Shown: piece by piece, positions 1-64,000 of the stretch | Layout of the letters: each line of letters begins with the position of its first letter | How positions within the stretch are numbered: the first letter of the stretch is position 1 | NCBI GenBank assembly: GCA_053919585.1 | Contig: CM132786.1 | From: Euprymna scolopes | Lineage: Eukaryota | Reading direction: 5' to 3' (one strand) | DNA length: 64,000 nucleotides | Translations under genes and position numbers: made by a program | The notes under the pieces: model-generated | Seen by the model: only the letters and a program-made list of their open reading frames with translations | Told to the model about the DNA's origin: nothing | Databases searched by the model: none

Positions 1-227
1 AGATTTTATTAATTAATGCATACATTATTTACTGATTGATGTTTCATAATTTTTGAATGTGTTATAATGATATTGAAAAGAGTGGACAATTACGTAGATA
101 CAATCAATTCATAAAATACCAATAGCATGACTAATTACACAACACTAGATCCTATCAAAGAGTAATGATTTATTCGTATCAACGCTTTGATCATCCAATG
201 CTGATCCAACTATGACGCTCATCTCAA

Positions 228-674
228 CTGAATGAAATCGTCTAAAGCTGAATTATATCGTCTAATGCTGAATGATATCATCTAAAGCTGAATGATATCG
301 TTTAAAGCTGAATGATATCGTCTAATGCTGAATGATATCGTCTAATGCTGAATGATATCGTCTAAAGCTGAATGATATCGTCTAATGCTGAATGGTATCG
401 TCTAATGCTGAATCATATCGTTTAAAGCTAAATGATATCGTCTAATGCTGAATGATATCGTCTAATGCTGAATGATATCGTCTAAAGCTGAATGATATCG
501 TCTAATGCTGAATGATATCGTCTAATGCTGAATGATATCGTCTAATGCTGAATGATATCGTCTAATGCTGAATGATATCGTCTAATGCTGAATGATATCG
601 TCTAATGCTGAATGATATCGTCTAATGCTGAATGATATCGTCTAATGCTGAATGATATCGTCTAAAGCTGAATG
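228..674. repeat. 20-bp minisatellite, unit GCTGAATGATATCGTCTAA(T/A), about 22 copies
   Basis: Directly visible head-to-tail near-identical units with no spacers. Confidence 0.97.
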
Positions 675-3600
675 CTGATGACAATATAAACGAGAGACAT
701 ATCTATTTCATAATCCATAGCTAAATCAATTCTGTTAACTTAAGCTTTCTTATAACCTGTTTAGTCGGATGTGATGGTAACTAAGTTACAAACGGCACAA
801 ATTGATGTGACAAGTTTGAATCCAGTTTGTTCTGCAAAAATAATTTCACTTAAAGATTTTGACAACCCTGACAACTCTCATAGACTAAATTTTGTGCAAG
901 ACTCTCGAATTATAATCGAATATAACTTTTCTGTTAACATATCTGGGACAATATTCAGATAAATATCTATCTTTCGATTTTTTTAAATTAAAATTACATC
1001 GGTACAAATAAGCACTGTCACTGAATCGTGATATTTTTTCTAGGATAAATTTTGTTTACATATGAAGCGAATTCCACATACCTAGATATGTTAATCAAAT
1101 ATTTTTCTAAGAGAGATATATTGCAATATTTCACAAAATTTAGAACAAGAATTTTGGACAACGATATTAGCACTCATCTAAAACTTCAGTAACTATCTCG
1201 TTGAGCTTCGTCATATAGACCGCGTGCTGAATGTTAAAGCAATTAAAATGAGTTTTAAAGATATATTTTTTTTCAATTCTATATATAAATAAACAAATTT
1301 ATTTAATGCCGAACAGTTTATCAAATAATTCTAATAACATTCATTTTCTTTCTATGAAGAAATAAGTGATTTTTTTAATGTAGCGGAACTTTTGGAATAC
1401 TGAAAGAAATTTACATTTATTATAAAATATGTAAAAACAATATTTTTTCTACTGTATTTTACATTATTTAATCAAAACGCTAGAAGATTTTAAGGGATTT
1501 GCAGAGAATTCAAATAAAAAAGAACCAGAGAAAATAAAAATAAATAAAATAGACGAATGAAGATTAGATAATACAAATAATAATTTAGGCTAAATATTAA
1601 TTAAAAAAACTACAAAAATACCGAATATAAAAATCCTTTTGAAAGTAATAAATTAATAAAGTACGTATCTGACACAAATTAATGAATTGCCTCTTTCTGC
1701 GAATACGCCTCATTTAAAATAAAACCCACTATGTACGCCTGATGAAAAGATAGCACTACCACATATTGCATGACCGACACACCACTTGACCACCGAACGC
1801 AAGTAAGAACACTCTACATTTAAAATATTGCATAAAAATGCAAATGCATTTGTATATATCTATAGTTCTACATAGATACACATGAATTGGATAAAGTGAA
1901 ACTGCAAAGCTGGTTTCTCCATTATATCTCAAGTTGCTTCAGTTTGAGTCTATACGTTACATTTTTGCATTGTATTGCCTTCTATAAACGTAGATTTATT
2001 TTCTATACATATTAAACAATACCTCAAGCAAACTACTTGACTCTATTAAATATGATATTATTTATTTTCTTTTACTACTGTGTCCTCAAACGAGACATAT
2101 TGTCACCGAAAGCGCCTGTGATTCCACTGAATTAGTAGAAGGCAAATTGAATGAGGAGCTCCTCAAAAAGACACTTCTTCGCGTTACATTCACATGTCTG
2201 TATATTGGGACGATGGGAGAAACGAAGCAAGAATGATAAGCCTTGCGGTCTGAGAGGAAAAGCTTTTAGAATAGTAAAACTTTCTTGCATATGAAAAATG
2301 GGAGTTGGCAGCTAAGAAGCATTTACGTTGATGGAAGTACATGTGCAGTAAATTCATCGAATTACATTCCGTGGAAGTATTTCTAAATCAAGCACAATGA
2401 CACAACACTGCAGCGATGCGGCAGCTTGGTAAGTAGTTCAAAACCTAGTAGGTTAAAATTCATCCTTGCGCTATGTCCTTCAGGTGAATTACTAGATGTT
2501 GGGTCAACTTGCCCAGATTGGGAAACAATACTCAACACGGTTTTATGGTGATTTTGTAGAAATTTAGAATAGTGGCATTAGTTATAAGTTTTCTAGCCCG
2601 ATACAGAGAGCCTGCCCTTGTTACAGTACACTTGGCGGCATCTCTAATGTGTATATTACACACCATGTTGCCTGAGAACGTCATTACATTGTCTCTGTAC
2701 ATTTATTATCTTTTGTGCAATAAATTTTAGAAATAGACTATACTTACTTAAAACTGTAGCATGGAGAAAAACAATAAAAATGCTACCGGCATTATGAGTA
2801 TTAACAAATGGTCTCAGTATCTAAGTGAGTTAGTTGAGATCATGATAATATATTTACTTGGACACCGTCGAGCAGTATGTCAACAGCCCATCTTTTTTAT
2901 TTTAATATTTTCATATGCACCATATTTTACGTTCGAACTATAGCAATTATTCAAACTAATTCAGTTCCTCTCTGTTCTTTTAATTTACACCAAAATTTGC
3001 GGATCTAAATTCGAATGTGTTGAGTTTTCCCAAAGTTCTTATTACTTCTAGCTCCCTATCGACACTAGTTATAATGTAAATGTCTAATCTATCGATTAAA
3101 TAGAATTTATTGTGTGTAGAAGTTTATTAACAAAATATCTTAAAAAGATATATGAACATTTGAAAATACTAAGCATCCAATACATTACAAAGATAACAGG
3201 TTAATATGTTGTGAAAAGAAAACGAAATCTTAAAAAAATCAGCTCAATTTGTTAAAACAATTCTCGTGATAAACTGTCAAATAACTTAATTCAACATCAA
3301 ATTATTCAGAAATGTAAATATACCGCAAGAAAATCTAATCAACCCCAGTTTAGTTCGTTGGAGAGCAAAAGACTGTAGAAATGATCAGTTGTCGTTTTGT
3401 ATCTTATAAATGTGACCGCATACCAATCACCTCTAGCTGACAGCCCACCATCTTCCCGTGCACGTAGACTCACAATAAAACTGATTGATATTTTATGAAT
3501 CAATGTTTAGTCATTTTTATTGATTATAGCACTACGTAACATGTCCTTCGCCCCATTAGCCAACAGTATACCAATTATGCCGAATTTCCATGTATTGAAA

Positions 3601-6600
3601 AGTTAAATCCAGATGTTTACAGCGATATCAAACTAAATAATTCCATCCTTAGAACAACGGCTCACCTGAGAATATGTGAATCTAAATGCTTTTCGGTCGT
3701 CGCATTACCATAATTCACCCTTCATGTACACCCAATCGAAATATTCAGGAGTTTTTACAAAGTTATTCCCATTATCTATCTGTATGTTGCGCACTTTATC
3801 GATTTGTTATTTTCCCTTCTTCTCTATTAATCTATATATATTATTGTTGCTTCGTTTAATCTAAGGCTAGCGTTATAATTTCGATTCCTGCTTTAGGCAT
3901 GTAGATTTCCATTAATTATTTTTCATTGTATATACACCTGCCTCTCAAGCAAAATTTGAATGATAAAAACCGTTGATTATTTTGCGTTTGCAAATCTAAC
4001 ATAGTCTCGCATTTCAGCAAATCATATATTGTATTGTCTTGCCTCTCTTTTAAACGAGATAATATTTTTTTTTAATCAAATCTATGATTATTAACGTGGT
4101 TCTCATTTGGAAAACGATGACCAGAAACTATACAATGAAATTAATGATTCGTAGTAACATTAGTTTCTCTCTTACCCCAAAAAGTACAATTGTTATCCAT
4201 TATTGTTTACGTAAGTAAAGTTTTGTTTTATGACCTTGTTATTAAGCCCATTTTGAGTCAAATTATCAGATATTAGCTAAACTGCTTTATCTCAGTAGAA
4301 TATGTGCTTTTTGCAAAGCTATTTGATCGGAAGATATAGTCAGTTATTTACTAAAATATAACATATTGAATATAAAATTCGTATACGAAAAACAATATAA
4401 ACCATAGCATAAGTCAGGATTGAGACTGTCTGTATTTGCTTCACAACTAAAAGAGTTTCCAATGTCTTGCATGGTACATAACTCTTCCATATTATATGAA
4501 GTGTGCGATAGAAACTTGATAACTTAAAAACCATTTATCTGATTGTTAAGACACGAATAGAAAGACTCGGATATTAATATTGTTTAGAAAACATTTTTTT
4601 ATTTACAACAAATTGGATACATAGACTGTGGTTATATATATATATACATTATATGCTTTCAATTGAGGCATTGAATTGGAGAATTTTATAAATGTTTCAC
4701 TTAAAACCTAGTTCGCAATAACTAGCCGTGATTTAAAGTCCTTTAGAAAGTTCCTTGTCTGCAGCCATTGAGTGAAACTTTTATATCTGCCAACACAATG
4801 CCTGTATCTTCAGTTTACATTGTGATAGAATACTGAATGCCTTTACCGTTCACAGATGCATTGCCTAAAACTGTCAACGGGTGTGGATTTCATCGAACCA
4901 CTTTTAACATTAAATCTAATAGACAAATTAAATTTTCCAAAAATTGAAGATCACGATGTGTGGTTGATACTACCTGTTTCTACAACTTTGTATTGTTGAA
5001 GAGCGGTTTACGATTAGGTTGTGCGGCTGCGGTTACTACTATCATGAATGCTGTTGAAACAAGGTTCCACAAGACTATAGTTGTTTCTTTAGCGAAGAGA
5101 ATAATACGTAATATATAATAGCTCTACGATTCAAGATAGACCTAAATTCTAAAATTTGTCATTATTTTAAAGAGCACCTCTTTATTCAAGCCAGACATTT
5201 AGTGATTTTTCCTGTTTAATCTGATTATTCTTAACAGACAAAAACAAAGAAAGGTGATTAATTTTCTAGTGATAATTAGATTTTCTTATTCTCTTATTTC
5301 GGTGTTTCAGCAACTTTGTCGTAGTTTATTATCTACGAACTAGAAGGTGTTTAAAACAGTCACACATTATGAAATCAATTACATATTTTTAGTCATTTTT
5401 TCGCTATAAACTAAACTTATGAAACTGATTACAAACAGCTTTGTTTTTCGTTAAGGATGTTGATGATTTTAATAAACTACAAACTACAAAAAGGGAAGAG
5501 TTGACTGTTACTTAGGCATCATCCTCGAGTGGCTTAGGTTTCCCTTATTCATACAATATGAGATTACCATATTTCACCCTACATGTACACCCAAACCAAA
5601 TTTTCAAAATAACAAAGTATTCAAAGGTCAAATAAGATCATTTAGATAAAATATATACTAGCTCATACGTGGGTGGGGTTTTATCGGTTTTGTGTGGCAA
5701 CCTCAAATTACATCAGTAAACTGAATATTCCACTAGATTGGATAAATTCTTTCTTTAAATAATGAAATACTAAGAAAGGACTAAAACAAACTATAAGTGG
5801 TCAGTTGAGGAAAGGAAAATAAGCGTTCTGCTTCACTCATTCAACGTTTAAGAGAAAAGTTAGGCCTTGGAAAGCGCCCTTCTATTTCTAAGAGTGAACT
5901 GAAGTACAAAACTACAGTCTGATTCTCTCATTTCTCATTCTTTATTCGTGATACGGACATAATAACTAGAGAATTTAGATTCATGAAAACAAAAATATTC
6001 GTGATTTATCTATATGCTGCGGCACTCTCAGCTAATTTACTGCTGAACGAGAATACTTATTTTATATGCTGTATTAAACGGAAGTTGGATTCATACATTA
6101 TTCAATTGTATTAAAGTACAAATGGATAAAACACATCTTAAAATTTTGTAATAAAATGCGGAGCAATTGGCATAAGAAAATGAACTCTTATATATAATTA
6201 TGAGAACTACAGTTTAGTGATTGAGTGCATTCGGTACAATGTGAAATTAATTTAGAAATTAAAATGTCATATTTTGTGTGCTCAATTCGGAAACGATAAA
6301 ACTAGTTTTACGCTCTCGAAAAAAATCGAAATAAAGGTAAGTACTTATAAAAAACACATTTAAGGGGCACATTAATTGGTCTGGTGGGTTGCCTGTTGCA
6401 CACACCTGCGCAAGGCTCTTACGGACCCTGGTTCGGTGCACACTAATCTTGTGGGACTTCACTCTTACTTACCTAGAAACATAGAGATGCATCAGAGTAA
6501 ACAAAAAGAAATAGTATGTAAAATCTTCACAAACGTTCAAATATTAAAACATTAAACTAGATTTACAAATAGCTGATTACTGTGGGGTTTGTGGATTTGG

Positions 6601-6617
6601 TTTCAAGGCCAATAATA

Positions 6618-6724
6618 AGCATAATCATCCGACATAATCGGTTTTCGTTAGATCCTCGGAGTTAAGGAACGTTGAGCCTGACCAGTACCAGATGGTGACC
6701 ATTTGGTAATCTAGGCGCCGCATA
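6618..6724 (+). pseudogene. 5S rRNA-derived sequence (degenerate)
   Basis: CGGTTTTCGTTAGATCCTCGGAGTTAAGGAACGTTGAGCCTGACCAGTACCAGATGGTGACC aligns by eye to metazoan 5S (box A GTTAAGC, box C GATGGGTGACC); many substitutions, no oligo-T terminator. Confidence 0.7.
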
Positions 6725-6844
6725 AATCCAATTAAACGGGTATATATAATATATCAGAGACAAAAGCCATGTTTGGCCAAAATGTAGCAATCCACTGATA
6801 TTTTAGAAAGTTACCATACAAGGATATATGGTGTGTCTTATCCA

Positions 6845-7345
6845 TTGTGAAGGGAATAAATGTGGGAAAGGTGGATAAATGAAAAGTCGGAATAAGAAAA
6901 AGACAGGAAGAATGAGAAAGTGAAATCAAGGGGTGGAAAGAGATAAAGCAGTTGACAACGAGAGGAGATAGTAGGAAAAGGAAGAAACCCCGAAAAGGGA
7001 GAGGGGCAAATAGAAAGAGAGATTAAGAAAAAGAGAGAGTGAATAAAATGGGAGGGAAATAAAGGGAAGTGGAAGAAAACGGGAAAATGCAGGAAAAATA
7101 AAGAGAAGTCAAAAGGATAGAGAAAGAAAGTGTAGAGGAAATGAATAAAGGAATAAAAGAGGAAGAGAAAAAAGAGAGTAGAAAAGAAAGAGAAACTAAG
7201 TACAGACAGAGTAAGATTCCAAAGGAGTGAAAGAAATGGACGATGTATGCGAGAAGGGAAACAAAATATCAAGGGATTAGGAATGGGAAAAGGCAAGGAA
7301 GGACGATGAGAATGACGGAAAAGGGAGAGAGAATGATAGGATACA
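6845..7345. repeat. Purine-rich (GA) low-complexity tract
   Basis: Almost pure A/G on the + strand; gives a spurious F/L/S-rich ORF on the minus strand. Confidence 0.9.
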
Positions 7346-8519
7346 ATAAGAGATTTTTGGAGATATTTAACACAATAAACTATCAAATCAGATTTTGAAT
7401 TAATCCGTTTCATAGAACGATCATCCCAAAATTGCCGTCGACAGAAAACGTTATTTCCCGCATCCTCTTATAAAATGACGAATATAAAAATCTTCGCTAA
7501 ATAATTCATGCATTTGATGTCATGAAATATATTTTCAATTAATATTTACAAGTAACGTTTGTTATGAGCTGATTATTTTGTTCAATGGACAAAATTTTCA
7601 AAGATTATGTATTTGATAATAACAATGTGATTTCCTTTTGCGATTTAATAACTGCGTGAGTTACTTTATTCTGTAGCCTGAAAATATGCTGTAGCTTAAA
7701 CAAGATAATCAACATTTCCGACAATAGTTTTTGTGTAAGTAGAATATAAATCCCTTTATAAGTATAAACATTGCTTAAAAATAAAAAAGACACAACTTAA
7801 TATTAAGCTATACTTACATGTCGATTGATACTCTAGTCAAAGAGTAAGTGTGTGTTTTTATTCAATCAAATTATACAACCAATCGTTAAATGAATTGCAT
7901 TGTGCTTATATGTACACATTGATGTGATATTATAAAATTAATTAGAAAGTCACCAGAGTAAACATAACTAATGCCTCACGAAATAAAATCTTTTTTCTTC
8001 TAATTGCACAGTGTGTCAAATAAACAACCGAATGCTAAAATGCAGGCCTTGAAACACGTTTCCACACGAAAACACTGTAGTAAACTTCACTCCTCACTCC
8101 ATTGTCCATATCCAATTGTGCGGTTATCATTGCTCAAAAGCAGCATTCATTCTGCCGTTTTATACGCAGTAAATCAAAAATAAATGGGCAAGAATATATA
8201 GATACTAGAAATCATTGTAATCATTAAATAATTGCAATCAGAAAAAGGCAAATAAAAAATAACAACCAGAAATTGACTCACAGAACAGAGAATTTCGCGA
8301 TTTTTTTTTAAATTTATTATAGTGTAAAAATACATAACAATCGGTTATTCCACCACTATCCGACAACAAAGAGGTCGCTTGCACGAGAGGACTAAACTGC
8401 TTGATTAGCGATTCGCCTCCAACTCCACTTTAGATCAACAAAAACGCTATCCAAATTTCTATGTGTGAACAGAAGCCATACTTGATGGTCTTGTAATCAC
8501 AACTTCTCATATTCACGAT

Positions 8520-9300
8520 ATCATAAAAACTTAGAAACTTCTTCGTGGTGTGATATCATCACTGCTATACGAATGAGGAAATGTTCAGCTGAGCTAGCAC
8601 CTCCAAACTCTATAAAAACTTGTTTTTTTCTTCCCTGACAGTTGTTAAATTTTCTCTGTGATAACTGTGTACAAGAATTTTTATGAAAGAACTGGCCCAC
8701 TAAGTTATCCGTTGTTTCCCTCTTCGCTGAAATCTTTGAGTCATTGCTCAAGCAAGCACTAATGCACTAGTTCGGCAAGGTAAATCTTCTCTCTTACCGA
8801 TGGTATCGACTTAAGTAAGCCCTTTCTGCTATAAATATTTAACGGTCATTTTTTACTACATATATGATGCATTGGATATGGAAGAGGAATGTAGGTCTGT
8901 TAGCTATGATATATTCAAAGCGTTTCACAAGTTTGGCCAAAAGACTACTATTCATATTTAAATCAAACGCATTTACTAGAAGAATGCTAAATATAATTAA
9001 AGTCTACTTAGAAAAAAGGAAGATGCGTGTTTTCTTTGATAAACATATATTCAAACAGCATAGTATTAATGCGAGAGCGCCTCAAAGATCGATTCTATTT
9101 CTGATATATATAAACGACATTCCTGAATATATTGTGTCTGAAAGTAGTATATTTGCCGATGATGCCGCGTTCTATGTTAAGTGTTATACCGGCCTTCCTT
9201 GAACAGAGGAATTTACACCAATTAGCACTATAAATAGCGCTAGTAATTCCAACACCGGTGAAAGAGATGTGCCTGCACTTCAACTGCTAGTCGAGTGCCC
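8520..9300 (+). mobile_element. Degenerate APE-type LINE, RT-domain fragment
   Basis: Translated pieces such as INARAPQRSILFLIYINDIP...SIFADD resemble the GVPQGS/YINDL/FADD RT motifs and the more intact LINE at 51.0-54.6 kb. Confidence 0.8.
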
Positions 9301-9471
9301 AGCGGATATACACGCTTTCCTATCTTTGTACATTATTGTAAATACCCTTGTTCCTTAACTGAACCTCGACTTGATTGTTCTTATTTTCACTGTTGTCCCA
9401 GGACACAACATAAAGCATCAAGAAAAACGGATGTGTAATTTTAAAAAAGTATAGTACTCGGCGATCGTATT

Positions 9472-10276
9472 ATTTTCTACAGTCCGACCTATTCAGTTCG
9501 GTTCTAAGAACTCGACTGTCCTGTCCTCTCGGCTTTAGTCTATAACATAATCCCGTGCCAGATCTGCAATCGCATCAACTTCAAACCAAATTAAACACTA
9601 TTAGCTATTAGCCTCTCGTACACTGCTAGACACTACAAGCTCTCAAACAACTCTAGACACTACTAGCCTCTAAAACAAGGATTGATATAACTACCTTCTT
9701 AGACACAAAAAAGTCAGTCGAATCGTTATTCTACATTATGCGACGACGATTAGGAAAATGTCTGACTGGAATAACTTTTCAATATTCTATCTCTTGACGC
9801 TTTCAATTTCCAAAGTCCGACACAAATAGATTATTCTTTTTGCTCGACGCTTTAAATTTTCAAAGTTTGACTCAAATCGTTTAATATTCCCATTTCCCGA
9901 TGCTTCAATTTTCAAGGTTTGACGCGAATCGATTAATATTTTCATATGTTGACGGTTTCAATTTTTAAAGTTCGACGCGAATCGTTTAATATTTCCATTT
10001 CTCGAGCCTTTCAATTCAGAAAGTTCAAGGAAATCGTTTATTTTCTCGTCGCTTTAATATTATCAAAGTTCGAAGCCAATCATTTTAATCTTTTTATTTT
10101 ATGACAATTTTAATTTTCACAAATCTCAGTTTCGTCGCATCGACTTTATATTTTATTCCGAAATAGTTTGTCTATTTAAAACTATAGTTTTAAACATTCG
10201 TACTACTTTCTACGATCCGACCTACTCAGTTCGGTTCAAAGAACTCGACTGCCTTGCCGTCTTGACGTGAGTCTAT
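9472..10276. repeat. Composite insert: ~70-bp direct repeats (about 9472-9543 and 10207-10276) enclosing a degenerate ~50-53-bp tandem array (about 9780-10145)
   Basis: TCCGACCTA(T/C)TCAGTTCGGTTC(T/A)AAGAACTCGACTG occurs twice; unit GACGCTTTCAATTTTCAAAGTTCGACGCGAATCGTTTAAT recurs about 6-7 times between them. Confidence 0.8.
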
Positions 10277-10439
10277 TTTATAACGACTTTTGGGGATTGA
10301 AGCTTCATTGATATAATAATTAGTTCATATCAAACTATACATTATGAAATAATATTACACATATGTCAAGCAATTGCACAGTTCTTAAAAAACGATCTTT
10401 ATTTCGAAGTGGAATGAGACGGTAAATTGATTCCAAACT

Positions 10440-11080
10440 TTAATGCTTCTAACACTAAGCTCGTTTTCTTTAACAATTACAAAAAGCTTTCTCAAACACC
10501 GATTTGCATGGCTATGTTGGAACTATTTCTACAAATGCCTTTCATTAACATTAACAGGCAATATAATCTGGAACAAATACATTGAGTACGTTGCAAAAGC
10601 TGCTGAAAAGAAGGTGCGCTCTCTACAATGTTAGAAAATTACTTTAAAATATTCTGTATAGAGTATTGTTGTCACATCTCGATTGATGTATCTGCCGCTA
10701 GTCTATCTCTTTTAGTCAGGGTTCTAAAAAATCTCCCATCTAATATGTCCCGCATTACTCTGACTGTTTTACAAGTATTTTACTAGAATGTTCTCTGATG
10801 AACTCATCGTAATTGTACACCACGAAAAACTCGTTTAGCCACAAATCATCGATATCTTCACTGTAGATATTCCTACATATAGGAAAAAATCTAATCTAAT
10901 AGCGTCTTCCCTCGGACTGTTTAACGTTGGAACTCCCTATCTGATCTTTGACTATATTGACATGTAGAAGATTAAATGTAATATAAACAAACATATGGCT
11001 TATCTCTTTACATACTCCTCTGTAACCATTGTCCCTCGGGATCAATTGGCTATATGCCTTGTTATGAGGTGGGGAAAAAT
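10440..11080 (+). mobile_element. Degenerate LINE 3' part (probable continuation of the 8.5-9.3 kb fragment)
   Basis: LTLTGNIIWNKYIEYVAKAAEKKV matches LTFTGNMSWNNYIEKMARIAAKMV at 53.9 kb. Confidence 0.75.
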
Positions 11081-11547
11081 AATGTCGTAAAAAATACCGG
11101 GAGAGACAAGCTGAGATATTAATAATATAAAAAATGACATTAAAGACAGTTATTAATCGCGGCGGGTTCATTGTACTCCACAAACCAGCGACGCCATCGC
11201 ACTTAGCTGTTAACATAGAGAATTTTTAAAAGTTGTTGGTAAAACGAAGGTATTTTGTTTCGGATGAATTCAAACTAAGAAAACGGGCGTTTCTGTTTTC
11301 TTGATTTCATTCGAAATGTTGTAGTTGTTAGAATAAAACAGTGACGACAACGGTGAGAAAGAGAAAACGGGAACAGAGTTCGACGGAGAACAATCAAGTT
11401 AAAAGATGTGTTGACTAACGACAAGAACTTAACAACACATGCATACCCTTAGCTATCAATGATCGCGTCTGTATTGCTTTTATTATGTATGTAAACTCTG
11501 GACAATGACTTTGTGACTTCTTATCATCAACAAAATTTCCTGACACA

Positions 11548-11870
11548 GGGAAAAGAAGGAGAAAAGGAAGAGGTAAAAAGGACGAAGAGGATGAAGACGA
11601 AGATGAATAGATAGAAGTATGAGGAAAGTGAGTAGAAAATGAAAAGAAGAACTAAAAAAAGAAAAGAAAAAGGGAGGGAAATAGAGAAAAGGGGGGTGGA
11701 GAATGATGGAGAAGAAAACGAAATGTGGGGGAAGAATAGGAATAATAAAAAAGAAGAAAACCAAAGATGAAGTGAAGGGATAAAGGAAGAGGAAGAAGAA
11801 CAACAACAACAACAAGAAGTCGAAGAAGGACAAGAAAGAGGAGACGAAAAAAGAAAAGTGAGAAGACGAA
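11548..11870. repeat. Purine-rich (GAA/GA) low-complexity tract
   Basis: Almost pure A/G with a short (CAA)n run. Confidence 0.9.
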
Positions 11871-14769
11871 CCACCAACATGTTTTATAGCTAGGATAGTC
11901 AAAGTTGTGCATGTGGTTTCACATTAAGTTGATAGTTTGATGTTATTTCGGTAACCGGAAGCACAAACTATTAATCATAATTAATTAAAACGAGGATCAC
12001 AAACTATCAATCATAAAGAAAGGGTTGCTCATTTGGGACGTTATGCTTCTTATTGGTCTGTAAAATTCTTCTAAATAAATGTTTACGTGAATTCTTGTGA
12101 GACGATGTAAGCAATGAACCGAGTCATTTGTCAAATAGCCAGGAAAAAGAGGAGGTCATTTATTTGACTAGACAGTGTCGGATTTAGACTTATTAATCAC
12201 TCAGTGAATGGAAGAGTTATTTTCTAATTCTGGCCACATTAAATAAGAAAAGTCGCATTGATTTTATTTTCCAAGGAGTGAAAACAAGCTCACGTAAATA
12301 ATATTACTGCTTAAAATGGCGAATTCTGCATCGGTAAAACAACAAGATTCTCTAATTATGAATTCAATAAAGATATTACAGCCAGATTGCTAGAGTAATG
12401 TAAAAAAATTATACTAAGCAGCGAATTACGTCCCATGGCTAAAAGAGATACACAGATGACAGCTGTATGAAAATATAACAAATAAAAATGTTTGCTAAAG
12501 TAAAATACTTAACGCAATGGATATGTGAATAAAAGTATTAGAATGTGGACACATACGTAAGTGCAAGAAGGAAGTAGCACTTACAGGGTGTATGTGTGTT
12601 AAAATATGTTTTAACCGAGTCGATTGTTAACCAGTCGGGCAGTAAACAGCATACGGGTGCTTAAGAAAAGATAGAAGTGTCACCTTTATGAGCAGAGTAA
12701 TAACATTGAGTGCTTACATAGAAGTAAAGCTGCCACCAGTATAGGCCGAACAATTTAATGCGATGGGCACAATAAAGAAAGTAAATACATCCATTAGCTG
12801 AATGAAACACAGGTGGAAGGCCATGACAGTTGGGAGCGTGCGTGATTTTAAAAAAATCGGTTCATTTTTGATCTATGAGAAAGCTTGAAATTGCAATATA
12901 TCTTCTTCCGATTTTTTTTTTTTTGCTTACTCAAAAGCTCTCCGACTAGTACTCGTTGGCACCAACTCGAAAAATAAAGATAGCAAACATTTTATATATC
13001 TGTATTTGTTGACTTTCGTTTAATCACGACAGAAAAATACTACAGATAACGTTTCTACTTTTTTTTTTACTAAATGAAGATTAGTTACTCGTATTATTTG
13101 GTTCTCATGTTCAGTGTTATATTCCCAACGTTTTACCCGACGTAACCTTCAGCTTTCTTAAGGTGTATCTTGTCAAAATCGGAAATCTTTCTGTCGAATT
13201 TGGGAATCTGCACGTGATAACGAAGGCACCCTTTATTTAATCTACGGTGGTAGCATTCTGGTTTTGACAGCTATGACTGGATAAAAATCCCAAGTAATTT
13301 GCGGTTGTATTTTTCGGTGTCACTCGCACTGAGGAGTGAACCATCAACGTCTAGAAACTTAACAACTGAATTTTACCATGTAATTAATGAGCGAGTGGGA
13401 CGTGTGCACATAAACACATTTCAGATAGACTTTGATATACATTCTTGTGTACTATAAATATGACCGGAATTGTACATATCACCGAAAACAAAGAAAGGCT
13501 TACATTCTAGGTAAGGGAGTTAGAATTGTGTAACGCAAAATAAATAAGCACAATTAAATATTTTCAGGAATGCCGGTTCATGTCTTTATAAGATACAAAC
13601 AAGATAAACAAAGAGTGCAAGTAAAGAGTAGGAAATACACATTGTCGTTAAATTCTGCCTGACACACACGCACTCTTATCGCCAACATTAAATTATAAAT
13701 AAAGTTGGATGTTAACAAAATTCATGTATGTTTGTTTTGAGAACGACGATCAAAGAATTAGTAAGTGTAAATATAATTTCACAAGCATTTGAAATGTGCA
13801 GGTTAGAAAATTATGCATGCATTCAGTAACGCAACATTTTATCCGTTGCGCCACGGCCCCTTGCAAAAACGTAAAAACTATAATTTTACTGTGAAGAAAT
13901 ATTAGTTCAATGAACATTACTTTTTCACAATCAAATATTTATTGATCTTTTGTTCATGGTTTTTCAAATATTTATTGATGTTTTTTAAGGATAATTTTAA
14001 TACTTTAACAAATGATTATGAATTTATTTGGTTAAGGGAATTAGATATTGTAATTGTTTTGTTTTCGTTTTTTAAATAACGTACATGTTTATTTACCTGA
14101 TGAAAAAGAATCCGCCTAAAAGTATAGACGATCATGTATACTTGTTATTCTCAGTAAGAATAATTACTTACTCATAGACTAAGGACGTTTGTCAGAATTT
14201 AATATTTCGTGTCAGATTCAATAAAATCGACGCTAATTATTCCTGACATTACTTCGAGCTCGGGTGCGGAAACCAGCGCGTTTATTGAAAGGGTCGAATC
14301 ACTTAGTGAGTCGGAGAGCGCCTTTGCACGCCGTCGAAGCCAAATTTCGACATCGTTTAACTTGAAAACAAACACTACTAAAGAAGTAGAATTACGACTA
14401 AAGAGCTAATATAGAGAAAGAAAGGACTGTCCATAAAGAAATTAATTTTAATGCTACAAAGACTAATTGAGTTTGGATTAAAAGGTTTGTTTTTCCCCCA
14501 CAAACAAATAATTACTCTTTTATATTGAATTCAATAAAATTCACTACTTCATTTATAATAATCTTACAAACTTGAAAATCGAATTATCATGGAGAGACTT
14601 GTTTAACAATAAACAATCTCTCTATATAATATTAAAATTATCTTTATTTTGGAGCAGTCTGCTCATATATGTATAAAATCATGGGATTAATTGACTAAAA
14701 CTAAATAGGCAGAGAGCGATAGATAGTTACATCTGAGGATTTATAAACTTTTGTTTTTATCTTAACTGA

Positions 14770-15780
14770 GGCAACCGAATAATCGGAATATCCGAGTGTA
14801 GACAGAAGGAAACAACCATGGACAAATTGTGACAAAAATGGCTAGAATACTTGCATTCTGGCCATCATCAGTAGAGAAATCATGACAGAACTCAATTTAG
14901 TATCCGTTTTGTTTGAGTAGGCTAGTCATTCAACATTGTGAACATTTAAGTCACCAGGGACGTAATCGTTTGCCGAGGAATTAGCAAACATGATATGGTC
15001 TATTTTCTCAGAATTGGTCTTAAATATAGTACTCCCGTAGGTATGGGTGTGATAGAGACCAACTATGAACAAGGTGTTGTGAGCAAATGCTACCTGGAAG
15101 CACATATAGGGCAAATTTGGGTCTTCTCCGGAGATGTTTATGCCACATGGAAGGTTATATCTAATGTAGGCACATATTTCATGTTTATGGGGGTCTTGGG
15201 AATTAGATCTTGATGTAAAGTTAAAGTACCCTTTAATCATGAACTTACATATAGAAATCGTTTGTCCAATGCCAGTTTCGCACAGGGACAATGGACCTGA
15301 TTTTGACGTTGACCCCTGATGTTAGAGAAGAAGACTTGTTAAAGGAGATCTACGCTGAAAATTAAAGTTCTGGGTTTTTCTTGTATTGTTTCTTGATGCT
15401 TTTCATGATAAAATATGGATAGCAAGGAAAAAAGGTAGAAAGAAAAAACCATGACGATTTTTTGCAGACCATGATAAGGTAACGCCGTAATATTACCCAC
15501 AAATATGCCATCGAGAAGCTCCACCAAAAGCTACTGCATGGTTAAGAATCCATTCACCAAATGGCCAAATAGCGGCCACAGTACTTTACACTTGCTGATA
15601 GGACGTAGAATGGCATCCTTAGGGGCTAATCCAAAGTTTTGGTCCCTGACTATTAGGCAGATAGAGTCAATCCAGTTCAAACGTTTGCCTCCAATACTCA
15701 TATTAGTGGCATAGCCACAAGGATAGAAAAAGAAATATAAAACTTCAGACATCTTAAGCAGATGCTCATTCAAAAAATAT
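14770..15780 (-). mobile_element. LINE family B, 5' fragment (5' leader plus APE endonuclease remnant)
   Basis: ORF ...LPYMCFQVAFAH...GDLNVHN is an APE endonuclease motif; 15471-15770 is homologous to the leader at 48246-48540. Confidence 0.85.
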
Positions 15781-17404
15781 CGCTTATAGTCTAAATTATT
15801 GCTGTATTTTGAGATAGATATATCCAAGATCATGTTTAAAGTGATATCTTTGGCAATAATGTCGATGCTGTGCATCGTAGATACTCACTACAACCAATAT
15901 GACTTCGTAATTTAGATATAAGTTAAACTATGGAGTTTTTTTTGTTAAGTTTATATATGAAAGTGATGCTCTTTGTTAACTGTACAATTTATGTAAATTG
16001 TTGGTCGAACCAGATAAATCACTTTTGGGTGATCATCGTCTTAAGTTACATAGTTTTGAAAATATTCCATATAATATGGAGACAAATAATCCAAATAAAA
16101 TTACTTCGTCAAGCAGAAATATGTGGTCTAATAACTGATTTCTGTTTTTGTATCTTACTATGTAAACTATTTGCTTAACATTGTATATTCTTCAAGTTCC
16201 TAAATCTTAAAATACTTGTTCATTAGCGTAAATTCCTGTCATTGGTTTCGTATCACATTGTTACTCTTGCTAGTGTTCACGTTTATATTATAAGGTTTCA
16301 ATTAATTAAATGCTGTGTTGATTGAATGCCAGCATTATTTATGCAATCACCGCGTCTATTCAAATGTTTTCAAAATAAATTTCTACTATCGGCGTCTATT
16401 TTAGTTACATTTTCACCCTCGCAACAAAAAAACAATAGAAATGTATGCAACAAAACAAATGTTGTTTGTTATCTCAAACAATGATTCTGGAGAGTCTACA
16501 AGGACCGAAAGACAAAAGGAGCAACAAAACCATCTTAAAGGGTAATAAGATTATTGAAATTTTGAATTTTCAAAGAAATCTGTCAGTCGCTCTCAACAAA
16601 AACACGATTGCCAAAGATTGGTGCCACCCAGTGACTATAAAGTGTATATACAAGGAGGCAGATGTACTTGAAATTTGGATATACGTACTGTCATGTAGAC
16701 TACAGGGTACAGGACGTGTTTTTACGAGTGGGTGATATCTGGTAAAGATTTGTTAAGCATAAAGTGTTTTAATGATTATCATTCGTGTATATATACGCTA
16801 AGGCATTCAATTTCTTTACGAAGGTTATTGCTTTTCACGCATTTAAATATGGGAAATATGGGATCGCTAGATGGTGAGCGATAATTTCATTTCATTACTT
16901 AAACTCTTGTCTCCCTACTAGTTCGCTTGCAATTTTGGAAATCCTGACACATACTTTATAAGCTTTTATTTATAGTTGGATGTGTAAACTTTAGTGTTTA
17001 TTTCATTTTTTATCTGTATTCAAATTATTTTTCAAAAATCGTATTATATCATCATTACAACGAATACAGTGCCAATTTAAATAAATACATTTCTAATTTA
17101 TTGAATAATATTAATCTGGCATTTTTTAAAATTTAATAACAAGATACATCGTCATTTTATTTCTTTAAACTATATTTTAATCACATGACAATTATTTTTA
17201 CGGAAGAAGAAAAACCATATGCACATGATCCCAATTTTGTTCGCCCACTTGTCAAATACTTTTGCCACAAGGTTCCACCAGGTGTTACTTTTACATTTGA
17301 AAACTTTTATCTCACTTTGCAGGTTTTCGTAATTTCAATTTTTCCTTTAATATATCAATGATAACTTCCTTACTTTGTGACCCTTCTTGTCTAACAGGAT
17401 TAAA

Positions 17405-17750
17405 TGTCGCAGCACGAGGACGGAGAAAGCTGTGTTAAGCGATATACACGCCAGAAATTCTTTTCAAAGTTGAACGAATGAGTTCTTTCGACTTCTGTCT
17501 TCTCGCAAACGTCGCACTCTTCACAATCAAGTTCTTTTCAACCGTCGACCGACAAAAAAAAAAAAAGAAACGACTCGCAATCTTTGTTTCGGCTTCACTT
17601 TTTATAGCCATCGGGCGAACCCAATTGTCGCGGTAATGCGAGTATCGCTCACAAACGTTTTTCTTTGTAATCTAACGGTCCCAGGTTTGATCCCCGACGC
17701 AGGCACGCACAACTCATACTTTTTGTGCGCTTTTGCGCATGCTCGTGACA
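17405..17750 (-). repeat. 3' LTR (346 bp)
   Basis: TGTCGC...GTGACA on + strand; homologous to 21412-21694 with an extra internal segment; TATAAAAA on minus strand at 17599-17606. Confidence 0.93.
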
Positions 17751-17759
17751 CTCCTCCCT
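17751..17759 (-). other. Polypurine tract (AGGGAGGAG)
   Basis: Purine run on the element strand immediately abutting the 3' LTR. Confidence 0.8.
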
Positions 17760-17786
17760 GATCTCGAGATCACACATATGACAATG

Positions 17787-20745
17787 CTAGGCAGGCCGTT
17801 TCTTCCGGGTACTTTGCTTTAATGGTACAGGTTCAGGAACTTCCTCAGTGGTGCCTTCGTTTGCCGGATCATTAAACTCGTCCTGCTCTGGATCCTCACC
17901 ATCTTCTGAAGAGCTTCCGTCATCATCTTCTGAAGAGCTTCCGGCATTTGGCAGTTCGTATAGCAGTGGGTCTTCGTCACCTGATGAATTTAGTTCATCA
18001 TTGATTATAATGTCATGTCGGCATGCTGGGCGCACATCTTTTATGTGATATTGTGTTCCATCAACTGATATTGAGTGTTGACTATTTATTTTTGTCACTG
18101 TTCCTGTATCGAACTGTGTTGTGCATCTTCCCCGCGGATTCTTCACCCAAACCGCATCCCCTTCCTTGTACGGATTAGCCACTGCGGTCTCAGTCACTCT
18201 CACTTCATCAATACCTTTGATACGGACCCTATAATTGTATAGCATATTCGCAGGTGCTGTCATGGCTGTCTTGTCGTCTTTAGGCGTGACGTTGTACCAG
18301 TACACTGCCTCCAAGATCGTGCACCCTGTTTTTGCCGCAATGCGCTTTATAGTGCGATGGGATCGCTCAATTATACCGTTTCCGAGGGCTACGTGGGCAC
18401 ACCGAAATCGAATGTGCACGCCCCACATTTGTGTAAAATCAGCAATTGTCTTTCCGCAAAACGCTGCACCATTATCTGTGAGCAATTCGGTCGGCGGCCC
18501 CCTTTCGCAGAATATACTCTTCAACCCTTTAATGACGCTAGCCGAATCCTGTCGGTACAACAGCCTCCAAATGGCAAAACAGCTGGGACAACAATTCATC
18601 AATGTCAAGTACACCTGAGTACCGAAATGGGTTATATCCATAGCAACCTTACTCCAGGTGTCCGTGACGTTAAGCCTACCTGGCTTCCAATGCATCGGAG
18701 ATGGATCTATGGATTGGCATTCTTTACAATCCCCAACCACCGATCGCACTTGAGTTTTAGTTATTGTTGGATTGACCAACTTTACAAAGTACCATGTCCT
18801 TTTAACACCGGGATGGCCACTGGACTGATGAATTGTTTGTATCTGAGAATCGTGTTTGTGTTCTGCGGTCACAACGCACACAAGTTCTCTGGGTTCTGTT
18901 GCCTTCCGGATCTCATCTATCCACAGCTGTTGTACTTGAGTAAGTTCATCAGCTCTGTTATCATGAGACTGGACGAGCCTCACGTCGATTATTAATTCAC
19001 ACTCTGAGACCAAATCTCGAAGCGTGAAGACGCGACGCCTGCTTAACATTTCCGAGGATGCTTTAGTGTGTATTCTCGTCTGTCCAGACAAGGTGTCAGT
19101 TATCCACCAATAGACACAGGCAGACTCAATTCGCAAATGTATGGTTTTAGCTTTCCACTGTAATGCAAGGTTGACGCCTCGCAGCACAGCATCAAGCTCA
19201 GCTGAATTTATGTGTTTGTTTCATGCATTTCGCGGAGGCAGCTTGTGTTCTCCGCCACAGAACCGTTGCTTTCCACAACCACGCCTGTAGCAATAGAACT
19301 GGCACCCACTCTTACTATGACTTCTTCTCCACAGATGCATCAGTCACCTTTTACTGGATCTTCCTGGGCTACTCTCAAACAAATGTCTTTGATCATCCGT
19401 GTTAGAATAGGGTCACGCACTTCGTCATCCCATCCAGTTGTGGTCATATTCGCCCTTCGTTTCACAAATGCTGTGGCGACACGCAACCAGCCACACACTG
19501 AGAAATGACCAGTCAGTTTTCCGCACACTAAAAATACAATTCGGCGAGTAAGTATATTAGGTACTGTCGGAAGGCCATGCCGCCATAACAATTTTCCGTT
19601 CTCCTCTTGGACACGTAATCCCAATACACATTAGCCTAGTCTCAACTGTTCTGGGGTCTTGCTTTCCATGCCAAACTTTTCCAAGTGTTCCTTTACACGG
19701 GTTGCCGAACATATGCTTTCATTCACAAAAATTTCATCAATATATGAGGACGTAGCCTCATTTATATTCTTATCCTTACTGAGCTCGGTATTAACAATGG
19801 CCCGCATTATTAGAAGGGCAACGTTCAACCCGAATCCGTGGCGGGTAAGACAATATCGCTGTCCCTTAATTTTTACTGTTTAGAACGGCCACAGAGATTT
19901 GTCAACATGTACTTGCAAATAGGTCGGCGTAGTTCCAGCACTGCAACGTTTGGTCCCTGTTGTCGCATTTCCCTCAATTTTTGTAAGCAAACATCCGTGT
20001 TGGCAGGATGCACATTCACGTACTCATTTAGCTCCCGATAATCCATAACGGGACGCACTTTCTGTTTATTCGCCTGCACAACAGCCATGAGAGGGATTAG
20101 ACCTTTTGGAGGGCCAAGTTCGTCCTCGGGATATGGCAGTAACCAACCATTATCAATCCACACCTGCAATTCCCGATCGTATTCATCACAAATCGGTGTT
20201 GGCACTGGATACTCTGCAAGTCTATTTCTCAATGTAAGTGGAGGTTGTTCGCCAGCCCACTTCCACAATGTAGCCCACTTTTGAGTATCTTGGTCATATT
20301 TGGCAGAGCAGTCAGGCTCGGTAACAGTGATAGCAGCAAAATTGGCCTTGCTAAAATGTGGAAAGGTCACCACTCCTGCGCCAGACACAGCTACTCCTCC
20401 CAGTCGCTTGATTGCGTCCAGTCCAAGCAATAAATCAAATCCCAGTAAATATCCATCCACAACTAGGACTTCTGTGCTAATGCTCCCTGTTGCATCAAGG
20501 TCGACCTGCACCATTCCTACTCCACAGCAGCGTAATGTGCTTCCATCTGCTGTGAGCACGGGGGTTACTTTCCTCGTCCATTCTGTGCAATATGACTTGC
20601 GGACCAGTGACTGTGTGCATCCGGTATCCACCAGAGCTGTGCGTGGTAGTCCAGTGATGAGAACCGTGAGAATTGGCAAGACGCTATTTACACCTGTTTG
20701 AGGGATGAGATTGGCGCTCTCTTCTCGCCCCCTTGCTCGTTTCCC
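17787..20745 (-). pseudogene. pol: pol (protease-RT-RNase H-integrase), frameshifted; RNase H C-half plus integrase open for 466 codons (17787-19187)
   Basis: LVDTGC; VRPVMDYRELN; SSYIDEIF; ELDAV...H.NRAD; H..SGHPG...C..C; MDITH...LTDNG...GNGIIER. Confidence 0.93.
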
Positions 20746-21395
20746 GGACAAAATCGAGCAATGTGCCCTCAACGTGATAGGGTTTCGAGATCTGACCCCG
20801 ATATCTCCTCCTGTTGCACTATCTTGTAACACCTCCGTGAAGTATCTGTGTCCTTGGAGTTAACTGGTGTCGATCGTGCAGCTAATGCAGCTTGCTCTGG
20901 AACTGCCGGGTTAGTCATTAAAATAGCATGAGCATGCGCCAGCACATGAGATAGATTCAAGTTATCCATCTGGGATGATGCCCGCAACAAGTTTTCCGTA
21001 TGTTCCGGCAAACCAGCAATAAATGCACATTGCAGGCATTGATCCGATACGCCGCCAAACAGGACTGCTAGCTTGCGCAACTCCGCCAAAAAGACGTTGA
21101 CTGTTTCACCTGGTTGGAGACGACGAGCGGCGAACTGCTTCCATGCAGCAAGCGGATCCAAAGCAAACGCTGTGTACAGAATTTTCTTTATACACCCAAA
21201 ATCGGCATGCTTTTCCTCACTTAATGGCTAGTACACTGCATAAGCGCCGCCTGAAAAACGCATTGGAATTACACATTCAATGCGCTTTACGCCATTTAGC
21301 TGACATATTAGTTCAGCTTTCTCCAACCACTTCACTATTGACTGCCCAGATTCACTGCCATCAAATATAGGTATAAATTTTGGATCGCAAGCCAT
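20739..21395 (-). pseudogene. gag: gag (short, about 220 codons, disrupted)
   Basis: MACDPKFIPIFDG...WLEKAEL; RRLQPGETVNVFLAELRKLA; degenerate C-terminal zinc knuckle (CY.../GHIARFC). Confidence 0.85.
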
Positions 21396-21400
21396 AATAA

Positions 21401-21411
21401 CCGAAATAGCT
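21401..21411 (-). other. Non-canonical primer-binding site complementary to tRNA-Phe nt 2-12
   Basis: AGCTATTTCGG directly follows the terminal CA of the 5' LTR; reverse complement CCGAAATAGCT equals the start of metazoan tRNA-Phe(GAA) GCCGAAATAGCTCAG. Confidence 0.8.
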
Positions 21412-21694
21412 TGTCGCAGCACGAAGGAGGAGAAAGTTAAGTAATTTATGTTAAGCGATATACACGTCAGAAATTATTTTCAAAGTTGAACGAATCAGTT
21501 CTTTCGACTTCTGTCTTCTCGTAATCTTTGCTCCGGCTTCACTTTTTATAGCCGTTGGGCGAACCCAATTATCGTGGTAATGCGACTATCGCTCACAAAC
21601 GTTTTTCTTTGTAATCTAACGGTCTCACGTTCGCTCCCCGACGCAGGCACGCACAATTCATACTTTTTGTGCGCTTTTGCGCATGCTCGTCACA
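21412..21694 (-). repeat. 5' LTR (283 bp)
   Basis: TGTCGC...GTCACA on + strand, homologous to 17405-17750. Confidence 0.93.
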
Positions 21695-21937
21695 GTTTCA
21701 ATCAAATTGCCACTCTCCCCCACATTTCATGGAGCATGTTCGTGCTATTTTCGCTACTTTCCACCACCATCTTCTTACAATAGACTTTTCTAGAAACATT
21801 ATGATAACGCATTTTGTCCTTTTTTAAGCTAACATTCCACAATTACTGACGATTGATATGTTGTAGGTTCTCACTTTGTTACCCACACAATAACGAACTT
21901 TCAGCCATGTCATACTTCACATAATTTGTCCTTACCG

Positions 21938-21938
<1 letters not shown>

Positions 21939-21988
<50 letters not shown>

Positions 21989-22013
21989 GTTGTTGTTGTT
22001 GTTGTTGTTGTTG
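21939..22013. repeat. Compound microsatellite (TTA)n(TTG)n
   Basis: Directly visible. Confidence 0.97.
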
Positions 22014-22051
22014 TGTATACAATATTATGTATGCAAGACAATTATGATTAA

Positions 22052-23150
22052 CATTCGAAGTGGCGTAGCAAAGCTGTATCAAAACAGGAAAGACGGTAAG
22101 AGAGGATTGAAAAGTGTAAAAAATTGTTTTAGAACCGAGGAGATGTCGTTGAAGAAGCATATGGTTAGAAGTGAGGAGTGGATGCTTTAGGTTGTGGCCA
22201 GAGAAGTGGAGGTATGTGAGACCAAGGCTGATTATGTCAAAGGTATTGATAGAGAAAGAGCAGAGGAACTGGCTAGGAAGAAATGCATGGAAGGTTTTTT
22301 CCAGGATATAGCAGAAGTGGCTGATGAAAGATCATGGCAATGGCTTAGAGCTGAGTATCTGCCTACGAGTACTGAAGCTTTTGTTTATGCAGCACAAGAG
22401 CAGGCATTAGGAACACGATTGTTCAAAAAAGTGGTTCTAGTAGAGGAAGTTGATGCAGAATGCCGTATTTGTGATAAGACCTCAGAGTAAATTGCGCACC
22501 TTGCAGCAGGGTATAGTTGGCTGGCCCAGAGAGAGTGCCGCAGAAGCACGATCGCATGGAACTCCGGATATATTGGGAGGTGTGTAAGAAGGTTGGCGTG
22601 AAGTGTGCTGGAAAATGGTTTGAGGATGTGCCTGATGAAGTGAGAACAAGTCAAGATGGCAAGGTAGACGTATGGTGAGACAAAAGTGTCATAACGACCA
22701 AGCACTTGGAATATAATCGTCCGGATTTGGTCGTCATTTATAAAGTCTCAGAAAACTGGCAGATTGTAGATATTTCAGTACCATGGGACAGGAATGTGAG
22801 AGAGAAAGAGAACGAGAAGTGGAGAAATTATGCTCAATTGGCCCTGGAGATAAGGCGTATACACGGGGTTAAAACACAAATAATCCCGATCATAGTTGGT
22901 ACACTAGAAGGAGTACCAAGTCGCCTGGAAGGACAATTTAAAAAAACTAAAATCCCCGATGTGTTAGGTGGCCTTCCGACCTCTGCTATTCTAGGTACAA
23001 CCAACATCCTTAGAAAAACCCTTGATCTTTGAAGCTCCTGGTTTGGAGCCGGGATTGAGAGAAATCCTCTGGAAATGAATCCCATCCCTTTCAAGAAAGA
23101 CGTTGATAAACGAAATCAGAATTAGTAGTAGTAGTAGTAGTACGACTACT
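22052..23150 (+). mobile_element. 5'-truncated non-LTR retrotransposon with restriction-like endonuclease (R4/Dong-like), degenerate
   Basis: AAQEQAL, CRIC...H zinc knuckle, RPDLVV...IVDISVP...EK PD-(D/E)xK nuclease, IIVG.L; ends in (TAG)n. Confidence 0.88.
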
Positions 23151-25841
23151 AATACTACATAAATGATACTTTTCGAGCAATACCTGAAAATAAAATTCTT
23201 TAAATATTCCAATTACAGTAACTAAATAATTAGGTGTTTATTTTACATATATAGTATGAATGTACGACTTTCCTCTCCATTTATTCATCTGCAGGGACTT
23301 ATTTTATGTTTCGACGCCAATGTATACAAGACAATTATAATTAAGTTCTATTCGCGAACTTTTCGTTTCCTTGTTCAATATTTCCTCTTGAGGAGATAGA
23401 TCAATTACTTGTATATTGATTATACAATTCGATAGTACTTCTCAACAAAAGGTTGTCTGTCGTTCTACATACGAAATATGCATAAAGTGATTGCTATTTT
23501 TACAGTAGGTTTTACCTATAAAGCTGCATTGTTTGGTTGTGAATATGTAAATCGCTCAGCGGGTCAGCTTTTAGTTCGCAAGTTTTGCAGTAGATACTAC
23601 AAACTAGCGCAATTTCTTCCGTTTTTCTCGAAATTTCTTCACTATTTTTTGCGCAATCGGTTGCTAGTGAGGTCTGTCACGTAGTCTAAGCGTATAGGGT
23701 AGGCTAAGATATAGACACCAAACACAGGTAGGGGTAGATTATGGCTAGGAAATAACTAGATAATGAAACTTAGTCTTGAAGCACGAATAAGAATTTTTTT
23801 AAACTCGCAATATCTTTTTTGTGCTAAGACCTAGTGTTACATGATAAGGGCTGTCCCCTTTTCATGTAAGTATAAAAATACAGAGATTTAGTTAAAATGA
23901 AAATTAAATGAGAGAAAGCAGGAATCGAACCCTGGAGATAAGTTTTAAAGAACAATAGGTGTAAATGGAATGTTCAGTAAATTGTTGATTCTGATGAAAA
24001 AAATAATAAATAAACTATCATTGTTAGAAAGAATGTGGATAATAAAATATGGGTTAAATGAATTAGATATGTAGGTGAATTCCTTTGTGAAAACAACAAA
24101 GAAAAAATGGGAAATCAGAATGTTCGGAAACGTGCAGGTAGCGCATGTTGATGGCACGTGAATTGTGGTCATGTTGGCCGGACATGCATGGATTTCTCAA
24201 TATAGGAAGTGAGAGTTAGAGTAGTCAGAAGAAGGGAGGCAGAGAGTCAGAGTCAGGCGAGAGTTTGACCAGGGAAGAGAAGGTTCAGTTCGAATCTTGG
24301 CCTCTGGAAGCGAGAGGGATTTAAACAGAAAAAGATGTAAAGAAAGAACCTTTGAATTTCTGAATGCAAAGCCATTGACCGGTCAAGGGAAGAATAAATG
24401 CTCATCATGTTTTTTTTCGTAACTGCCGTCTCCTGTGTCCATCATTACATGAAAAAGGTATTGTCTATTTATGTGTAAAAACCATTTGAAATTCATCATC
24501 TAAAAAATATATGTGTTAGAAAGTATATGTGTCTATTTATGTTATACAAACACTCCCGTTCATACGAACTGTCAAAGCATAAATGCCAACCTGTCAATCC
24601 ATCGGCATAAATGCCAACCTATCGGTCTGTCTATCTAGATATGAAAACACCTTCTCAAAATGTATTTATATGCAATCTCTCATTTATAAACTCTCACTCT
24701 CTCTTTATATACACCTGTTAATGTTACCATATCTCAGATCTCTTACTTCCCTGAACACTCTTAAGACTCTAATCTCTCCTAAGACTGTCTATCACTCTAA
24801 GACTTTCTAATACAAACAATAACACTAAATAAGAACTCATGTAACATACGCGCACAAGTGGTACCTTCGTCTAATAATAACACCCTTACGTAACACTAGA
24901 TAAGCGATCATCTACATTAGATTTAGGAGTTAATTTTGTACCGTAAGCAAAATAGTCCTCTTTAGATGTCATCTCTTCATATGCGGCATCATCTAAGCTT
25001 GCTGTTGCATGAGTAAAAGATTCCATCAGAATTTAGGTACTTTTTTGGATTAGAATGTTCGAACCATTTTCCATCGATCTTGTTAACAGGTTGGAAACAT
25101 ATTTTTTCTTATAAATCTAGAATGATAGTAATTAAAATTTTCTTCGAAAAAAATATTTAATTAAGAATAGAATTGTTGCAAAAATTAGGCAAAGTTACTT
25201 TAAAGATGTAAAGAGTATTTTTTACCGTTGCACCACATGCTCCGGATCCTAGATCCAGAAAATCAGTGAGATTTTTGTCATCAATGCTCTTCAAAATGCT
25301 GCCATAGAAAAGTATGTCATTTGGGTAAATCTCAGTTAATAATCTAATGGTATTTTCTGTCAATTTCTTAATAAAGATCAAAATGAGTGTCTAACAGAAT
25401 GAATTGGTGAATATATTATGGGAAGTACATGGATCAATACGTGATCAGAATTTAACGACTAAACTATTGAAAGCACAATGATCGCTCATTTTTTTAATGA
25501 AATACTTGGGCAGCTAACAAAGTAAATGGACTCGATTCTATCGTAAGATATTACCACGAAATTAAGTAAAATATATACCATAGATTTTTTTCGTCTCATT
25601 AGAAAAACGGTGAAAAGTTGTCGAAAACAAACATTCAGACAGTATATAGACGTATGAATCTTCTACTTGTCCTTTAATGTGAGTTTTTGTACTTGGCTAT
25701 GTTTTACTAATAAATTTGGTTCGATTTAATTTTCATATCACTTAGTAGGTGCACCCATAGAGAATATTCCAAAATAGTAAAAAAAAAAAATCCGTGTCGC
25801 TGTAAAAAACTGATTCGATTTGTTTCACGGCATATTCATTT

Positions 25842-26165
25842 TATTGGACAGTTTATCCTGGCCAAAACTAAAAATAGAATGGTCATTCTTTTGAGTAAAA
25901 CAAGTTGAATTTCAAATTATTCGCTGTAAATAGACAATTTGTAAAAACACGTAATGTATTAATATTTTATATAGTTTTAATTCCTACATGAATTAACAAA
26001 CGCTGTCCAGGTTGTTGCTTATATACTTATATACTTATATACTTATATACTTATATACTATAGATTTTGGTAGTCATGAGCAAAACAAAGAAACGTTCAT
26101 CAAGTCTAAAAATGCCCAGTAAAAAATAAAAATATAAAACGATGTTTGATAAGAAGAATCTCTCT

Positions 26166-26205
<40 letters not shown>

Positions 26206-27053
26206 TTTTTTTTTTTTTTTTTGCACACTCTCCTTTTTTTCTTAATCATTTTCATGATTTAGTGACATAACTTCCGGGTCATCAGTACAAAATTAATAAA
26301 TTTCCGACCTCAGATTTCTGCCCAATCAAACGCTTTCGGAATTCGATATCTTCTTCATGTGATTTTATGTTTTATTTTTTTATTTTTTTCATTTTTAAAA
26401 TGTTGCTTCCTATTTGAAGTGTTGGAATCAAAATTTGCCTTTGAACTGCCGAAAACCATTATATCTTTGTGCAAAAAAAACAGGTTTCCTTCAGCTTAAA
26501 ACGTTCGCGGTGCACGCAAAAACGACATTCAATTTTCCCGTTTCACCGTCAGTAGGAAATCAGTATTTCATGTGAATTAACCATACGTTCAAACGACGCC
26601 GATTCAAAAACAATGCTCTCGCTAGTGAAAGAAATACCGATTTTATATGCTCAAATTCGACCGCATCTTTATTTGCATATGTCATTTTTTCTTTTCCTAT
26701 CGGTCAGGTTTCGAATTCGAGTGGCGGTAACTTTGCTCAATGCACATACGTCACTCTTGGACGCTTGTTTCCATTACAGTTCTCACAGTATTGTAATGGA
26801 AAAAATTATAGTTTAATTAAATCTGTAATTGATTTATTTACTTCCATATTATTTATCTATAATTAGTTTTGTTTTATATTGTCGAAGGCAATACAGTGTA
26901 GTTTTATCTGTATTATTATGTTTATTATTTTAATTAATTTTTACAGCGCTTGTTTAATTGTAAGATAATATATGCTTATATTAAATAATATATATTTTAT
27001 TATTATGGACATATGTATATGTTTTTATGTACTTAATCGTAGATAAAATACTT
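25842..27053. repeat. ~1.2 kb direct-repeat unit, copy 1
   Basis: Colinear similarity with 30440-31662 throughout, including the internal (CT)n tract. Confidence 0.93.
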
Positions 27054-27489
27054 TTAAATATGCACACATATATATATAATATACATGTATATATGAATCG
27101 TTCATTCGTTATTAATAGTCTAAATGACCACTAGACCGATAGCTTCGGCATTTTGGTATAATATGTTTACTGTAACAATGCGTGTTTTTATATATCTCTT
27201 TTTAATTATAACATTATACTTAATTTTCTTTAATAAATAGGTGGATTTCTTTGTAAGGATTTGGTCATTTGTTTATTCAGGGACATATATTTATCATCGC
27301 CCGCCATCACGTGACATCACTAAAAGGAACTTTTATATAATAAACTGACTGTTTTCGTTTAAAAATCGAATTGTTTCCATTTCGTTAATATTTTTTTTTG
27401 GTATTTCGTGTTTTATATATATAAAGTACAATTGCTGAATGTTATTCTTTTGATTATATTGGTTTGAGGGCACGATTAAGAAAACGATT

Positions 27490-27832
27490 TAAACGAAGCG
27501 AAATTTAATTTTTCGTTCAATTTTTACAACAACCGTAAAACAGCACATACTTCGCAAGTTTTATCGTAAGTTACTGAGCGACCCATGAAAATCTGGTAGC
27601 TGAGTGTCAAATATACTTAAAATATTGAAAAAAAAATAGAACCTCTACCAAACATACTGGCAATAACGGAACGAAATTTAATTGTTCGTTCCATTTTTAC
27701 AACAGCCGTAAAACAGCGCGTACTTCGAAAGTTTTATCGTAAGTTACCGAGCGACCCATAAAAATCTGGTAGCTGAGCGTCAAATTTTCCTAAAATATTG
27801 TGAAAAAATAGAACCTCTCCCAAACATATTTG
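27490..27832. repeat. Tandem duplication of a ~175-bp unit (2 copies)
   Basis: CGAAATTTAATT.TTCGTTC...AGTTTTATCGTAAGTTAC.GAGCGACCCAT...AATAGAACCTCT.CCAAACATA seen twice in a row. Confidence 0.92.
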
Positions 27833-28552
27833 CAATATTTAGTTTGGTCCTTCCATTGAGTGTTTCCAATAAGGGGCATTGATTTACTAGGATTTGTATT
27901 AGAAACTGAGCATTTATTAAAATTATTTAATTGTTGAATCTTTTGCATTTTGATTAAATTTGTTAGTTTGCATCGCTGATAGCCCACTCAAAATATTGAA
28001 CAAAAGAACAAATTAAAAACAATGGTACTCATGCAGAATTTAACCCCGCCCGGATTGCAATTATGGGTAGGGTTCGACTGGCAATCACCGGATTCAGCCA
28101 AGCGTTGTTCGAATGTTGAAATACTAAATTAACATTTTATTTATTTTTTGCATAATTAATCAATGATGGAGGTATTTTTTCTGTTCACAAAATAAGAATT
28201 TGTACATGCTCTTGAAAAAAAATCAAGCATTTCTCTACTTTCACCTATTTACATACATAAGTCCATATAAAGCATTCATCGTTTCTTTTTATAATAAAGA
28301 TTCTGTTTTCAAAAAGAAACATTTACTGCCAACTTTCTTTTTAAAAAAAAGTGCAAGTTTTCCTGAAAAAAAAAACTTTCACCTAACAATTTATGGTAAA
28401 AAATTATCTTTTCTTGGGAAAACAACTTTTATTGATAAAAAAAACAGCAAAAAATAATAAAAATAAATAAAAATACAAAATGCAATTTTTCTTGAGGAAT
28501 ATGTTCCATTTTAACAAACTGAGCCACATCAACGCGTGGCTGGGTACAACTC

Positions 28553-28609
<57 letters not shown>

Positions 28610-29039
28610 AATATTAGAAAGATGCTGACATTGCCTGCCATTTCCTGGCCGTAAAATACGATTAAATATGGTATTTTAATTGAAGCGGATTTCGTAATGA
28701 TTCTTAGAGAGTCAATACTCTATTGATTTATATATTGCATTTTATATTTTAGTGTTGTCAAAATAAAAAAAACACAACGCTTTACTTGGGTGCAATCAGC
28801 TAAAATTGAAATTAAAACCTTAGTCATTACCATTTGAGTTATCGCCAGATTGAAAAATAGTGAAAAATGAACCAAATTAAACATATAAATTATTTGTTGT
28901 ACAGTTATATTTGCTAAGGACGAAATTTAATTCGTTACACAGTTTTCTAACACCTACATATCACGTTTTAAGTTTGTAGACCAAAAATCGGCAGAGGAGT
29001 TAGATAGACACCGTTCCTAAAACAGCAAGAAAAACGAAG

Positions 29040-29081
<42 letters not shown>

Positions 29082-29639
29082 GGGGGTCTTATATATCACT
29101 TATATATACATATCTCTGAATATATATTTCTTATAAATCAATAGACACTCGTTATTATTATTTATTTCAAATTATTATATTTTATTAGCATGACTTACGT
29201 ACACTTGTTATGGCCCAAACCTGGTAAAATTATAATTATGTAAACTGTGCAGAAATCATATAACTATATACGAGCTATACATCGAAATGATTGTACGCAT
29301 GTTATGCTACTAAAATCTAACGATTTGAAATAAATAATAATTTGTAAGACAGTGAAATGTAAGAAATATTTCAGTTATATCGTTGCACTATTAAGCTATT
29401 TAAACATACTTTTGAGGTGTGTTTATATATATTTAAATACTATTACTAGTAGCAAAACTGTTCAAAAACATATATGTATATATATATATATATGTGTGTG
29501 TGTGGGTGTGTGGGTGTGTGTGTGTGTGTGTTCTTAATATTAAAAGCTTTGTTTCGATGACTTTTGGCGTATAACAAATAAGATCCAATATAGTTTTCTA
29601 TTAAGTATCGATTCAGCAGCTTTATAATAATGGGTGATT

Positions 29640-30160
29640 GCAGCTGTGGGGGACTATGAATGAAATATTGTCAGGACCATTTGCTTTGGTTGCATCGAGG
29701 TTTTTGATGACTGTTGCAACATAACAAACAGAGATTTGGATGTTGCTCCAATTAATTTAGGTCTTGGGCGGAACTTCAGAAAATAGGTTGCGCTAATCAC
29801 ATAGAATTGAGGTTGATGTACAGTTTTTGGCAGGGAATTTGGCTTTTTTAGATGCTGACGAAATCACTTAAGGCTGTATGATAGTGGTCAGAGTAATGGA
29901 CACAGATCGGTTCCTGACCTATTTTTTTATTCGCCAAAAGTCATCCAAACAAAGATTTTGTTCCTCTATTTTGAATTTAATAGATTGAATATATGACTCT
30001 CTGGCGTTTTCTATAATCTTTTTAAAAAGACTACTGGTAGTTTTAAATGCGATTGTAGTTTCAAAATATCTATTACGTTTAAAGCAATTGAAGAAGCGGT
30101 TTTAGGTGCAATAGTAGCCGAACAGTAAGCTGTGTACCATGGTTTTGTTTCCATTTCTGC
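29640..30160 (-). mobile_element. Highly degenerate LINE ORF2 fragment (tether region before RT)
   Basis: Minus-strand translation gives KPWYTAYCSATIA and LDATKANGPDNI, matching PQWFASTCAAAL and LHTAKACGPD in the 52.5-53 kb LINE. Confidence 0.65.
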
Positions 30161-30439
30161 TTATAGATGTTTACACTGATGGTTGCCTTATTCCGCCATA
30201 TAATAACGTGTCGAAACGAGAAGTCACCTTCAGAAATCTGGTTTAGTTTTTTTTTTCATTTCTAGGAAACATCATGCTCAGAGATTTTACTATTAGTTGC
30301 GCTCACGCTCGTTCGAACACACAACCCTATCTAAATAAATAAGTACCACGCCAATAGAACGAAAATTACAAATAAAGACTGTAGATTTTGAACAAAAAAA
30401 ATAATCAGTATTCTTTCAGGTATGTTTACTATTGATTTA

Positions 30440-31662
30440 TATTGGACATTTTATCCTGACGAAAACTTAGAATAGAATAATCATTATTTTGGGTGAAACA
30501 AGTTGGATTTCAGATTATTCACTGCAAATAGACAATTTGTAAAAACACGTAAGGTATAATTATTTTGTATAGTTTTATTTCCTACATGAATAACAAATTG
30601 CAGTCTACCTTGTGGCTTATATGCTCAAATACTATAGATTTTGGTATTCATGAGCAAAACAAAAAACGTTCAAGTCTAAATATGCCCAGTAAAAAATAAA
30701 AATATAAAACGATTTTTAATAAGGATAATCACAAGAATTCAATCTCTCTCTCTCTCTCGCTCGCTCGCTCTCTTTCTCTTTCGGTCTCTCTATCTCCTGC
30801 TCTGTTTCTATGACCATCTTATTTTCTTAATCATTTTCATGATGTAGTGACATAACTTCCGGATCATCAGTATAAAATTCATAAACTTCCAACTTTTGCT
30901 TTCTGACCAATAAAACGTTTTCGGATTCCGATATCCTTTTCAAATGATTTTATGCTCTATTATTTTCATCCAATGTTAAAATATTGCTTTGTATTTGAAG
31001 TGTCGAAATTAAAATGTGCTTTGAATTGCCGAATTCCGATATAGGTTCGTACAAATTTTTTTTTTCCTTCAGTTTATAACGTCCACGGCACACGCAAAAA
31101 CACATTCTTTTTTTCCTGTTTTACCGTTCGTAGAAAATCAGTGTTTCTTTCTTTCCATTGACACGTGAACTAACCGTACGTTCAAACGACGCCGAGTCAA
31201 AAAAAATGTTTTCGCTAATGAAAGAAATTCCAGCATTTTATATGCTCAAATTCGACCGCATCTTCATTTGCATATGGCATCTTTTCGTTTCCTATCGATC
31301 GGGTTTCGAGTTCGAGTTCGAGTGTCGGTAACTTTTCAGAATGCACATACGTCACTCTTGGACGCTTGTTTCCATTACAGTTCTCACGGTATTTTAAGGG
31401 AAAGAAAAATAGTAATGCAATTAAATCTGTAATTGATTTATGTATTTGTATATATTTTATCTGTTGATTGCTTTTGTTTTATATTGTCCAAGACAATACA
31501 GCGTAGTTTCATCTTTAATATCATGTTTATTATTTTTATTAATGTTTACAGCGCTTGTTTAATCATAAGATAATATATACATATATTCATATTTAATAAA
31601 TATTTGAATTATTATCGACATACGTATATGTTTTTATATACTCATTCATAGATAAAATACTT
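30440..31662. repeat. ~1.2 kb direct-repeat unit, copy 2
   Basis: Colinear similarity with 25842-27053. Confidence 0.93.
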
Positions 31663-31678
31663 ATCAACAAGCACCCAC

Positions 31679-31724
<46 letters not shown>

Positions 31725-34379
31725 TTTCATATGGTTGTTAATGTGTGCACATGCCACCACTACACACATTGGAAAGCAGGAGGACTGGCTTAACCTTCTA
31801 TCTACATACAGCATCACTCATCTGACAGTGGCTAGATCAGCGTTGCCGTACTTCCATGATCTGAAAAGAACTGGTGTGACAGCAGAGTTGTATCAGACGT
31901 GCTCGAAAAATCCAGGAGGGGTCGATATCAGAATCCATCTTGTTCTGGTCTGTTTGTTGCAAGCAAGACATATCAGGCGCAGAATCGCAAATGAATGCAG
32001 TGACAGTGATATTCCTGCTTTTACGCCATACCTTCGTGTGTTTGTGCTGAATCCTCTACGACTTAGAATGCAGCCGTTAAACCTTCTGTTTTCGATATTA
32101 CTTAAAATCCTGCTGCGAATAATGACGAGGATCATATAAAACAGAAAATCCTGGATCTTTGTGAGCGCCATGCAAAGGTTGAATCGCCTAACAACCCAGC
32201 AAGCAATCTTTAAATTCAATATAACCAATTAGTTTTTTTAAAGCATATCAATAACGTATCAACTTTTCTTCCAATTTACTATTTGCAATTATCTCATTAA
32301 CTTTAAGTCGCTTTTCACTCTGATAGATTATAAATAATAATTAGGAAACAAAATAATATGAAGTGATTTTAAATAAAAGATTCCAAGAGAGTGCAGAAAT
32401 AGGATGTTTCAAATGACATAATTAAAAAGATATGAAGTTATGAATTGAAGAATTTAAACCTATATTTTATGAAAACATTTTTACAAACATTTGAATTGAA
32501 GAATTAAAATCCATATTTTATGAAAACATTTTTATGTTGAAATGGTATTGTATATTAAGTTTCACGTCGCTTTCAACCGTAATGAAGCAGAAAGCTAGCA
32601 TGCTTACTAAGCATTATCAGTCTCTTTGTAGAGTCGTTTCATAGCACAGCCTTACATGAGGATGTTTTCTGTCTACAAGTAAACTTTAACCAAATACTAG
32701 TCTATACACCATTTATCAAGGGCTTGAGGTTACTTGAAGATAAGAGTTAATGAGTGTATAATGGCCACTGAGATAAAAGAATAGTGATCATTTGGTGAAA
32801 ATTGGGTATAATTTAATTATTTAAGCGGGAACATAATATTCAAAGCCCAAATAACACCGCATAAACATTGATACACACCGTTCAATAACGCATACAACAT
32901 ACAGCAAGTAACAACAGTAAATACACATCTCGAATAAGCAAATTCTCGTCTTGGCATCTGGCCAGAATCTAAGAAAAAAATAGGTGGTCATTTGGGAAAA
33001 ATAACATTCTCTGCTGCTATATTAACTCATTATTTAAGAGATAGGCAAAGTATAGATCTTATAATCAACTAAAGTGTTAGTGTTATGAAATAGGTAGAAC
33101 ATAATAAAGTATCTTATATCGATCAATTTGTCTAACTTTGTAGCTATTTATCTATCTATCGATCTAGCTATCTGTCCATCTTGATCTATTTATCTATCAA
33201 ACTGGAGAGTTAGACAAGGGATGGATATGATGAGTATTTATTAAACCTGTCAAAATATGAAAAGCTAGATAATAGACGAAGTTACCGGAAGGTCTGGTCA
33301 GCTGATCGGATTTACGTGTATGTTATGTGAGCCACGTGATCAGGTTAGCTGGAGATTATCGAAGAGTTGTAACTCAGGGATTGAAGCAGAGCGGTTGGGC
33401 TTTACGGTTGTCTCTCCTCCCCTCTTGGGAGGGGGTGACGTGTCTCTCAATGTAGACTGTTAAGACCACAAGCAAATGAAACTCACTTTCTATTCTTCTG
33501 CTTGAAATCCTGGAACGTTAAATAAAAAAAATAATATGAAACCAATCATCGTCTTCGGGGGGTGGGTCAATGTGTTTCGTCCAAAAGATCCTAGCCCCCT
33601 CCAAGAACAAGATGAAGTCAGGATTGACCAGGTTTAGTAAGCAGAGAAGATAAATGCATGTCGAAAATATACATAGGACACACACACCCACTCATATGAA
33701 CAGTAGACGATCACGAAACGTAAAACGGATTCAGAAATGAAGAATCACTAATAGACATTTTGTAACACATTTAGGACACGTCACAAACACGAAACGAATA
33801 CACTCTTTTACATGGGTGCCGTTCATGTTGGATACCATAACATTACTCATTTTGGTACCGTTTTTGGTACACCATTATATAACATTAGTTCAAACAAAGC
33901 GCTTATTGATTTCTTAGAAGTAACTGCAGTAAAAAAAAATTGACATTCAAGCATATATATAAAGAAGAGAAAACCTTTTCATAGACTTTGGTTAGTTCTT
34001 ATATAATTTTGACCTAGGTGCAAGGTTTAAGTTGACCTGAGAACAAAGGTTGTCAGCAATGCATGCTTGTATTGAAATTGATTGCGTAAGATCTCTCTTA
34101 CATACCACACTCTCTTTTCACTCTACACATAGCTCTATCAATCTCTTTTATAAGGAGAGATAAAAGGATACTCGGATGTGTAACCTGTGGCTTTTTATAT
34201 CCAATGTCATGTATTTGCTTTTTCGGAAGGGCCAAATGAGTTCGTTCTTTAAAAACAGAAGTGGGATTGGTTTATACAAAGCATTTCCGTACATAAAAGC
34301 TACGAACAATCGTTTTGCATTATGTTCAATCACGTGTGATGCAAATGTTAGATCACGAGTCGAAATAACCACAACGACA

Positions 34380-34401
34380 ATACTACTACTACTACTACTA
34401 C

Positions 34402-34455
<54 letters not shown>
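34380..34455. repeat. Compound microsatellite (CTA)n(TAA)n
   Basis: Directly visible. Confidence 0.97.
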
Positions 34456-34457
<2 letters not shown>

Positions 34458-34902
34458 GTGATGATAATATATAAATGTGTGGGTAACTTGGATTATTTCA
34501 GTAATTGAATTTGGTAAGTTGCTTTATACTTAACAAAGTCGATAGCCATAAGTCGCGTGCTCTCGTGTAATGAATGAATGCGTGAATGTAGGATTGACAT
34601 GAAATTCTTAAAGATAAACTAAAATGACCGAAAAATGGGCTGAAATGACTTAAATAAATAAAAAGTAAATGACTTAGAATGATTTTAATGTAACTTAAGG
34701 ATGAATTGAATGACCTTAAGAATGACTTGAATGCTTAAAAAATAACTGAAATCCTTAAAAAAACAACTTGAATAATCTGGAGAATGACTTGAATGGCTTT
34801 GAGACTGACTGGTTGTAAAGTGGGTGATATTTTTACATTAAATTAATACAGGAAAGTGATCCCCCACTTTATACTACAATAAGTAAAGCATTTAGTAAGA
34901 CT

Positions 34903-34943
34903 AGATACTACACTTTGATCTTGGCCAAAAGGCCAAGAAAAGC
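34903..34943 (-). pseudogene. U2 snRNA 5' fragment (about first 40 nt)
   Basis: Minus strand GCTTTTCTTGGCCTTTTGGCCAAGATCAAAGTGTAGTATCT matches U2 stem-loop I and the branch-point recognition sequence GTAGTA; similarity stops there. Confidence 0.88.
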
Positions 34944-34987
34944 TGTATTTATTTGCTCGTCCACCGAGCAAATTAGGAACAAGGCCG

Positions 34988-35668
34988 ATTTTGTTTTATT
35001 ACATTTTCACCCAAAAAAAAGCACATTGCCACTTTGATGTAGGGGGCTACTATCAGGGGCAACAACTACTGGGGTACTATGTAGGGATTTGGGCAGCAAG
35101 ATGTCGGGTCACGTTGCACTTGAACTTCTATACGTCAGTACAGTTGGAGAAGCAGGGACCTGGAATGGAATTCCAAAATCTAGCGGTTCTGGGGAAGAAA
35201 CTACTGGAGTAGAAAGATCTTTTACATCTAGGGATCTCTACAGTGTGGGGGGGGGGGTTAGCAGCCTGTCGTGTTTGTCGAGGGTGTTCACGTTGTGGGG
35301 GCACAAGTGCTTGCAGTTTGTCAGAGCATTTACCATTAAAATACTTGTAGAACAGGATGAGGGATGCTACATTTCGTCGATGGGACAGAGGCTGAAGCTT
35401 AGATGCCAGTTCAGGTCATATCAGATTTGCGACTCTCTTTTGAACCTTGTCGAGGAGTGAGAGACTAGTAGCAGATGCACTAGCCCAAATGTGACAGTAA
35501 TACTCCATACATGGGCGAATGGTGGCCTTATAGAGGTACAGGATACTTTCGATTGTTAGTAGTTTTCTAGCACGGTAGAGAGAGCCCACCTTCCTTGCAG
35601 CGGCCCTAGCAATGCCTTCAATGTAATTGTTCCAACTCATGTTTTCTGTGAACGTTAGGCCAAGGTTC
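34988..35668 (-). mobile_element. LINE family A, 5'-truncated 3' end
   Basis: MSWNNYIEGIARAAARKVGSLYRARKLL... and the 3' UTR are closely similar to 53900-54579. Confidence 0.93.
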
Positions 35669-35786
35669 TTTCAGAATTATATGCATGACCTTAATATAAA
35701 GTGAAGATATATTTTATCGTCCGTGCACAAATTGGAAAAAATCGTAAGATCGATGGAGTTTAAATGTGTGAAAAATCTGTATGTAT

Positions 35787-36952
35787 ATTTTTTACAAAGG
35801 AGACACCGGAAGCCACTCGAAGATAAGGGTTAATGGCTGTACAGTTTTCAATGAGACAATATCGTTGTAATCGTTAGTAGTGAAAATTTGGTCAATTGGA
35901 TTACGTTGGCCTTGAAGACGGCCACATTGTAGTAAGCTGGAAAGCAGGGAAATGGAAGAGAGTTCTACAGGTGTGCACTTCTAAGAAGGAAGCTTTGTTC
36001 ATGGAATCTACGTTTAGGTTTAGGCAGTGGGAGAAATTATTGATAGTTGTTTCGGGTAGACGAGTGTGTTCGTGTGGGAGAATTATAGTTTGGAGCACAT
36101 ACGAGAACTTGCCATGAAAATAAGGATACAGGATCGCAACGTTTATTTTGTACGAAAGAGGGTGCAAGGAAGAGAAAAAGGCATCCTCCACTAGGCTACA
36201 AAGTCTATTTTGAACTCTGTCAAGGCAGGATAAGCTGCGTCTAGATTTCCCTGTTCAGATGTGGCAACAGTACTCCATCCTTGGCTCTTATACAGGTAGA
36301 CAATTGCATCAGTAGTGAGATATCTACTGGAGCGGTAGAATGATCCCGGACGTTGCAACGGATTTAATGCACGTGTTTCATTTCATACCAGGAGTAAAGG
36401 TCAGCCTAAAGCTTGTCAAAACATGGAGCCTCTCCAAGACGAGAACCATTCATTTCAATTGATGCAAGACGGGGATCAGAGCGTTGATGATGTAAAGATA
36501 GGAGCTCGGGTTTAGATGCATTAAAAGTAACCAGCTACCTCTTTCCCAATTATACCACGTTCTAATATAACACAAAGGAGAGAGAAATCAGAGAGAACTT
36601 GGTCATTCCCGGCACTTGAAGTGTTGTCATAGATGGTAGTGTCGTTAACATAAATGTCTACGAATGATCTTTGGGCGTGATTTGGGAGATCATTAATGTG
36701 GATCAAGAAGAGAGTTAGGCCCCTGATTAACCCTGATAGATTCCAGCATTAATATTGTGAGCTTCTGCTTTCTCCCCATCGACCACTGCTCTTATGAACC
36801 TATAAGAGAGAAATTATTTAATAATTGAGAAAACATTTTCAGCTATACTGTAGCTAGAGATCTTGTGGAGTAGACCATTTATATATCCTACCAAAGGCCT
36901 TTGATATGTCAAGAGCAATTGCCCTAGAAAGAAAACCTCCATCGAGAGATTC
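35787..36952 (-). mobile_element. LINE family B, 3' part (runs into assembly gap)
   Basis: RAIALDISKAF, INDL RT motifs; colinear with 45163-46380. Confidence 0.92.
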
Positions 36953-37086
36953 NNNNNNNNNNNNNNNNNNNNNNNNNNNNNNNNNNNNNNNNNNNNNNNN
37001 NNNNNNNNNNNNNNNNNNNNNNNNNNNNNNNNNNNNNNNNNNNNNNNNNNNNNNNNNNNNNNNNNNNNNNNNNNNNNNNNNNNNNN
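36953..37086. other. Assembly gap (N)
   Basis: Run of N. Confidence 1.
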
Positions 37087-39677
37087 TAAACCGCACCTGA
37101 AAAGGTTATGCTACTAACAATGTAGATCTGAAGAGGAACATACCCTTTGCTTAATAAATGCCTCTCAGGATAAATTGAAATCCCACGTGGCTACGTGGGT
37201 GTTAAAAATTATTATATGTACTAAAGTGAAATTAAGATGGGTAATCCACTTGCAATCAAACAAGAGAAACCAACCCGTAAATTTCTGTTTTCTTTTTTCT
37301 CACTAACACCTCCTGCACTGCACAGGGCAACGGTGATATATCATTATGTTAAATGCATCAATGTGTGTCGCCATTTTACATACAGCAGAAATACAACAGT
37401 TGCAAGATTATTTTAGCTGCTAATAAGAAATTTTCCATCATACGCTATTCAGCATCGACATTTGTTTCACTTGCTATTTATATTTACCCATTTTACATGT
37501 AACTAATGTTAAGGTTATTAATTGCTTTGAAGGTCAACGTGTTGCATATTAGGAATCCTACGTCAGTAGCGATAAAGTAAGCCAGTGTGAATTTTAACGA
37601 GTGCCATATTTAGTGCATGTCAAAATAATCTTTATCTGCTTACAGACTCGATCATAGAGATGAATGATTGCAATTGTATACAGTGTGTCGAGGTCAAACG
37701 CCATAAACAAAACAGGCGTCAAGCGATGACGAATGGTGAATGACGTCACGTTTTTCTAGCGACAGTAAGCTAATTTTTCTGTAAGTGAATACATCTCTCG
37801 CTGGAAGTCGTGTAATCGAGTCAATGATGTAAAAAAATTGATAATATCAGCGAATGTTTACGAGGTCTCTGTTAATGCAGGTCACTCATTTCGTTTAATC
37901 AGCTATTTAATTTTTAATAATTGTTGAAATATTTTTTGGTGGACTTAGGAGGGTAGATATTTACATGCTTCCCACCTCAGCATGATGTGACACAAGGCCA
38001 GAAAGTGTGGATATCTAGCTAGAACATTAAGCATTTCCATCGGCATTCCCCAGTATGGGCGCCTCGGTCAATAGGCAATAAACTTACATCACGCGAAATC
38101 AAGGTAGCAAAGCCTGGGAGGATAGACCTGCCAGGTATTACCCAGGTGGTGTACCTAAGTTTGATAGGTACTGGGCCAGTTTCTGGACCCGTATCTGTCA
38201 GGATGATTATCAAGAATAGATACTGGTACATTCTCCTCAAATCCCCAACAGCTGAAGCAGCAAGAAGATTATCTTCATTGATATAATAAGAGAATGATTA
38301 CAAAAAAGTAAAGGCGCTATTTTAGACAGGAATAATAGGAACTGAACAATCAAATGACACCGCACTCTACTAGCAACCAAATAAAAACCGTAATTACTCC
38401 ATAAATGTATAAAATCTCTTAACAATTCTCACACAGCTTTCCATTCTCCACGCGAGGAGGAACTTTATTGTTTGTTTCGAAACTTCTTCAGATTCCTACC
38501 AGGATTTCCTCGTCAGCAAACTTTTATAATCCAAAGCTTCCCTGGATCGATACTGCCATTTTGTTTGGAACATGTTTCTTCTCTTCTAGAACCAAAATAG
38601 TTTACAACTCAACAGTAGTAAAGAGCTAGCTCTAATAACATGTCCCTCTATCTTACATTCATTAACTCAAAATAAAACCATATATAGACGCTTACAGCAG
38701 ACGTCTCTTGGTGTCTTTTCTGCACGAAAAGTTTTAATCGTCGTATTTAAACAGACAGGACGATCGACGGTCACTCATGGAACGAAAACAAAGATCTTGT
38801 ATAAACACCGCACACGTATAAACTCTCTTTATTTGTTATTGAAAGCATGGCAAAAAACAAATAATATTCAAGCGTTATCAACATCCCCAATAGTTATGAA
38901 ATGTATTTGTAGAGTATGGAACACATTTTACGAAACTGTAATTGCTTTAGATCACCTCTTGACCTCCTGTGAGATTTTGATGTGGCTTTTGACCATTTCT
39001 AGAATATATGTTTATTAGGCATATCAAATGTAAACGTTGTTATGGCTTCTGCCGTTCCTAAAGGGAAATATGCATTTATTCCCAAAATAACCTTGTCAGC
39101 AAATTGCCATTGCGTATTGGCATTCTAAATGCAAAGGCTTCTCTTTCCCGTAGAACTACCATTTTGTCTAACAATCTGATATGCTTAATGCCAACGTCTT
39201 TCAGAGATTGACATTAAACTGGCGAAAATGCATGCCTCTCTCCTAGACATCTCCTGGAAAATATCCATAAATAAAGATAACACAGATATCTTAGCATAGT
39301 AACCAACGGAAGTTTGTAGAATACGAATAAGAAAAACCGCCTTTTGTATAAATCAAATTCTGAACCTTATAAACTTTTGAATATCAGCATTTTACTTTTT
39401 AATCGCATTGTATCCAAAAGTGCAATGACCATGAAAAGGTTTGTTAGTCAAGTTAAGCAAATTGAAATAAACGTTGGTACATTTATCACAATTTCACTGG
39501 CATTTTACAAGCATTCATGCGATTAGGATTGCTGTAAGATATCTATCTAAAAGTTGCATTAATATATTTTGAATAAAATGCATTAACATGTAAAAGAAAT
39601 TTAATTGTAAACTCAGAATACACATTTTATCCGCTATGGTTATAATAAAATAATTAAGTAAAATGGTCAGTTGTGTT

Positions 39678-39730
<53 letters not shown>

Positions 39731-40590
39731 TCGTTTTCTTGGACGTGCGCTCCTTTTTATAGTCTTCGTTTTCCTCATCGTGATATCATTTCGCTCACGG
39801 CTCGGTATTTTCAGCAACATGTGATCTAAATCTGAATTTTTAATGTAAATATTTCAAAATCAAATCAATTTAGTTGGAAATTGATTTATAGATTGACCTG
39901 GGTTTTTTTTACACTTTTTAAAACAATGAGACCGATATATTGCACAAAATCAAACTTATTTCATGAAAAAAAACCCAACAAACTTAATCAACTAAAACCC
40001 TCTAACATACAAAAAACAGCACAGAAAATTAAATAAAAATAAAAGAGTAAATACAATACTTTTACGAACGGTTTTTGTGTGTGTAAGTCACTTTGTGTGT
40101 ATGAGATTTTTCCTTATAGGTTTCGAAACGGCTGGGTCTATCTGTTGCAAGTATTACATAAAGCTAGTGCATACGTCTGGCGGTGTTTTTAGATATGTTT
40201 TGTACAGAAATTCATCCGATAAGTATTTAAACGAAAAAGTCCCATCTTGAAAATAGCTTTTCTTTCTTACCGATAGAAAATAATTATTTTACTGGAAATT
40301 ATTTTACGTTACATCGGTGAAGGAAGATAATAAAATTTTAGCAAATTATTTCATCATTAAAACAAACAGATTTATTGTAATCTGAAGATATACCTTAGTG
40401 TAAGAAAATTCGACTACAGATCGAGTGATCCCCTACTCAAGCCCCTTTTTTCTTTTTTCTTATTAATGTGTTCAATTTCGATAAAAGAAGATGTACAATT
40501 AGAAATCGCCGCAAATCATTTTTTGTTTGCATATCTAAAAATAAACATTAATTAGAAGTGAAATAGCTGGCGTAATATTGTAAATAAACA

Positions 40591-40793
40591 NNNNNNNNNN
40601 NNNNNNNNNNNNNNNNNNNNNNNNNNNNNNNNNNNNNNNNNNNNNNNNNNNNNNNNNNNNNNNNNNNNNNNNNNNNNNNNNNNNNNNNNNNNNNNNNNNN
40701 NNNNNNNNNNNNNNNNNNNNNNNNNNNNNNNNNNNNNNNNNNNNNNNNNNNNNNNNNNNNNNNNNNNNNNNNNNNNNNNNNNNNNNNNNNNNN
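40591..40793. other. Assembly gap (N)
   Basis: Run of N. Confidence 1.
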
Positions 40794-41883
40794 TCCGAAG
40801 GAAAACGGGCAATAACTACAATTACGAGATGCGTTCCAAAAGTAATATCCTTTATTGTTTTATAGTGCCCCAATAGTCAAAGGGAATTACAAATTGCGTT
40901 GCTATGACGGCTTACCTTATGTATTCATGACTGGAAAGTTTCATTTTCTTGCTGCATATATTGTAGGTGTGAGACTTTACAAACGCAACATCTGTCGTTA
41001 ATATGCGTCAACAGCAGTTATGTGTCATTTAATTCCTTGGAAAAATGCTTTGATGATCGTAGTGCTTATGTAGAAAAATTAATTCCTGAACCAGAAATGT
41101 CCTCGTTTTAATGGTATCCCCTTCGTCTTCGTAACGTTTCAAAGTTTTAAGTGAAAAAAGTATTAGGCTTTACTTTCAGAACAAACTTTATGTGGAAAAA
41201 CCAATCTGGAAATCATTGAACAGCCATTATATCGTTCACAAAGTGCGTGGGGATTGACTGACTCTGTACCAAAAATCATTTGGGTCACAAAATATCGTTT
41301 CTTTAAATGGTAACTCTCGTGTCATCGTATCTTGAGTTCCAAATAGGAGGCTTTATATTTGGAACTCCGCATATGTAGATGTCCTTTAATATCTCCAGAG
41401 TAATGACTATTGGAGAGAGCTTAAATGTCTACTAGATACTATCCCCGAGTAGCTAAGGTCTCTCTGTACAGAAGTTGGTCAAGTCCAACGTGCATGGAAT
41501 ACTTTTTATTTTAAGTAAACCATGACTAAAAATTCAAAATCAGATAGCATTTGTGGCTAAATACATCATCCTGAATATGGTTAACTCCCACTATCATGTA
41601 AAAGGAATGGTGCACGTTTTTTAGTGATTTTATCTTCAGTAGCAGCACAGAGCTGGATATTCTACCAGACTGGATACTCTACCAACCTTCAATGAAATGT
41701 AGTAAGACTATGAAGCCTGAAGAAAATATACTATTGCATACGTCCTTTATTAACAAAGTGTTTGAGAGGTAAAGGAAGCTTTAATGGAAGATACGAACAT
41801 TTATGCCTCTCATATAAAGATACAGTTTAATCTCTAGGAAGGGAACACTTTGATTTTTGAGAACTTCGACAAGAATAAAATGA

Positions 41884-41936
<53 letters not shown>

Positions 41937-42409
41937 TCATCGCTTTCAAAAACAGTTTTAAGACCTCACAATTATTTCTTTGCTTTGATGTATTGTTCAA
42001 GTTTAATAAATATATTATAAATGTGAGTAAATACAAACTAGGTTGGTAGATTAAATAAATTTACTTTATATGGCCGGGACAAAGTAGGAATACTGGGACA
42101 AGAAACCAATAAAAAGTTAATAAAAATCAAATCAAACGAAGGTCATTTTATGAGATCAAGCATGCATTATACCCAATATTGAAACAAATTCACATGTTAT
42201 AAGGTATTTAATATAAGCGGAACGAACTAGTACGATCACACAGAAGATAAAATACGCACATCAATTTTTATCCTGCAAAACTAAGAGTAAACTGAACTAG
42301 AAGAAATTAATATATTTGGAAATCTAGTTTATTGTATTCTGTGATTAAAATTTTGTAAGGAAATATCATTTTCACAATTAAGTCGTCACTTATCTCTGCA
42401 TTTTCTCTA

Positions 42410-42453
<44 letters not shown>

Positions 42454-42860
42454 ATGCATTTGAGAAGTTTTATTGCAGATATAAAGTAGATTCTTTGTTA
42501 AGACAGGTGTCCGTTCGATGTGAATGTTTCACTTTAGATCATACTTTAATTATAAGACTTGACTTGCATTTTAACTTAAATTTAAGCCATTATATAAAAT
42601 AATTTTATAAAATTAACATTATGTTCTCTACAGTGCATCGGACACAACAATGTATCATGGAGTAATCAGAGTGAGGAAGCATACGAAGCTTTCTTTCCAG
42701 TTCACCGCTGTGGAGCCCCGAATAGAACAGGCGATTAATCGATTGGATTACACCGATTTCGATGTTAATAAAAGTATTAAAATTGTGAAACATTCTTTGA
42801 TCTATATTTTATCCCGAGCAACGTAGTTTTGGAATCCTTAGGTAACGATCTCACACACAC

Positions 42861-43009
42861 NNNNNNNNNNNNNNNNNNNNNNNNNNNNNNNNNNNNNNNN
42901 NNNNNNNNNNNNNNNNNNNNNNNNNNNNNNNNNNNNNNNNNNNNNNNNNNNNNNNNNNNNNNNNNNNNNNNNNNNNNNNNNNNNNNNNNNNNNNNNNNNN
43001 NNNNNNNNN
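42861..43009. other. Assembly gap (N)
   Basis: Run of N. Confidence 1.
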
Positions 43010-43972
43010 GGGAAACAGAGAGAGATAGAGTCTCTTTAAATCTCCGTGTGTTTGTTTATTTATTAGTCCCAGATCTTATCAACTCCATCATCGGCATATT
43101 GGAAAAGGTAATGTTTATATAAATAATATGATTTCAAGATCATGTCTCTACTGCGATCTTTCCTTTCTTTATTTATAAACTTTTTTTTAATAAACTAACA
43201 CCAGTTTCAGGTTATTTTTGCAACAGAAAATTGATTTCCAGTTGATAATCGGGTTTCCATTGACATACACAGGTCTTGATATATTAAAATAAAACAGTGG
43301 GTGATAATACTTATCAACGCTTCGACCTTTTTTCTATAACCCCGATATAATCTAGTTTGCCTCGTATCATCAACAACCCCCGCTAGTAATGGGTTGTACA
43401 TATTTGTATGTGTTTTATATGTTCATTTGGCAGACGAAACCATCTATCACTGTTCACTTCGTTTGTTTTACACTAAAAAAACAATTATTTCTTTGGAAAA
43501 ATGTAATTACCGCTGAAAGTGCAGATTTACTGAGATAAATACAATAACGGCTCAATGTAATCAATGGTTTTAACATGTCGGAAATAAATGAAAAACCGGA
43601 AGAGAATGTTCATTGTATTGAGAAATAAGTGATCATTACGACGAATTACTGTTATCTAATCTACTTTTAAGTGCATGTTATTGCACTCGATGATTTACCA
43701 TATAATTGAAGTACTGAAAGAGGAAACTAGTTTTCAAATATTCTAGTTCTTTTTTTCCTTCCAAGAAGAAATCAATTCCAACTTAAATTTCTCTCAAGAG
43801 AAATTACTTCAATTATATTTTATCAACCACGGGCAAAATATCAATACTATGTGTTAATACAAGTTTCCCACTTTCGTTTAAAAAACAATTATAGCCAGAA
43901 TACTTATTGTCAAACAAAAAGAAAAAGTTAAGTCGTCGCTTATCTCTGCATTTGCGTTACAGATATCAGCTT

Positions 43973-44210
43973 TCTCTACTTATATATAAAAGGTATTTTG
44001 TCAGTCTGTTTGTGAGAGAAAGATTTCTCTATGAAATCCGAAACGAAACCGCTTAGCCAATTTTTTAATTGCAGAAAAATGCACTTATTTATCTATGAGT
44101 GTTCTTAGAGCGGTTTTGTATCGAAGTGCTTCCTATAAGTATCGAAATTATAATTGAGGAAATCATATAAAAAAGGGAACAACTTGATATTACAGCAGTT
44201 AAACCCGTTA
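43973..44210 (+). mobile_element. Possible non-autonomous Helitron-like 5' end
   Basis: TCTCTACTTATATATAAAAG...TTTGTCAGTCTGTTTGT...GAAACCGCT..CCAATTTT resembles the layout of arthropod non-autonomous Helitron 5' ends; no clear 3' CTAG end found. Confidence 0.35.
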
Positions 44211-45162
44211 CATAGCCTAAAATCGTAAATGTATTTTGAGGAGTTGTATTGCTACACAAGCAGAAGGGGGTAGTTTATAAAATATACAGTAGATACAGAC
44301 GTTTATATAGTATATTACACTGTGTAACAAAATTTAGGCAAAGAAAAAGCTACATACAGAATATACCTGGTTTGGTCTAAAAAAGTATCTGATATTAATG
44401 TAATAGAGCACGCGCGTACATATGGCAGCAGCAACAACTGTACATAGATGGCCGATCTGTTTGAAATATACATTTCATATTTCATGCTAAAATGATTTCC
44501 GCTCACTGCACATATACAAAATCTGATGCACACACAATCTCACCAGCAGAATAGGCGTGGAAATAGACACACGTACATCTGCATAGCTATCATATTAACA
44601 ATCATAAACATAAAACTATAACGCGAACATGAAAAGCGACGCCAGAAATAAACAGTTATACTAAAAAATGTTTTAAGCATATAAAAGGTTCTTTCATCTT
44701 ACTCATATACTCTGAAATCTTAAGATTTATTTTATTTTTATTATTTTTGTTTATAATTTGTCAGGAAAATAATTATTTCCCCATGTATAGTTGTGAAACT
44801 TTCTTTGCTCACATTCTATTCTCATACATAGGTGAACCGAGTGCAGTATTCTCAAGAAACCAATAGATTCTTCTTATTTACGCAGTTTACTTCAAGACAA
44901 CGAATTCTCCAGCATCATATTGATTCTTTACATATTGGAAAGTTTATGAATTTTTTGACCGGAATATCCTGGTACAGATTATTTGTTTATGTCATTATTT
45001 CTACTATGTTTATATGTTTGCGTTTAACATAGGGGTCAGATTTCTTCCGAGTTTCATTCTATAAAATCCCAAGTTCTCTTTGATAAAGCTCATTTTACCA
45101 AATTTACATAGCAGAACGAATTGACCGAAATATATCCGTCTACATAAAATGATATGTTTGTG

Positions 45163-48100
45163 TTCTTTTTCTTACAAAGGAATCATCACTTATAAATGGC
45201 AACTCGAGAATAAAGGTTAAAAGTGTACATTGGTCAAAAGGACAATATCATAGTAATCGTTAGAAATGTTAATGTTGTAAATTGGATTACTTAAGGGGAA
45301 CAGCTCATCAAGAACTTATTTACATTGAACTTGAAGACGGCCATATTGTAGTCAGCTGGAAAGCAGGTAAACGGAAGAGTCCACAGTTGTGCAGTTCGAA
45401 GAAAGAAGCTTTTTCATGGAATCTACGTTTGGTTTTAGGTACAGATAAAGAGTGGGGTATATTATTGATAGTGTTTACAGCCAAACGAGTGTTTCTTGTA
45501 AATGTTTGGCGAGGGGCGGGGACCATACATTGCAGCTCAAACCTGTCATGAATACAACGATAAAACAGAGATCGGCTCGCAACGTCTCTTCTGTGAGAAA
45601 GAGGTTGCAGGGAAGAGAAAAGGGCATTCCCCATTAGGCTACAAATTCTATTCTGAAGTATGTCAAGGCAGGATAAGGTTTTCCTAGAAGCTCCTACCCA
45701 GATTTGATAGCAATACTCCATCCTTGGACGAATATATAGATAGAGAATTGCATCAACAGGTAGATATTTACTGGATCGATAGAAGGATCCCATCATTTTT
45801 CCAGCGACCATGGCACAGATTTGATGTACGCATTCCATTTTAGATCAGGAGTAAAGGTCAACCCCAGAAGCTTGTCAAAACAAGGAGCCTCACAAAGAGG
45901 AGGGCTATTCATTACAATTCATGTCAGATTGAGATTAGAGCGTTGATGATGTAAAGATAGAAGCTTGGTTTAAGATGCATTAAAAGTAAGCAGACACTTT
46001 TTCCCCATTGTACAACGTGCTCAAGATCATAGGAGAGAAAATCAAGGAGAACTTGGTCGTTTACGGCCTTTGATGTGCTATAATAGATGGTAGTTTCGTT
46101 AGCAAAAATGTGTACGAATGATTATTAATATAGATCCGGAAGAGAGTTTGATAAGGGTCGACCTTTGAGGGACACCAGCATTAATGCTATGAGCTTCAGA
46201 TTTCTGCACATCAACACTATTATAAACCTATCAGAGAGAAACAATTTCATGATTAAAAATTTCCAGCTATACCACAACTGCAGATTTTGTAAAGTAGACG
46301 TTTATGCCATACTCTATCAAAGTGCTTTGGTATGTCAAGAGCAATTGCCCTAGAAAGGGGGCCTTCGTCGAGAGTTTCGCTAACCCTATGAGAAATAACC
46401 GTAAGCACGCCCGATGTTGATCTAGCAGGACGGAAACTATATTGCATGTCACTAAGAAGATTATATTTGCTGAGATGGTTGACTACTTCTCTATTTAACA
46501 CAGATTCAAGTAATTTACTCATGACGCACAGGGCACTTATTGGTCTGTACTGAGAGGGAGATTGCTGATCACCGTAATTCTTAAATACATGGCATACCGT
46601 TATAATTTCCAGGGTGTTTGGAAGCAATTCTCCTTAAGACAACGCTTAAGCAGCTTTGTTAGTATGTGAGCTAGTTCTAGTTGAAGCTTTTTGACACTAT
46701 AATTGGAATGCCATCAGAAGTTGCTTTACTGGAATTAAGGTTCTTGATTAGCTTAGTAACATCACGCACATATATTTGTATGTCGCATAGCGTGTTTTCT
46801 GATACAGGAGAAAATACGAAGGTGGGTAGCGGCCTTGGACGCATAGAGTAGAATTAGTTGCAAAATTCTTCGCAAATTGGTTGGCTTTGTCTGATGCTGA
46901 CGAGATTACCTAAGGTATTGATGCTAGTCGGAATAGAGCATACACTTCTGTTAAGGATTGTGCTTGCTATTTGCCAAAACTGGTGAAAACCAAGCCGAGG
47001 CTCAGCCACTTTGGACTTGACAGACTGAATATACAACTGTCTAGCGTTCTTCAGTACTCTTTTACAGTGGTTGCTGGCAGTCCTGAAAGCGGATTTAGTC
47101 TGAGTGCATGTAATACGTTGGAAGCAATGGAAAAAGTGATTTCTGTGCGCAATAGCAGCAACACATTCCGGAGATAACGACGACTGGCTGTTAGGTTTTT
47201 CTGGATTTTTTACGAGGGTATGAAACTGTCTTTACCTACAATTAACCATTCCGTCAGGTCTGCTACTATAGAGGATACATCCTTTTAAAACATGGAACGG
47301 AGAGGTAGATCAGATATAACTGTATGGAAGCTATCCAAGTCAGCCATAGAGTATCGATATACTGTACGATGGACTGGTACATCAGAGGTCTTATTACATT
47401 TCTTTGTTATTTAAACTGACACAACAAAGTGATCGGAAGACCCCAGTGGAGACATAACAGAAGAGGAACATAGCTCAGGACAAGTTGTGTAGGAGACTTG
47501 CACACTGACCGTCAGTATCAGGCAAACGGGTGGGTTCGCGAACAATCTGAGTGAGATCATAAGCAATGAAGAAATCGTGACAGAACATTCCCTCATCATC
47601 TGTCTTTTTTGAGTGTGTTAAGCATTCCGCATTGTGAACATTGAAGTTTTCACTGACGTGAATGTTAGCCGAAGGATGAACAGATAGGATGTAGTCGATT
47701 TTCTTAGATATGCCCTTAAAGATAATAACTCCGCTGTTGTGGAGACGATATAGGGCAAATATAAACGCAGTCGTGTGAGCAAATGCAACACGGAAGCATA
47801 TATAGGGCAATTTAGGATCTTCTTAGATGTTAGTACTACACGGAAAGCCATCTTTAATGAAGGCACATTTTCCATTGCCCATGGCGATCTTGGGTGTACG
47901 ATTTAGATGTTAAGTTGGAGTATTTTTTAATTCTAGACTCCTCTAGGGAAATAGTCGGTTCAATGTCAGTTTCACTTAGGAATAATAGGTCTGGTTTGAT
48001 CTCTTGTAATTGGGTTTCAACCTCTGGAAAGTTGGAACATAGATCCCTGATGTTTGAGAAGGAGATATAATAGTAGGAGTCTACGTTGGAAGTTGAAGAT

Positions 48101-48600
48101 CTGGGTTTAACCGTGTGTGTTTTTTGAAAACTTTTCATTGTGTTCTTGTGGGGATTTGTGGAATAGGTCGACAGACTTGCTTAGAGCAGGGCAGAGAAGG
48201 AAAATAAGAGAGAAAAAGAAACGAGGAAATATACTTTTGTTGAACATGATAAGGTAACGCCGTAACAATTACCCATTAATATAGTCCCGAAAAGCCCCAC
48301 CAGAAGCTACTGCATGGTCCAGAATCCATTCACTAAATGGCAATACAGCAGCGCAAGTACTTTGCACTTGCTGATAGGACAGCCTCCTTCGTGGTTAAAC
48401 TAAGGTTCAAATCCCTGACTATCAAACGGATAACGTCAGCCCATATAAAACGTTTAACTCAAGCACCCTTACTAGTGACATGGCGACAAGAATAGACATA
48501 GAAACAGAAGATTTCTGACATCTCTGGCGACTGTTCACACAAAACACTGCAAACCTAAGATGCAGCTTTTTCTTCTCCCTTTGTCAGAAAATTCACTCAT
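45163..48600 (-). mobile_element. LINE family B, near full length, degenerate (APE endonuclease plus RT, CR1/Jockey group)
   Basis: ATG at 48138 (...ISFSNIRDL..., FLSET), FNVHN, SSDH, YRPIS, AIALDI, IRPRMEYC; A-rich 3' end. The 5' limit is approximate. Confidence 0.94.
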
Positions 48601-49631
48601 TCAAAATGATGGCTGAGTGACAAATAAGAAGCGAGAGTAACGGGAGCTGCCGATAACGCATCCAAGATGCATTGTCTACTCTCCATTAAAAAAGATAATA
48701 TTAAGTAAAGTACGTAATATAAATCCAATTTACGTGTTTAAGGAAAAGCATGGTGATAAGGATACCCTTTACCTGAAAATATATAGAATGCTATATTTCA
48801 AATCAATATGCTGGATTTTAATGAAAACAATCATGGACGAGAGAATCTGTTACTGAATAAAAACAAGTAAAATAATAAATATGCCAATTAAAGAATTGCA
48901 GTAAATATGAAAATAATTAAGAGTTGCCAAGAATGAAATAGAAAACTTATAACAATTAAACAACTTATCTTTTAACATCATGCGTCGCAATGAAAAATAT
49001 TTAAGATATTTTTCATTTTTGCTTAAAATCAGCGTTCCAGAAAAAGTTGTAAAATGAGCCGTTTTCAACACGCTACTATTGTTAATTACAGATTGGTTTC
49101 GTGACGTTTAAAAGAATGCAAAATACAGAGAAGAGAGGTAAAAAGAATAAAGATGTGTTCCATATTTACCCTTCATATTGTTCATGAAAAAACAGATTTG
49201 AAATGTGATTTAATTTTAGCAATATTCAATATAATACGAATAATAATAAATTCGTAAAGACGTTCGGTACTAAAAGTAAATAGTATTTTAAATATTAGTT
49301 CACTTTGTATATAAATACTATAAGGTTTCTGCGTTGTGTCATACATACAAGCATATAATCTAATCGTCCGCTACTTGCTCATCTATATGTCCTTTCATGT
49401 GACGCAATAAGACTGTAACTATGTTCTTTAATTTTTCTAAAACGGTCAAATTAAAACAAAACTATTTAAGGCATAGGAGGTTTATTCTTCTTAATTCCAA
49501 ATAATTATAATTACAGATTAATTATATCTTATCGAGATAGACTTCGAGTGACATGGTTGCACTTTCGTATCTCCAATAAACTGACAACTATTCTCACCGT
49601 TTCTGTCAATTGTCATATTCATGCTAACGTA

Positions 49632-49634
<3 letters not shown>

Positions 49635-49712
<78 letters not shown>

Positions 49713-49811
49713 TTTTTTTTACTATAATAATTAAATACCTACATACACTAGTGTTTCATCTTTTCCGGAATCTTCAGTGCAGGGTGTCACGATTAATACC
49801 AGTCGAAAGAT

Positions 49812-49863
<52 letters not shown>
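49635..49863. repeat. Two (TA)n arrays (49635-49708, 49815-49863) enclosing a ~105-bp island
   Basis: Directly visible. Other (TA)n runs occur near 28555, 29042, 31680, 39681, 41888 and 42412. Confidence 0.95.
49738..49783 (-). ncRNA. Minimal type I hammerhead ribozyme motif (Penelope-like), stem II degenerate
   Basis: CCTGCA-CTGAAGA-(13 nt)-GAAAC-ACTAGT-GTA-TGTAGG: complete core, 6-bp stem I, palindromic stem III, GUA cleavage triplet. Confidence 0.72.
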
Positions 49864-49866
<3 letters not shown>

Positions 49867-50999
49867 TGCTTCTTATTCACATTTTTAGTTTGTAGAATTA
49901 GGCCCGCCTTCTAATCATTTGACAAAAGTAACTTCTCTTATCAGCTCCATAACCCAACTCTTATTACTACCTAAATCTTGAGATATCATCCTAAGATCCA
50001 CGCCATCTTAACAACCTCTATATAAAACTGCCTAGAGATCAGAATAATTTTTTAATTATTGTTATTAATTAAATCATTCTAAACCCCATTTTGTTTCTAC
50101 TATTACTCTGAATATTATCTTTTTAGTTTATATTTATATAAACATTTATTTGAAATATAATTTAATTTCAAACATCCCATTTATCCTAGCCAAATTATTT
50201 AGCATCGTCCATTTCTTATGCTACATTATCACTTTTAGAAAATTTTAGAACAGATTTTCATTCATTTTTTAATGTTTCTTTTCGACTTTCGCACTGTTCA
50301 TATTATCCCTGGACTGTATTCTTCTGCAAGTGCTAGACTTTTAAATTGGCAGCAGTTTTTATTCCCTTTATATTTGCTTACTATTCTTTACTAAACCGCA
50401 CATCTTCTTTAACATCTCCTGAACTGCAGGAGCTACAAGGAATTATTGAAGACGACAGCGTTACTTTTTGCGTACGCTAAGTTACGTGATAAAGCGATAA
50501 TGTGTCGCTCTAAAGAAAACAGCACTATAGCTTTATTTTGAAGCTTTTATTGAAACAATTATTTCAGGTAATGGTATGGCCCTGTTAAAGGGTTGCAAAG
50601 ATAAACTGTACGCCAAAATAACGTGAAAAGTATTGCAAAGAATTCAATTGGTGGGTTGTACGTCGAAGCCGACAAACGACATAGGTTGGTCCACCGGATA
50701 TTGATTGGTTATCTATTTTTTCCCACGAAACAAAATGAGACACAAGGTCGGTTTTATGTGGAAGGTAACCAGCTTCTCTCAAAAGCAGATTCTGGAAAAA
50801 TAAAATTGCTTTAGTATAGTAGGGTTTCCTCTTCCATTGACTGGGTGACGTTGACTCGATAAATAATGTTTCAATACTGGGAAAAATAGAGTTGCGATTG
50901 GTATCTGTTGCAGTAAAGCTGACATTTTTGTATCCGGTGAAAAATCGCCTGCAGTCGTATAAACATTTAAGACTGGGTCAGCTGACAAGGGTGTCATTA

Positions 51000-53900
51000 C
51001 TTAAGGACGAGCGATAGAGTACCCTGCCTGATTCTGGTTTCTTGTTGAGGTAAGGCGCTGTGTTCGTTATGGGAGAGCTACTTTTGCTCGGTCTACAATA
51101 TACTCCTTCTTTGTCTATTAGCCAGGCGTAGAGGTCGAATCACAGGGAGTCGATAGAAACACTTTATGGTCTATCTTGTTTCCTTACTAGGGCAATAAAC
51201 GCCGTTTTCCCCCACTCCCGACACATCCCATCCCTTAAACTGGGCACTTGAATGCCGTAATGCCAGTGCAAGCAGATTGGGTTGACCATTATCTGATGGG
51301 TTGAGGATACCGGATAGACAGTTCCTGGCTGCTGTTCCCGACTGGTAGTACAGGACCCTAACTCTTTGGTAGCGCTTAGAGCGGTTGCTCCATCAACAGT
51401 TGTATAATATCAGGATGCTTTAGTGCCATGTCGCGCATGGAAAGGGACCCTGCACTCATACCCGGTGAGCTATCCGGAGGCCACAATCCTAGTAGATGGA
51501 GGGAAAGCTGATGGTATGCTTGTGTTGCATGTCAGGTATTCTGCATAACCACTTGCTCAGCACTCCTTACCTAAAATGAAACTATTAAAAAAATGACAGT
51601 ACATTCCAAAATGACGCTAAAACCAGGTCAAAAACCAATCAAATCCAACCTGCCTTCTCCCTTGAGGCTTGCATTTACGAATATCCGTGGGCTTAGAACT
51701 AATTTAAATGATTTTGAAGCATTCCCCTAACAAACACCCCGGATAGCTTAGCACTAAGTGACTAACCTAGACTCCTCCATCCCCTCTAACTACTTTAACA
51801 TGCTTGGATATCTCCCACTCTACCGTAAGGACTCTGACAGACATATGCATGAGCCTGGAGTCTACATTCGTAACACCCTCCCCTTGATTAGAGAAACTAA
51901 ACTAAAATCGGACGATCAAGCCTTTATGTGCTTTAGACTTAACATGCAACATAACATTAGCTACTTTTATTTTCTCTACCGCTCTCCCTCGACCCAGGAC
52001 TACACCCTAATAAACAAAGGGTCTGACAGCATAGATACAGCACTTTCCCTCGACACTAGCGCACAAGTGCATGTATTTGGTGACTTCAACGTCCATCACA
52101 GCAACTGGCTTGAATTCTCTACTGACACAGAGGCAGCTGGTACCACAACAAATAACTTCTCTATATCTCATTCCCTATCATTTACAACTCATTTTCCAGA
52201 CCAGCATGAACAACACGCATCACTTCTAGATTTATTTTTGACCACAGTTCCCGATGACTGTAACGAATGCCCACAGTCCTTTAGGGAACGCCGATCATGC
52301 AGTGGTAATGGTTGAAATCGCCCTAAACTCTAGAGCCAAAACTGAAGAGACACTGCTTAAAACAATGAAATATTATAAAAAGGCTGACTGAGAAGCCATC
52401 AGGGATCTCATCAGGGACGCTCGATGGCAAAATATTTTTTCACTTCCTTCTCAACATTGCGCAAATGAGACCACTGGATGGTTCAAAACGGCAATTGAAG
52501 CACATGTTCCCACGCGCAAATTCTATAGCAAGCCCCACTCTCCCCAATGGTTTGCTTCTACTTGTGCAGCTGCCTTATCGCAAAGCAGCATGCGTACCGC
52601 AAATTAAACTGACATAAGTTCAGATCAAACAGACAGATAGAAGCCAGAAATATCTGTAAGAAATAAATAGCGACAGCTAAGAGAGAATTTACTGAAACCA
52701 CCAACAAACGCATCGAATTACAGAAATTAGGAACGCCTGACTTCTGGAAAATCTACAACAGTGTAGTAAATAATGGGCAATCAACAATTCTCCTACTATC
52801 CAACAATCATGAGGTTGTTTGCTCTACAACTGAGAAGGCTAACATGCTTGCCAGACGGTTTGCCTCCAACTCCACACTGAACCCTGCTAACCACCCCTTT
52901 CCTGACTTTCCTTTGCGGACATACGCCACACTAGACGATCTGAAAATCATACCTTCTCAGGCGTATGCTATCATAAGGAATCTTCACACTGCAAAAGCAT
53001 GTGGACCTGATCTCATTCTGGTTGTGCTATTAAAAAAGTGCGCCGCCGAAGTAACTCCAGTTCTCTCTAAACTTTACAACGAATACCTTAATGAATCTTG
53101 CTTCCCTGCCTGCTGGAAAACAACTTCTGTAGTACCAGTGTTCAAGAATTCTGGCGGAAGAACTGACCCAGTAAATTATCGCCCCATTAGCCTCCTGCCA
53201 TTTTTCGCCAAAATATTTGAGACCAAAATTAACCAAGCTCTAGTCCATCACCTTACAGACGCTAAACTTTTACTGGCCAACAATATTGATTTAGGCAAGC
53301 CCGTTCCACAGCAGACATCCAAACTGTAATCTCAGAACGTATATACTATTCACTGGACAAAGCGGGGGAGGAAAGAGCGGTAGCTCTAGATATATCTAAG
53401 GCTTTTGACAGGGTATGGCATGAGGGTCTCCTCAAGAAAATCAAGTCAGACGGTATCACTGGACGAATACTTAACATAATTAAATCCTTCTTAGATAAGA
53501 GATAAATTCAGGTTGTCCTTGACTGTCTTACATCTAAACAATATGATATAAATGCGGGAGTGCCTCAGTGGTCTATCCTTGGACGTCTATTATTCCTAAT
53601 ATTTATAAATGATCTCCCTGGCAAAATTGTCTGTGAGATGGGTATATATGCTGACGACACGATGCTCTATAACGGATACGACAGGAAAACAAATGAACAC
53701 ATATCTAAAGAACTGGCATAAACTCTAGAGGATGACCTCCGATCTGTAGTGAAATGGGCCCAAAAATTGATAGTCACCTTCAATGCTGCCAAGACTAAAC
53801 TTGTTTCCTTCAATAATTACAAGAAATCTTCCCTACCACAAATAGCAATGGCCAATGACTCTTTATCTGAAAGTACATCTTTTAAACTCCTCCGCCTAAC

Positions 53901-54579
53901 GTTCACAGGAAATATGAGTTGGAACAATTACATTGAGAAAATGGCCAGGATCGCTGCGAAAATGGTAGGGTCTCTCTTCCGTGTTAGAAAGCTATTAACG
54001 CCCGAAAGTATCCTATACCTCTATAAAGCCACCATTCGCACATGTATGGAATATTGTTGTCATATTTGGGCTGCTGCATCTGCCACTAGTCTCTCGCTCC
54101 TAGACAAGGTTTAAAAGAGAGTCGCAAATCTAATAGATCCTAAACTGTCATCTCAACTTCAGCCTCTGTTCCATCAACGAAATATTTCATCCCTTCGCCT
54201 GTTCTACAACTACTTTAATGGTGAATGCTCTGACGAACTGCAAGCACTTGTGCCCCCTCGACGTAAATACCCCCGACAAACCCGACAAGCAGCAAAATCC
54301 CACCCCTTCACGATACAGATCCCTAGATTAAGACAGCCTTTTACTCCAGAACCGCTAGACTTTGGAACTCCCTTTCCCCAGAAATGCTAGATTGTGGAAT
54401 CCCCTTCCAGATCCCTGCTTCCCCAACTGTACTGACATGCAGAAGTTAGTGTAACGTGAACTGACATCTTGCTGCTCAACTCCCTATACAGTACCCTGGA
54501 TGTTTATGTACCTGATAGTAGCCCCCTACAACAAAATGGCAATGTGCCTTGTTTGGGGTGAAAATGCAATAAAAAAAAA
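51000..54579 (+). mobile_element. LINE family A, near full length, degenerate (APE endonuclease plus RT, CR1/Jockey group)
   Basis: AFTNIRGLRTN, GDFNVHH, LDLF, YRPISLL, ALDISKAFDRVWH, GVPQ, YADD, MEYCCHIW; poly(A) at about 54571-54579. The 5' limit is approximate. Confidence 0.95.
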
Positions 54580-57500
54580 TTCTTCAGTACATTCGATCAT
54601 TGTCATTTAAAGCCTACCCCTGTAATGGATTACATCAACTGCCAGTCTTTCCCAGGTCCCAGTCATATCCAGTTCTTCAGCTTCGTGCATGCTTGGAGCA
54701 GGGACAATTGACTGACATCTGTCGCAAGTCCTAACCACTTGCTTTACCTGTTTCCTTGGTGACACTCGGATGGACTTTTCTCACCATGTACAACGTCCTT
54801 ACTACCCCTATCTGGTGTAGATCGTGCAACTCTCGCACCCAAGAATTATCCAGATCAGACACTGCAGCAACATCCTCATTTTGGGGCACGAGCTAACTCT
54901 TTTTCACTCTCGTGAAAACATCTGATTTGTTCTTCTCAGAGGCCACCACGATTACGCGCAGAAATCTCCCGAATCAGCTCAGCCAGCATTCCAAGCTTGC
55001 GCTACACCAGCATCTCTACTGTCCCTTTCGTTTTTACCCTTTTATCGTTTGAAATCATTGATTTTAACCAGGCAAACACAGTTGCAGAGTCTGTTTTCAT
55101 AGACGTCGCGTAGTTTATATTTGAAGGTCACATTCATTCCTTTGGTAACTGCATCCAATTCTGCCACATTGATGTAGCTATCATCATCCTCATCATCAGC
55201 CAGGCCGCCTCCTGCGCAACCACTTCATCCACTTCCAAGACGACACATGTTACCATGTTGCTTGCATCACAGCACACGACCCCATCCAGTGTTCGAGACA
55301 CGTTCAATGTTCCCTGAACTGAGTCTTGCCTTTCCACTTCTTTCAGGACCTCTTCAGTTAAGTAACCGTTCTTCCTCCTAATTTATCGTCCCATCCTCTT
55401 CTTTCGGCATGTCTCTTGATGTAGTTGCATGTGGTCTAAACCAGCTGGCAACGGAGTAATCCCCGATCTGTCTGGCGCATACGGAAAAAGCTCCCACTTG
55501 TCGAGCTCTTCTTTCATTTGTGGGATCTCATTCCCTCTTCGAAATTCTTGGCCACCTGACTCACTTCGTTTCAGATTTAGCCCCAAGGTCGCTCCCCGGT
55601 CATATTCTTCAGGTGCCTTGGCGACCAGCCTGAACTTCTTCAATTGAATCACCACGTCCTTTGCTGTATCAGAGTTTCATTTACGAGAATGTCATCGATG
55701 TACGAGCTCACGGCACAATCGCTCCAAAACCTTTCTAAAATTGTGGAAATGATATTTGGTGCCGAGTTCAACCCGACCCCTACCAACGTAAGGCAATAGG
55801 ATCTGCCTTTATATCTGACCAACTGGTAATTCCAAAGTTTTTTGGCGATGCGGATTTGCAAGACGGCAGATTTCAGATCGATCAACGTAGTCGCATTTTT
55901 CATTTGCCTCCATTCACTGCATACATCTACAGCGTCACCCCCAGTATGGAACTCAACATGTTTTTTCAACTCTTGGAAATCTAGAACTGGTCTGACCTTC
56001 CATTTTGTTGGTTGCAGAACTGCCATCAATGGCAAGATGCCCGATTCGACGTCATCCGTTCACGCAACAGTATACCGTCCTCAATCCATCTGTCCACTTC
56101 TCGTTCAAAATACTCACTTACTCCTCCTTTAACCGAATTATTAACGCATGCAACCCTGTTTGTTAGCGTAGGCGATTTATCCTGCCACGCTCACTCCACT
56201 GTCCACTAAATCTCGTCGAATTCTGCTTGAAAATCCGGGTCACTGATCGAGATCCATCTCTTTTCTCTGACATCTTTGCGCCCTTCGTTGACCTGTTCTG
56301 CCACTGCTGCGCACCTTGTCGGTCCTGATCTCACGTCATTGCTACTTACTGTAACATCACCAAGTAGGCATATTACGTCCATTTCAACAATCGTTTGAAC
56401 ACCAGGCACCAGTTGATCGGTGACAATTGCATGTACCCTCATCCGCTGATCCACTTGTGACGGTCCTCCTCCCTCGACACTTCACTCGTGACCCATCAAA
56501 TGCCACTATTTCGCCCTTCCATTTCCATCTTTCGACCAGACTTTTGTGCACCATAGTAGTGATACAACCAGTGTCGATCGGATCCGTGACTTATTGTCCT
56601 TCCACAACAATCTCTCGCTTGGGCATCTGCTGTGAGCGCGTCATTATTCCCAAGGCGGAACAGCTGCTGGTGCTTTGGCTCCCCTTTTGCTAGTTTCCCG
56701 GACTCGTGTAGTTCACTGCGATGTGCGCACCATGGTTACACCTGTGGAACACTATCTTTTCGTTGAACTTCCTATAGTCTTTCCGCAAGTGAAGCCCCTC
56801 ACATTGGAAACATGCACATCACGGTGTCAGCCGACTTCTGCTCACATCCTTCCGCGCTGTTGCCACCGTTCCTACGAAACTTGAGGGTTGAGTGCTCACT
56901 AATATTTTCGCAGTTGAGAGCAGCTCGCTCACCTTCAAGGACCTTCTGTAACCTCTTGAAAATCTCCTCCTTGAACCCGGTGACAAACGCCATCTTGGCA
57001 AGGTGACATGCTGCCTGCCTCCTAATTCCTGATAGTTCCAATAATCTGTTATTATTATCTTATTATCTTACACGGCGACGGATTCCTTCCTCCACCTAAT
57101 TTCTGCTGAACACCTCAAACGGACCTCTCAGCAAGTGCCTGGATCAATCTGACTTTAACTGCGTCAGCATCATCTTGTTCCAGCCCATTAATCTCCAAGT
57201 ATAGGGCTAGGGCACCCCCCGCCAGGAATAATGGTATCACTATGGCAAAATAGAATATATTTAGGAGCTTCACCACTAGGTTCAATTTTTTTTAGCCAAG
57301 ACACCACATCGCCTTCGCCACTGAATAACTTTATCATATTGTTTAGACCGGTTGCCATAGCCGAAATAGCTTGTTCCTTTGTTGATCAAGCTGTGAGAAG
57401 TCGTAACAGCTGTCCTCCAAACACGTGGCTAGACATCCAACAATCGTCAAAGGTCACAATCCTACTTCTAAACTCAGGCTGCTTTTATACTATCTATCTT

Positions 57501-57645
57501 CTCCATTTGCATGTATATGGCGAGATTTCGCGAGACAACAGCTTATAAAACCACAGGCATCATCTTTAATCTCTCTCTTTATCACCTGACTTCGCCCGAC
57601 ACATACGTGGAAAGATTCCTGTTTCCTTTACTGAAGACAACAACA
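54580..57645 (-). mobile_element. Second LTR retrotransposon of the same lineage, 3'-truncated within integrase
   Basis: gag MATGLNNMIKLFSGEGDVVSWLKK; IDTGC; VRPVLDFQEL; IDLKSA; SSYIDDILV; CDAS RNase H; HHCC; putative 5' LTR from 57372 (TGTT) to about 57645 (AACA) with TATA at 57483-57489. The outer LTR end is inferred. Confidence 0.9.
57360..57371 (-). other. Non-canonical primer-binding site complementary to tRNA-Phe nt 1-12
   Basis: + strand reads GCCGAAATAGCT|TGTT, a 12/12 match to the 5' end of metazoan tRNA-Phe(GAA). Confidence 0.82.
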
Positions 57646-60084
57646 CCCATTTCTAGCATAGTAAGTGGTGTTTTTTTGTAATTGTCTCTACTTTCACCTT
57701 AAAAATAACTAAACTAAACTTACTATAAAACTATAATACATCTAGATAAGTATTTGAGTCCAGCGAAAGAAAATTTTATCTGTGAAAATGTAAAAAGTTA
57801 TTTAATAGGTTTCACCATTTTTCGATATAAATAGTTCTTCGCCGATACAGTATGTTTTGAACGAATAGCAATAAGCAAGACAAAGTTCCCTTCTAACGTG
57901 TTACGAAAGTAAGCAAAGTGAAAAAACGTATATGCATTCTGTTCTGAACCTCCGTAGATAATAGATCTTCTTGAAAGTGAATGGGTAAAAGTTTGGAGAA
58001 GAAAATAAAAATGTAATGTGAATAGATGTATTTTGTAGATAATTAAACGAATTGATTTTATATTCTAAAATGGAAATTAGATGTATGAACATTACTATAT
58101 ATAAAAATAAACTGGTGCTTATATGTGAAATCGCCACTGTGAATGCTTTGTATTTTTCGTTTTCGAAAAACGGACTCTTGATCCGAAAATCGATGGTTTC
58201 TAGTTTTCAATGTTTTTTTTTATTGCGATATCACACAAATGTGTTTATCAAAGCGACTAAAGTCGTTCTAGGAAAATAAGATCACAGTGTTCATTTTTGT
58301 TGTAATATGATGAAAAGTTGGAAAAGATAATTGCTGAAAATGAAGTTAGGTTTATTTCTTTTGTTTTCATTAAACGGATCAAAAACACAATGTTTATTTT
58401 GTTTTTCCTGCTAAGAAAAACAATTTTAAAGATAATGTGTTAAGATTAACTTTAATGTCGGTCTTCATCTGTCTTAAATGTACACGCAGAAAATAACAAC
58501 GTTTATGTTTTGTTGTTATATAATAAAAGGTTGATTTTTATTGAGGCAAATAAGGATGGATTCCATTTTAGAAGAAATCTGAAACTATTTGCAACTTCAT
58601 TCTCTTAAACAGTGAATCTCTTCTGACTGTTGAATTCAACATTACCTGCCTGCTTACCATCGTTAAATAAGGTTGTGATGATGAAAATTAGGGATAGATC
58701 AGTATCATTCGTTCTGCATGATATTGTCAGGAATCAGTAATCATTATCAACATTGTTTATCTGCATACTTTGCTTTTAATCGTATGTTTGGCAGTGTTGT
58801 GGAGGAAACCTTACAAACAGTGGTGTAGTTGGTATGTGTAGAGGTCTACAAAATCTTTTGTTTTACTCTGTCCTGGAGTAAGAAAATTGTCATTCATCAC
58901 ATTACTGTTTTGTATGTGATAGGTGAGGATAGTAACAATATTTTCCCTTTTCTGGTTGTCTGATGAAATTACAGTATTGCTTTTAAATATTTTTGGACGG
59001 TTTCAATTATCAACATAATTTCTCTTACTATTATTGTCGAAGCAGGGGGCAAAATTACCCGATGCTAATAATAATATTGTGTTTTGTTCTATTCAACATT
59101 AAACAAATGTTAGTAATTAATGTTAGATTACAGTATTATACTGAAAAGGAAACTTCGGTAAATGCCTGACATTATTACATCAATATCTCCAGTCAATAGA
59201 GAAAATAGGCTGGAGAAGAAAAATGGGGAGATGAAAATACAGAGAGATTGATAAACGGCAGAGAAAGAAAGGGATATAAGATTAAATATAAAGAATGGTA
59301 CACATATATCATTTTTTACTTTTATAGCACGTAATAATTATTAGTCTTAAGTTTTCTCTTCCCCTCCCTGTCTCCCTCTTTCGCTCGTTCGCGACTCGAA
59401 TAATGCACCTTACATAACAGATATAGGTGCATTTTTATTTGAACAGTGTATGTTATATTATGCACAGACATTTACAAACAATGAATGAACCCCAATATAT
59501 ATGCCAATAAGTATAAACAGTTAACTATATACTCGTGGACTATGACGATCTTCAACAAAAGCTAACAAAGTACAATAATTCAGTTGACCTAAAAGATTTA
59601 TGAGAAAATACTAACCCGGAAAACATCGTCAGTTCCCTTAAAGAAATTGAACTCTTCAAAAAATTTAAAACCCTGCTAATTTCTCTACCACCTAAAAACC
59701 TATCACATGAACGAACAAATAAAATTTGACAATTATCTTACCATTATGAACTTATGCTGCAAATTCTTCCGGTATTAAAATGTGGTTGATATGACGTAGA
59801 GCAAACTTCATGAAACAGGTTTGTTCGCATTAATTATGTATATTTGACAAGGGATCGGCAACGTAAAAATCTCTACAAAATTCGAAGTTTAATTAAGCTC
59901 TACGAATTCGAACCCATCACAAGCAAATACGTTTTATCGCTTTATCATATACAGACAGCATCATTTTCGTCAAATGAAGCATTCAAGAAGCATAACTATA
60001 TACGAACTGTGGAACCAGCTATGCCGGGTTCAAATCCTGTCGGATATTTTCATATCCATTTATATTGTTGTACCGTTGTATTAC

Positions 60085-60199
60085 ATATACGGAATAATCA
60101 CGTTGACACGCCAATTCTCGTTGGATCATTGACGTTAAGCTCACTGAGGCGGGTTAATATCAGATGGGTGACCATTTGAGAATACCAGGTGCTGTATGT
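60085..60199 (+). pseudogene. 5S rRNA-derived sequence
   Basis: CACGTTGA...TTCTCGTTGGATCATTGACGTTAAGC...GGGTTAATATCAGATGGGTGACCATTTGAGAATACCAGGTGCTGTA is colinear with metazoan 5S over its full length; no oligo-T terminator. Confidence 0.85.
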
Positions 60200-60532
60200 A
60201 CGGCACCCCCATGAAAAAACTGCAAAAATATAACCTAGTCATCTCCCCTGAAGGGGATATACAAGCGACTAGCAAATTTAATATTCTCATGAAACTACCT
60301 CTGAGTTCCAACCCCCCCTCAGGGTGAATACCGCTTATGATCGTTATTGTATTGTACATTAGGACTGAATAAAGCATCCTTACTTAATTTGAATATTTAT
60401 TGTAGTTTGTAAATTATCATCATGACACAAAAAAAACACACAATTGCTTAATAATAACATGAAGATCTTTAATTCTACCACTTCTTCGTTTATCATCGAC
60501 CTGATACTAACTTACACTATACGTGTAAAAAA

Positions 60533-61000
60533 CTTTTTTTACTTTGGAGTCACCATTTATTAAGACCCGAAGGTCACTTGAGGATAGGAGTTAACGAATG
60601 TTAGGTAATAGTTTAATAATCGGTAATGGAGTAATTGCATATAATGTGATTGTTTACATCGGATTTGAAGGCTATCATGTTGTATTAAACCTGGAAGCAA
60701 GCCAGCGAAAGAGGGTTCCGCAGGCGAGCAGTTCTGGGAAATAATGAATGGAATCTGTGTTTAGATTTAGACACATATAGAGAGTGGAGGAAATTGTATA
60801 TAGTGGTTGTAGCCAGTTCGGTGCTTTTGTGGGAGTTTTGCAAAGGGGAGCCATAGATTGTAGTTCAGTCGAGCACTTACCATGAAAATAATGATAGAAC
60901 AGAGATAGGTTCACAATCGTATCTTCTGTGAAAAAGAGGTTGCAGGGAAGGTAAAAGGGCATCACGTACTAGGTTTCGAATCCGGTTTGGAACTCAATAA
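60533..61000 (-). mobile_element. LINE family B, short 3' fragment
   Basis: LFYHYFHGKCSTELQ...; colinear with 45163-45660. Confidence 0.85.
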
Positions 61001-62284
61001 AAAAGCTTAGAAAAAATATTTTTAAAAAAGATTCTTTCATGAGTTTGTCGAACCGAAATCTAACTACATACAAAAACTTATTCATTATACTACACGGTCG
61101 AGAATGTGTTTCCTTCGGTCCCAGAATCAACGGTGTATGCCAATTCTAAAATATTTTTTTCTCTGTTGATTGCGGTAAGTTGCAAATCCTATGTAATTCC
61201 AGGCTGTCTAGCCTCCCAAGCATTGCCTTCTGTCTTACAAAATCAACAGAGTATAAACAATTTCTAAAATGGCCCTTTTGACTGTGGTATGAGGCTGGTT
61301 CTGTGCAATTGAGGAGATCCTTCACCCTAGGCTCTGCCTTTTTTCATTGAAAAGACCCTAGTTATTCCTACCGATAATGCTGACGGGTCTGCCTAGGCAA
61401 TATTTTCATAGTAGACTGTGACTCTTCTGAGGTGCTGTTCTTTCAATCTCACTTACGACCCTTGTGTACCATCTTCCCACTGTGGGAACGGAGATAAATA
61501 ATTACTACGAATTCATAGTAAATTTCAGTAAAGAAACCTTTTCGTCCAATGCGGCAATTATACTGGACATGGCTGAGTGTAATAGCTTTGTACTAAGATT
61601 TACTTCCGGTTACAGCGATTCGTCGTAATGATAAATACATTTTAAATACAATGAAAATATTTCATTGTTTATTCTCGTTATTGCTGACATGTTAAAAGCT
61701 TCTCTGGGGATGATCCATCATTTTATTTTTTCTAAGTAAAAAATAAATTTACCTTTTCACGTTACTTACATGCTTTACAAAAAATAATTTATACGTGTTT
61801 AACGCCAGCGGGCATTATCATCTGTCAAAGAAATAGGAAAAACCTATTTTGGAGACTTTTTATGTCGACATGAGATATAAATCGATTCTTTAATCTGATA
61901 CACGTTTACGAGTCGTCCATTATCGTTTGTGCTAAAATCTCAACTAATAAAGAGCCAAAAAATTCGAAACAGTTTTACAAAAAGGTACTCTCCAACGGAA
62001 ATATAGTCAACAGCACAAATGTAACACAAAATAAAGTTATGAACTTGTATTGCTATTACAAACGACATAAAACTGAACCCTAACCCTATAACTTTCAAAT
62101 AGGTGTGCGATATGTCAGATTTTGGAAGAAAACTCTAATTATTTTCTTAGTAGTTAACAGTATCAATTGTTTGACAATATATAGTTTGATCCTTCAAGAA
62201 TACCACCCATGAAATTCTTAATTTATAATATGAACCTCGATCGTCGGTTTGTATGTATGTATGTATGTATGTATGTATGTATGT

Positions 62285-63154
62285 GGTCAAGGTCTGTTGT
62301 GAACATGTGTTAAAAACACACAAATATTTTAGCGTCATGCTGTGCGTCTCCCAGACAAATCAACCCCACGTGCACATCATGACCACTGCCACAAAGACGG
62401 GGCTCTGATGAACGTCGAGTGTCCTGCACCGTATAACTGGGCCGCCACTGCCTTGTGGGCCAAGTTTCTTTCAACCAAAGGCTAAGGGTGGGGTAACCCA
62501 GACAGAAACCTCCAGAGGAGCTTAGGCCCCGTAAGCTGTGGCATACATGAACCACCGGCGTGTGGAATATGCTCTGAACCCAGCAACTTAAGTTTCAGTC
62601 ATGGATCAAATGGCATGATGGGTGGAGAGGGCTCCGTAAGCTGTGGTGAAGGCAACCTCTCTAGGAGAAGGAAAACCCTGATATAAAACCTGCGGCGACT
62701 GCTGCATCCAATGATGTTGACTTGCTCTTCTTTTTGCTTCAATGTGGCAGTTGTTCAGAGAGTGGGATAATCTCGGTGCAAAGTCTTTCCTCACTATAAA
62801 AAGCTCCAAGCACAGGCATTACTTGATATGCAATGGAATACACATTTTACCATCAGTGCGTATCTCGATAACAAAAAGGCTGAATATAGTCTAAAACGGC
62901 AAACGGACACTCAATGAGGACTGATGCGGATATGGGCGTCAATGGAAATAAAGGGGCAGCAACATTCAAGGTCTGCTCCGGCAGGTGTTTAGGGAACCAC
63001 GGCCTGGACCCGGTCATCAGCCGATGTACAGGACCGTGGAAGGTTCATAGAAATGACCGTCCGGCACGTGCTGCTAGTGGCGCTCATGTCTGCTTCATTT
63101 GAGCCAGATATGTATTTAGTAATGGCAATACTCGAGAATGAGTTTGCTGCCACC
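62285..63154 (+). mobile_element. Probable RTE-derived non-autonomous element between (TATG)n arrays
   Basis: GC-richer block containing GGCAACCTCTCTAGGAGAAGGAAAACCCTGA, which I recognise from RTE-type 5' regions and which recurs at about 63947-63980; flanked by (TATG)n at 62250-62284 and 63155-63229. Confidence 0.45.
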
Positions 63155-63309
63155 ATGTATGTATGTATGTATGTATGTATGTATGTATGTATGTGTGTAT
63201 ATATGTATGCATGTATGTATGTATGTATGTTGAATTCGTAACAACCGTCATCATCGTCGTAATGAACGTTGAGGATTTGTGCCGTTATAAACGCATGTTC
63301 AATTTAAAA

Positions 63310-63580
63310 GCTGGTCCTGGATATGACCTAAAACTATATCCATTGGTGAGGCCCCAGCTTGTGGGCCTTGGGGAGTGTGGGGCCACCCTTTAATTGCCAT
63401 TGCTCCCAGGTCCACTCTGACCCGGAATGATAGTACCTGTTAGGGTCCTAACTATGGGTTAAATAGATTGGACTTAAAAAACAAATATACTCCATCAAAA
63501 AATCGTTCCTCAAATCACTAGATTCGGCATTAAATAACCTGAAAAAGGTTGATATGCCGTAAAACAAAAACAACCAACCA
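63310..63580 (+). mobile_element. SINE with Nin-type conserved central domain (head missing)
   Basis: ATTGCCATTGCTCCCAGGTCCACTCTGACCCGGA...GTACCTGTTAGGGTCC matches the remembered Nin domain; ends GGTTGATATGCCGTAAAACAAAAACAACCAACC. Confidence 0.7.
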
Positions 63581-63719
63581 GTTTAAAAGCTGTACTAGCG
63601 GCGAAGCGAACGTCTCTCTATTCTATGAGCTGTGTATTTTGGATTATTTTTACTCTTTTATTTATGTTGAATTCACCTATTCGTAACAACTATCATCATC
63701 GTCATCATGAATGCTCCTT

Positions 63720-63900
63720 CATGTATATTCTACATGTACGTGTATGTTTACATGTATGTGCATATGTATGTACATGCGTGTATGTATGCATGTATGTGTG
63801 TATGTGCATGTTGTCATGTTTGTTTGTGTGTGTTCTTGCGTATGTATGTTTGCGTGCATCTGTATGTATGCATGCTTGTATGTGTACATGCATATGTTTA
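63720..63900. repeat. Degenerate (TG/TATG) low-complexity tract
   Basis: Directly visible; explains the overlapping V/C/Y/M-rich ORFs. Confidence 0.9.
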
Positions 63901-64000
63901 TTTAGAAGTGTGTGTGGGAAGGAGAGGACTCCCAAAATCCTTGTTAAGGCAACCCCTCTAGGTGAAGCAAATCTCTGATTTAAAAAACAAAAGACATAAA

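What the first reader, a model, noticed from the sequence alone, without database searches (positions are those of the whole stretch)
17670..17709. U3 of the LTR carries the complement of the 3' half of the same tRNA-Phe (possible bipartite primer binding)
Seen: + strand ATCTAACGGTCCCAGGTTTGATCCCCGACGCAGGCA (17670-17705; second copy 21614-21649). Against remembered tRNA-Phe ATCTAAAGGTCCCTGGTTCGATCCCGGGTTTCGGCA, the first 25 nt match at 22 positions and both end in GGCA. It lies upstream of the LTR TATA box, so it would appear only at the 3' end of the genomic RNA, in antisense to the tRNA. Established: yeast Ty3 uses a bipartite PBS with extra tRNA-complementary boxes in the 3' U3. Inference: one tRNA-Phe could be unfolded and bridge both RNA ends, with its 3' half held by U3 and its freed 5' strand on the PBS. 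Alternatively this is a B-box/TFIIIC site or a captured tRNA relic. I could not find an equivalent in the second element's LTR.
Basis: partly seen in the sequence, partly recalled or inferred. Interest (0 to 1): 0.8.

Follow-up and report, generated by a model that had tools for sequence, protein, structure and literature searches.

The report
tRNA front-end priming in Gypsy retrotransposons
The flagged stretch is a decayed, backwards tRNA copy found only in one small branch of these jumping genes and is likely not needed for their copying, but most of the wider group carry a 12-letter site matching the front end of the phenylalanine tRNA, so they likely start copying from a short cut-off piece of that tRNA.

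Summary
The segment is real but over-read. Against the host's own tRNA-Phe it matches 21/25 (3' LTR) and 19/25 (5' LTR); 0 of 1,500 shuffles reach 21. It is the best-kept part of a whole decayed tRNA-like insert lying antisense in U3, and the terminal four-base match lies in flank that insert-less LTRs also keep. Only one tip clade has it. Its sub-family E, its sister family, 23 of 24 sampled LTR families in this genome and 32 of 32 metagenome relatives lack it. A required Ty3-type bipartite site is therefore not supported; an accessory site in this one family is not excluded. The stronger result lies next door. Directly after the 5' LTR the clade has a 12-nt complement of tRNA-Phe nt 1-12 (6,821 genomic hits against 44 control). 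Conservation stops at tRNA nt 1. In 30 of 44 relatives picked by reverse transcriptase alone, the site equals the 5' end of a real Phe tRNA gene, in four variants. Priming would need a cut after nt 12, which is inferred, not shown. I found no such primer in ten paper searches or five look-ups of earlier scan notes.

The parts
17670..17705 (+). Flagged segment in the 3' LTR: sense to tRNA nt 38-73 on +, antisense in the element's RNA; only nt 38-62 match well
17639..17694 (+). Whole decayed tRNA-like insert (weak A-box-like part through T arm) in U3 of the 3' LTR
   Evidence: gapped alignments; absent from family E
21614..21649 (+). Second copy of the segment in the 5' LTR (19/25, 24/36)
17405..17750 (-). 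3' LTR, TG...CA ends, 346 nt
21412..21694 (-). 5' LTR, 283 nt, with an internal deletion; 252 of 274 aligned bases identical to the 3' LTR; no target-site duplication at this copy
21400..21411 (-). Primer-binding site: complement of tRNA-Phe nt 1-12, flush with the LTR end (11 Watson-Crick pairs plus one G-U here)
17598..17606 (-). TATA-like box of the LTR (function inferred)
   Evidence: block shared by families A, B, E
17610..17621 (-). Arm of an imperfect inverted repeat whose partner (17684-17698) overlaps the T-arm-like part of the segment
   Evidence: sequence; predicted pairing in the 5' LTR fold
17751..17765 (-). Polypurine tract before the 3' LTR
17787..21395 (-). Broken gag-pol: gag, aspartic protease, reverse transcriptase, DUF7047, RNase H-like, integrase, in several frames
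57360..57371 (-). Primer-binding site of the second element, 12 of 12 complementary to tRNA-Phe nt 1-12
57372..57603 (-). Inferred 5' LTR of the second element; no tRNA-like segment

Best explanation
The U3 segment is a decayed antisense tRNA-like insert confined to one tip clade and likely dispensable for replication, while the clade-wide 12-nt site after the 5' LTR pairs in sequence with tRNA-Phe nt 1-12 and likely serves as the real primer site. Shown: the insert's distribution, its decay and the 12-nt complementarity. Inferred: tRNA-Phe is annealed by its 5' strand to this site and cut after nt 12 in the D stem, most likely by the element's RNase H in the manner recalled for Tf1 or else by a host nuclease; the 12-nt piece then primes minus-strand DNA flush at the LTR end. 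Inferred: the insert entered U3 once, by a template switch onto a packaged tRNA during plus-strand synthesis or by a tRNA/SINE insertion, and family E later lost it or branched before it was gained.
For: Insert: present in families A and B only; these and family E form one gag clade (SH-aLRT 97, quick tree) whose sister family C has an unrelated LTR without it. Family E keeps the LTR start and TATA block, lacks about 75 nt, occurs at 8 of 78 sorted LTR copies, and in 3 of 11 fetched 5' ends shows the fused junction upstream of a primer-site-like stretch. Of 24 LTR clusters from 90 loci only family A has the nt 38-62 match; 0 of 32 metagenome relatives do. The six bases next to the match, five of which differ from Phe, are more alike between A and B (0.92) than the matching part (0.72); tRNA positions 51, 57 and 58 mismatch in both families. 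Primer site: 6,821 hits against 44 for the reversed pattern; no base exceeds 11 of 24 at positions 13-20 after it; 64 of 65 open frames behind it are gag; no self-complement above 9 of 12 in the 600 nt upstream in 24 of 24 families. Of 44 RT-selected metagenome loci with a gag start, 31 have the site's frame and 30 equal the first 12 nt of a Phe tRNA gene found separately, in four variants; for two variants the site follows the tRNA's 5' strand where the 3' acceptor strand differs. The site alone anneals in the cofold in 24 of 24 families, with 11-12 bases paired in 23.
Against: No primer, cut site or cDNA end was observed. The own-genome sample was chosen by the site itself, so only the boundary at nt 1, the gag searches and the RT-selected set are free of that bias. 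13 of 44 metagenome loci lack the clean frame and 34 of 78 could not be read. The Phe variants were not matched to the hosts of those elements. 16 of 90 sites mismatch the host tRNA at the base facing nt 5 or 6, and no host Phe gene with G5 was found. Against pure neutrality of the insert: the nt 38-56 part is better kept between A and B (0.72) than the 5' half (0.42), and family A fits Phe best of 7 host tRNAs (median 20/25 against 17 or less). Only 7 host tRNA types could be tested. Upstream stretches of metagenome contigs may not hold whole LTRs.
Confidence: 0.7

Rival explanations
1. In family A the U3 segment is an accessory second tRNA-Phe site: it holds the tRNA's 3' half at the RNA 3' end while nt 1-12 sit on the primer site, bridging both ends (the first reader's idea, limited to one family and non-essential, like the 3' site of Drosophila gypsy).
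For: Family A fits Phe best (gapped median 46 against null 32, sd 3.7; cofold net -15.9); a three-strand fold with both contacts is the predicted minimum; family A is more Phe-like than B at tRNA positions 60-64 and 72; precedent in PMC1635307 (abstract and discussion).
Against: Energy is additive, not cooperative, and Pro (-14.6) and Gly (-12.1) bind nearly as well; family B prefers Pro; fixed mismatches at 44, 51, 57, 63, 67, 69; the A-specific matches at 60-64 also form an inverted repeat within U3; family E spread without it.
Confidence: 0.15
2. The kept part of the insert works at the DNA level as a promoter or enhancer element of the LTR, possibly a degenerate B-box/TFIIIC site or one arm of an inverted repeat beside the TATA box.
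For: A-B identity there (0.72, and 0.92 in the adjacent six bases) is as high as in the TATA block (0.66); A-box-like and B-box-like parts at tRNA spacing in family B; Helenus precedent (PMC10886601).
Against: The invariant B-box A is present in 14% of A and 8% of B copies; only 7 genomic hits have it; the insert is antisense to the element; no Rfam or ARAGORN tRNA call.
Confidence: 0.1
3. The 12-nt site is not a primer site for a cut tRNA but a docking site for intact tRNA-Phe or its fragments (packaging, translation control), with priming done some other way.
For: No cut product has been seen; about 18% of sampled sites carry one mismatch.
Against: It sits flush with the LTR end, where a primer must end; no self-priming complement was found upstream; its length stops exactly at tRNA nt 1.
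Confidence: 0.08
4. The U3 resemblance to a tRNA is chance.
For: With about 50 tRNA types and no prior for Phe, a 20/25 match (2 of 1,500 shuffles) is only marginal.
Against: The separate A-box-like match in family B at the right spacing, the insert's tRNA-like length relative to family E and the Phe prior from the primer site.
Confidence: 0.04

Closest known systems
[quoted passage not shown]
   Same: tRNA-complementary sequence both after the 5' LTR and in U3; a bridge is foldable in family A.
   Different: Ty3 primes from the native tRNA 3' end and needs the end-to-end contact; here the 5' site pairs with the tRNA 5' end and most relatives lack any U3 site.
Drosophila gypsy second (3') tRNA-Lys site (PMC1635307, abstract and discussion)
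   Same: A 3' tRNA-binding site that is dispensable for cDNA synthesis.
   Different: Binding was shown there; here it is only predicted, and gypsy's 5' site is not reported to use a cut 5' fragment.
Helenus TRIMs with tRNA-derived LTR sequence (PMC10886601, parts 1-4 of 6)
   Same: tRNA-like sequence inside LTRs, of uncertain isotype, judged not to take part in priming.
   Different: Helenus are short non-coding elements with conserved A and B boxes; this is a coding 4.3-kb element, the insert is antisense and its B-box is mostly broken.
Half-tRNA priming of copia, Ty5, Osser, Bryco, Bianca (PMC6317226, PMC5371799 passages; PMC10886601)
   Same: A 5' tRNA fragment made by an internal cut would be the primer.
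   Different: Those cut in the anticodon arm, use Met, Ile, Tyr, Asp or Asn tRNAs and are Copia elements; here the cut would be after nt 12 of tRNA-Phe in a Gypsy clade.
Tf1/Tj1 self-priming (PMC4600332 passages; the RNase H cut and 11-nt primer length are recalled)
   Same: A very short primer taken from an RNA 5' end, site flush with the LTR, cleavage needed.
   Different: The primer there is the element's own transcript; here no LTR complement exists and the partner is a host tRNA.

Membership tests
Ty3/Gypsy LTR retrotransposon | Protease, RT, RNase H, integrase in that order | tested here: met
   Pfam hits and order; RT-bearing homologues
Ty3/Gypsy LTR retrotransposon | TG...CA LTRs, polypurine tract, target-site duplication | tested here: met
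   of 13 copies sorted as solo LTRs, 6 have an exact 5-bp duplication, 2 have 4 of 5, 5 have none (some mis-sorted); the window copy has none
Ty3/Gypsy LTR retrotransposon | Placement in a named Gypsy clade (Mag, CsRn1, MolGy and so on) | not testable with these tools
   no reference library of named clades was available
Ty3-type bipartite PBS | 5' part pairs with the native tRNA 3' end | tested here: not met
   site pairs with nt 1-12
Ty3-type bipartite PBS | U3 boxes complementary to the same tRNA | tested here: inconclusive
   met for family A (20/25), not specific in family B, absent elsewhere
Ty3-type bipartite PBS | U3 part required for priming | tested here: not met
   comparative only: families E, C, the second element and 23 of 24 clusters lack it
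Ty3-type bipartite PBS | tRNA bridges both RNA ends in vitro | not testable with these tools
   fold prediction only
Helenus/TRIMp3 | Non-coding, under about 1.3 kb | tested here: not met
   4.3-kb element with gag-pol
Helenus/TRIMp3 | Conserved A and B boxes in the LTR | tested here: not met
   B-box A in 14% and 8% of copies; A-box-like part 0.42 between families
Tf1-type self-priming | Primer site complementary to the element's own LTR | tested here: not met
   best 7-9 of 12 Watson-Crick in 24 of 24 families
Half-tRNA priming (copia/Ty5 type) | Site complementary to the anticodon arm | tested here: not met
   complementary to nt 1-12
Half-tRNA priming (copia/Ty5 type) | tRNA fragment found joined to minus-strand cDNA | not testable with these tools
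   no such data

The most novel reading that the evidence does not exclude
A large animal Gypsy clade uses a fourth kind of primer: a 12-nt 5' fragment of host tRNA-Phe, released by a Tf1-like RNase H cut in the D stem after annealing, with the site re-tuned to each host's Phe tRNA; one family has in addition captured a tRNA copy in U3 that can clamp the rest of the tRNA.
Probability: 0.45. Interest if true: 0.82.

Novelty: new variant of a known kind. Interest (0 to 1): 0.66.

Why it matters
A plant survey lists three primer types for LTR retrotransposons: whole tRNA, half tRNA cut in the anticodon arm, and self-primer (PMC6317226, passages). A 12-nt tRNA 5' fragment would be a further type, between half-tRNA and Tf1 priming, used by thousands of insertions in this genome and by relatives in other samples. 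Pipelines that look only for tRNA 3' ends (as in PMC13524379, methods passage) would miss it. It gives a direct test of which enzyme cuts a tRNA D stem and whether 5' tRNA fragments regulate these elements. The U3 segment taken alone is a modest case of tRNA capture in an LTR and deserves about 0.3.

Tried and rejected
Required bipartite site: rejected by distribution. A general helper site in U5 instead of U3: 4 of 56 elements at p 0.05 or less, no excess over flanking windows. Self-priming: no complement in 24 of 24 families. SINE donor: about 0.9 Mb of fetched DNA gave one tRNA-derived repeat; it scored within the shuffle range for families A and B; a B-box-intact pattern gave 7 hits, 3 at known LTR loci, 4 not checked singly. 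Full host tRNA set: the Rfam search returned one Thr array plus one other gene; 20 blind stretches added Cys, Lys and Gly, and one locus Pro and Glu, so 7 types only. Reads: 14 raw reads, none over the segment, and contigs cannot show ends. Primer-site reversion: variant and tRNA-matching sites coexist within three sub-lineages of one young family, but trees were unresolved and inheritance explains it too (PMC7472051 passage). Viral contigs gave one weak locus and then none; the first metagenome scan found none. The gag tree is the quick one, 90 of 106 rows, 16 left out as short or broken. Paper searches showed no report of this primer; Repbase Reports, GyDB and subscription journals were not searchable and no supplements were read, so absence from print is not established.

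Full report
Setting. The window lies in a 5.9-Gb animal genome. The finding sits in a broken Gypsy-type element on the minus strand: 5' LTR 21412-21694, gag-pol in pieces, polypurine tract, 3' LTR 17405-17750. The LTRs agree at 252 of 274 aligned bases; this copy has no target-site duplication, while 6 of 13 copies sorted as solo LTRs have an exact 5-bp one. Homologous proteins are named from nematodes and crustaceans.

The observation. I took tRNA-Phe from the genome: 643 pattern hits, ARAGORN-confirmed in 6 of 6 loci tried. The flagged copies match its nt 38-62 at 21 and 19 of 25, and nt 38-73 at 26 and 24 of 36; the family median is 20/25; 0 of 1,500 shuffles reach 21 and 2 reach 20. ARAGORN and Rfam see no tRNA here. 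The segment lies at LTR positions 46-81, before a TATA-like box at 145-153. That it is U3 is inferred; 14 raw reads and contigs did not show RNA ends.

What the segment is. LTRs sharing the same start fall into family A (54 copies), B with intermediates (13), E (8) and 3 unsorted. Family E keeps the start and the TATA block but lacks about 75 nt between them, and it keeps the flank that holds family A's terminal four-base match. The missing piece aligns to a whole tRNA: in family B from an A-box-like part to the T loop, best to Thr (median 46), Cys (43) and Pro (41) with Phe at 38; in family A best to Phe (46) and Gly (44); nulls average 30-36. tRNA positions 51, 57 and 58 mismatch in both families; the B-box A is in 14% of 51 A copies and 8% of 12 B copies. 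Between A and B, identity is 0.72 in the nt 38-56 part, 0.92 in the adjacent six bases of which five differ from Phe, 0.42 in the 5' half and 0.66 in the TATA block. Some constraint on the stretch is therefore possible, but it does not follow Phe pairing. No SINE donor was found, and only 7 host tRNA types could be compared.

Distribution. In a quick gag tree (90 of 106 rows), A, B and E form one clade (SH-aLRT 97), sister to family C, whose unrelated LTR has no such segment. A pattern of LTR end plus primer site gave 6,821 hits against 44 for its reversal. I fetched 90 of the first 100 listed, leaving out one odd hit and the last nine. They form 24 LTR clusters, of which only the single family A locus has the nt 38-62 match. 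The window's second element lacks it, as do 32 of 32 metagenome relatives with enough upstream DNA. Three of 11 E-type 5' ends show the fused junction upstream of a primer-site-like stretch.

The primer site. Flush with the LTR end, the clade carries the complement of tRNA-Phe nt 1-12 (window 21400-21411; 12 of 12 in the second element). Across 24 families conservation ends at tRNA nt 1, 64 of 65 following frames are gag, and no LTR holds a self-priming complement above 9 of 12. For a sample not chosen by the site, I took 78 metagenome loci by reverse transcriptase. Of these, 44 include the gag start (38 distinct), 31 show the site's frame and 30 equal the first 12 nt of a Phe tRNA gene found in separate scans, in four variants differing at nt 4-6. 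These tRNAs were not matched to the elements' hosts. 16 of 90 own-genome sites mismatch at nt 5 or 6; variant and matching sites coexist in sub-lineages, which fits reversion by primer copying but also inheritance (PMC7472051, passage).

Mechanism. For priming, a free 3' end must lie at tRNA nt 12, so the tRNA would be cut in the D stem; this is inferred from geometry. I favour the element's RNase H by analogy with Tf1 (self-priming per PMC4600332, passages; the RNase H role is recalled). The site alone gives a favourable cofold in 24 of 24 families and no general U5 helper exists (4 of 56). In family A a three-strand bridge folds at -22.4 kcal/mol, about the sum of -7.3 and -14.5, and Pro binds U3 almost as well as Phe; these folds ignore tRNA modifications and tertiary structure. 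An accessory role like the dispensable 3' site of Drosophila gypsy (PMC1635307, abstract and discussion) stays at about 0.15.

Comparison. Ty3's bipartite site uses the native tRNA 3' end and needs the end-to-end contact (PMC5371799, PMC4974528, passages). Helenus shows tRNA-like LTR sequence that does not prime (PMC10886601, parts 1-4 of 6). Three primer types are listed in PMC6317226 (passages), none ending at nt 12. Passages of PMC13524379, PMC3587641, PMC8220671 and PMC8556966 did not mention this site. Ten searches and five look-ups of earlier scan notes found no report; the notes concerned self-priming lineages. Repbase Reports, GyDB, subscription journals and supplements were not seen.

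Verdict. The bipartite reading is not supported as a requirement, and the U3 segment is most likely a lineage-limited tRNA relic. The clade-wide 5'-end primer site is well supported in sequence and untested at the bench. Interest 0.66; new variant of a known kind.

Noticed in passing
L004, L021, L068, L081 (family A U5 end): The last 27 nt or so of U5 are inverted between two short palindromes in four separate copies, which destroys the normal LTR end but leaves the primer site.
   Followed up: no
L149-L238 and family A/B/C copies: The primer site varies mainly by T-to-C at the two bases facing tRNA A5 and A6 (8 and 8 of 90), in several families; no host Phe gene has G5.
   Followed up: partly
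L150 (cluster 2), L101 and L108 (family B), U5: Isolated U5 stretches complementary to tRNA-Phe nt 18-42, 14 of 16 in cluster 2; not general across 56 elements.
   Followed up: partly
G000:C28:101706348-101725673; C18:100-108 Mb; C11:1.68-2.16 Mb: Large tandem tRNA gene arrays: Phe at 219-bp spacing, Thr with many anticodon variants, Cys, and mixed Lys/Gly.
   Followed up: no
L367-L381: A dispersed tRNA-derived SINE-like repeat with A- and B-box-like motifs, 1,796 first-look candidates.
   Followed up: partly
L401-L403, L410, L418, L422-L426 and others: Animal-type tRNA-Phe genes, some in tandem arrays, inside prokaryote genome bins; probably host contamination.
   Followed up: no
window 54585-57603: Second, older element of the same clade, cut off in the integrase by another repeat.
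   Followed up: partly
window 25839-26982 and 30437-31587; 35901-36548, 45320-46007 and 60654-60992: Other dispersed direct repeats, not examined.
   Followed up: no

What the first reader, a model, noticed from the sequence alone, without database searches (positions are those of the whole stretch)
21395..21420. LTR retrotransposon primer-binding site complementary to the 5' END of tRNA-Phe, not to a 3'-CCA end
Seen: directly after the CA of the 5' LTR the element strand reads AGCTATTTCGG with no TGG, and the gag ATG follows only 16 nt after the LTR. The second, much diverged LTR element has AGCTATTTCGGC at the identical position (57360-57371). Established: metazoan tRNA-Phe(GAA) begins GCCGAAAUAGCUCAG. 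Canonical PBSs start with TGG and pair with the tRNA 3' end; known exceptions are copia/Ty5 (tRNAi-Met cleaved in the anticodon arm) and Tf1 (11-nt self-primer released by RNase H). Inference: minus-strand synthesis is primed by a 12-nt 5' fragment of tRNA-Phe ending at U12, or from an internal hydroxyl. The register is exact, since the first DNA nucleotides added would be the LTR-terminal TG. I cannot check whether this has already been described for a gypsy-like group such as Troyka.
Basis: partly seen in the sequence, partly recalled or inferred. Interest (0 to 1): 0.9.

Follow-up and report, generated by a model that had tools for sequence, protein, structure and literature searches.

The report
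Retrotransposon primer site matching tRNA 5' end
Two dead copies of a compact LTR retrotransposon carry, exactly where the reverse-transcription primer must bind, 12 bases complementary to the first 12 bases of tRNA-Phe; over 50 relatives from other animals have the same site, in two cases re-matched to tRNA-Lys, pointing to a priming mode I found described nowhere.

Summary
On the minus strand, element 1 reads LTR...CA|AGCTATTTCGGT|TATT|ATG (12-mer at 21400-21411). Element 2 reads CA|AGCTATTTCGGC|T|ATG (57360-57371). The two elements share only about 39% protein identity and no detectable DNA similarity.

I fetched 92 related loci from a nematode, barnacle, cuttlefish, sea spider, crab and metagenomes. 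In 58 of them a 12-mer of the form AGCTA-NNNN-GGC follows the LTR-terminal CA. Five-base target-site duplications fix that LTR boundary in four loci. Twelve variants exist. Three are exact complements of published tRNA 5' ends: Phe(GAA), Lys(CUU) and Lys3(UUU). No element has a TGG-type site. A sense copy of the 12-mer (at most 1 mismatch) occurs in only 1 of 57 elements, so Tf1-like self-priming is not supported.

The family is not Troyka. It has TG..CA ends, 5-bp duplications, YIDD/YVDD and a CX2CX4HX4C knuckle.

Most likely mechanism (inferred, not shown): the site pairs with tRNA nucleotides 1-12, a cut after U12 supplies the 3'-OH, and plus-strand synthesis runs off at tRNA G1.

I found no description in the open literature, though Repbase and subscription journals could not be searched. 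I rate it a new variant of tRNA priming, interest about 0.8.

The parts
21412..21694 (-). Element 1, 5' LTR (283 bp, TGT...ACA); putative TATA box TATAAAAA at 21550..21543
   Evidence: Direct repeat with 17405-17750; ends read; TATA position (promoter role inferred).
21400..21411 (-). Element 1 primer-binding site AGCTATTTCGGT, the reverse complement of tRNA-Phe nt 1-12 with a G1-U wobble at the last base
   Evidence: tRNA-Phe 5' end from PMC10505166. The same position is occupied in 58 of 92 related loci.
21393..21399 (-). 4-nt spacer TATT and the gag start codon ATG (21395..21393)
   Evidence: tblastn of the family protein P0103 starts at aa 20 at 21386.
17787..21395 (-). Element 1 gag-PR-RT-RNase H-IN coding remnant. 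It is near full length (matches P0103 aa 20-1138), but has 3 frame changes and 5 in-frame stops, so it is a dead copy.
17751..17759 (-). Polypurine tract AGGGAGGAG immediately before the 3' LTR
   Evidence: Similar G-rich tracts (GGGAGGAG, GGGGGGAG or GGGGGCG) lie before the 3' LTR in L001, L018, L068 and L207.
17405..17750 (-). Element 1, 3' LTR (346 bp; 63-nt insertion and 9-nt deletion relative to the 5' LTR)
57360..57373 (-). Element 2: LTR-terminal CA (57373..57372) followed by the primer-binding site AGCTATTTCGGC (57371..57360)
54568..57358 (-). Element 2 gag-pol remnant (ATG at 57358..57356; matches P0103 aa 40-958). It is heavily degraded, no 3' LTR was detectable, and a non-LTR retrotransposon fragment lies just beyond it.

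Best explanation
The 12 nt that follow the 5' LTR are the minus-strand primer-binding site of a compact gag-pol LTR retrotransposon lineage. The lineage is about 4.2 kb long, has one ORF of about 1170 aa, TGT...ACA ends and 5-bp target duplications.

The site does not pair with the 3' CCA end of a tRNA. It pairs with nt 1-12 of a host tRNA: the 5' strand of the acceptor stem, then U8 and A9, then G10-C11-U12 of the D stem. In this host, and in a barnacle and a cuttlefish, the 12-mer matches the published (human) tRNA-Phe(GAA) 5' end. Two other elements match tRNA-Lys(CUU) and tRNA-Lys(UUU).

Shown: the exact complementarity, the zero-spacer register with the LTR-terminal CA, family-wide conservation, the switches between tRNAs, and the absence of a TGG site or a self-primer.

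Inferred:
(a) Gag's zinc-knuckle domain melts the acceptor and D stems so that the 12-bp RNA duplex can form (predicted -17 to -25 kcal/mol).
(b) The tRNA is cut between nt 12 and 13. The most likely agent is the element's own RNase H, by analogy with Tf1, whose RNase H cuts at the end of an 11-bp RNA duplex. This cut leaves a 3'-OH on U12.
(c) RT extends from U12, and the first bases added copy ...ACA, which gives the LTR end TGT.
(d) Plus-strand strong-stop synthesis from the polypurine tract copies the 12-nt RNA primer and runs off at tRNA G1. This would explain why conservation stops exactly at nt 12, and why the site stays a perfect copy of a tRNA 5' end.
For: The LTR boundary is set independently of the motif. 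A second copy of the U5 end is followed by unrelated flank right after CA in L001, L002, L018, L068, L088 and L207. Five-base target duplications flank L002 (ATTTC), L068 (GAGTC), L207 (TAAAC) and L088 (GCAAC). In every one of these loci the 12-mer starts at the next base.

The motif is widespread: 58 of 92 family loci carry CA+[A/C]GCTA-NNNN-GG[C/T]. Of 49 loci with a locatable gag start, 38 are strict matches and 7 are one-step variants.

There are twelve variants. Three are exact reverse complements of published tRNA 5' ends: Phe GCCGAAATAGCT, Lys-CUU GCCCGGCTAGCT and Lys3 GCCCGGATAGCT. If the 12 variants were random draws from the 256 possible, the chance that all three were included is about 8e-5.

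Invariant positions correspond to tRNA G1, C2, C3, U8, A9, G10 and C11. Variable positions correspond to acceptor-stem nt 4-7. In the Lys-CUU case the site is GCCGGGC, the perfect complement of the 5' strand. From memory, the tRNA's own 3' strand there contains G-U pairs, so the site is not a copy of it.

L065 and L073 begin with CGCTA instead of AGCTA, so the D-stem part also changes.

Diverged elements within one host share one variant. The two window copies are 39% identical in protein. The two Trichuris suis copies are 53-58% identical to P0103 and both carry AGCTATCGAGGC.

On an RT tree the variants need at least 18 changes over 49 rows, and the Phe type recurs in at least 3 well-supported separate places. 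This fits a small host-imposed repertoire.

No self-primer is present, and there is no conservation after nt 12.
Against: There is no biochemical evidence of any kind.

The host tRNA sets could not be read. No tRNA gene lies in the window or in any family locus. Nine of the 12 variants are therefore not tied to a known tRNA.

The sea spider (GCCGUGAUAGCU) and a scrambled crab fragment (GCCUAGAUAGCU) do not carry the 12-mer that insects and vertebrates use for tRNA-Phe. Those hosts must either have a divergent tRNA-Phe or supply another tRNA.

A 12-nt tRNA 5' fragment ending inside the D stem is not a recognised abundant fragment class. The nuclease that makes the cut is unknown.

The information-content profile is partly circular, because the loci were picked with a pattern that fixes positions 1-5 and 10-12. 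Only positions 6-9 and 13 onward are free.

The literature check covered open-access papers and bioRxiv only.
Confidence: 0.7

Rival explanations
1. The pairing is the same, but the primer is a pre-existing 12-nt 5' tRNA fragment made by a host nuclease and packaged as such. The element's RNase H plays no part in making it.
For: The sequence evidence cannot distinguish who makes the cut. Copia uses a 5' fragment of tRNAi-Met whose nuclease is also unknown (established knowledge).
Against: Known 5' tRNA fragments end in the D loop or the anticodon loop, not after U12 (established knowledge, from memory). A free 12-mer would be hard to select and package specifically.
Confidence: 0.15
2. Tf1-like self-priming: the 5' end of the element's own transcript carries the complementary 12 nt, folds back on the site and is cut by RNase H.
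For: There is no TGG, the site is short, and its length (12) is close to Tf1's 11. One element (L013) has GCCTATATAGCT, 1 mismatch, 327 nt upstream.
Against: In 43 non-redundant elements the best sense match in the 600 nt upstream averages 4.0 mismatches for an element's own variant against 4.2 for foreign variants. Only 1 of 57 elements has a match with at most 1 mismatch anywhere from 700 nt upstream to 4.6 kb downstream. L001, with 100% identical LTRs, has none. Both window LTRs have nothing better than 4 mismatches.
Confidence: 0.03
3. The primer is another small RNA that shares the tRNA-like 5' end, for example a tRNA-derived SINE transcript or a pre-tRNA, rather than a mature tRNA.
For: Twelve nucleotides cannot tell a tRNA from an RNA derived from it. 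Position +13 is A in 28 of 51 elements, which could pair with a U at position -1 of a precursor.
Against: Conservation ends at the base that pairs with mature G1. The A bias at +13 is weak, and non-templated addition at run-off explains it equally well. Exact matches to three different canonical tRNAs favour the tRNAs themselves.
Confidence: 0.05
4. The 12-mer is conserved for a reason other than priming, such as tRNA binding for packaging or translation control, or a leader element for gag translation. Minus-strand synthesis would then start in some unrecognised way.
For: The ATG lies only 0-60 nt downstream, so the 12-mer sits in the 5' leader.
Against: There is zero spacing to the LTR-terminal CA in every element whose LTR is defined. 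Nothing else between the LTR and the ATG is conserved. An LTR element needs a primer at exactly this base to regenerate its LTR end.
Confidence: 0.05

Closest known systems
copia, 1731 (Drosophila) and Ty5 (yeast): priming by a 5' fragment or the anticodon stem-loop of initiator tRNA-Met
   Same: A host tRNA is used but not its 3' CCA end. The site lacks TGG. The primer's 3'-OH must be made by cutting the tRNA internally.
   Different: In those elements the site pairs with the anticodon-arm region of tRNAi-Met, and the primer is about 39 nt long. Here the site pairs with the extreme 5' end (nt 1-12) of Phe or Lys tRNAs, and the primer would be 12 nt. Those elements are Ty1/copia with IN before RT; this family has the order PR-RT-RH-IN.
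Tf1/Tf2 (S. pombe) and other self-priming elements of the Tf1/sushi group
   Same: The RNA:RNA primer duplex is short (11 bp against 12 bp) and lies directly after U5. The primer's 5' end is a natural RNA 5' end, so plus-strand synthesis can run off it. An RNase H cut at the end of the duplex is the likely source of the 3'-OH.
   Different: In Tf1 the primer is the element's own transcript 5' end. Here no complementary sequence exists in the element, and the site matches host tRNAs. No chromodomain was detected.
Conventional retroviral and Ty3/gypsy primer-binding sites (TGG..., complementary to 8-18 nt at the tRNA 3' end)
   Same: The position immediately or nearly immediately after U5, the use of a host tRNA, and clade- and host-dependent switching between tRNAs.
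   Different: The opposite end of the tRNA is used. There is no TGG. The site has a fixed 12-nt length with zero spacer.
Troyka / Kuafuorterviruses (PMC12440569, PMC11673190)
   Same: Compact metazoan LTR retrotransposons with a single gag-pol ORF that fall outside the classical Gypsy clades.
   Different: Troyka has CG...CG termini, 3-bp target duplications, an I/V/L-ADD RT motif and a CX2CX8-10HX4C knuckle. This family has TG...CA, 5-bp duplications, YIDD/YVDD and CX2CX4HX4C. Neither Troyka paper mentions a primer-binding site.

Membership tests
Troyka / Kuafuorterviridae | 5'-CG...CG-3' LTR termini | tested here: not met
   LTRs start with TGT and end with ACA in the window element and in L001, L002, L018, L068, L088 and L207.
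Troyka / Kuafuorterviridae | 3-bp target-site duplications | tested here: not met
   5-bp duplications in L002, L068, L207 and L088.
Troyka / Kuafuorterviridae | RT motif IADD/VADD/LADD and Gag knuckle CX2CX8-10HX4C | tested here: not met
   P0103 has YIDD and CFSCGGMGHFAREC; P0222 has YVDD.
Tf1-type self-priming LTR retrotransposons | Transcript 5' end (inside the LTR) perfectly complementary to the site after U5 | tested here: not met
   no such sequence in 56 of 57 elements, and own variants match no better than foreign ones.
Tf1-type self-priming LTR retrotransposons | RNase H of the element cuts the RNA:RNA primer duplex | not testable with these tools
   Needs enzyme assays. An RNase H domain is present (PF00075/PF13456).
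copia/Ty5-type internal tRNAi-Met priming | Site complementary to the anticodon stem-loop region of initiator tRNA-Met | tested here: not met
   The site is complementary to nt 1-12 of Phe or Lys tRNAs.
copia/Ty5-type internal tRNAi-Met priming | Ty1/copia pol order (IN before RT) | tested here: not met
   The order is PR, RT, RNase H, IN.
Conventional tRNA 3'-end primed retroelements | TGG-initiated site complementary to ...CCA-3' within a few nt of U5 | tested here: not met
   No TGG and no conserved block other than the 12-mer between the LTR and the ATG.
BEL/Pao (Belpaoviridae) | Pfam signatures Peptidase_A17, DUF1759, DUF1758, DUF5641 | tested here: not met
   None found at E<=0.01 in P0103 or P0222, nor in the precomputed lists.
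Ty3/Gypsy (Metaviridae) | PR-RT-RH-IN order, TG..CA ends, 4-6 bp target duplication | tested here: met
Ty3/Gypsy (Metaviridae) | Gypsy-type RNase H (Pfam RT_RNaseH / RT_RNaseH_2) and a GPY/F module after the IN core | tested here: inconclusive
   The RNase H hits PF00075 and PF13456, not the Gypsy families. The C-terminal consensus W..G.VT has no GP[YF]. The best solved relatives are retroviral integrases, with Ty3 weaker. No RT tree with reference clades could be built.
LTR retrotransposon (general) | Two LTRs, polypurine tract, gag-pol, target duplication | tested here: met
   The window copy itself shows no intact duplication (GAAAC against TTTAA).

The most novel reading that the evidence does not exclude
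A widespread and apparently unnamed lineage of metazoan LTR retrotransposons (found here in a nematode, arthropods and a mollusc, plus metagenome contigs of unknown host) primes minus-strand DNA from the 5' end of host tRNAs. A 12-nt leader (nt 1-12 of tRNA-Phe, tRNA-Lys and others) would be released by a cut in the D stem, probably made in trans by the element's own RNase H. This would be a third way of using a tRNA as primer, after the 3' end and the anticodon arm. It would also be a mechanistic bridge between tRNA priming and Tf1 self-priming. As a side effect, standard LTR annotation tools, which look only for tRNA 3' ends, would report the whole lineage as lacking a primer-binding site.
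Probability: 0.5. Interest if true: 0.88.

Novelty: new variant of a known kind. Interest (0 to 1): 0.8.

Why it matters
Every textbook account of retroviral and LTR-retrotransposon replication has the primer tRNA bound by its 3' end. The two known exceptions are copia/Ty5, which use the anticodon arm of tRNAi-Met, and Tf1, which primes itself.

A site that pairs with tRNA nt 1-12 would add a third tRNA-based solution. The site is conserved across a lineage found in several animal phyla and is re-matched to different tRNAs. It raises concrete, testable questions:
- Which nuclease cuts a tRNA after U12?
- How are the acceptor and D stems unwound?
- Do 5' tRNA fragments restrict these elements in the way 3' fragments restrict mammalian endogenous retroviruses?

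It matters for annotation too. The PBS-finding approaches I know of, for example the 3'-end search described in PMC13524379, look only at tRNA 3' ends, so they would report these elements as lacking a primer-binding site.

The family's protein features are also unusual: a cellular or retroviral-type RNase H, integrase closest to retroviral ones, and no BEL or Gypsy signature domains. Its place among reverse-transcribing elements deserves a proper tree.

Tried and rejected
Self-priming. I searched both window LTRs, the identical LTRs of L001, and 43-57 relatives for a sense copy of the 12-mer. Nothing rose above background.

Conventional site. There is no TGG and no second conserved block.

Troyka membership. 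Rejected on termini, target-duplication length, RT motif and zinc knuckle.

BEL/Pao membership. No signature Pfam families.

Third copy at 10158. AACTATTTCGG preceded by CA has no family coding sequence nearby, so I treat it as chance.

Host tRNAs. ARAGORN found no tRNA gene in the window or in any family locus, and no tRNA-Phe box is present in the loci. Literature searches for the unexplained 12-mers found nothing useful. A scan of viral contigs for GCC[GT][AC]GATAGCTCAGT returned phage or bacterial tRNAs, mostly Phe(GAA) and Thr. That shows such 12-mers are ordinary tRNA 5' ends but says nothing about the animal hosts.

tRNA-like stretches. An apparent one in the element 1 LTR and another in the L029 leader are called by neither Rfam nor ARAGORN.

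Other steps. The viral-contig search for relatives gave nothing. The window elements dropped out of the RT tree because their frameshifts shorten the aligned segments. The 3' LTR of element 2 could not be found.
Full report
What is in the window

Reading the minus strand, element 1 is a 4,290-bp LTR retrotransposon spanning 21694..17405.
- The 5' LTR is 283 bp (21694..21412) and the 3' LTR is 346 bp (17750..17405). Both start with TGT and end with ACA. They are about 91% identical over aligned bases and differ by two indels.
- The 3' LTR is preceded by the polypurine tract AGGGAGGAG.
- Directly after the 5' LTR come AGCTATTTCGGT (21411..21400), the spacer TATT, and the gag ATG (21395..21393).
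- tblastn with a full-length relative shows that the internal part covers aa 20-1138 of an 1174-aa gag-pol. It has three frame changes and five in-frame stops, so this is an almost full-length but dead copy.
- Domains: gag with a zinc knuckle, aspartic protease, RT, DUF7047, RNase H and integrase.

Element 2 (57373..about 54568, minus strand) is much more decayed. I could not detect a 3' LTR. It reads ...ACA|AGCTATTTCGGC|T|ATG.

The two elements share about 39% amino-acid identity and give no blastn hit to each other. The 11-mer occurs exactly twice in 64 kb, both times at this junction.

Is the 12-mer the complement of a tRNA 5' end?

The published human tRNA-Phe(GAA) forward primer is GCCGAAATAGCTCAGTTGGGAG (PMC10505166). 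Its first 12 nt are the reverse complement of AGCTATTTCGGC. The window holds no tRNA gene, and the host's identity is hidden, so the host's own tRNA-Phe could not be read. From memory, insect and vertebrate tRNA-Phe share these 12 nt.

Relatives

A search of 1.84 billion protein representatives with the protease/RT-start ORF, and a word-index search with the integrase ORF, found hundreds of relatives. I fetched DNA around several of them. A metagenome scan with an alignment of gag-PR-RT added 80 more loci. This gave 92 family loci in all.

The named hosts are Trichuris suis, the barnacle Amphibalanus amphitrite, the cuttlefish Acanthosepion pharaonis, the sea spider Nymphon striatum and the crab Chionoecetes opilio.

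The LTR boundary is fixed independently of the motif

In L001, L002, L018, L068, L088 and L207 a second copy of the U5 end is followed by unrelated flank immediately after CA. In L002, L068, L207 and L088 a 5-bp target-site duplication brackets the element (ATTTC, GAGTC, TAAAC and GCAAC). In each of these loci the 12-mer starts at the very next base.

Conservation and variation

- Of the 92 loci, 58 contain CA followed by [A/C]GCTA-NNNN-GG[C/T].
- Among the 49 loci where the gag start could be located without reference to the motif, 38 have the strict form between LTR and ATG. Seven have one-step variants: an insertion, a mutated CA, or a mutated GGC. Three have too little upstream sequence, and one has nothing.
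- The pattern used to collect the sites fixes positions 1-5 and 10-12. Only positions 6-9 and 13 onward are an unbiased read-out. Positions 6-9 vary in a restricted way, and positions 13-28 carry at most 0.34 bit.

Twelve variants were seen:

| 12-mer | Loci | Comment |
|---|---|---|
| AGCTATCTAGGC | 13 | tRNA not identified |
| AGCTATTTCGGC | 12 | complement of tRNA-Phe nt 1-12 |
| AGCTATCGCGGC | 12 | tRNA not identified |
| AGCTATCACGGC | 7 | tRNA not identified |
| AGCTATCCCGGC | 3 | tRNA not identified |
| AGCTAGCCGGGC (L006) | 1 | exact complement of tRNA-Lys(CUU) nt 1-12 (GCCCGGCTAGCT, PMC12140204) |
| AGCTATCCGGGC (L057) | 1 | exact complement of tRNA-Lys3(UUU) nt 1-12 (GCCCGGATAGCT, PMC8715211) |
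| five other variants | 1 each | tRNA not identified |

These counts are from the first 86 loci. Loci fetched later add further copies of variants already in the table (L088, L205-L208).

If the 12 variants were random draws from the 256 possible, the chance that all three of these known tRNA 12-mers were among them is about 8e-5.

The invariant positions are those that pair with tRNA G1, C2, C3, U8, A9, G10 and C11. The variable ones pair with acceptor-stem nt 4-7. L065 and L073 start with CGCTA, so the D-stem part can change too.

Named hosts and within-host sharing

- Barnacle and cuttlefish elements carry the Phe type.
- Two Trichuris copies, each only 53-58% identical to P0103, both carry AGCTATCGAGGC.
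- The sea spider carries AGCTATCACGGC, and a scrambled crab fragment carries AGCTATCTAGGC.

On an RT tree the variants need at least 18 changes over 49 rows. The Phe type appears in at least three well-supported separate places.

Rivals tested

Self-priming in the manner of Tf1 requires the complementary sequence at the transcript start inside the LTR.
- Neither window LTR has a match better than 4 of 12 mismatches, and neither do the 100% identical LTRs of L001.
- Over 43 non-redundant elements, the best match in the 600 nt upstream averages 4.0 mismatches for an element's own variant against 4.2 for foreign variants.
- Only 1 of 57 elements has a match with at most 1 mismatch anywhere in the element.

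A conventional site is absent: there is no TGG and no other conserved block. The motif cannot pair with the tRNA 3' strand, because for tRNA-Phe its last seven bases are identical to that strand, not complementary to it.

How it most likely works

The pairing, the register and the comparative pattern are shown. The chemistry is inferred.
- The 12-bp RNA duplex is predicted at -17 to -25 kcal/mol. Forming it requires melting the acceptor stem and most of the D stem, a task that fits the zinc-knuckle Gag.
- The base before the site is the A of the LTR-terminal CA, which cannot pair with tRNA C13. The duplex therefore ends at U12.
- A 3'-OH on U12 would let RT add T, G, T..., giving the LTR end TGT in exact register.
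- By analogy with Tf1, whose RNase H cuts an 11-bp RNA duplex (established knowledge, from memory), I consider a cut between nt 12 and 13 by the element's own RNase H the most likely source of the primer. I give that step a probability of about 0.4. A host-made fragment is the main alternative.
- During plus-strand synthesis the primer would be copied up to its natural 5' end, G1. That accounts for the sharp end of conservation at nt 12, and for the fact that intact copies are perfect complements while old copies are mutated (element 1 here, L034, L039, L062).
- Position +13 is A in 28 of 51 elements (binomial p about 2e-4 without correction for relatedness). This would fit non-templated addition at run-off, but it is only a hint.
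- All variants pair with an A at tRNA position 9. tRNAs with G9 usually carry m1G9, which blocks pairing (established knowledge, from memory). This may explain the restriction to Phe/Lys-like tRNAs.

What family is this?

It is not Troyka/Kuafuortervirus. Those have CG..CG ends, 3-bp duplications, xADD RT motifs and a long-spaced knuckle (PMC12440569, PMC11673190). This family has TG..CA, 5 bp, YIDD/YVDD and CX2CX4HX4C.

It lacks the BEL/Pao Pfam families. Its RNase H hits the cellular/retroviral-type models rather than the Gypsy ones. The 61-aa DUF7047 sits where an RT thumb would be, and there is too little room for a retrovirus-like tether domain. The closest solved structures by sequence are retroviral integrases and RTs, with Ty3 weaker. 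I could not build a tree with reference clades, so the lineage remains unnamed here.

Is it known?

Ten full-text searches of about 8.4 million open papers and preprints found no description of a primer-binding site complementary to a tRNA 5' end. Searches for the unexplained 12-mers found nothing useful. The Troyka, Kuafuortervirus and Odin papers do not discuss primer-binding sites. A 2026 survey of metazoan Gypsy elements looked only at tRNA 3' ends (PMC13524379). Reviews list only the 3' end, copia/Ty5 and Tf1 modes. Repbase Reports and subscription journals were not searchable, so prior description cannot be excluded.

Verdict

The mechanism is still inferred. I rate it a new variant of tRNA-primed reverse transcription, with interest about 0.8.

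Noticed in passing
window 60085-60200 (+) and 34819-34944 (-): A 5S rRNA match (48.5 bits, full model length) and a short U2 snRNA match (48.4 bits, just above threshold; 126 nt for a 192-position model) lie in TE-rich sequence. They may be pseudogenes or retro-copies.
   Followed up: no
window 25839-27078 and 30437-31687: Two blocks of about 1.25 kb, 82-92% identical and about 4.6 kb apart (families D2, D5, D8-D12, D14). They look like the long LTRs of another, unrelated LTR element, or a segmental duplication.
   Followed up: no
window 36116-36548 and 45559-46007: Another diverged direct-repeat pair (76-82% identical, about 9.45 kb apart), possibly the LTRs of an old large element.
   Followed up: no
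window 148-767: A tandem array with a 20-bp period and about 30 units.
   Followed up: no
window 51758-52315 (+): An ORF with an endonuclease domain of non-LTR retrotransposons (Exo_endo_phos_2, E=1.8e-8), just beyond the truncated 3' side of element 2.
   Followed up: partly
family-wide (P0103 aa 636-830; window about 19624-18700, minus strand): The family's RNase H matches the cellular/retroviral-type Pfam models (PF00075, PF13456), not the Gypsy RT_RNaseH models. Its integrase is closest to retroviral ones in the PDB. No BEL/Pao domains are found. The lineage may be an unnamed deep branch of LTR retroelements.
   Followed up: partly
position +13 after the primer-binding site, 51 family loci: The base after the 12-mer is A in 28 of 51 elements, although nothing else downstream is conserved. 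This is possibly a trace of non-templated addition when plus-strand synthesis runs off the primer's 5' end.
   Followed up: partly
L029:1850-1945: Between the primer-binding site and the gag ATG of one metagenome element there is an insert of about 90 nt. By eye it resembles a tRNA (GGTTCGAACC T-arm-like stretch) followed by an oligo-T run. Neither ARAGORN nor Rfam calls it.
   Followed up: partly
L001:9548-12735: An internally deleted copy (gag and protease missing; ATG fused to the RT start) has 100% identical LTRs and an intact primer-binding site. This suggests recent mobilisation of a non-autonomous derivative. No target duplication is visible.
   Followed up: partly
window 21695-21699 vs 17400-17404: Element 1 has no matching 5-bp target duplication (GAAAC against TTTAA), unlike four relatives. 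This may reflect decay or recombination between two copies.
   Followed up: no

Follow-up and report, generated by a model that had tools for sequence, protein, structure and literature searches.

The locus raises the question of how reverse transcription could be primed in an LTR retrotransposon that carries, between its 5′ LTR and its gag start codon, a match to the 5′ end of a host tRNA. A sequence-only reading of the window (the whole stretch of 64,000 nucleotides from Euprymna scolopes that was analysed) had pointed to a perfect 12/12 complement of the tRNA-Phe 5′ end, 1 nt from the gag ATG, and the sequence together with the host tRNA genes bears this out. With a probability of roughly 80% we consider the site to be the primer binding site (PBS) of a widespread, compact clade of LTR elements, in which nucleotides 1–12 of tRNA-Phe would serve as minus-strand primer once the tRNA has been cut between U12 and C13, probably by the RNase H of the element. 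Canonical priming by the 3′-CCA end of a tRNA was rejected, since the PBS lacks the TGG start and pairs with the tRNA 5′ end. The window holds two elements of this clade with the following features.

57372..57642, minus strand: 5′ LTR of element 2, 271 bp, TG...CA (from solo/3′ LTR copies and the paired copy)
57484..57489, minus strand: TATA-like box, predicted promoter, 118 nt upstream of the PBS (from sequence)
57360..57371, minus strand: putative PBS of element 2, 12 nt, complement of tRNA-Phe(GAA) nt 1–12, following the LTR without spacer (from sequence, ARAGORN and copies)
56690..57358, minus strand: gag of element 2, ATG at 57358-57356, with frameshifts and stops (from tblastn with intact relatives, and sequence)
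56693..56699, minus strand: GGGAAAC in the gag-pol overlap, predicted −1 frameshift site (from sequence)
54568..56436, minus strand: broken pol remnant of element 2, PR-RT-RH and start of IN (from tblastn pieces in several frames)
51500..54588, plus strand: LINE inside element 2 in opposite orientation, 51500 not being a mapped end (from an Exo_endo_phos_2 match)
21412..21694, minus strand: 5′ LTR of element 1, same clade, unrelated to the LTR of element 2 (from LTR comparison)
21400..21411, minus strand: putative PBS of element 1, 11/12 plus a G-U pair at tRNA G1, with the gag ATG following at a distance of 4 nt (21395) (from sequence and pairing)
17405..17750, minus strand: 3′ LTR of element 1, immediately after a purine tract (from LTR comparison)

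The heptamer GGGAAAC at 56693..56699, which we take to be of a −1 frameshift motif type, recurs in element 1 and in an intact copy whose gag and pol overlap. The LINE truncates element 2: a family copy can be aligned only down to 54589, and a 3′ LTR of element 2 is missing within the window. Element 2 is old; its identity to the paired family copy is 77–85%, and gag and pol are broken. An inverted second fragment of the interrupting LINE lies at window 34988-35665 (83% against 53889-54580). An insertion at window 17570-17510, some 60 nt long and including a T-run, distinguishes the 3′ LTR of element 1 from its 5′ LTR, which lacks it. Other repeats of the window are an old duplication with 4.6 kb spacing (25800-27100 and 30400-31700), a three-copy dispersed repeat (35900-36550, 45300-46000 and 60650-61000) and a 20-nt tandem array (148-767).

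On the minus strand the LTR of element 2 ends with GGAACA, followed by AGCTATTTCGGC (57371-57360), a single T and the ATG (57358-57356). The site is the exact reverse complement of nucleotides 1–12 of the host tRNA-Phe(GAA), as given by tRNA genes called with ARAGORN, and the computed energy of the tRNA/site duplex is −18.7 kcal/mol. Since tRNA C13 cannot pair with the last LTR base, pairing extends 0 nt into the LTR, as it does in 19/19 family representatives. The earlier reading had the match run exactly from tRNA G1 to the LTR boundary at 57372, and the solo and 3′ LTR copies together with the paired copy confirm this position: the solo and 3′ LTR copies lose the match at query 281–297, with the mode at 289, which is window 57372. 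An earlier LTR end at CAACA (57380) was discarded, since copies match on to 57372. Seven of 29 related loci in the element 2 family are solo or 3′ LTRs with unrelated DNA beyond the edge, and in 22/29 the site lies beyond it. The expectation that the family carries the 12-mer holds in part: the 12-nt form is found in 7/22 copies, while 14/22 have a 13-nt form with one extra base and 1/22 another form. The LTRs of the two window elements are indeed dissimilar (best blastn E 0.38).

To judge chance, the window alone is uninformative, with 4 sites at 2 mismatches versus a shuffle mean of 3.6, i.e. chance level. The host genome (5.9 Gb) was searched with CA plus the first 11 nt of the site and with the reversed query as control. 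Although the window alone is at shuffle level, the 13-mer CAAGCTATTTCGG gave 5,961 genome matches compared to 45 for the control, which upholds the view that the motif is functional rather than a chance match. Among the first 30 genome matches, 24 run in frame into gag, and they belong to many families with unrelated LTRs. An LTR pair was recognized at 13/21 loci examined, with a clear 5-bp target duplication at 5 but not at window element 1, and at the loci examined for LTR pairs the site directly follows the terminal CA without a spacer. The 5′ end of tRNA-Phe is matched at about 650 places in the genome, and ARAGORN called tRNA-Phe(GAA) at 5/5 loci checked. Taken together, sequence and genome data support a functional PBS that lies at the true LTR boundary and is predicted to pair with the 5′ end of tRNA-Phe.

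Several further observations were made on these loci. One of the families, family T, is present in 4/4 poly(A)/oligo-dT RNA runs from 2 studies, including contigs that join LTR, site and gag; these are contigs only and were not counted as expression. All four RNA runs also show very deep contig cover at L463:3884-4000, the outer end of that stretch, probably from another abundant repeat. Tandem arrays of tRNA-Phe genes lie at G000:C28:101.70-101.72 Mb (219-bp period) and at C18:100-105 Mb, and in L040 the anticodon is AAA in 5/8 genes. At L019/L020 and L441/L442, elements are paired head to tail at a distance of about 4.1 kb and seem to have an LTR in common.

The 12-mer could instead stem from self-priming of the Tf1 type, or from another RNA such as a tRNA-Phe-derived repeat. 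The geometry of Tf1 is indeed alike, as its RNA 5′ end pairs right after the LTR (bioRxiv 10.1101/2022.12.06.519325, in excerpt). Nevertheless, the best upstream match to the needed 12-mer reaches 7–10/12 in 32/32 elements, where shuffled sequence gives about 8, and self-priming from the LTR was rejected because its complement stays at this shuffle level; against another RNA stand the roughly 650 tRNA-Phe-type 5′ ends of the genome. We regard origins of this kind as very improbable, with a tRNA-derived repeat RNA that has the same 5′ end as a residual possibility, and tRNA-Phe itself as the likely partner of the site.

Relatives of the clade in metagenomes were chosen by their pol and not by the motif, yielding 77 loci, 51 of them with a readable gag start; several of the contigs are duplicates. 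A motif AGCTA-N4-GGC is found at the LTR edge in 44/51 relatives with a readable gag start; in the others the last two bases differ (3), the first base differs (1) or the site is broken or decayed (3). N4 is TCTA in 11, TCGC in 11, TTTC in 9, TCAC in 7 and TCCC in 2 of the 44 sites, and four other types occur once each. The variable letters face acceptor-stem positions 4–7 of the tRNA, and 38/44 sites, comprising the four commonest types, are complements of a real tRNA-Phe(GAA) 5′ end. The comparison set consisted of 174 tRNA-Phe loci from viral and MAG contigs, many of them archaeal and not the element hosts' own; it holds 17 distinct GCC-type 5′ ends, which gives a rough uniform chance of 2e-5 for the top four types. 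For 6/44 sites (5 types) a match is absent among these 174 loci. The 35 of 77 element contigs covered are free of tRNA genes, so that host-matched tRNAs were not seen, and no relatives of the clade were found in viral contigs. In an RT-RH tree (FastTree, 56 rows, clade members only; L089 was dropped for low coverage), ten genome families with 31–76% RT-RH identity fall into two distant parts and all have the host tRNA-Phe-type site, whereas their nearest foreign relatives (up to 67% RT-RH identity) have a different site middle.

Rarer 12-nt sites without a tRNA-Phe match are found at L192:1408, L177, L186, L168, L184 and L172/L174. The L177 site presumably resembles the 5′ end of tRNA-Lys(UUU) and the L192 site that of elongator tRNA-Met, a hint that the primer may switch while the priming mode stays the same. 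Between the PBS and the gag ATG of L143, at L143:1840-1950, lies a tRNA-like cassette, about 105 nt long, with A-box-like and B-box-like motifs and a T-run; a 6-nt direct repeat that overlaps the end of the PBS borders it on both sides, and ARAGORN calls no tRNA there.

The distance between PBS and ATG is short in many loci. It is 1–34 nt in the genome (median 9, 24/30 loci with a readable gag start) and 0–104 nt in the metagenomes (median 4, 40/77 loci), and the 1-nt gap of element 2 is family-specific. Distances of 2 and 5 nt are absent among the 64 loci, and at a spacing of 0–1 nt the −3 purine of the start context is the PBS's own G. The notion of essentially no 5′ leader lacks support in that form: judged by the predicted start, the TATA-like box 118 nt before the site implies a 5′ UTR of roughly 100 nt, and what the sequence appears to lack is a long leader between PBS and gag, not a 5′ UTR. 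With a family-specific gap and such a predicted 5′ UTR, the proposed switch between translation and priming is unsupported, although a conflict between the two is possible for some families, because the spacing is short clade-wide. The site might also be a regulatory target, at which a 5′ tRNA fragment blocks the gag start codon while priming takes place elsewhere. The ATG lies ≤6 nt from the site in 12/24 genome and 24/40 metagenome loci, which would suit such a role, yet the site is located exactly where minus-strand priming must begin, and a canonical 3′ tRNA-Phe site (TGG start) was found after none of the LTRs scanned, with one stray match about 2 kb inside an element. Given in addition the spacing of up to 104 nt and an allele pattern that points to copying (see below), we hold a purely regulatory role to be improbable and a PBS to be the better description.

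If the site is a PBS, its variants may tell whether the primer is copied back. In retroviruses the primer is copied into one strand, so that insertions with the parental and with the tRNA version of the PBS arise (PMC7472051, in excerpt); for Ty1 and Ty3, the available text of PMC5371799 describes inheritance of the parental PBS and no such copying. In the host genome, position 8 of the site is altered in 719 cases, position 7 in 561 and position 6 in 71; positions 7 and 8 are far from the priming end. Variants at position 8 read TTCC in 98/100 listed, and those at position 7 are mostly TCTC. tRNA isodecoders were rejected as the source of these alleles, with 0 and 1 matching tRNA genes, respectively, and A-to-I editing of the primer was set aside because the frequencies are family-specific.

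Copies of family T, a young family, were anchored regardless of their site, and a hand count of the first 100 of 663 copies gave 45 tRNA-type, 33 TTCC and 22 TCTC alleles. Sub-lineages were derived from 59/70 copies, after 10 short copies and one tandem partner had been dropped; the site itself, the CpG positions and the T-run in U5 were masked. Derived SNPs delimit lineages in which a single mismatched allele occurs next to the perfect form: 6 TCTC with 7 perfect (nested 3+2), 4 TTCC with 3, and further ones with 2+1 and 1+1. TTCC is absent from the 13-copy TCTC lineage (p ~0.002 under free mixing; 59/70 copies), all three alleles occur on older shared markers, and some clades are purely tRNA-type. 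The sub-lineages rest mostly on single SNPs, and some markers conflict, indicating recombination. A parental allele with both mismatches, predicted for this family, was found in 0/100 of the first 100 of 663 copies. The tRNA-perfect site thus reappears in about half of the copies per sub-lineage, and from these patterns we infer that this is the outcome to be expected if the primer were copied as in retroviruses.

Two other families were compared. In family B, copies with a mismatch opposite tRNA C2 and perfect copies are interleaved (22/24 copies); as this sample was picked 10+10, only the interleaving is informative, and it suggests that copying may reach the second tRNA base. A C-run of variable length directly follows the site in 33/100 family B copies, possibly due to slippage or to untemplated nucleotides added where the plus strand stops; by hand count, 13 of these 33 copies are mismatched and 18 perfect. 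Family A is nearly uniform (88/100 perfect, 4/100 TTCC, hand count). The occurrence of TTCC in family A too, and the recombination visible in the family T markers, would suit a PBS whose mixed alleles arose by ordinary descent from several sources, by a mutation hot spot or by recombination. However, young nested lineages mix one mismatch with the perfect form only, never both mismatches, and the two forms are mixed in a ratio close to 1:1, at differing positions and in as many as three families. An origin of the alleles other than primer copying is therefore unlikely in our view. In the family of element 2, the 12- and 13-nt forms are not split by any supported clade (15/22 sequences, in a star tree with little power), and under primer copying the perfect 12-mer of the window is likely a corrected copy.

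Priming by a 5′ fragment of tRNA-Phe appears highly probable from the sequence data. As the primer needs a 3′ OH at U12, the tRNA has to be cut within the D-stem. We propose that annealing of the tRNA 5′ strand by the Gag nucleocapsid would open the acceptor stem as well as the D-stem, and that RNase H would then cut the tRNA at the duplex edge in a Tf1-like manner, yet on a separate molecule; cleavage of an RNA duplex by RNase H was reportedly described for Tf1 by Levin in 1996. Plus-strand synthesis would pass through the short primer toward G1, and with one strand per new insertion carrying the tRNA copy, a mismatched parent would give rise to tRNA-perfect sites in about half of its daughters. 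Nearest-neighbour energies are −21.9 kcal/mol for the intact cloverleaf and −7.2 kcal/mol for the opened form; the cost of about 15 kcal/mol nearly cancels the gain from the duplex, so that a chaperone or a prior cut is needed. Within 150 nt of the site, no second region pairing with tRNA nt 13–76 was found (best runs 8–13 versus shuffle means of 9–10, no common position).

By analogy, the element's own RNase H has about even odds of being the cutter. A real though lesser possibility is that the same primer is made by another enzyme: a host nuclease would open the D-loop, a 5′ fragment of 13–26 nt would anneal, and its unpaired 3′ tail would be trimmed to nt 12. The end is fixed at nt 12 in the D-stem across clade and hosts, which rather fits an enzyme that measures the duplex, and the Tf1 precedent likewise favours RNase H, whereas a pre-cut fragment would avoid the cost of unfolding. 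Host 5′ tRNA fragments of 13–26 nt, produced by cuts in the D-loop, are known (PMC10275265, in excerpt), and the primer end of Ty5 is made by host RNase P (PMC5371799, in excerpt). Cutting by the RNase H of the element is nevertheless the version we carry forward.

In the literature searched, which left out Repbase Reports, most subscription journals and supplements, no report of a PBS complementary to a tRNA 5′ terminus was found; an earlier database note on such a PBS is possible. Searches for the site motifs themselves returned unrelated papers only. As PBS finders seek tRNA 3′ ends, they would list these elements, thousands per genome, as PBS-less. If our reading is true, the short list of priming routes for LTR elements gains one more, a trans counterpart of Tf1 self-priming and possibly a model for its origin. 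Furthermore, thousands of perfect genomic targets for 5′ tRNA fragments would lie beside gag start codons, and restraint of retrotransposons by 5′ as well as 3′ tRNA fragments could be tested. The site would also report the tRNA-Phe sequence of the host and could flag host switches.

An intact copy encodes a gag with two CCHC knuckles (CX2CX4HX4C) and an overlapping pol with the order PR-RT-DUF7047-RH-IN. The elements are very short (4.3–4.7 kb) and have a weak RVT_1 score. DUF7047, a mark of the clade, is situated between the RT core and RNase H; its appearance, by eye, is RT-thumb-like. Named relatives among 651 pol homologues (L085 as query) come from Trichuris, Trichinella, decapods such as Macrobrachium and Petrolisthes, and the barnacle Amphibalanus, and a cluster look-up with one homologue returned nothing but generic retroelement clusters and DUF7047 clusters, the latter mostly from arthropods. 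Compared to solved structures, pol has its best, though low-scoring, matches in retroviral IN and RT; the best 60 listed do not include Ty3 RT. In the intact pol no chromodomain was detected on the integrase at E≤0.1 (Pfam), and inspection of one intact pol by eye revealed no literal GPF/Y, while its C-terminus does have a similar module. A separate classification may be warranted for the lineage. Somewhat short of even odds, we envisage a deep, unnamed animal LTR lineage marked by DUF7047, perhaps a superfamily of its own, in which RNase H would clip 12 nt off a host tRNA, the whole primer would be copied into the genome and the PBS would track the host tRNA-Phe.

The elements resemble the Metaviridae (Ty3/Gypsy) in the broad sense in their TG...CA LTRs, 5-bp target duplications, CCHC gag and PR-RT-RH-IN order, the 5 bp falling within the 4–6 bp of that family, and differ by their very short length and weak RVT_1 score; in the one intact pol inspected, no literal GPF/Y was seen, a motif which in the integrase is a trait of Metaviridae (PMC12440569, in excerpt). 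The Troyka elements or Kuafuorterviruses are likewise a divergent LTR lineage of mostly aquatic animals in which the domains follow a Gypsy-like order; they are characterized by CG...CG ends, 3-bp duplications, [IVL]ADD and a longer zinc knuckle (excerpts of PMC12440569 and PMC11673190). With TG...CA ends, 5 bp and YIDD, the present elements do not belong to the Kuafuorterviridae.

HIV, MLV and mouse ETn/IAP resemble our proposal in that the primer is copied into one strand (PMC7472051, in excerpt), and IAP uses tRNA-Phe. Retroviruses pair with the 3′ CCA end over 18 nt, 2–4 nt from the LTR, whereas the present clade, in which no env was seen, pairs with the 5′ end over 12 nt without a spacer.

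The self-primer of Tf1 pairs over 11 nt. In Tf1/Tj1 and the sushi chromoviruses, the 5′-terminal nucleotides of the RNA pair right after the CA of the LTR and must be cut free (PMC4600332 and bioRxiv 10.1101/2022.12.06.519325, in excerpt). Unlike these, the present elements have no self-complementary LTR sequence and no chromodomain, and would use a host tRNA in trans.

In the Pseudoviridae, with copia and Ty5, the integrase precedes RT, in contrast to the PR-RT-RH-IN order of the present clade. Drosophila copia and yeast Ty5 are also primed by a 5′ tRNA fragment from an internal cut, namely of initiator tRNA-Met in the anticodon loop, in Ty5 by host RNase P (PMC10275265 and PMC5371799, in excerpt). 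The present clade differs in pairing with nucleotides 1–12 of tRNA-Phe only and in a cut that is predicted to fall in the D-stem.
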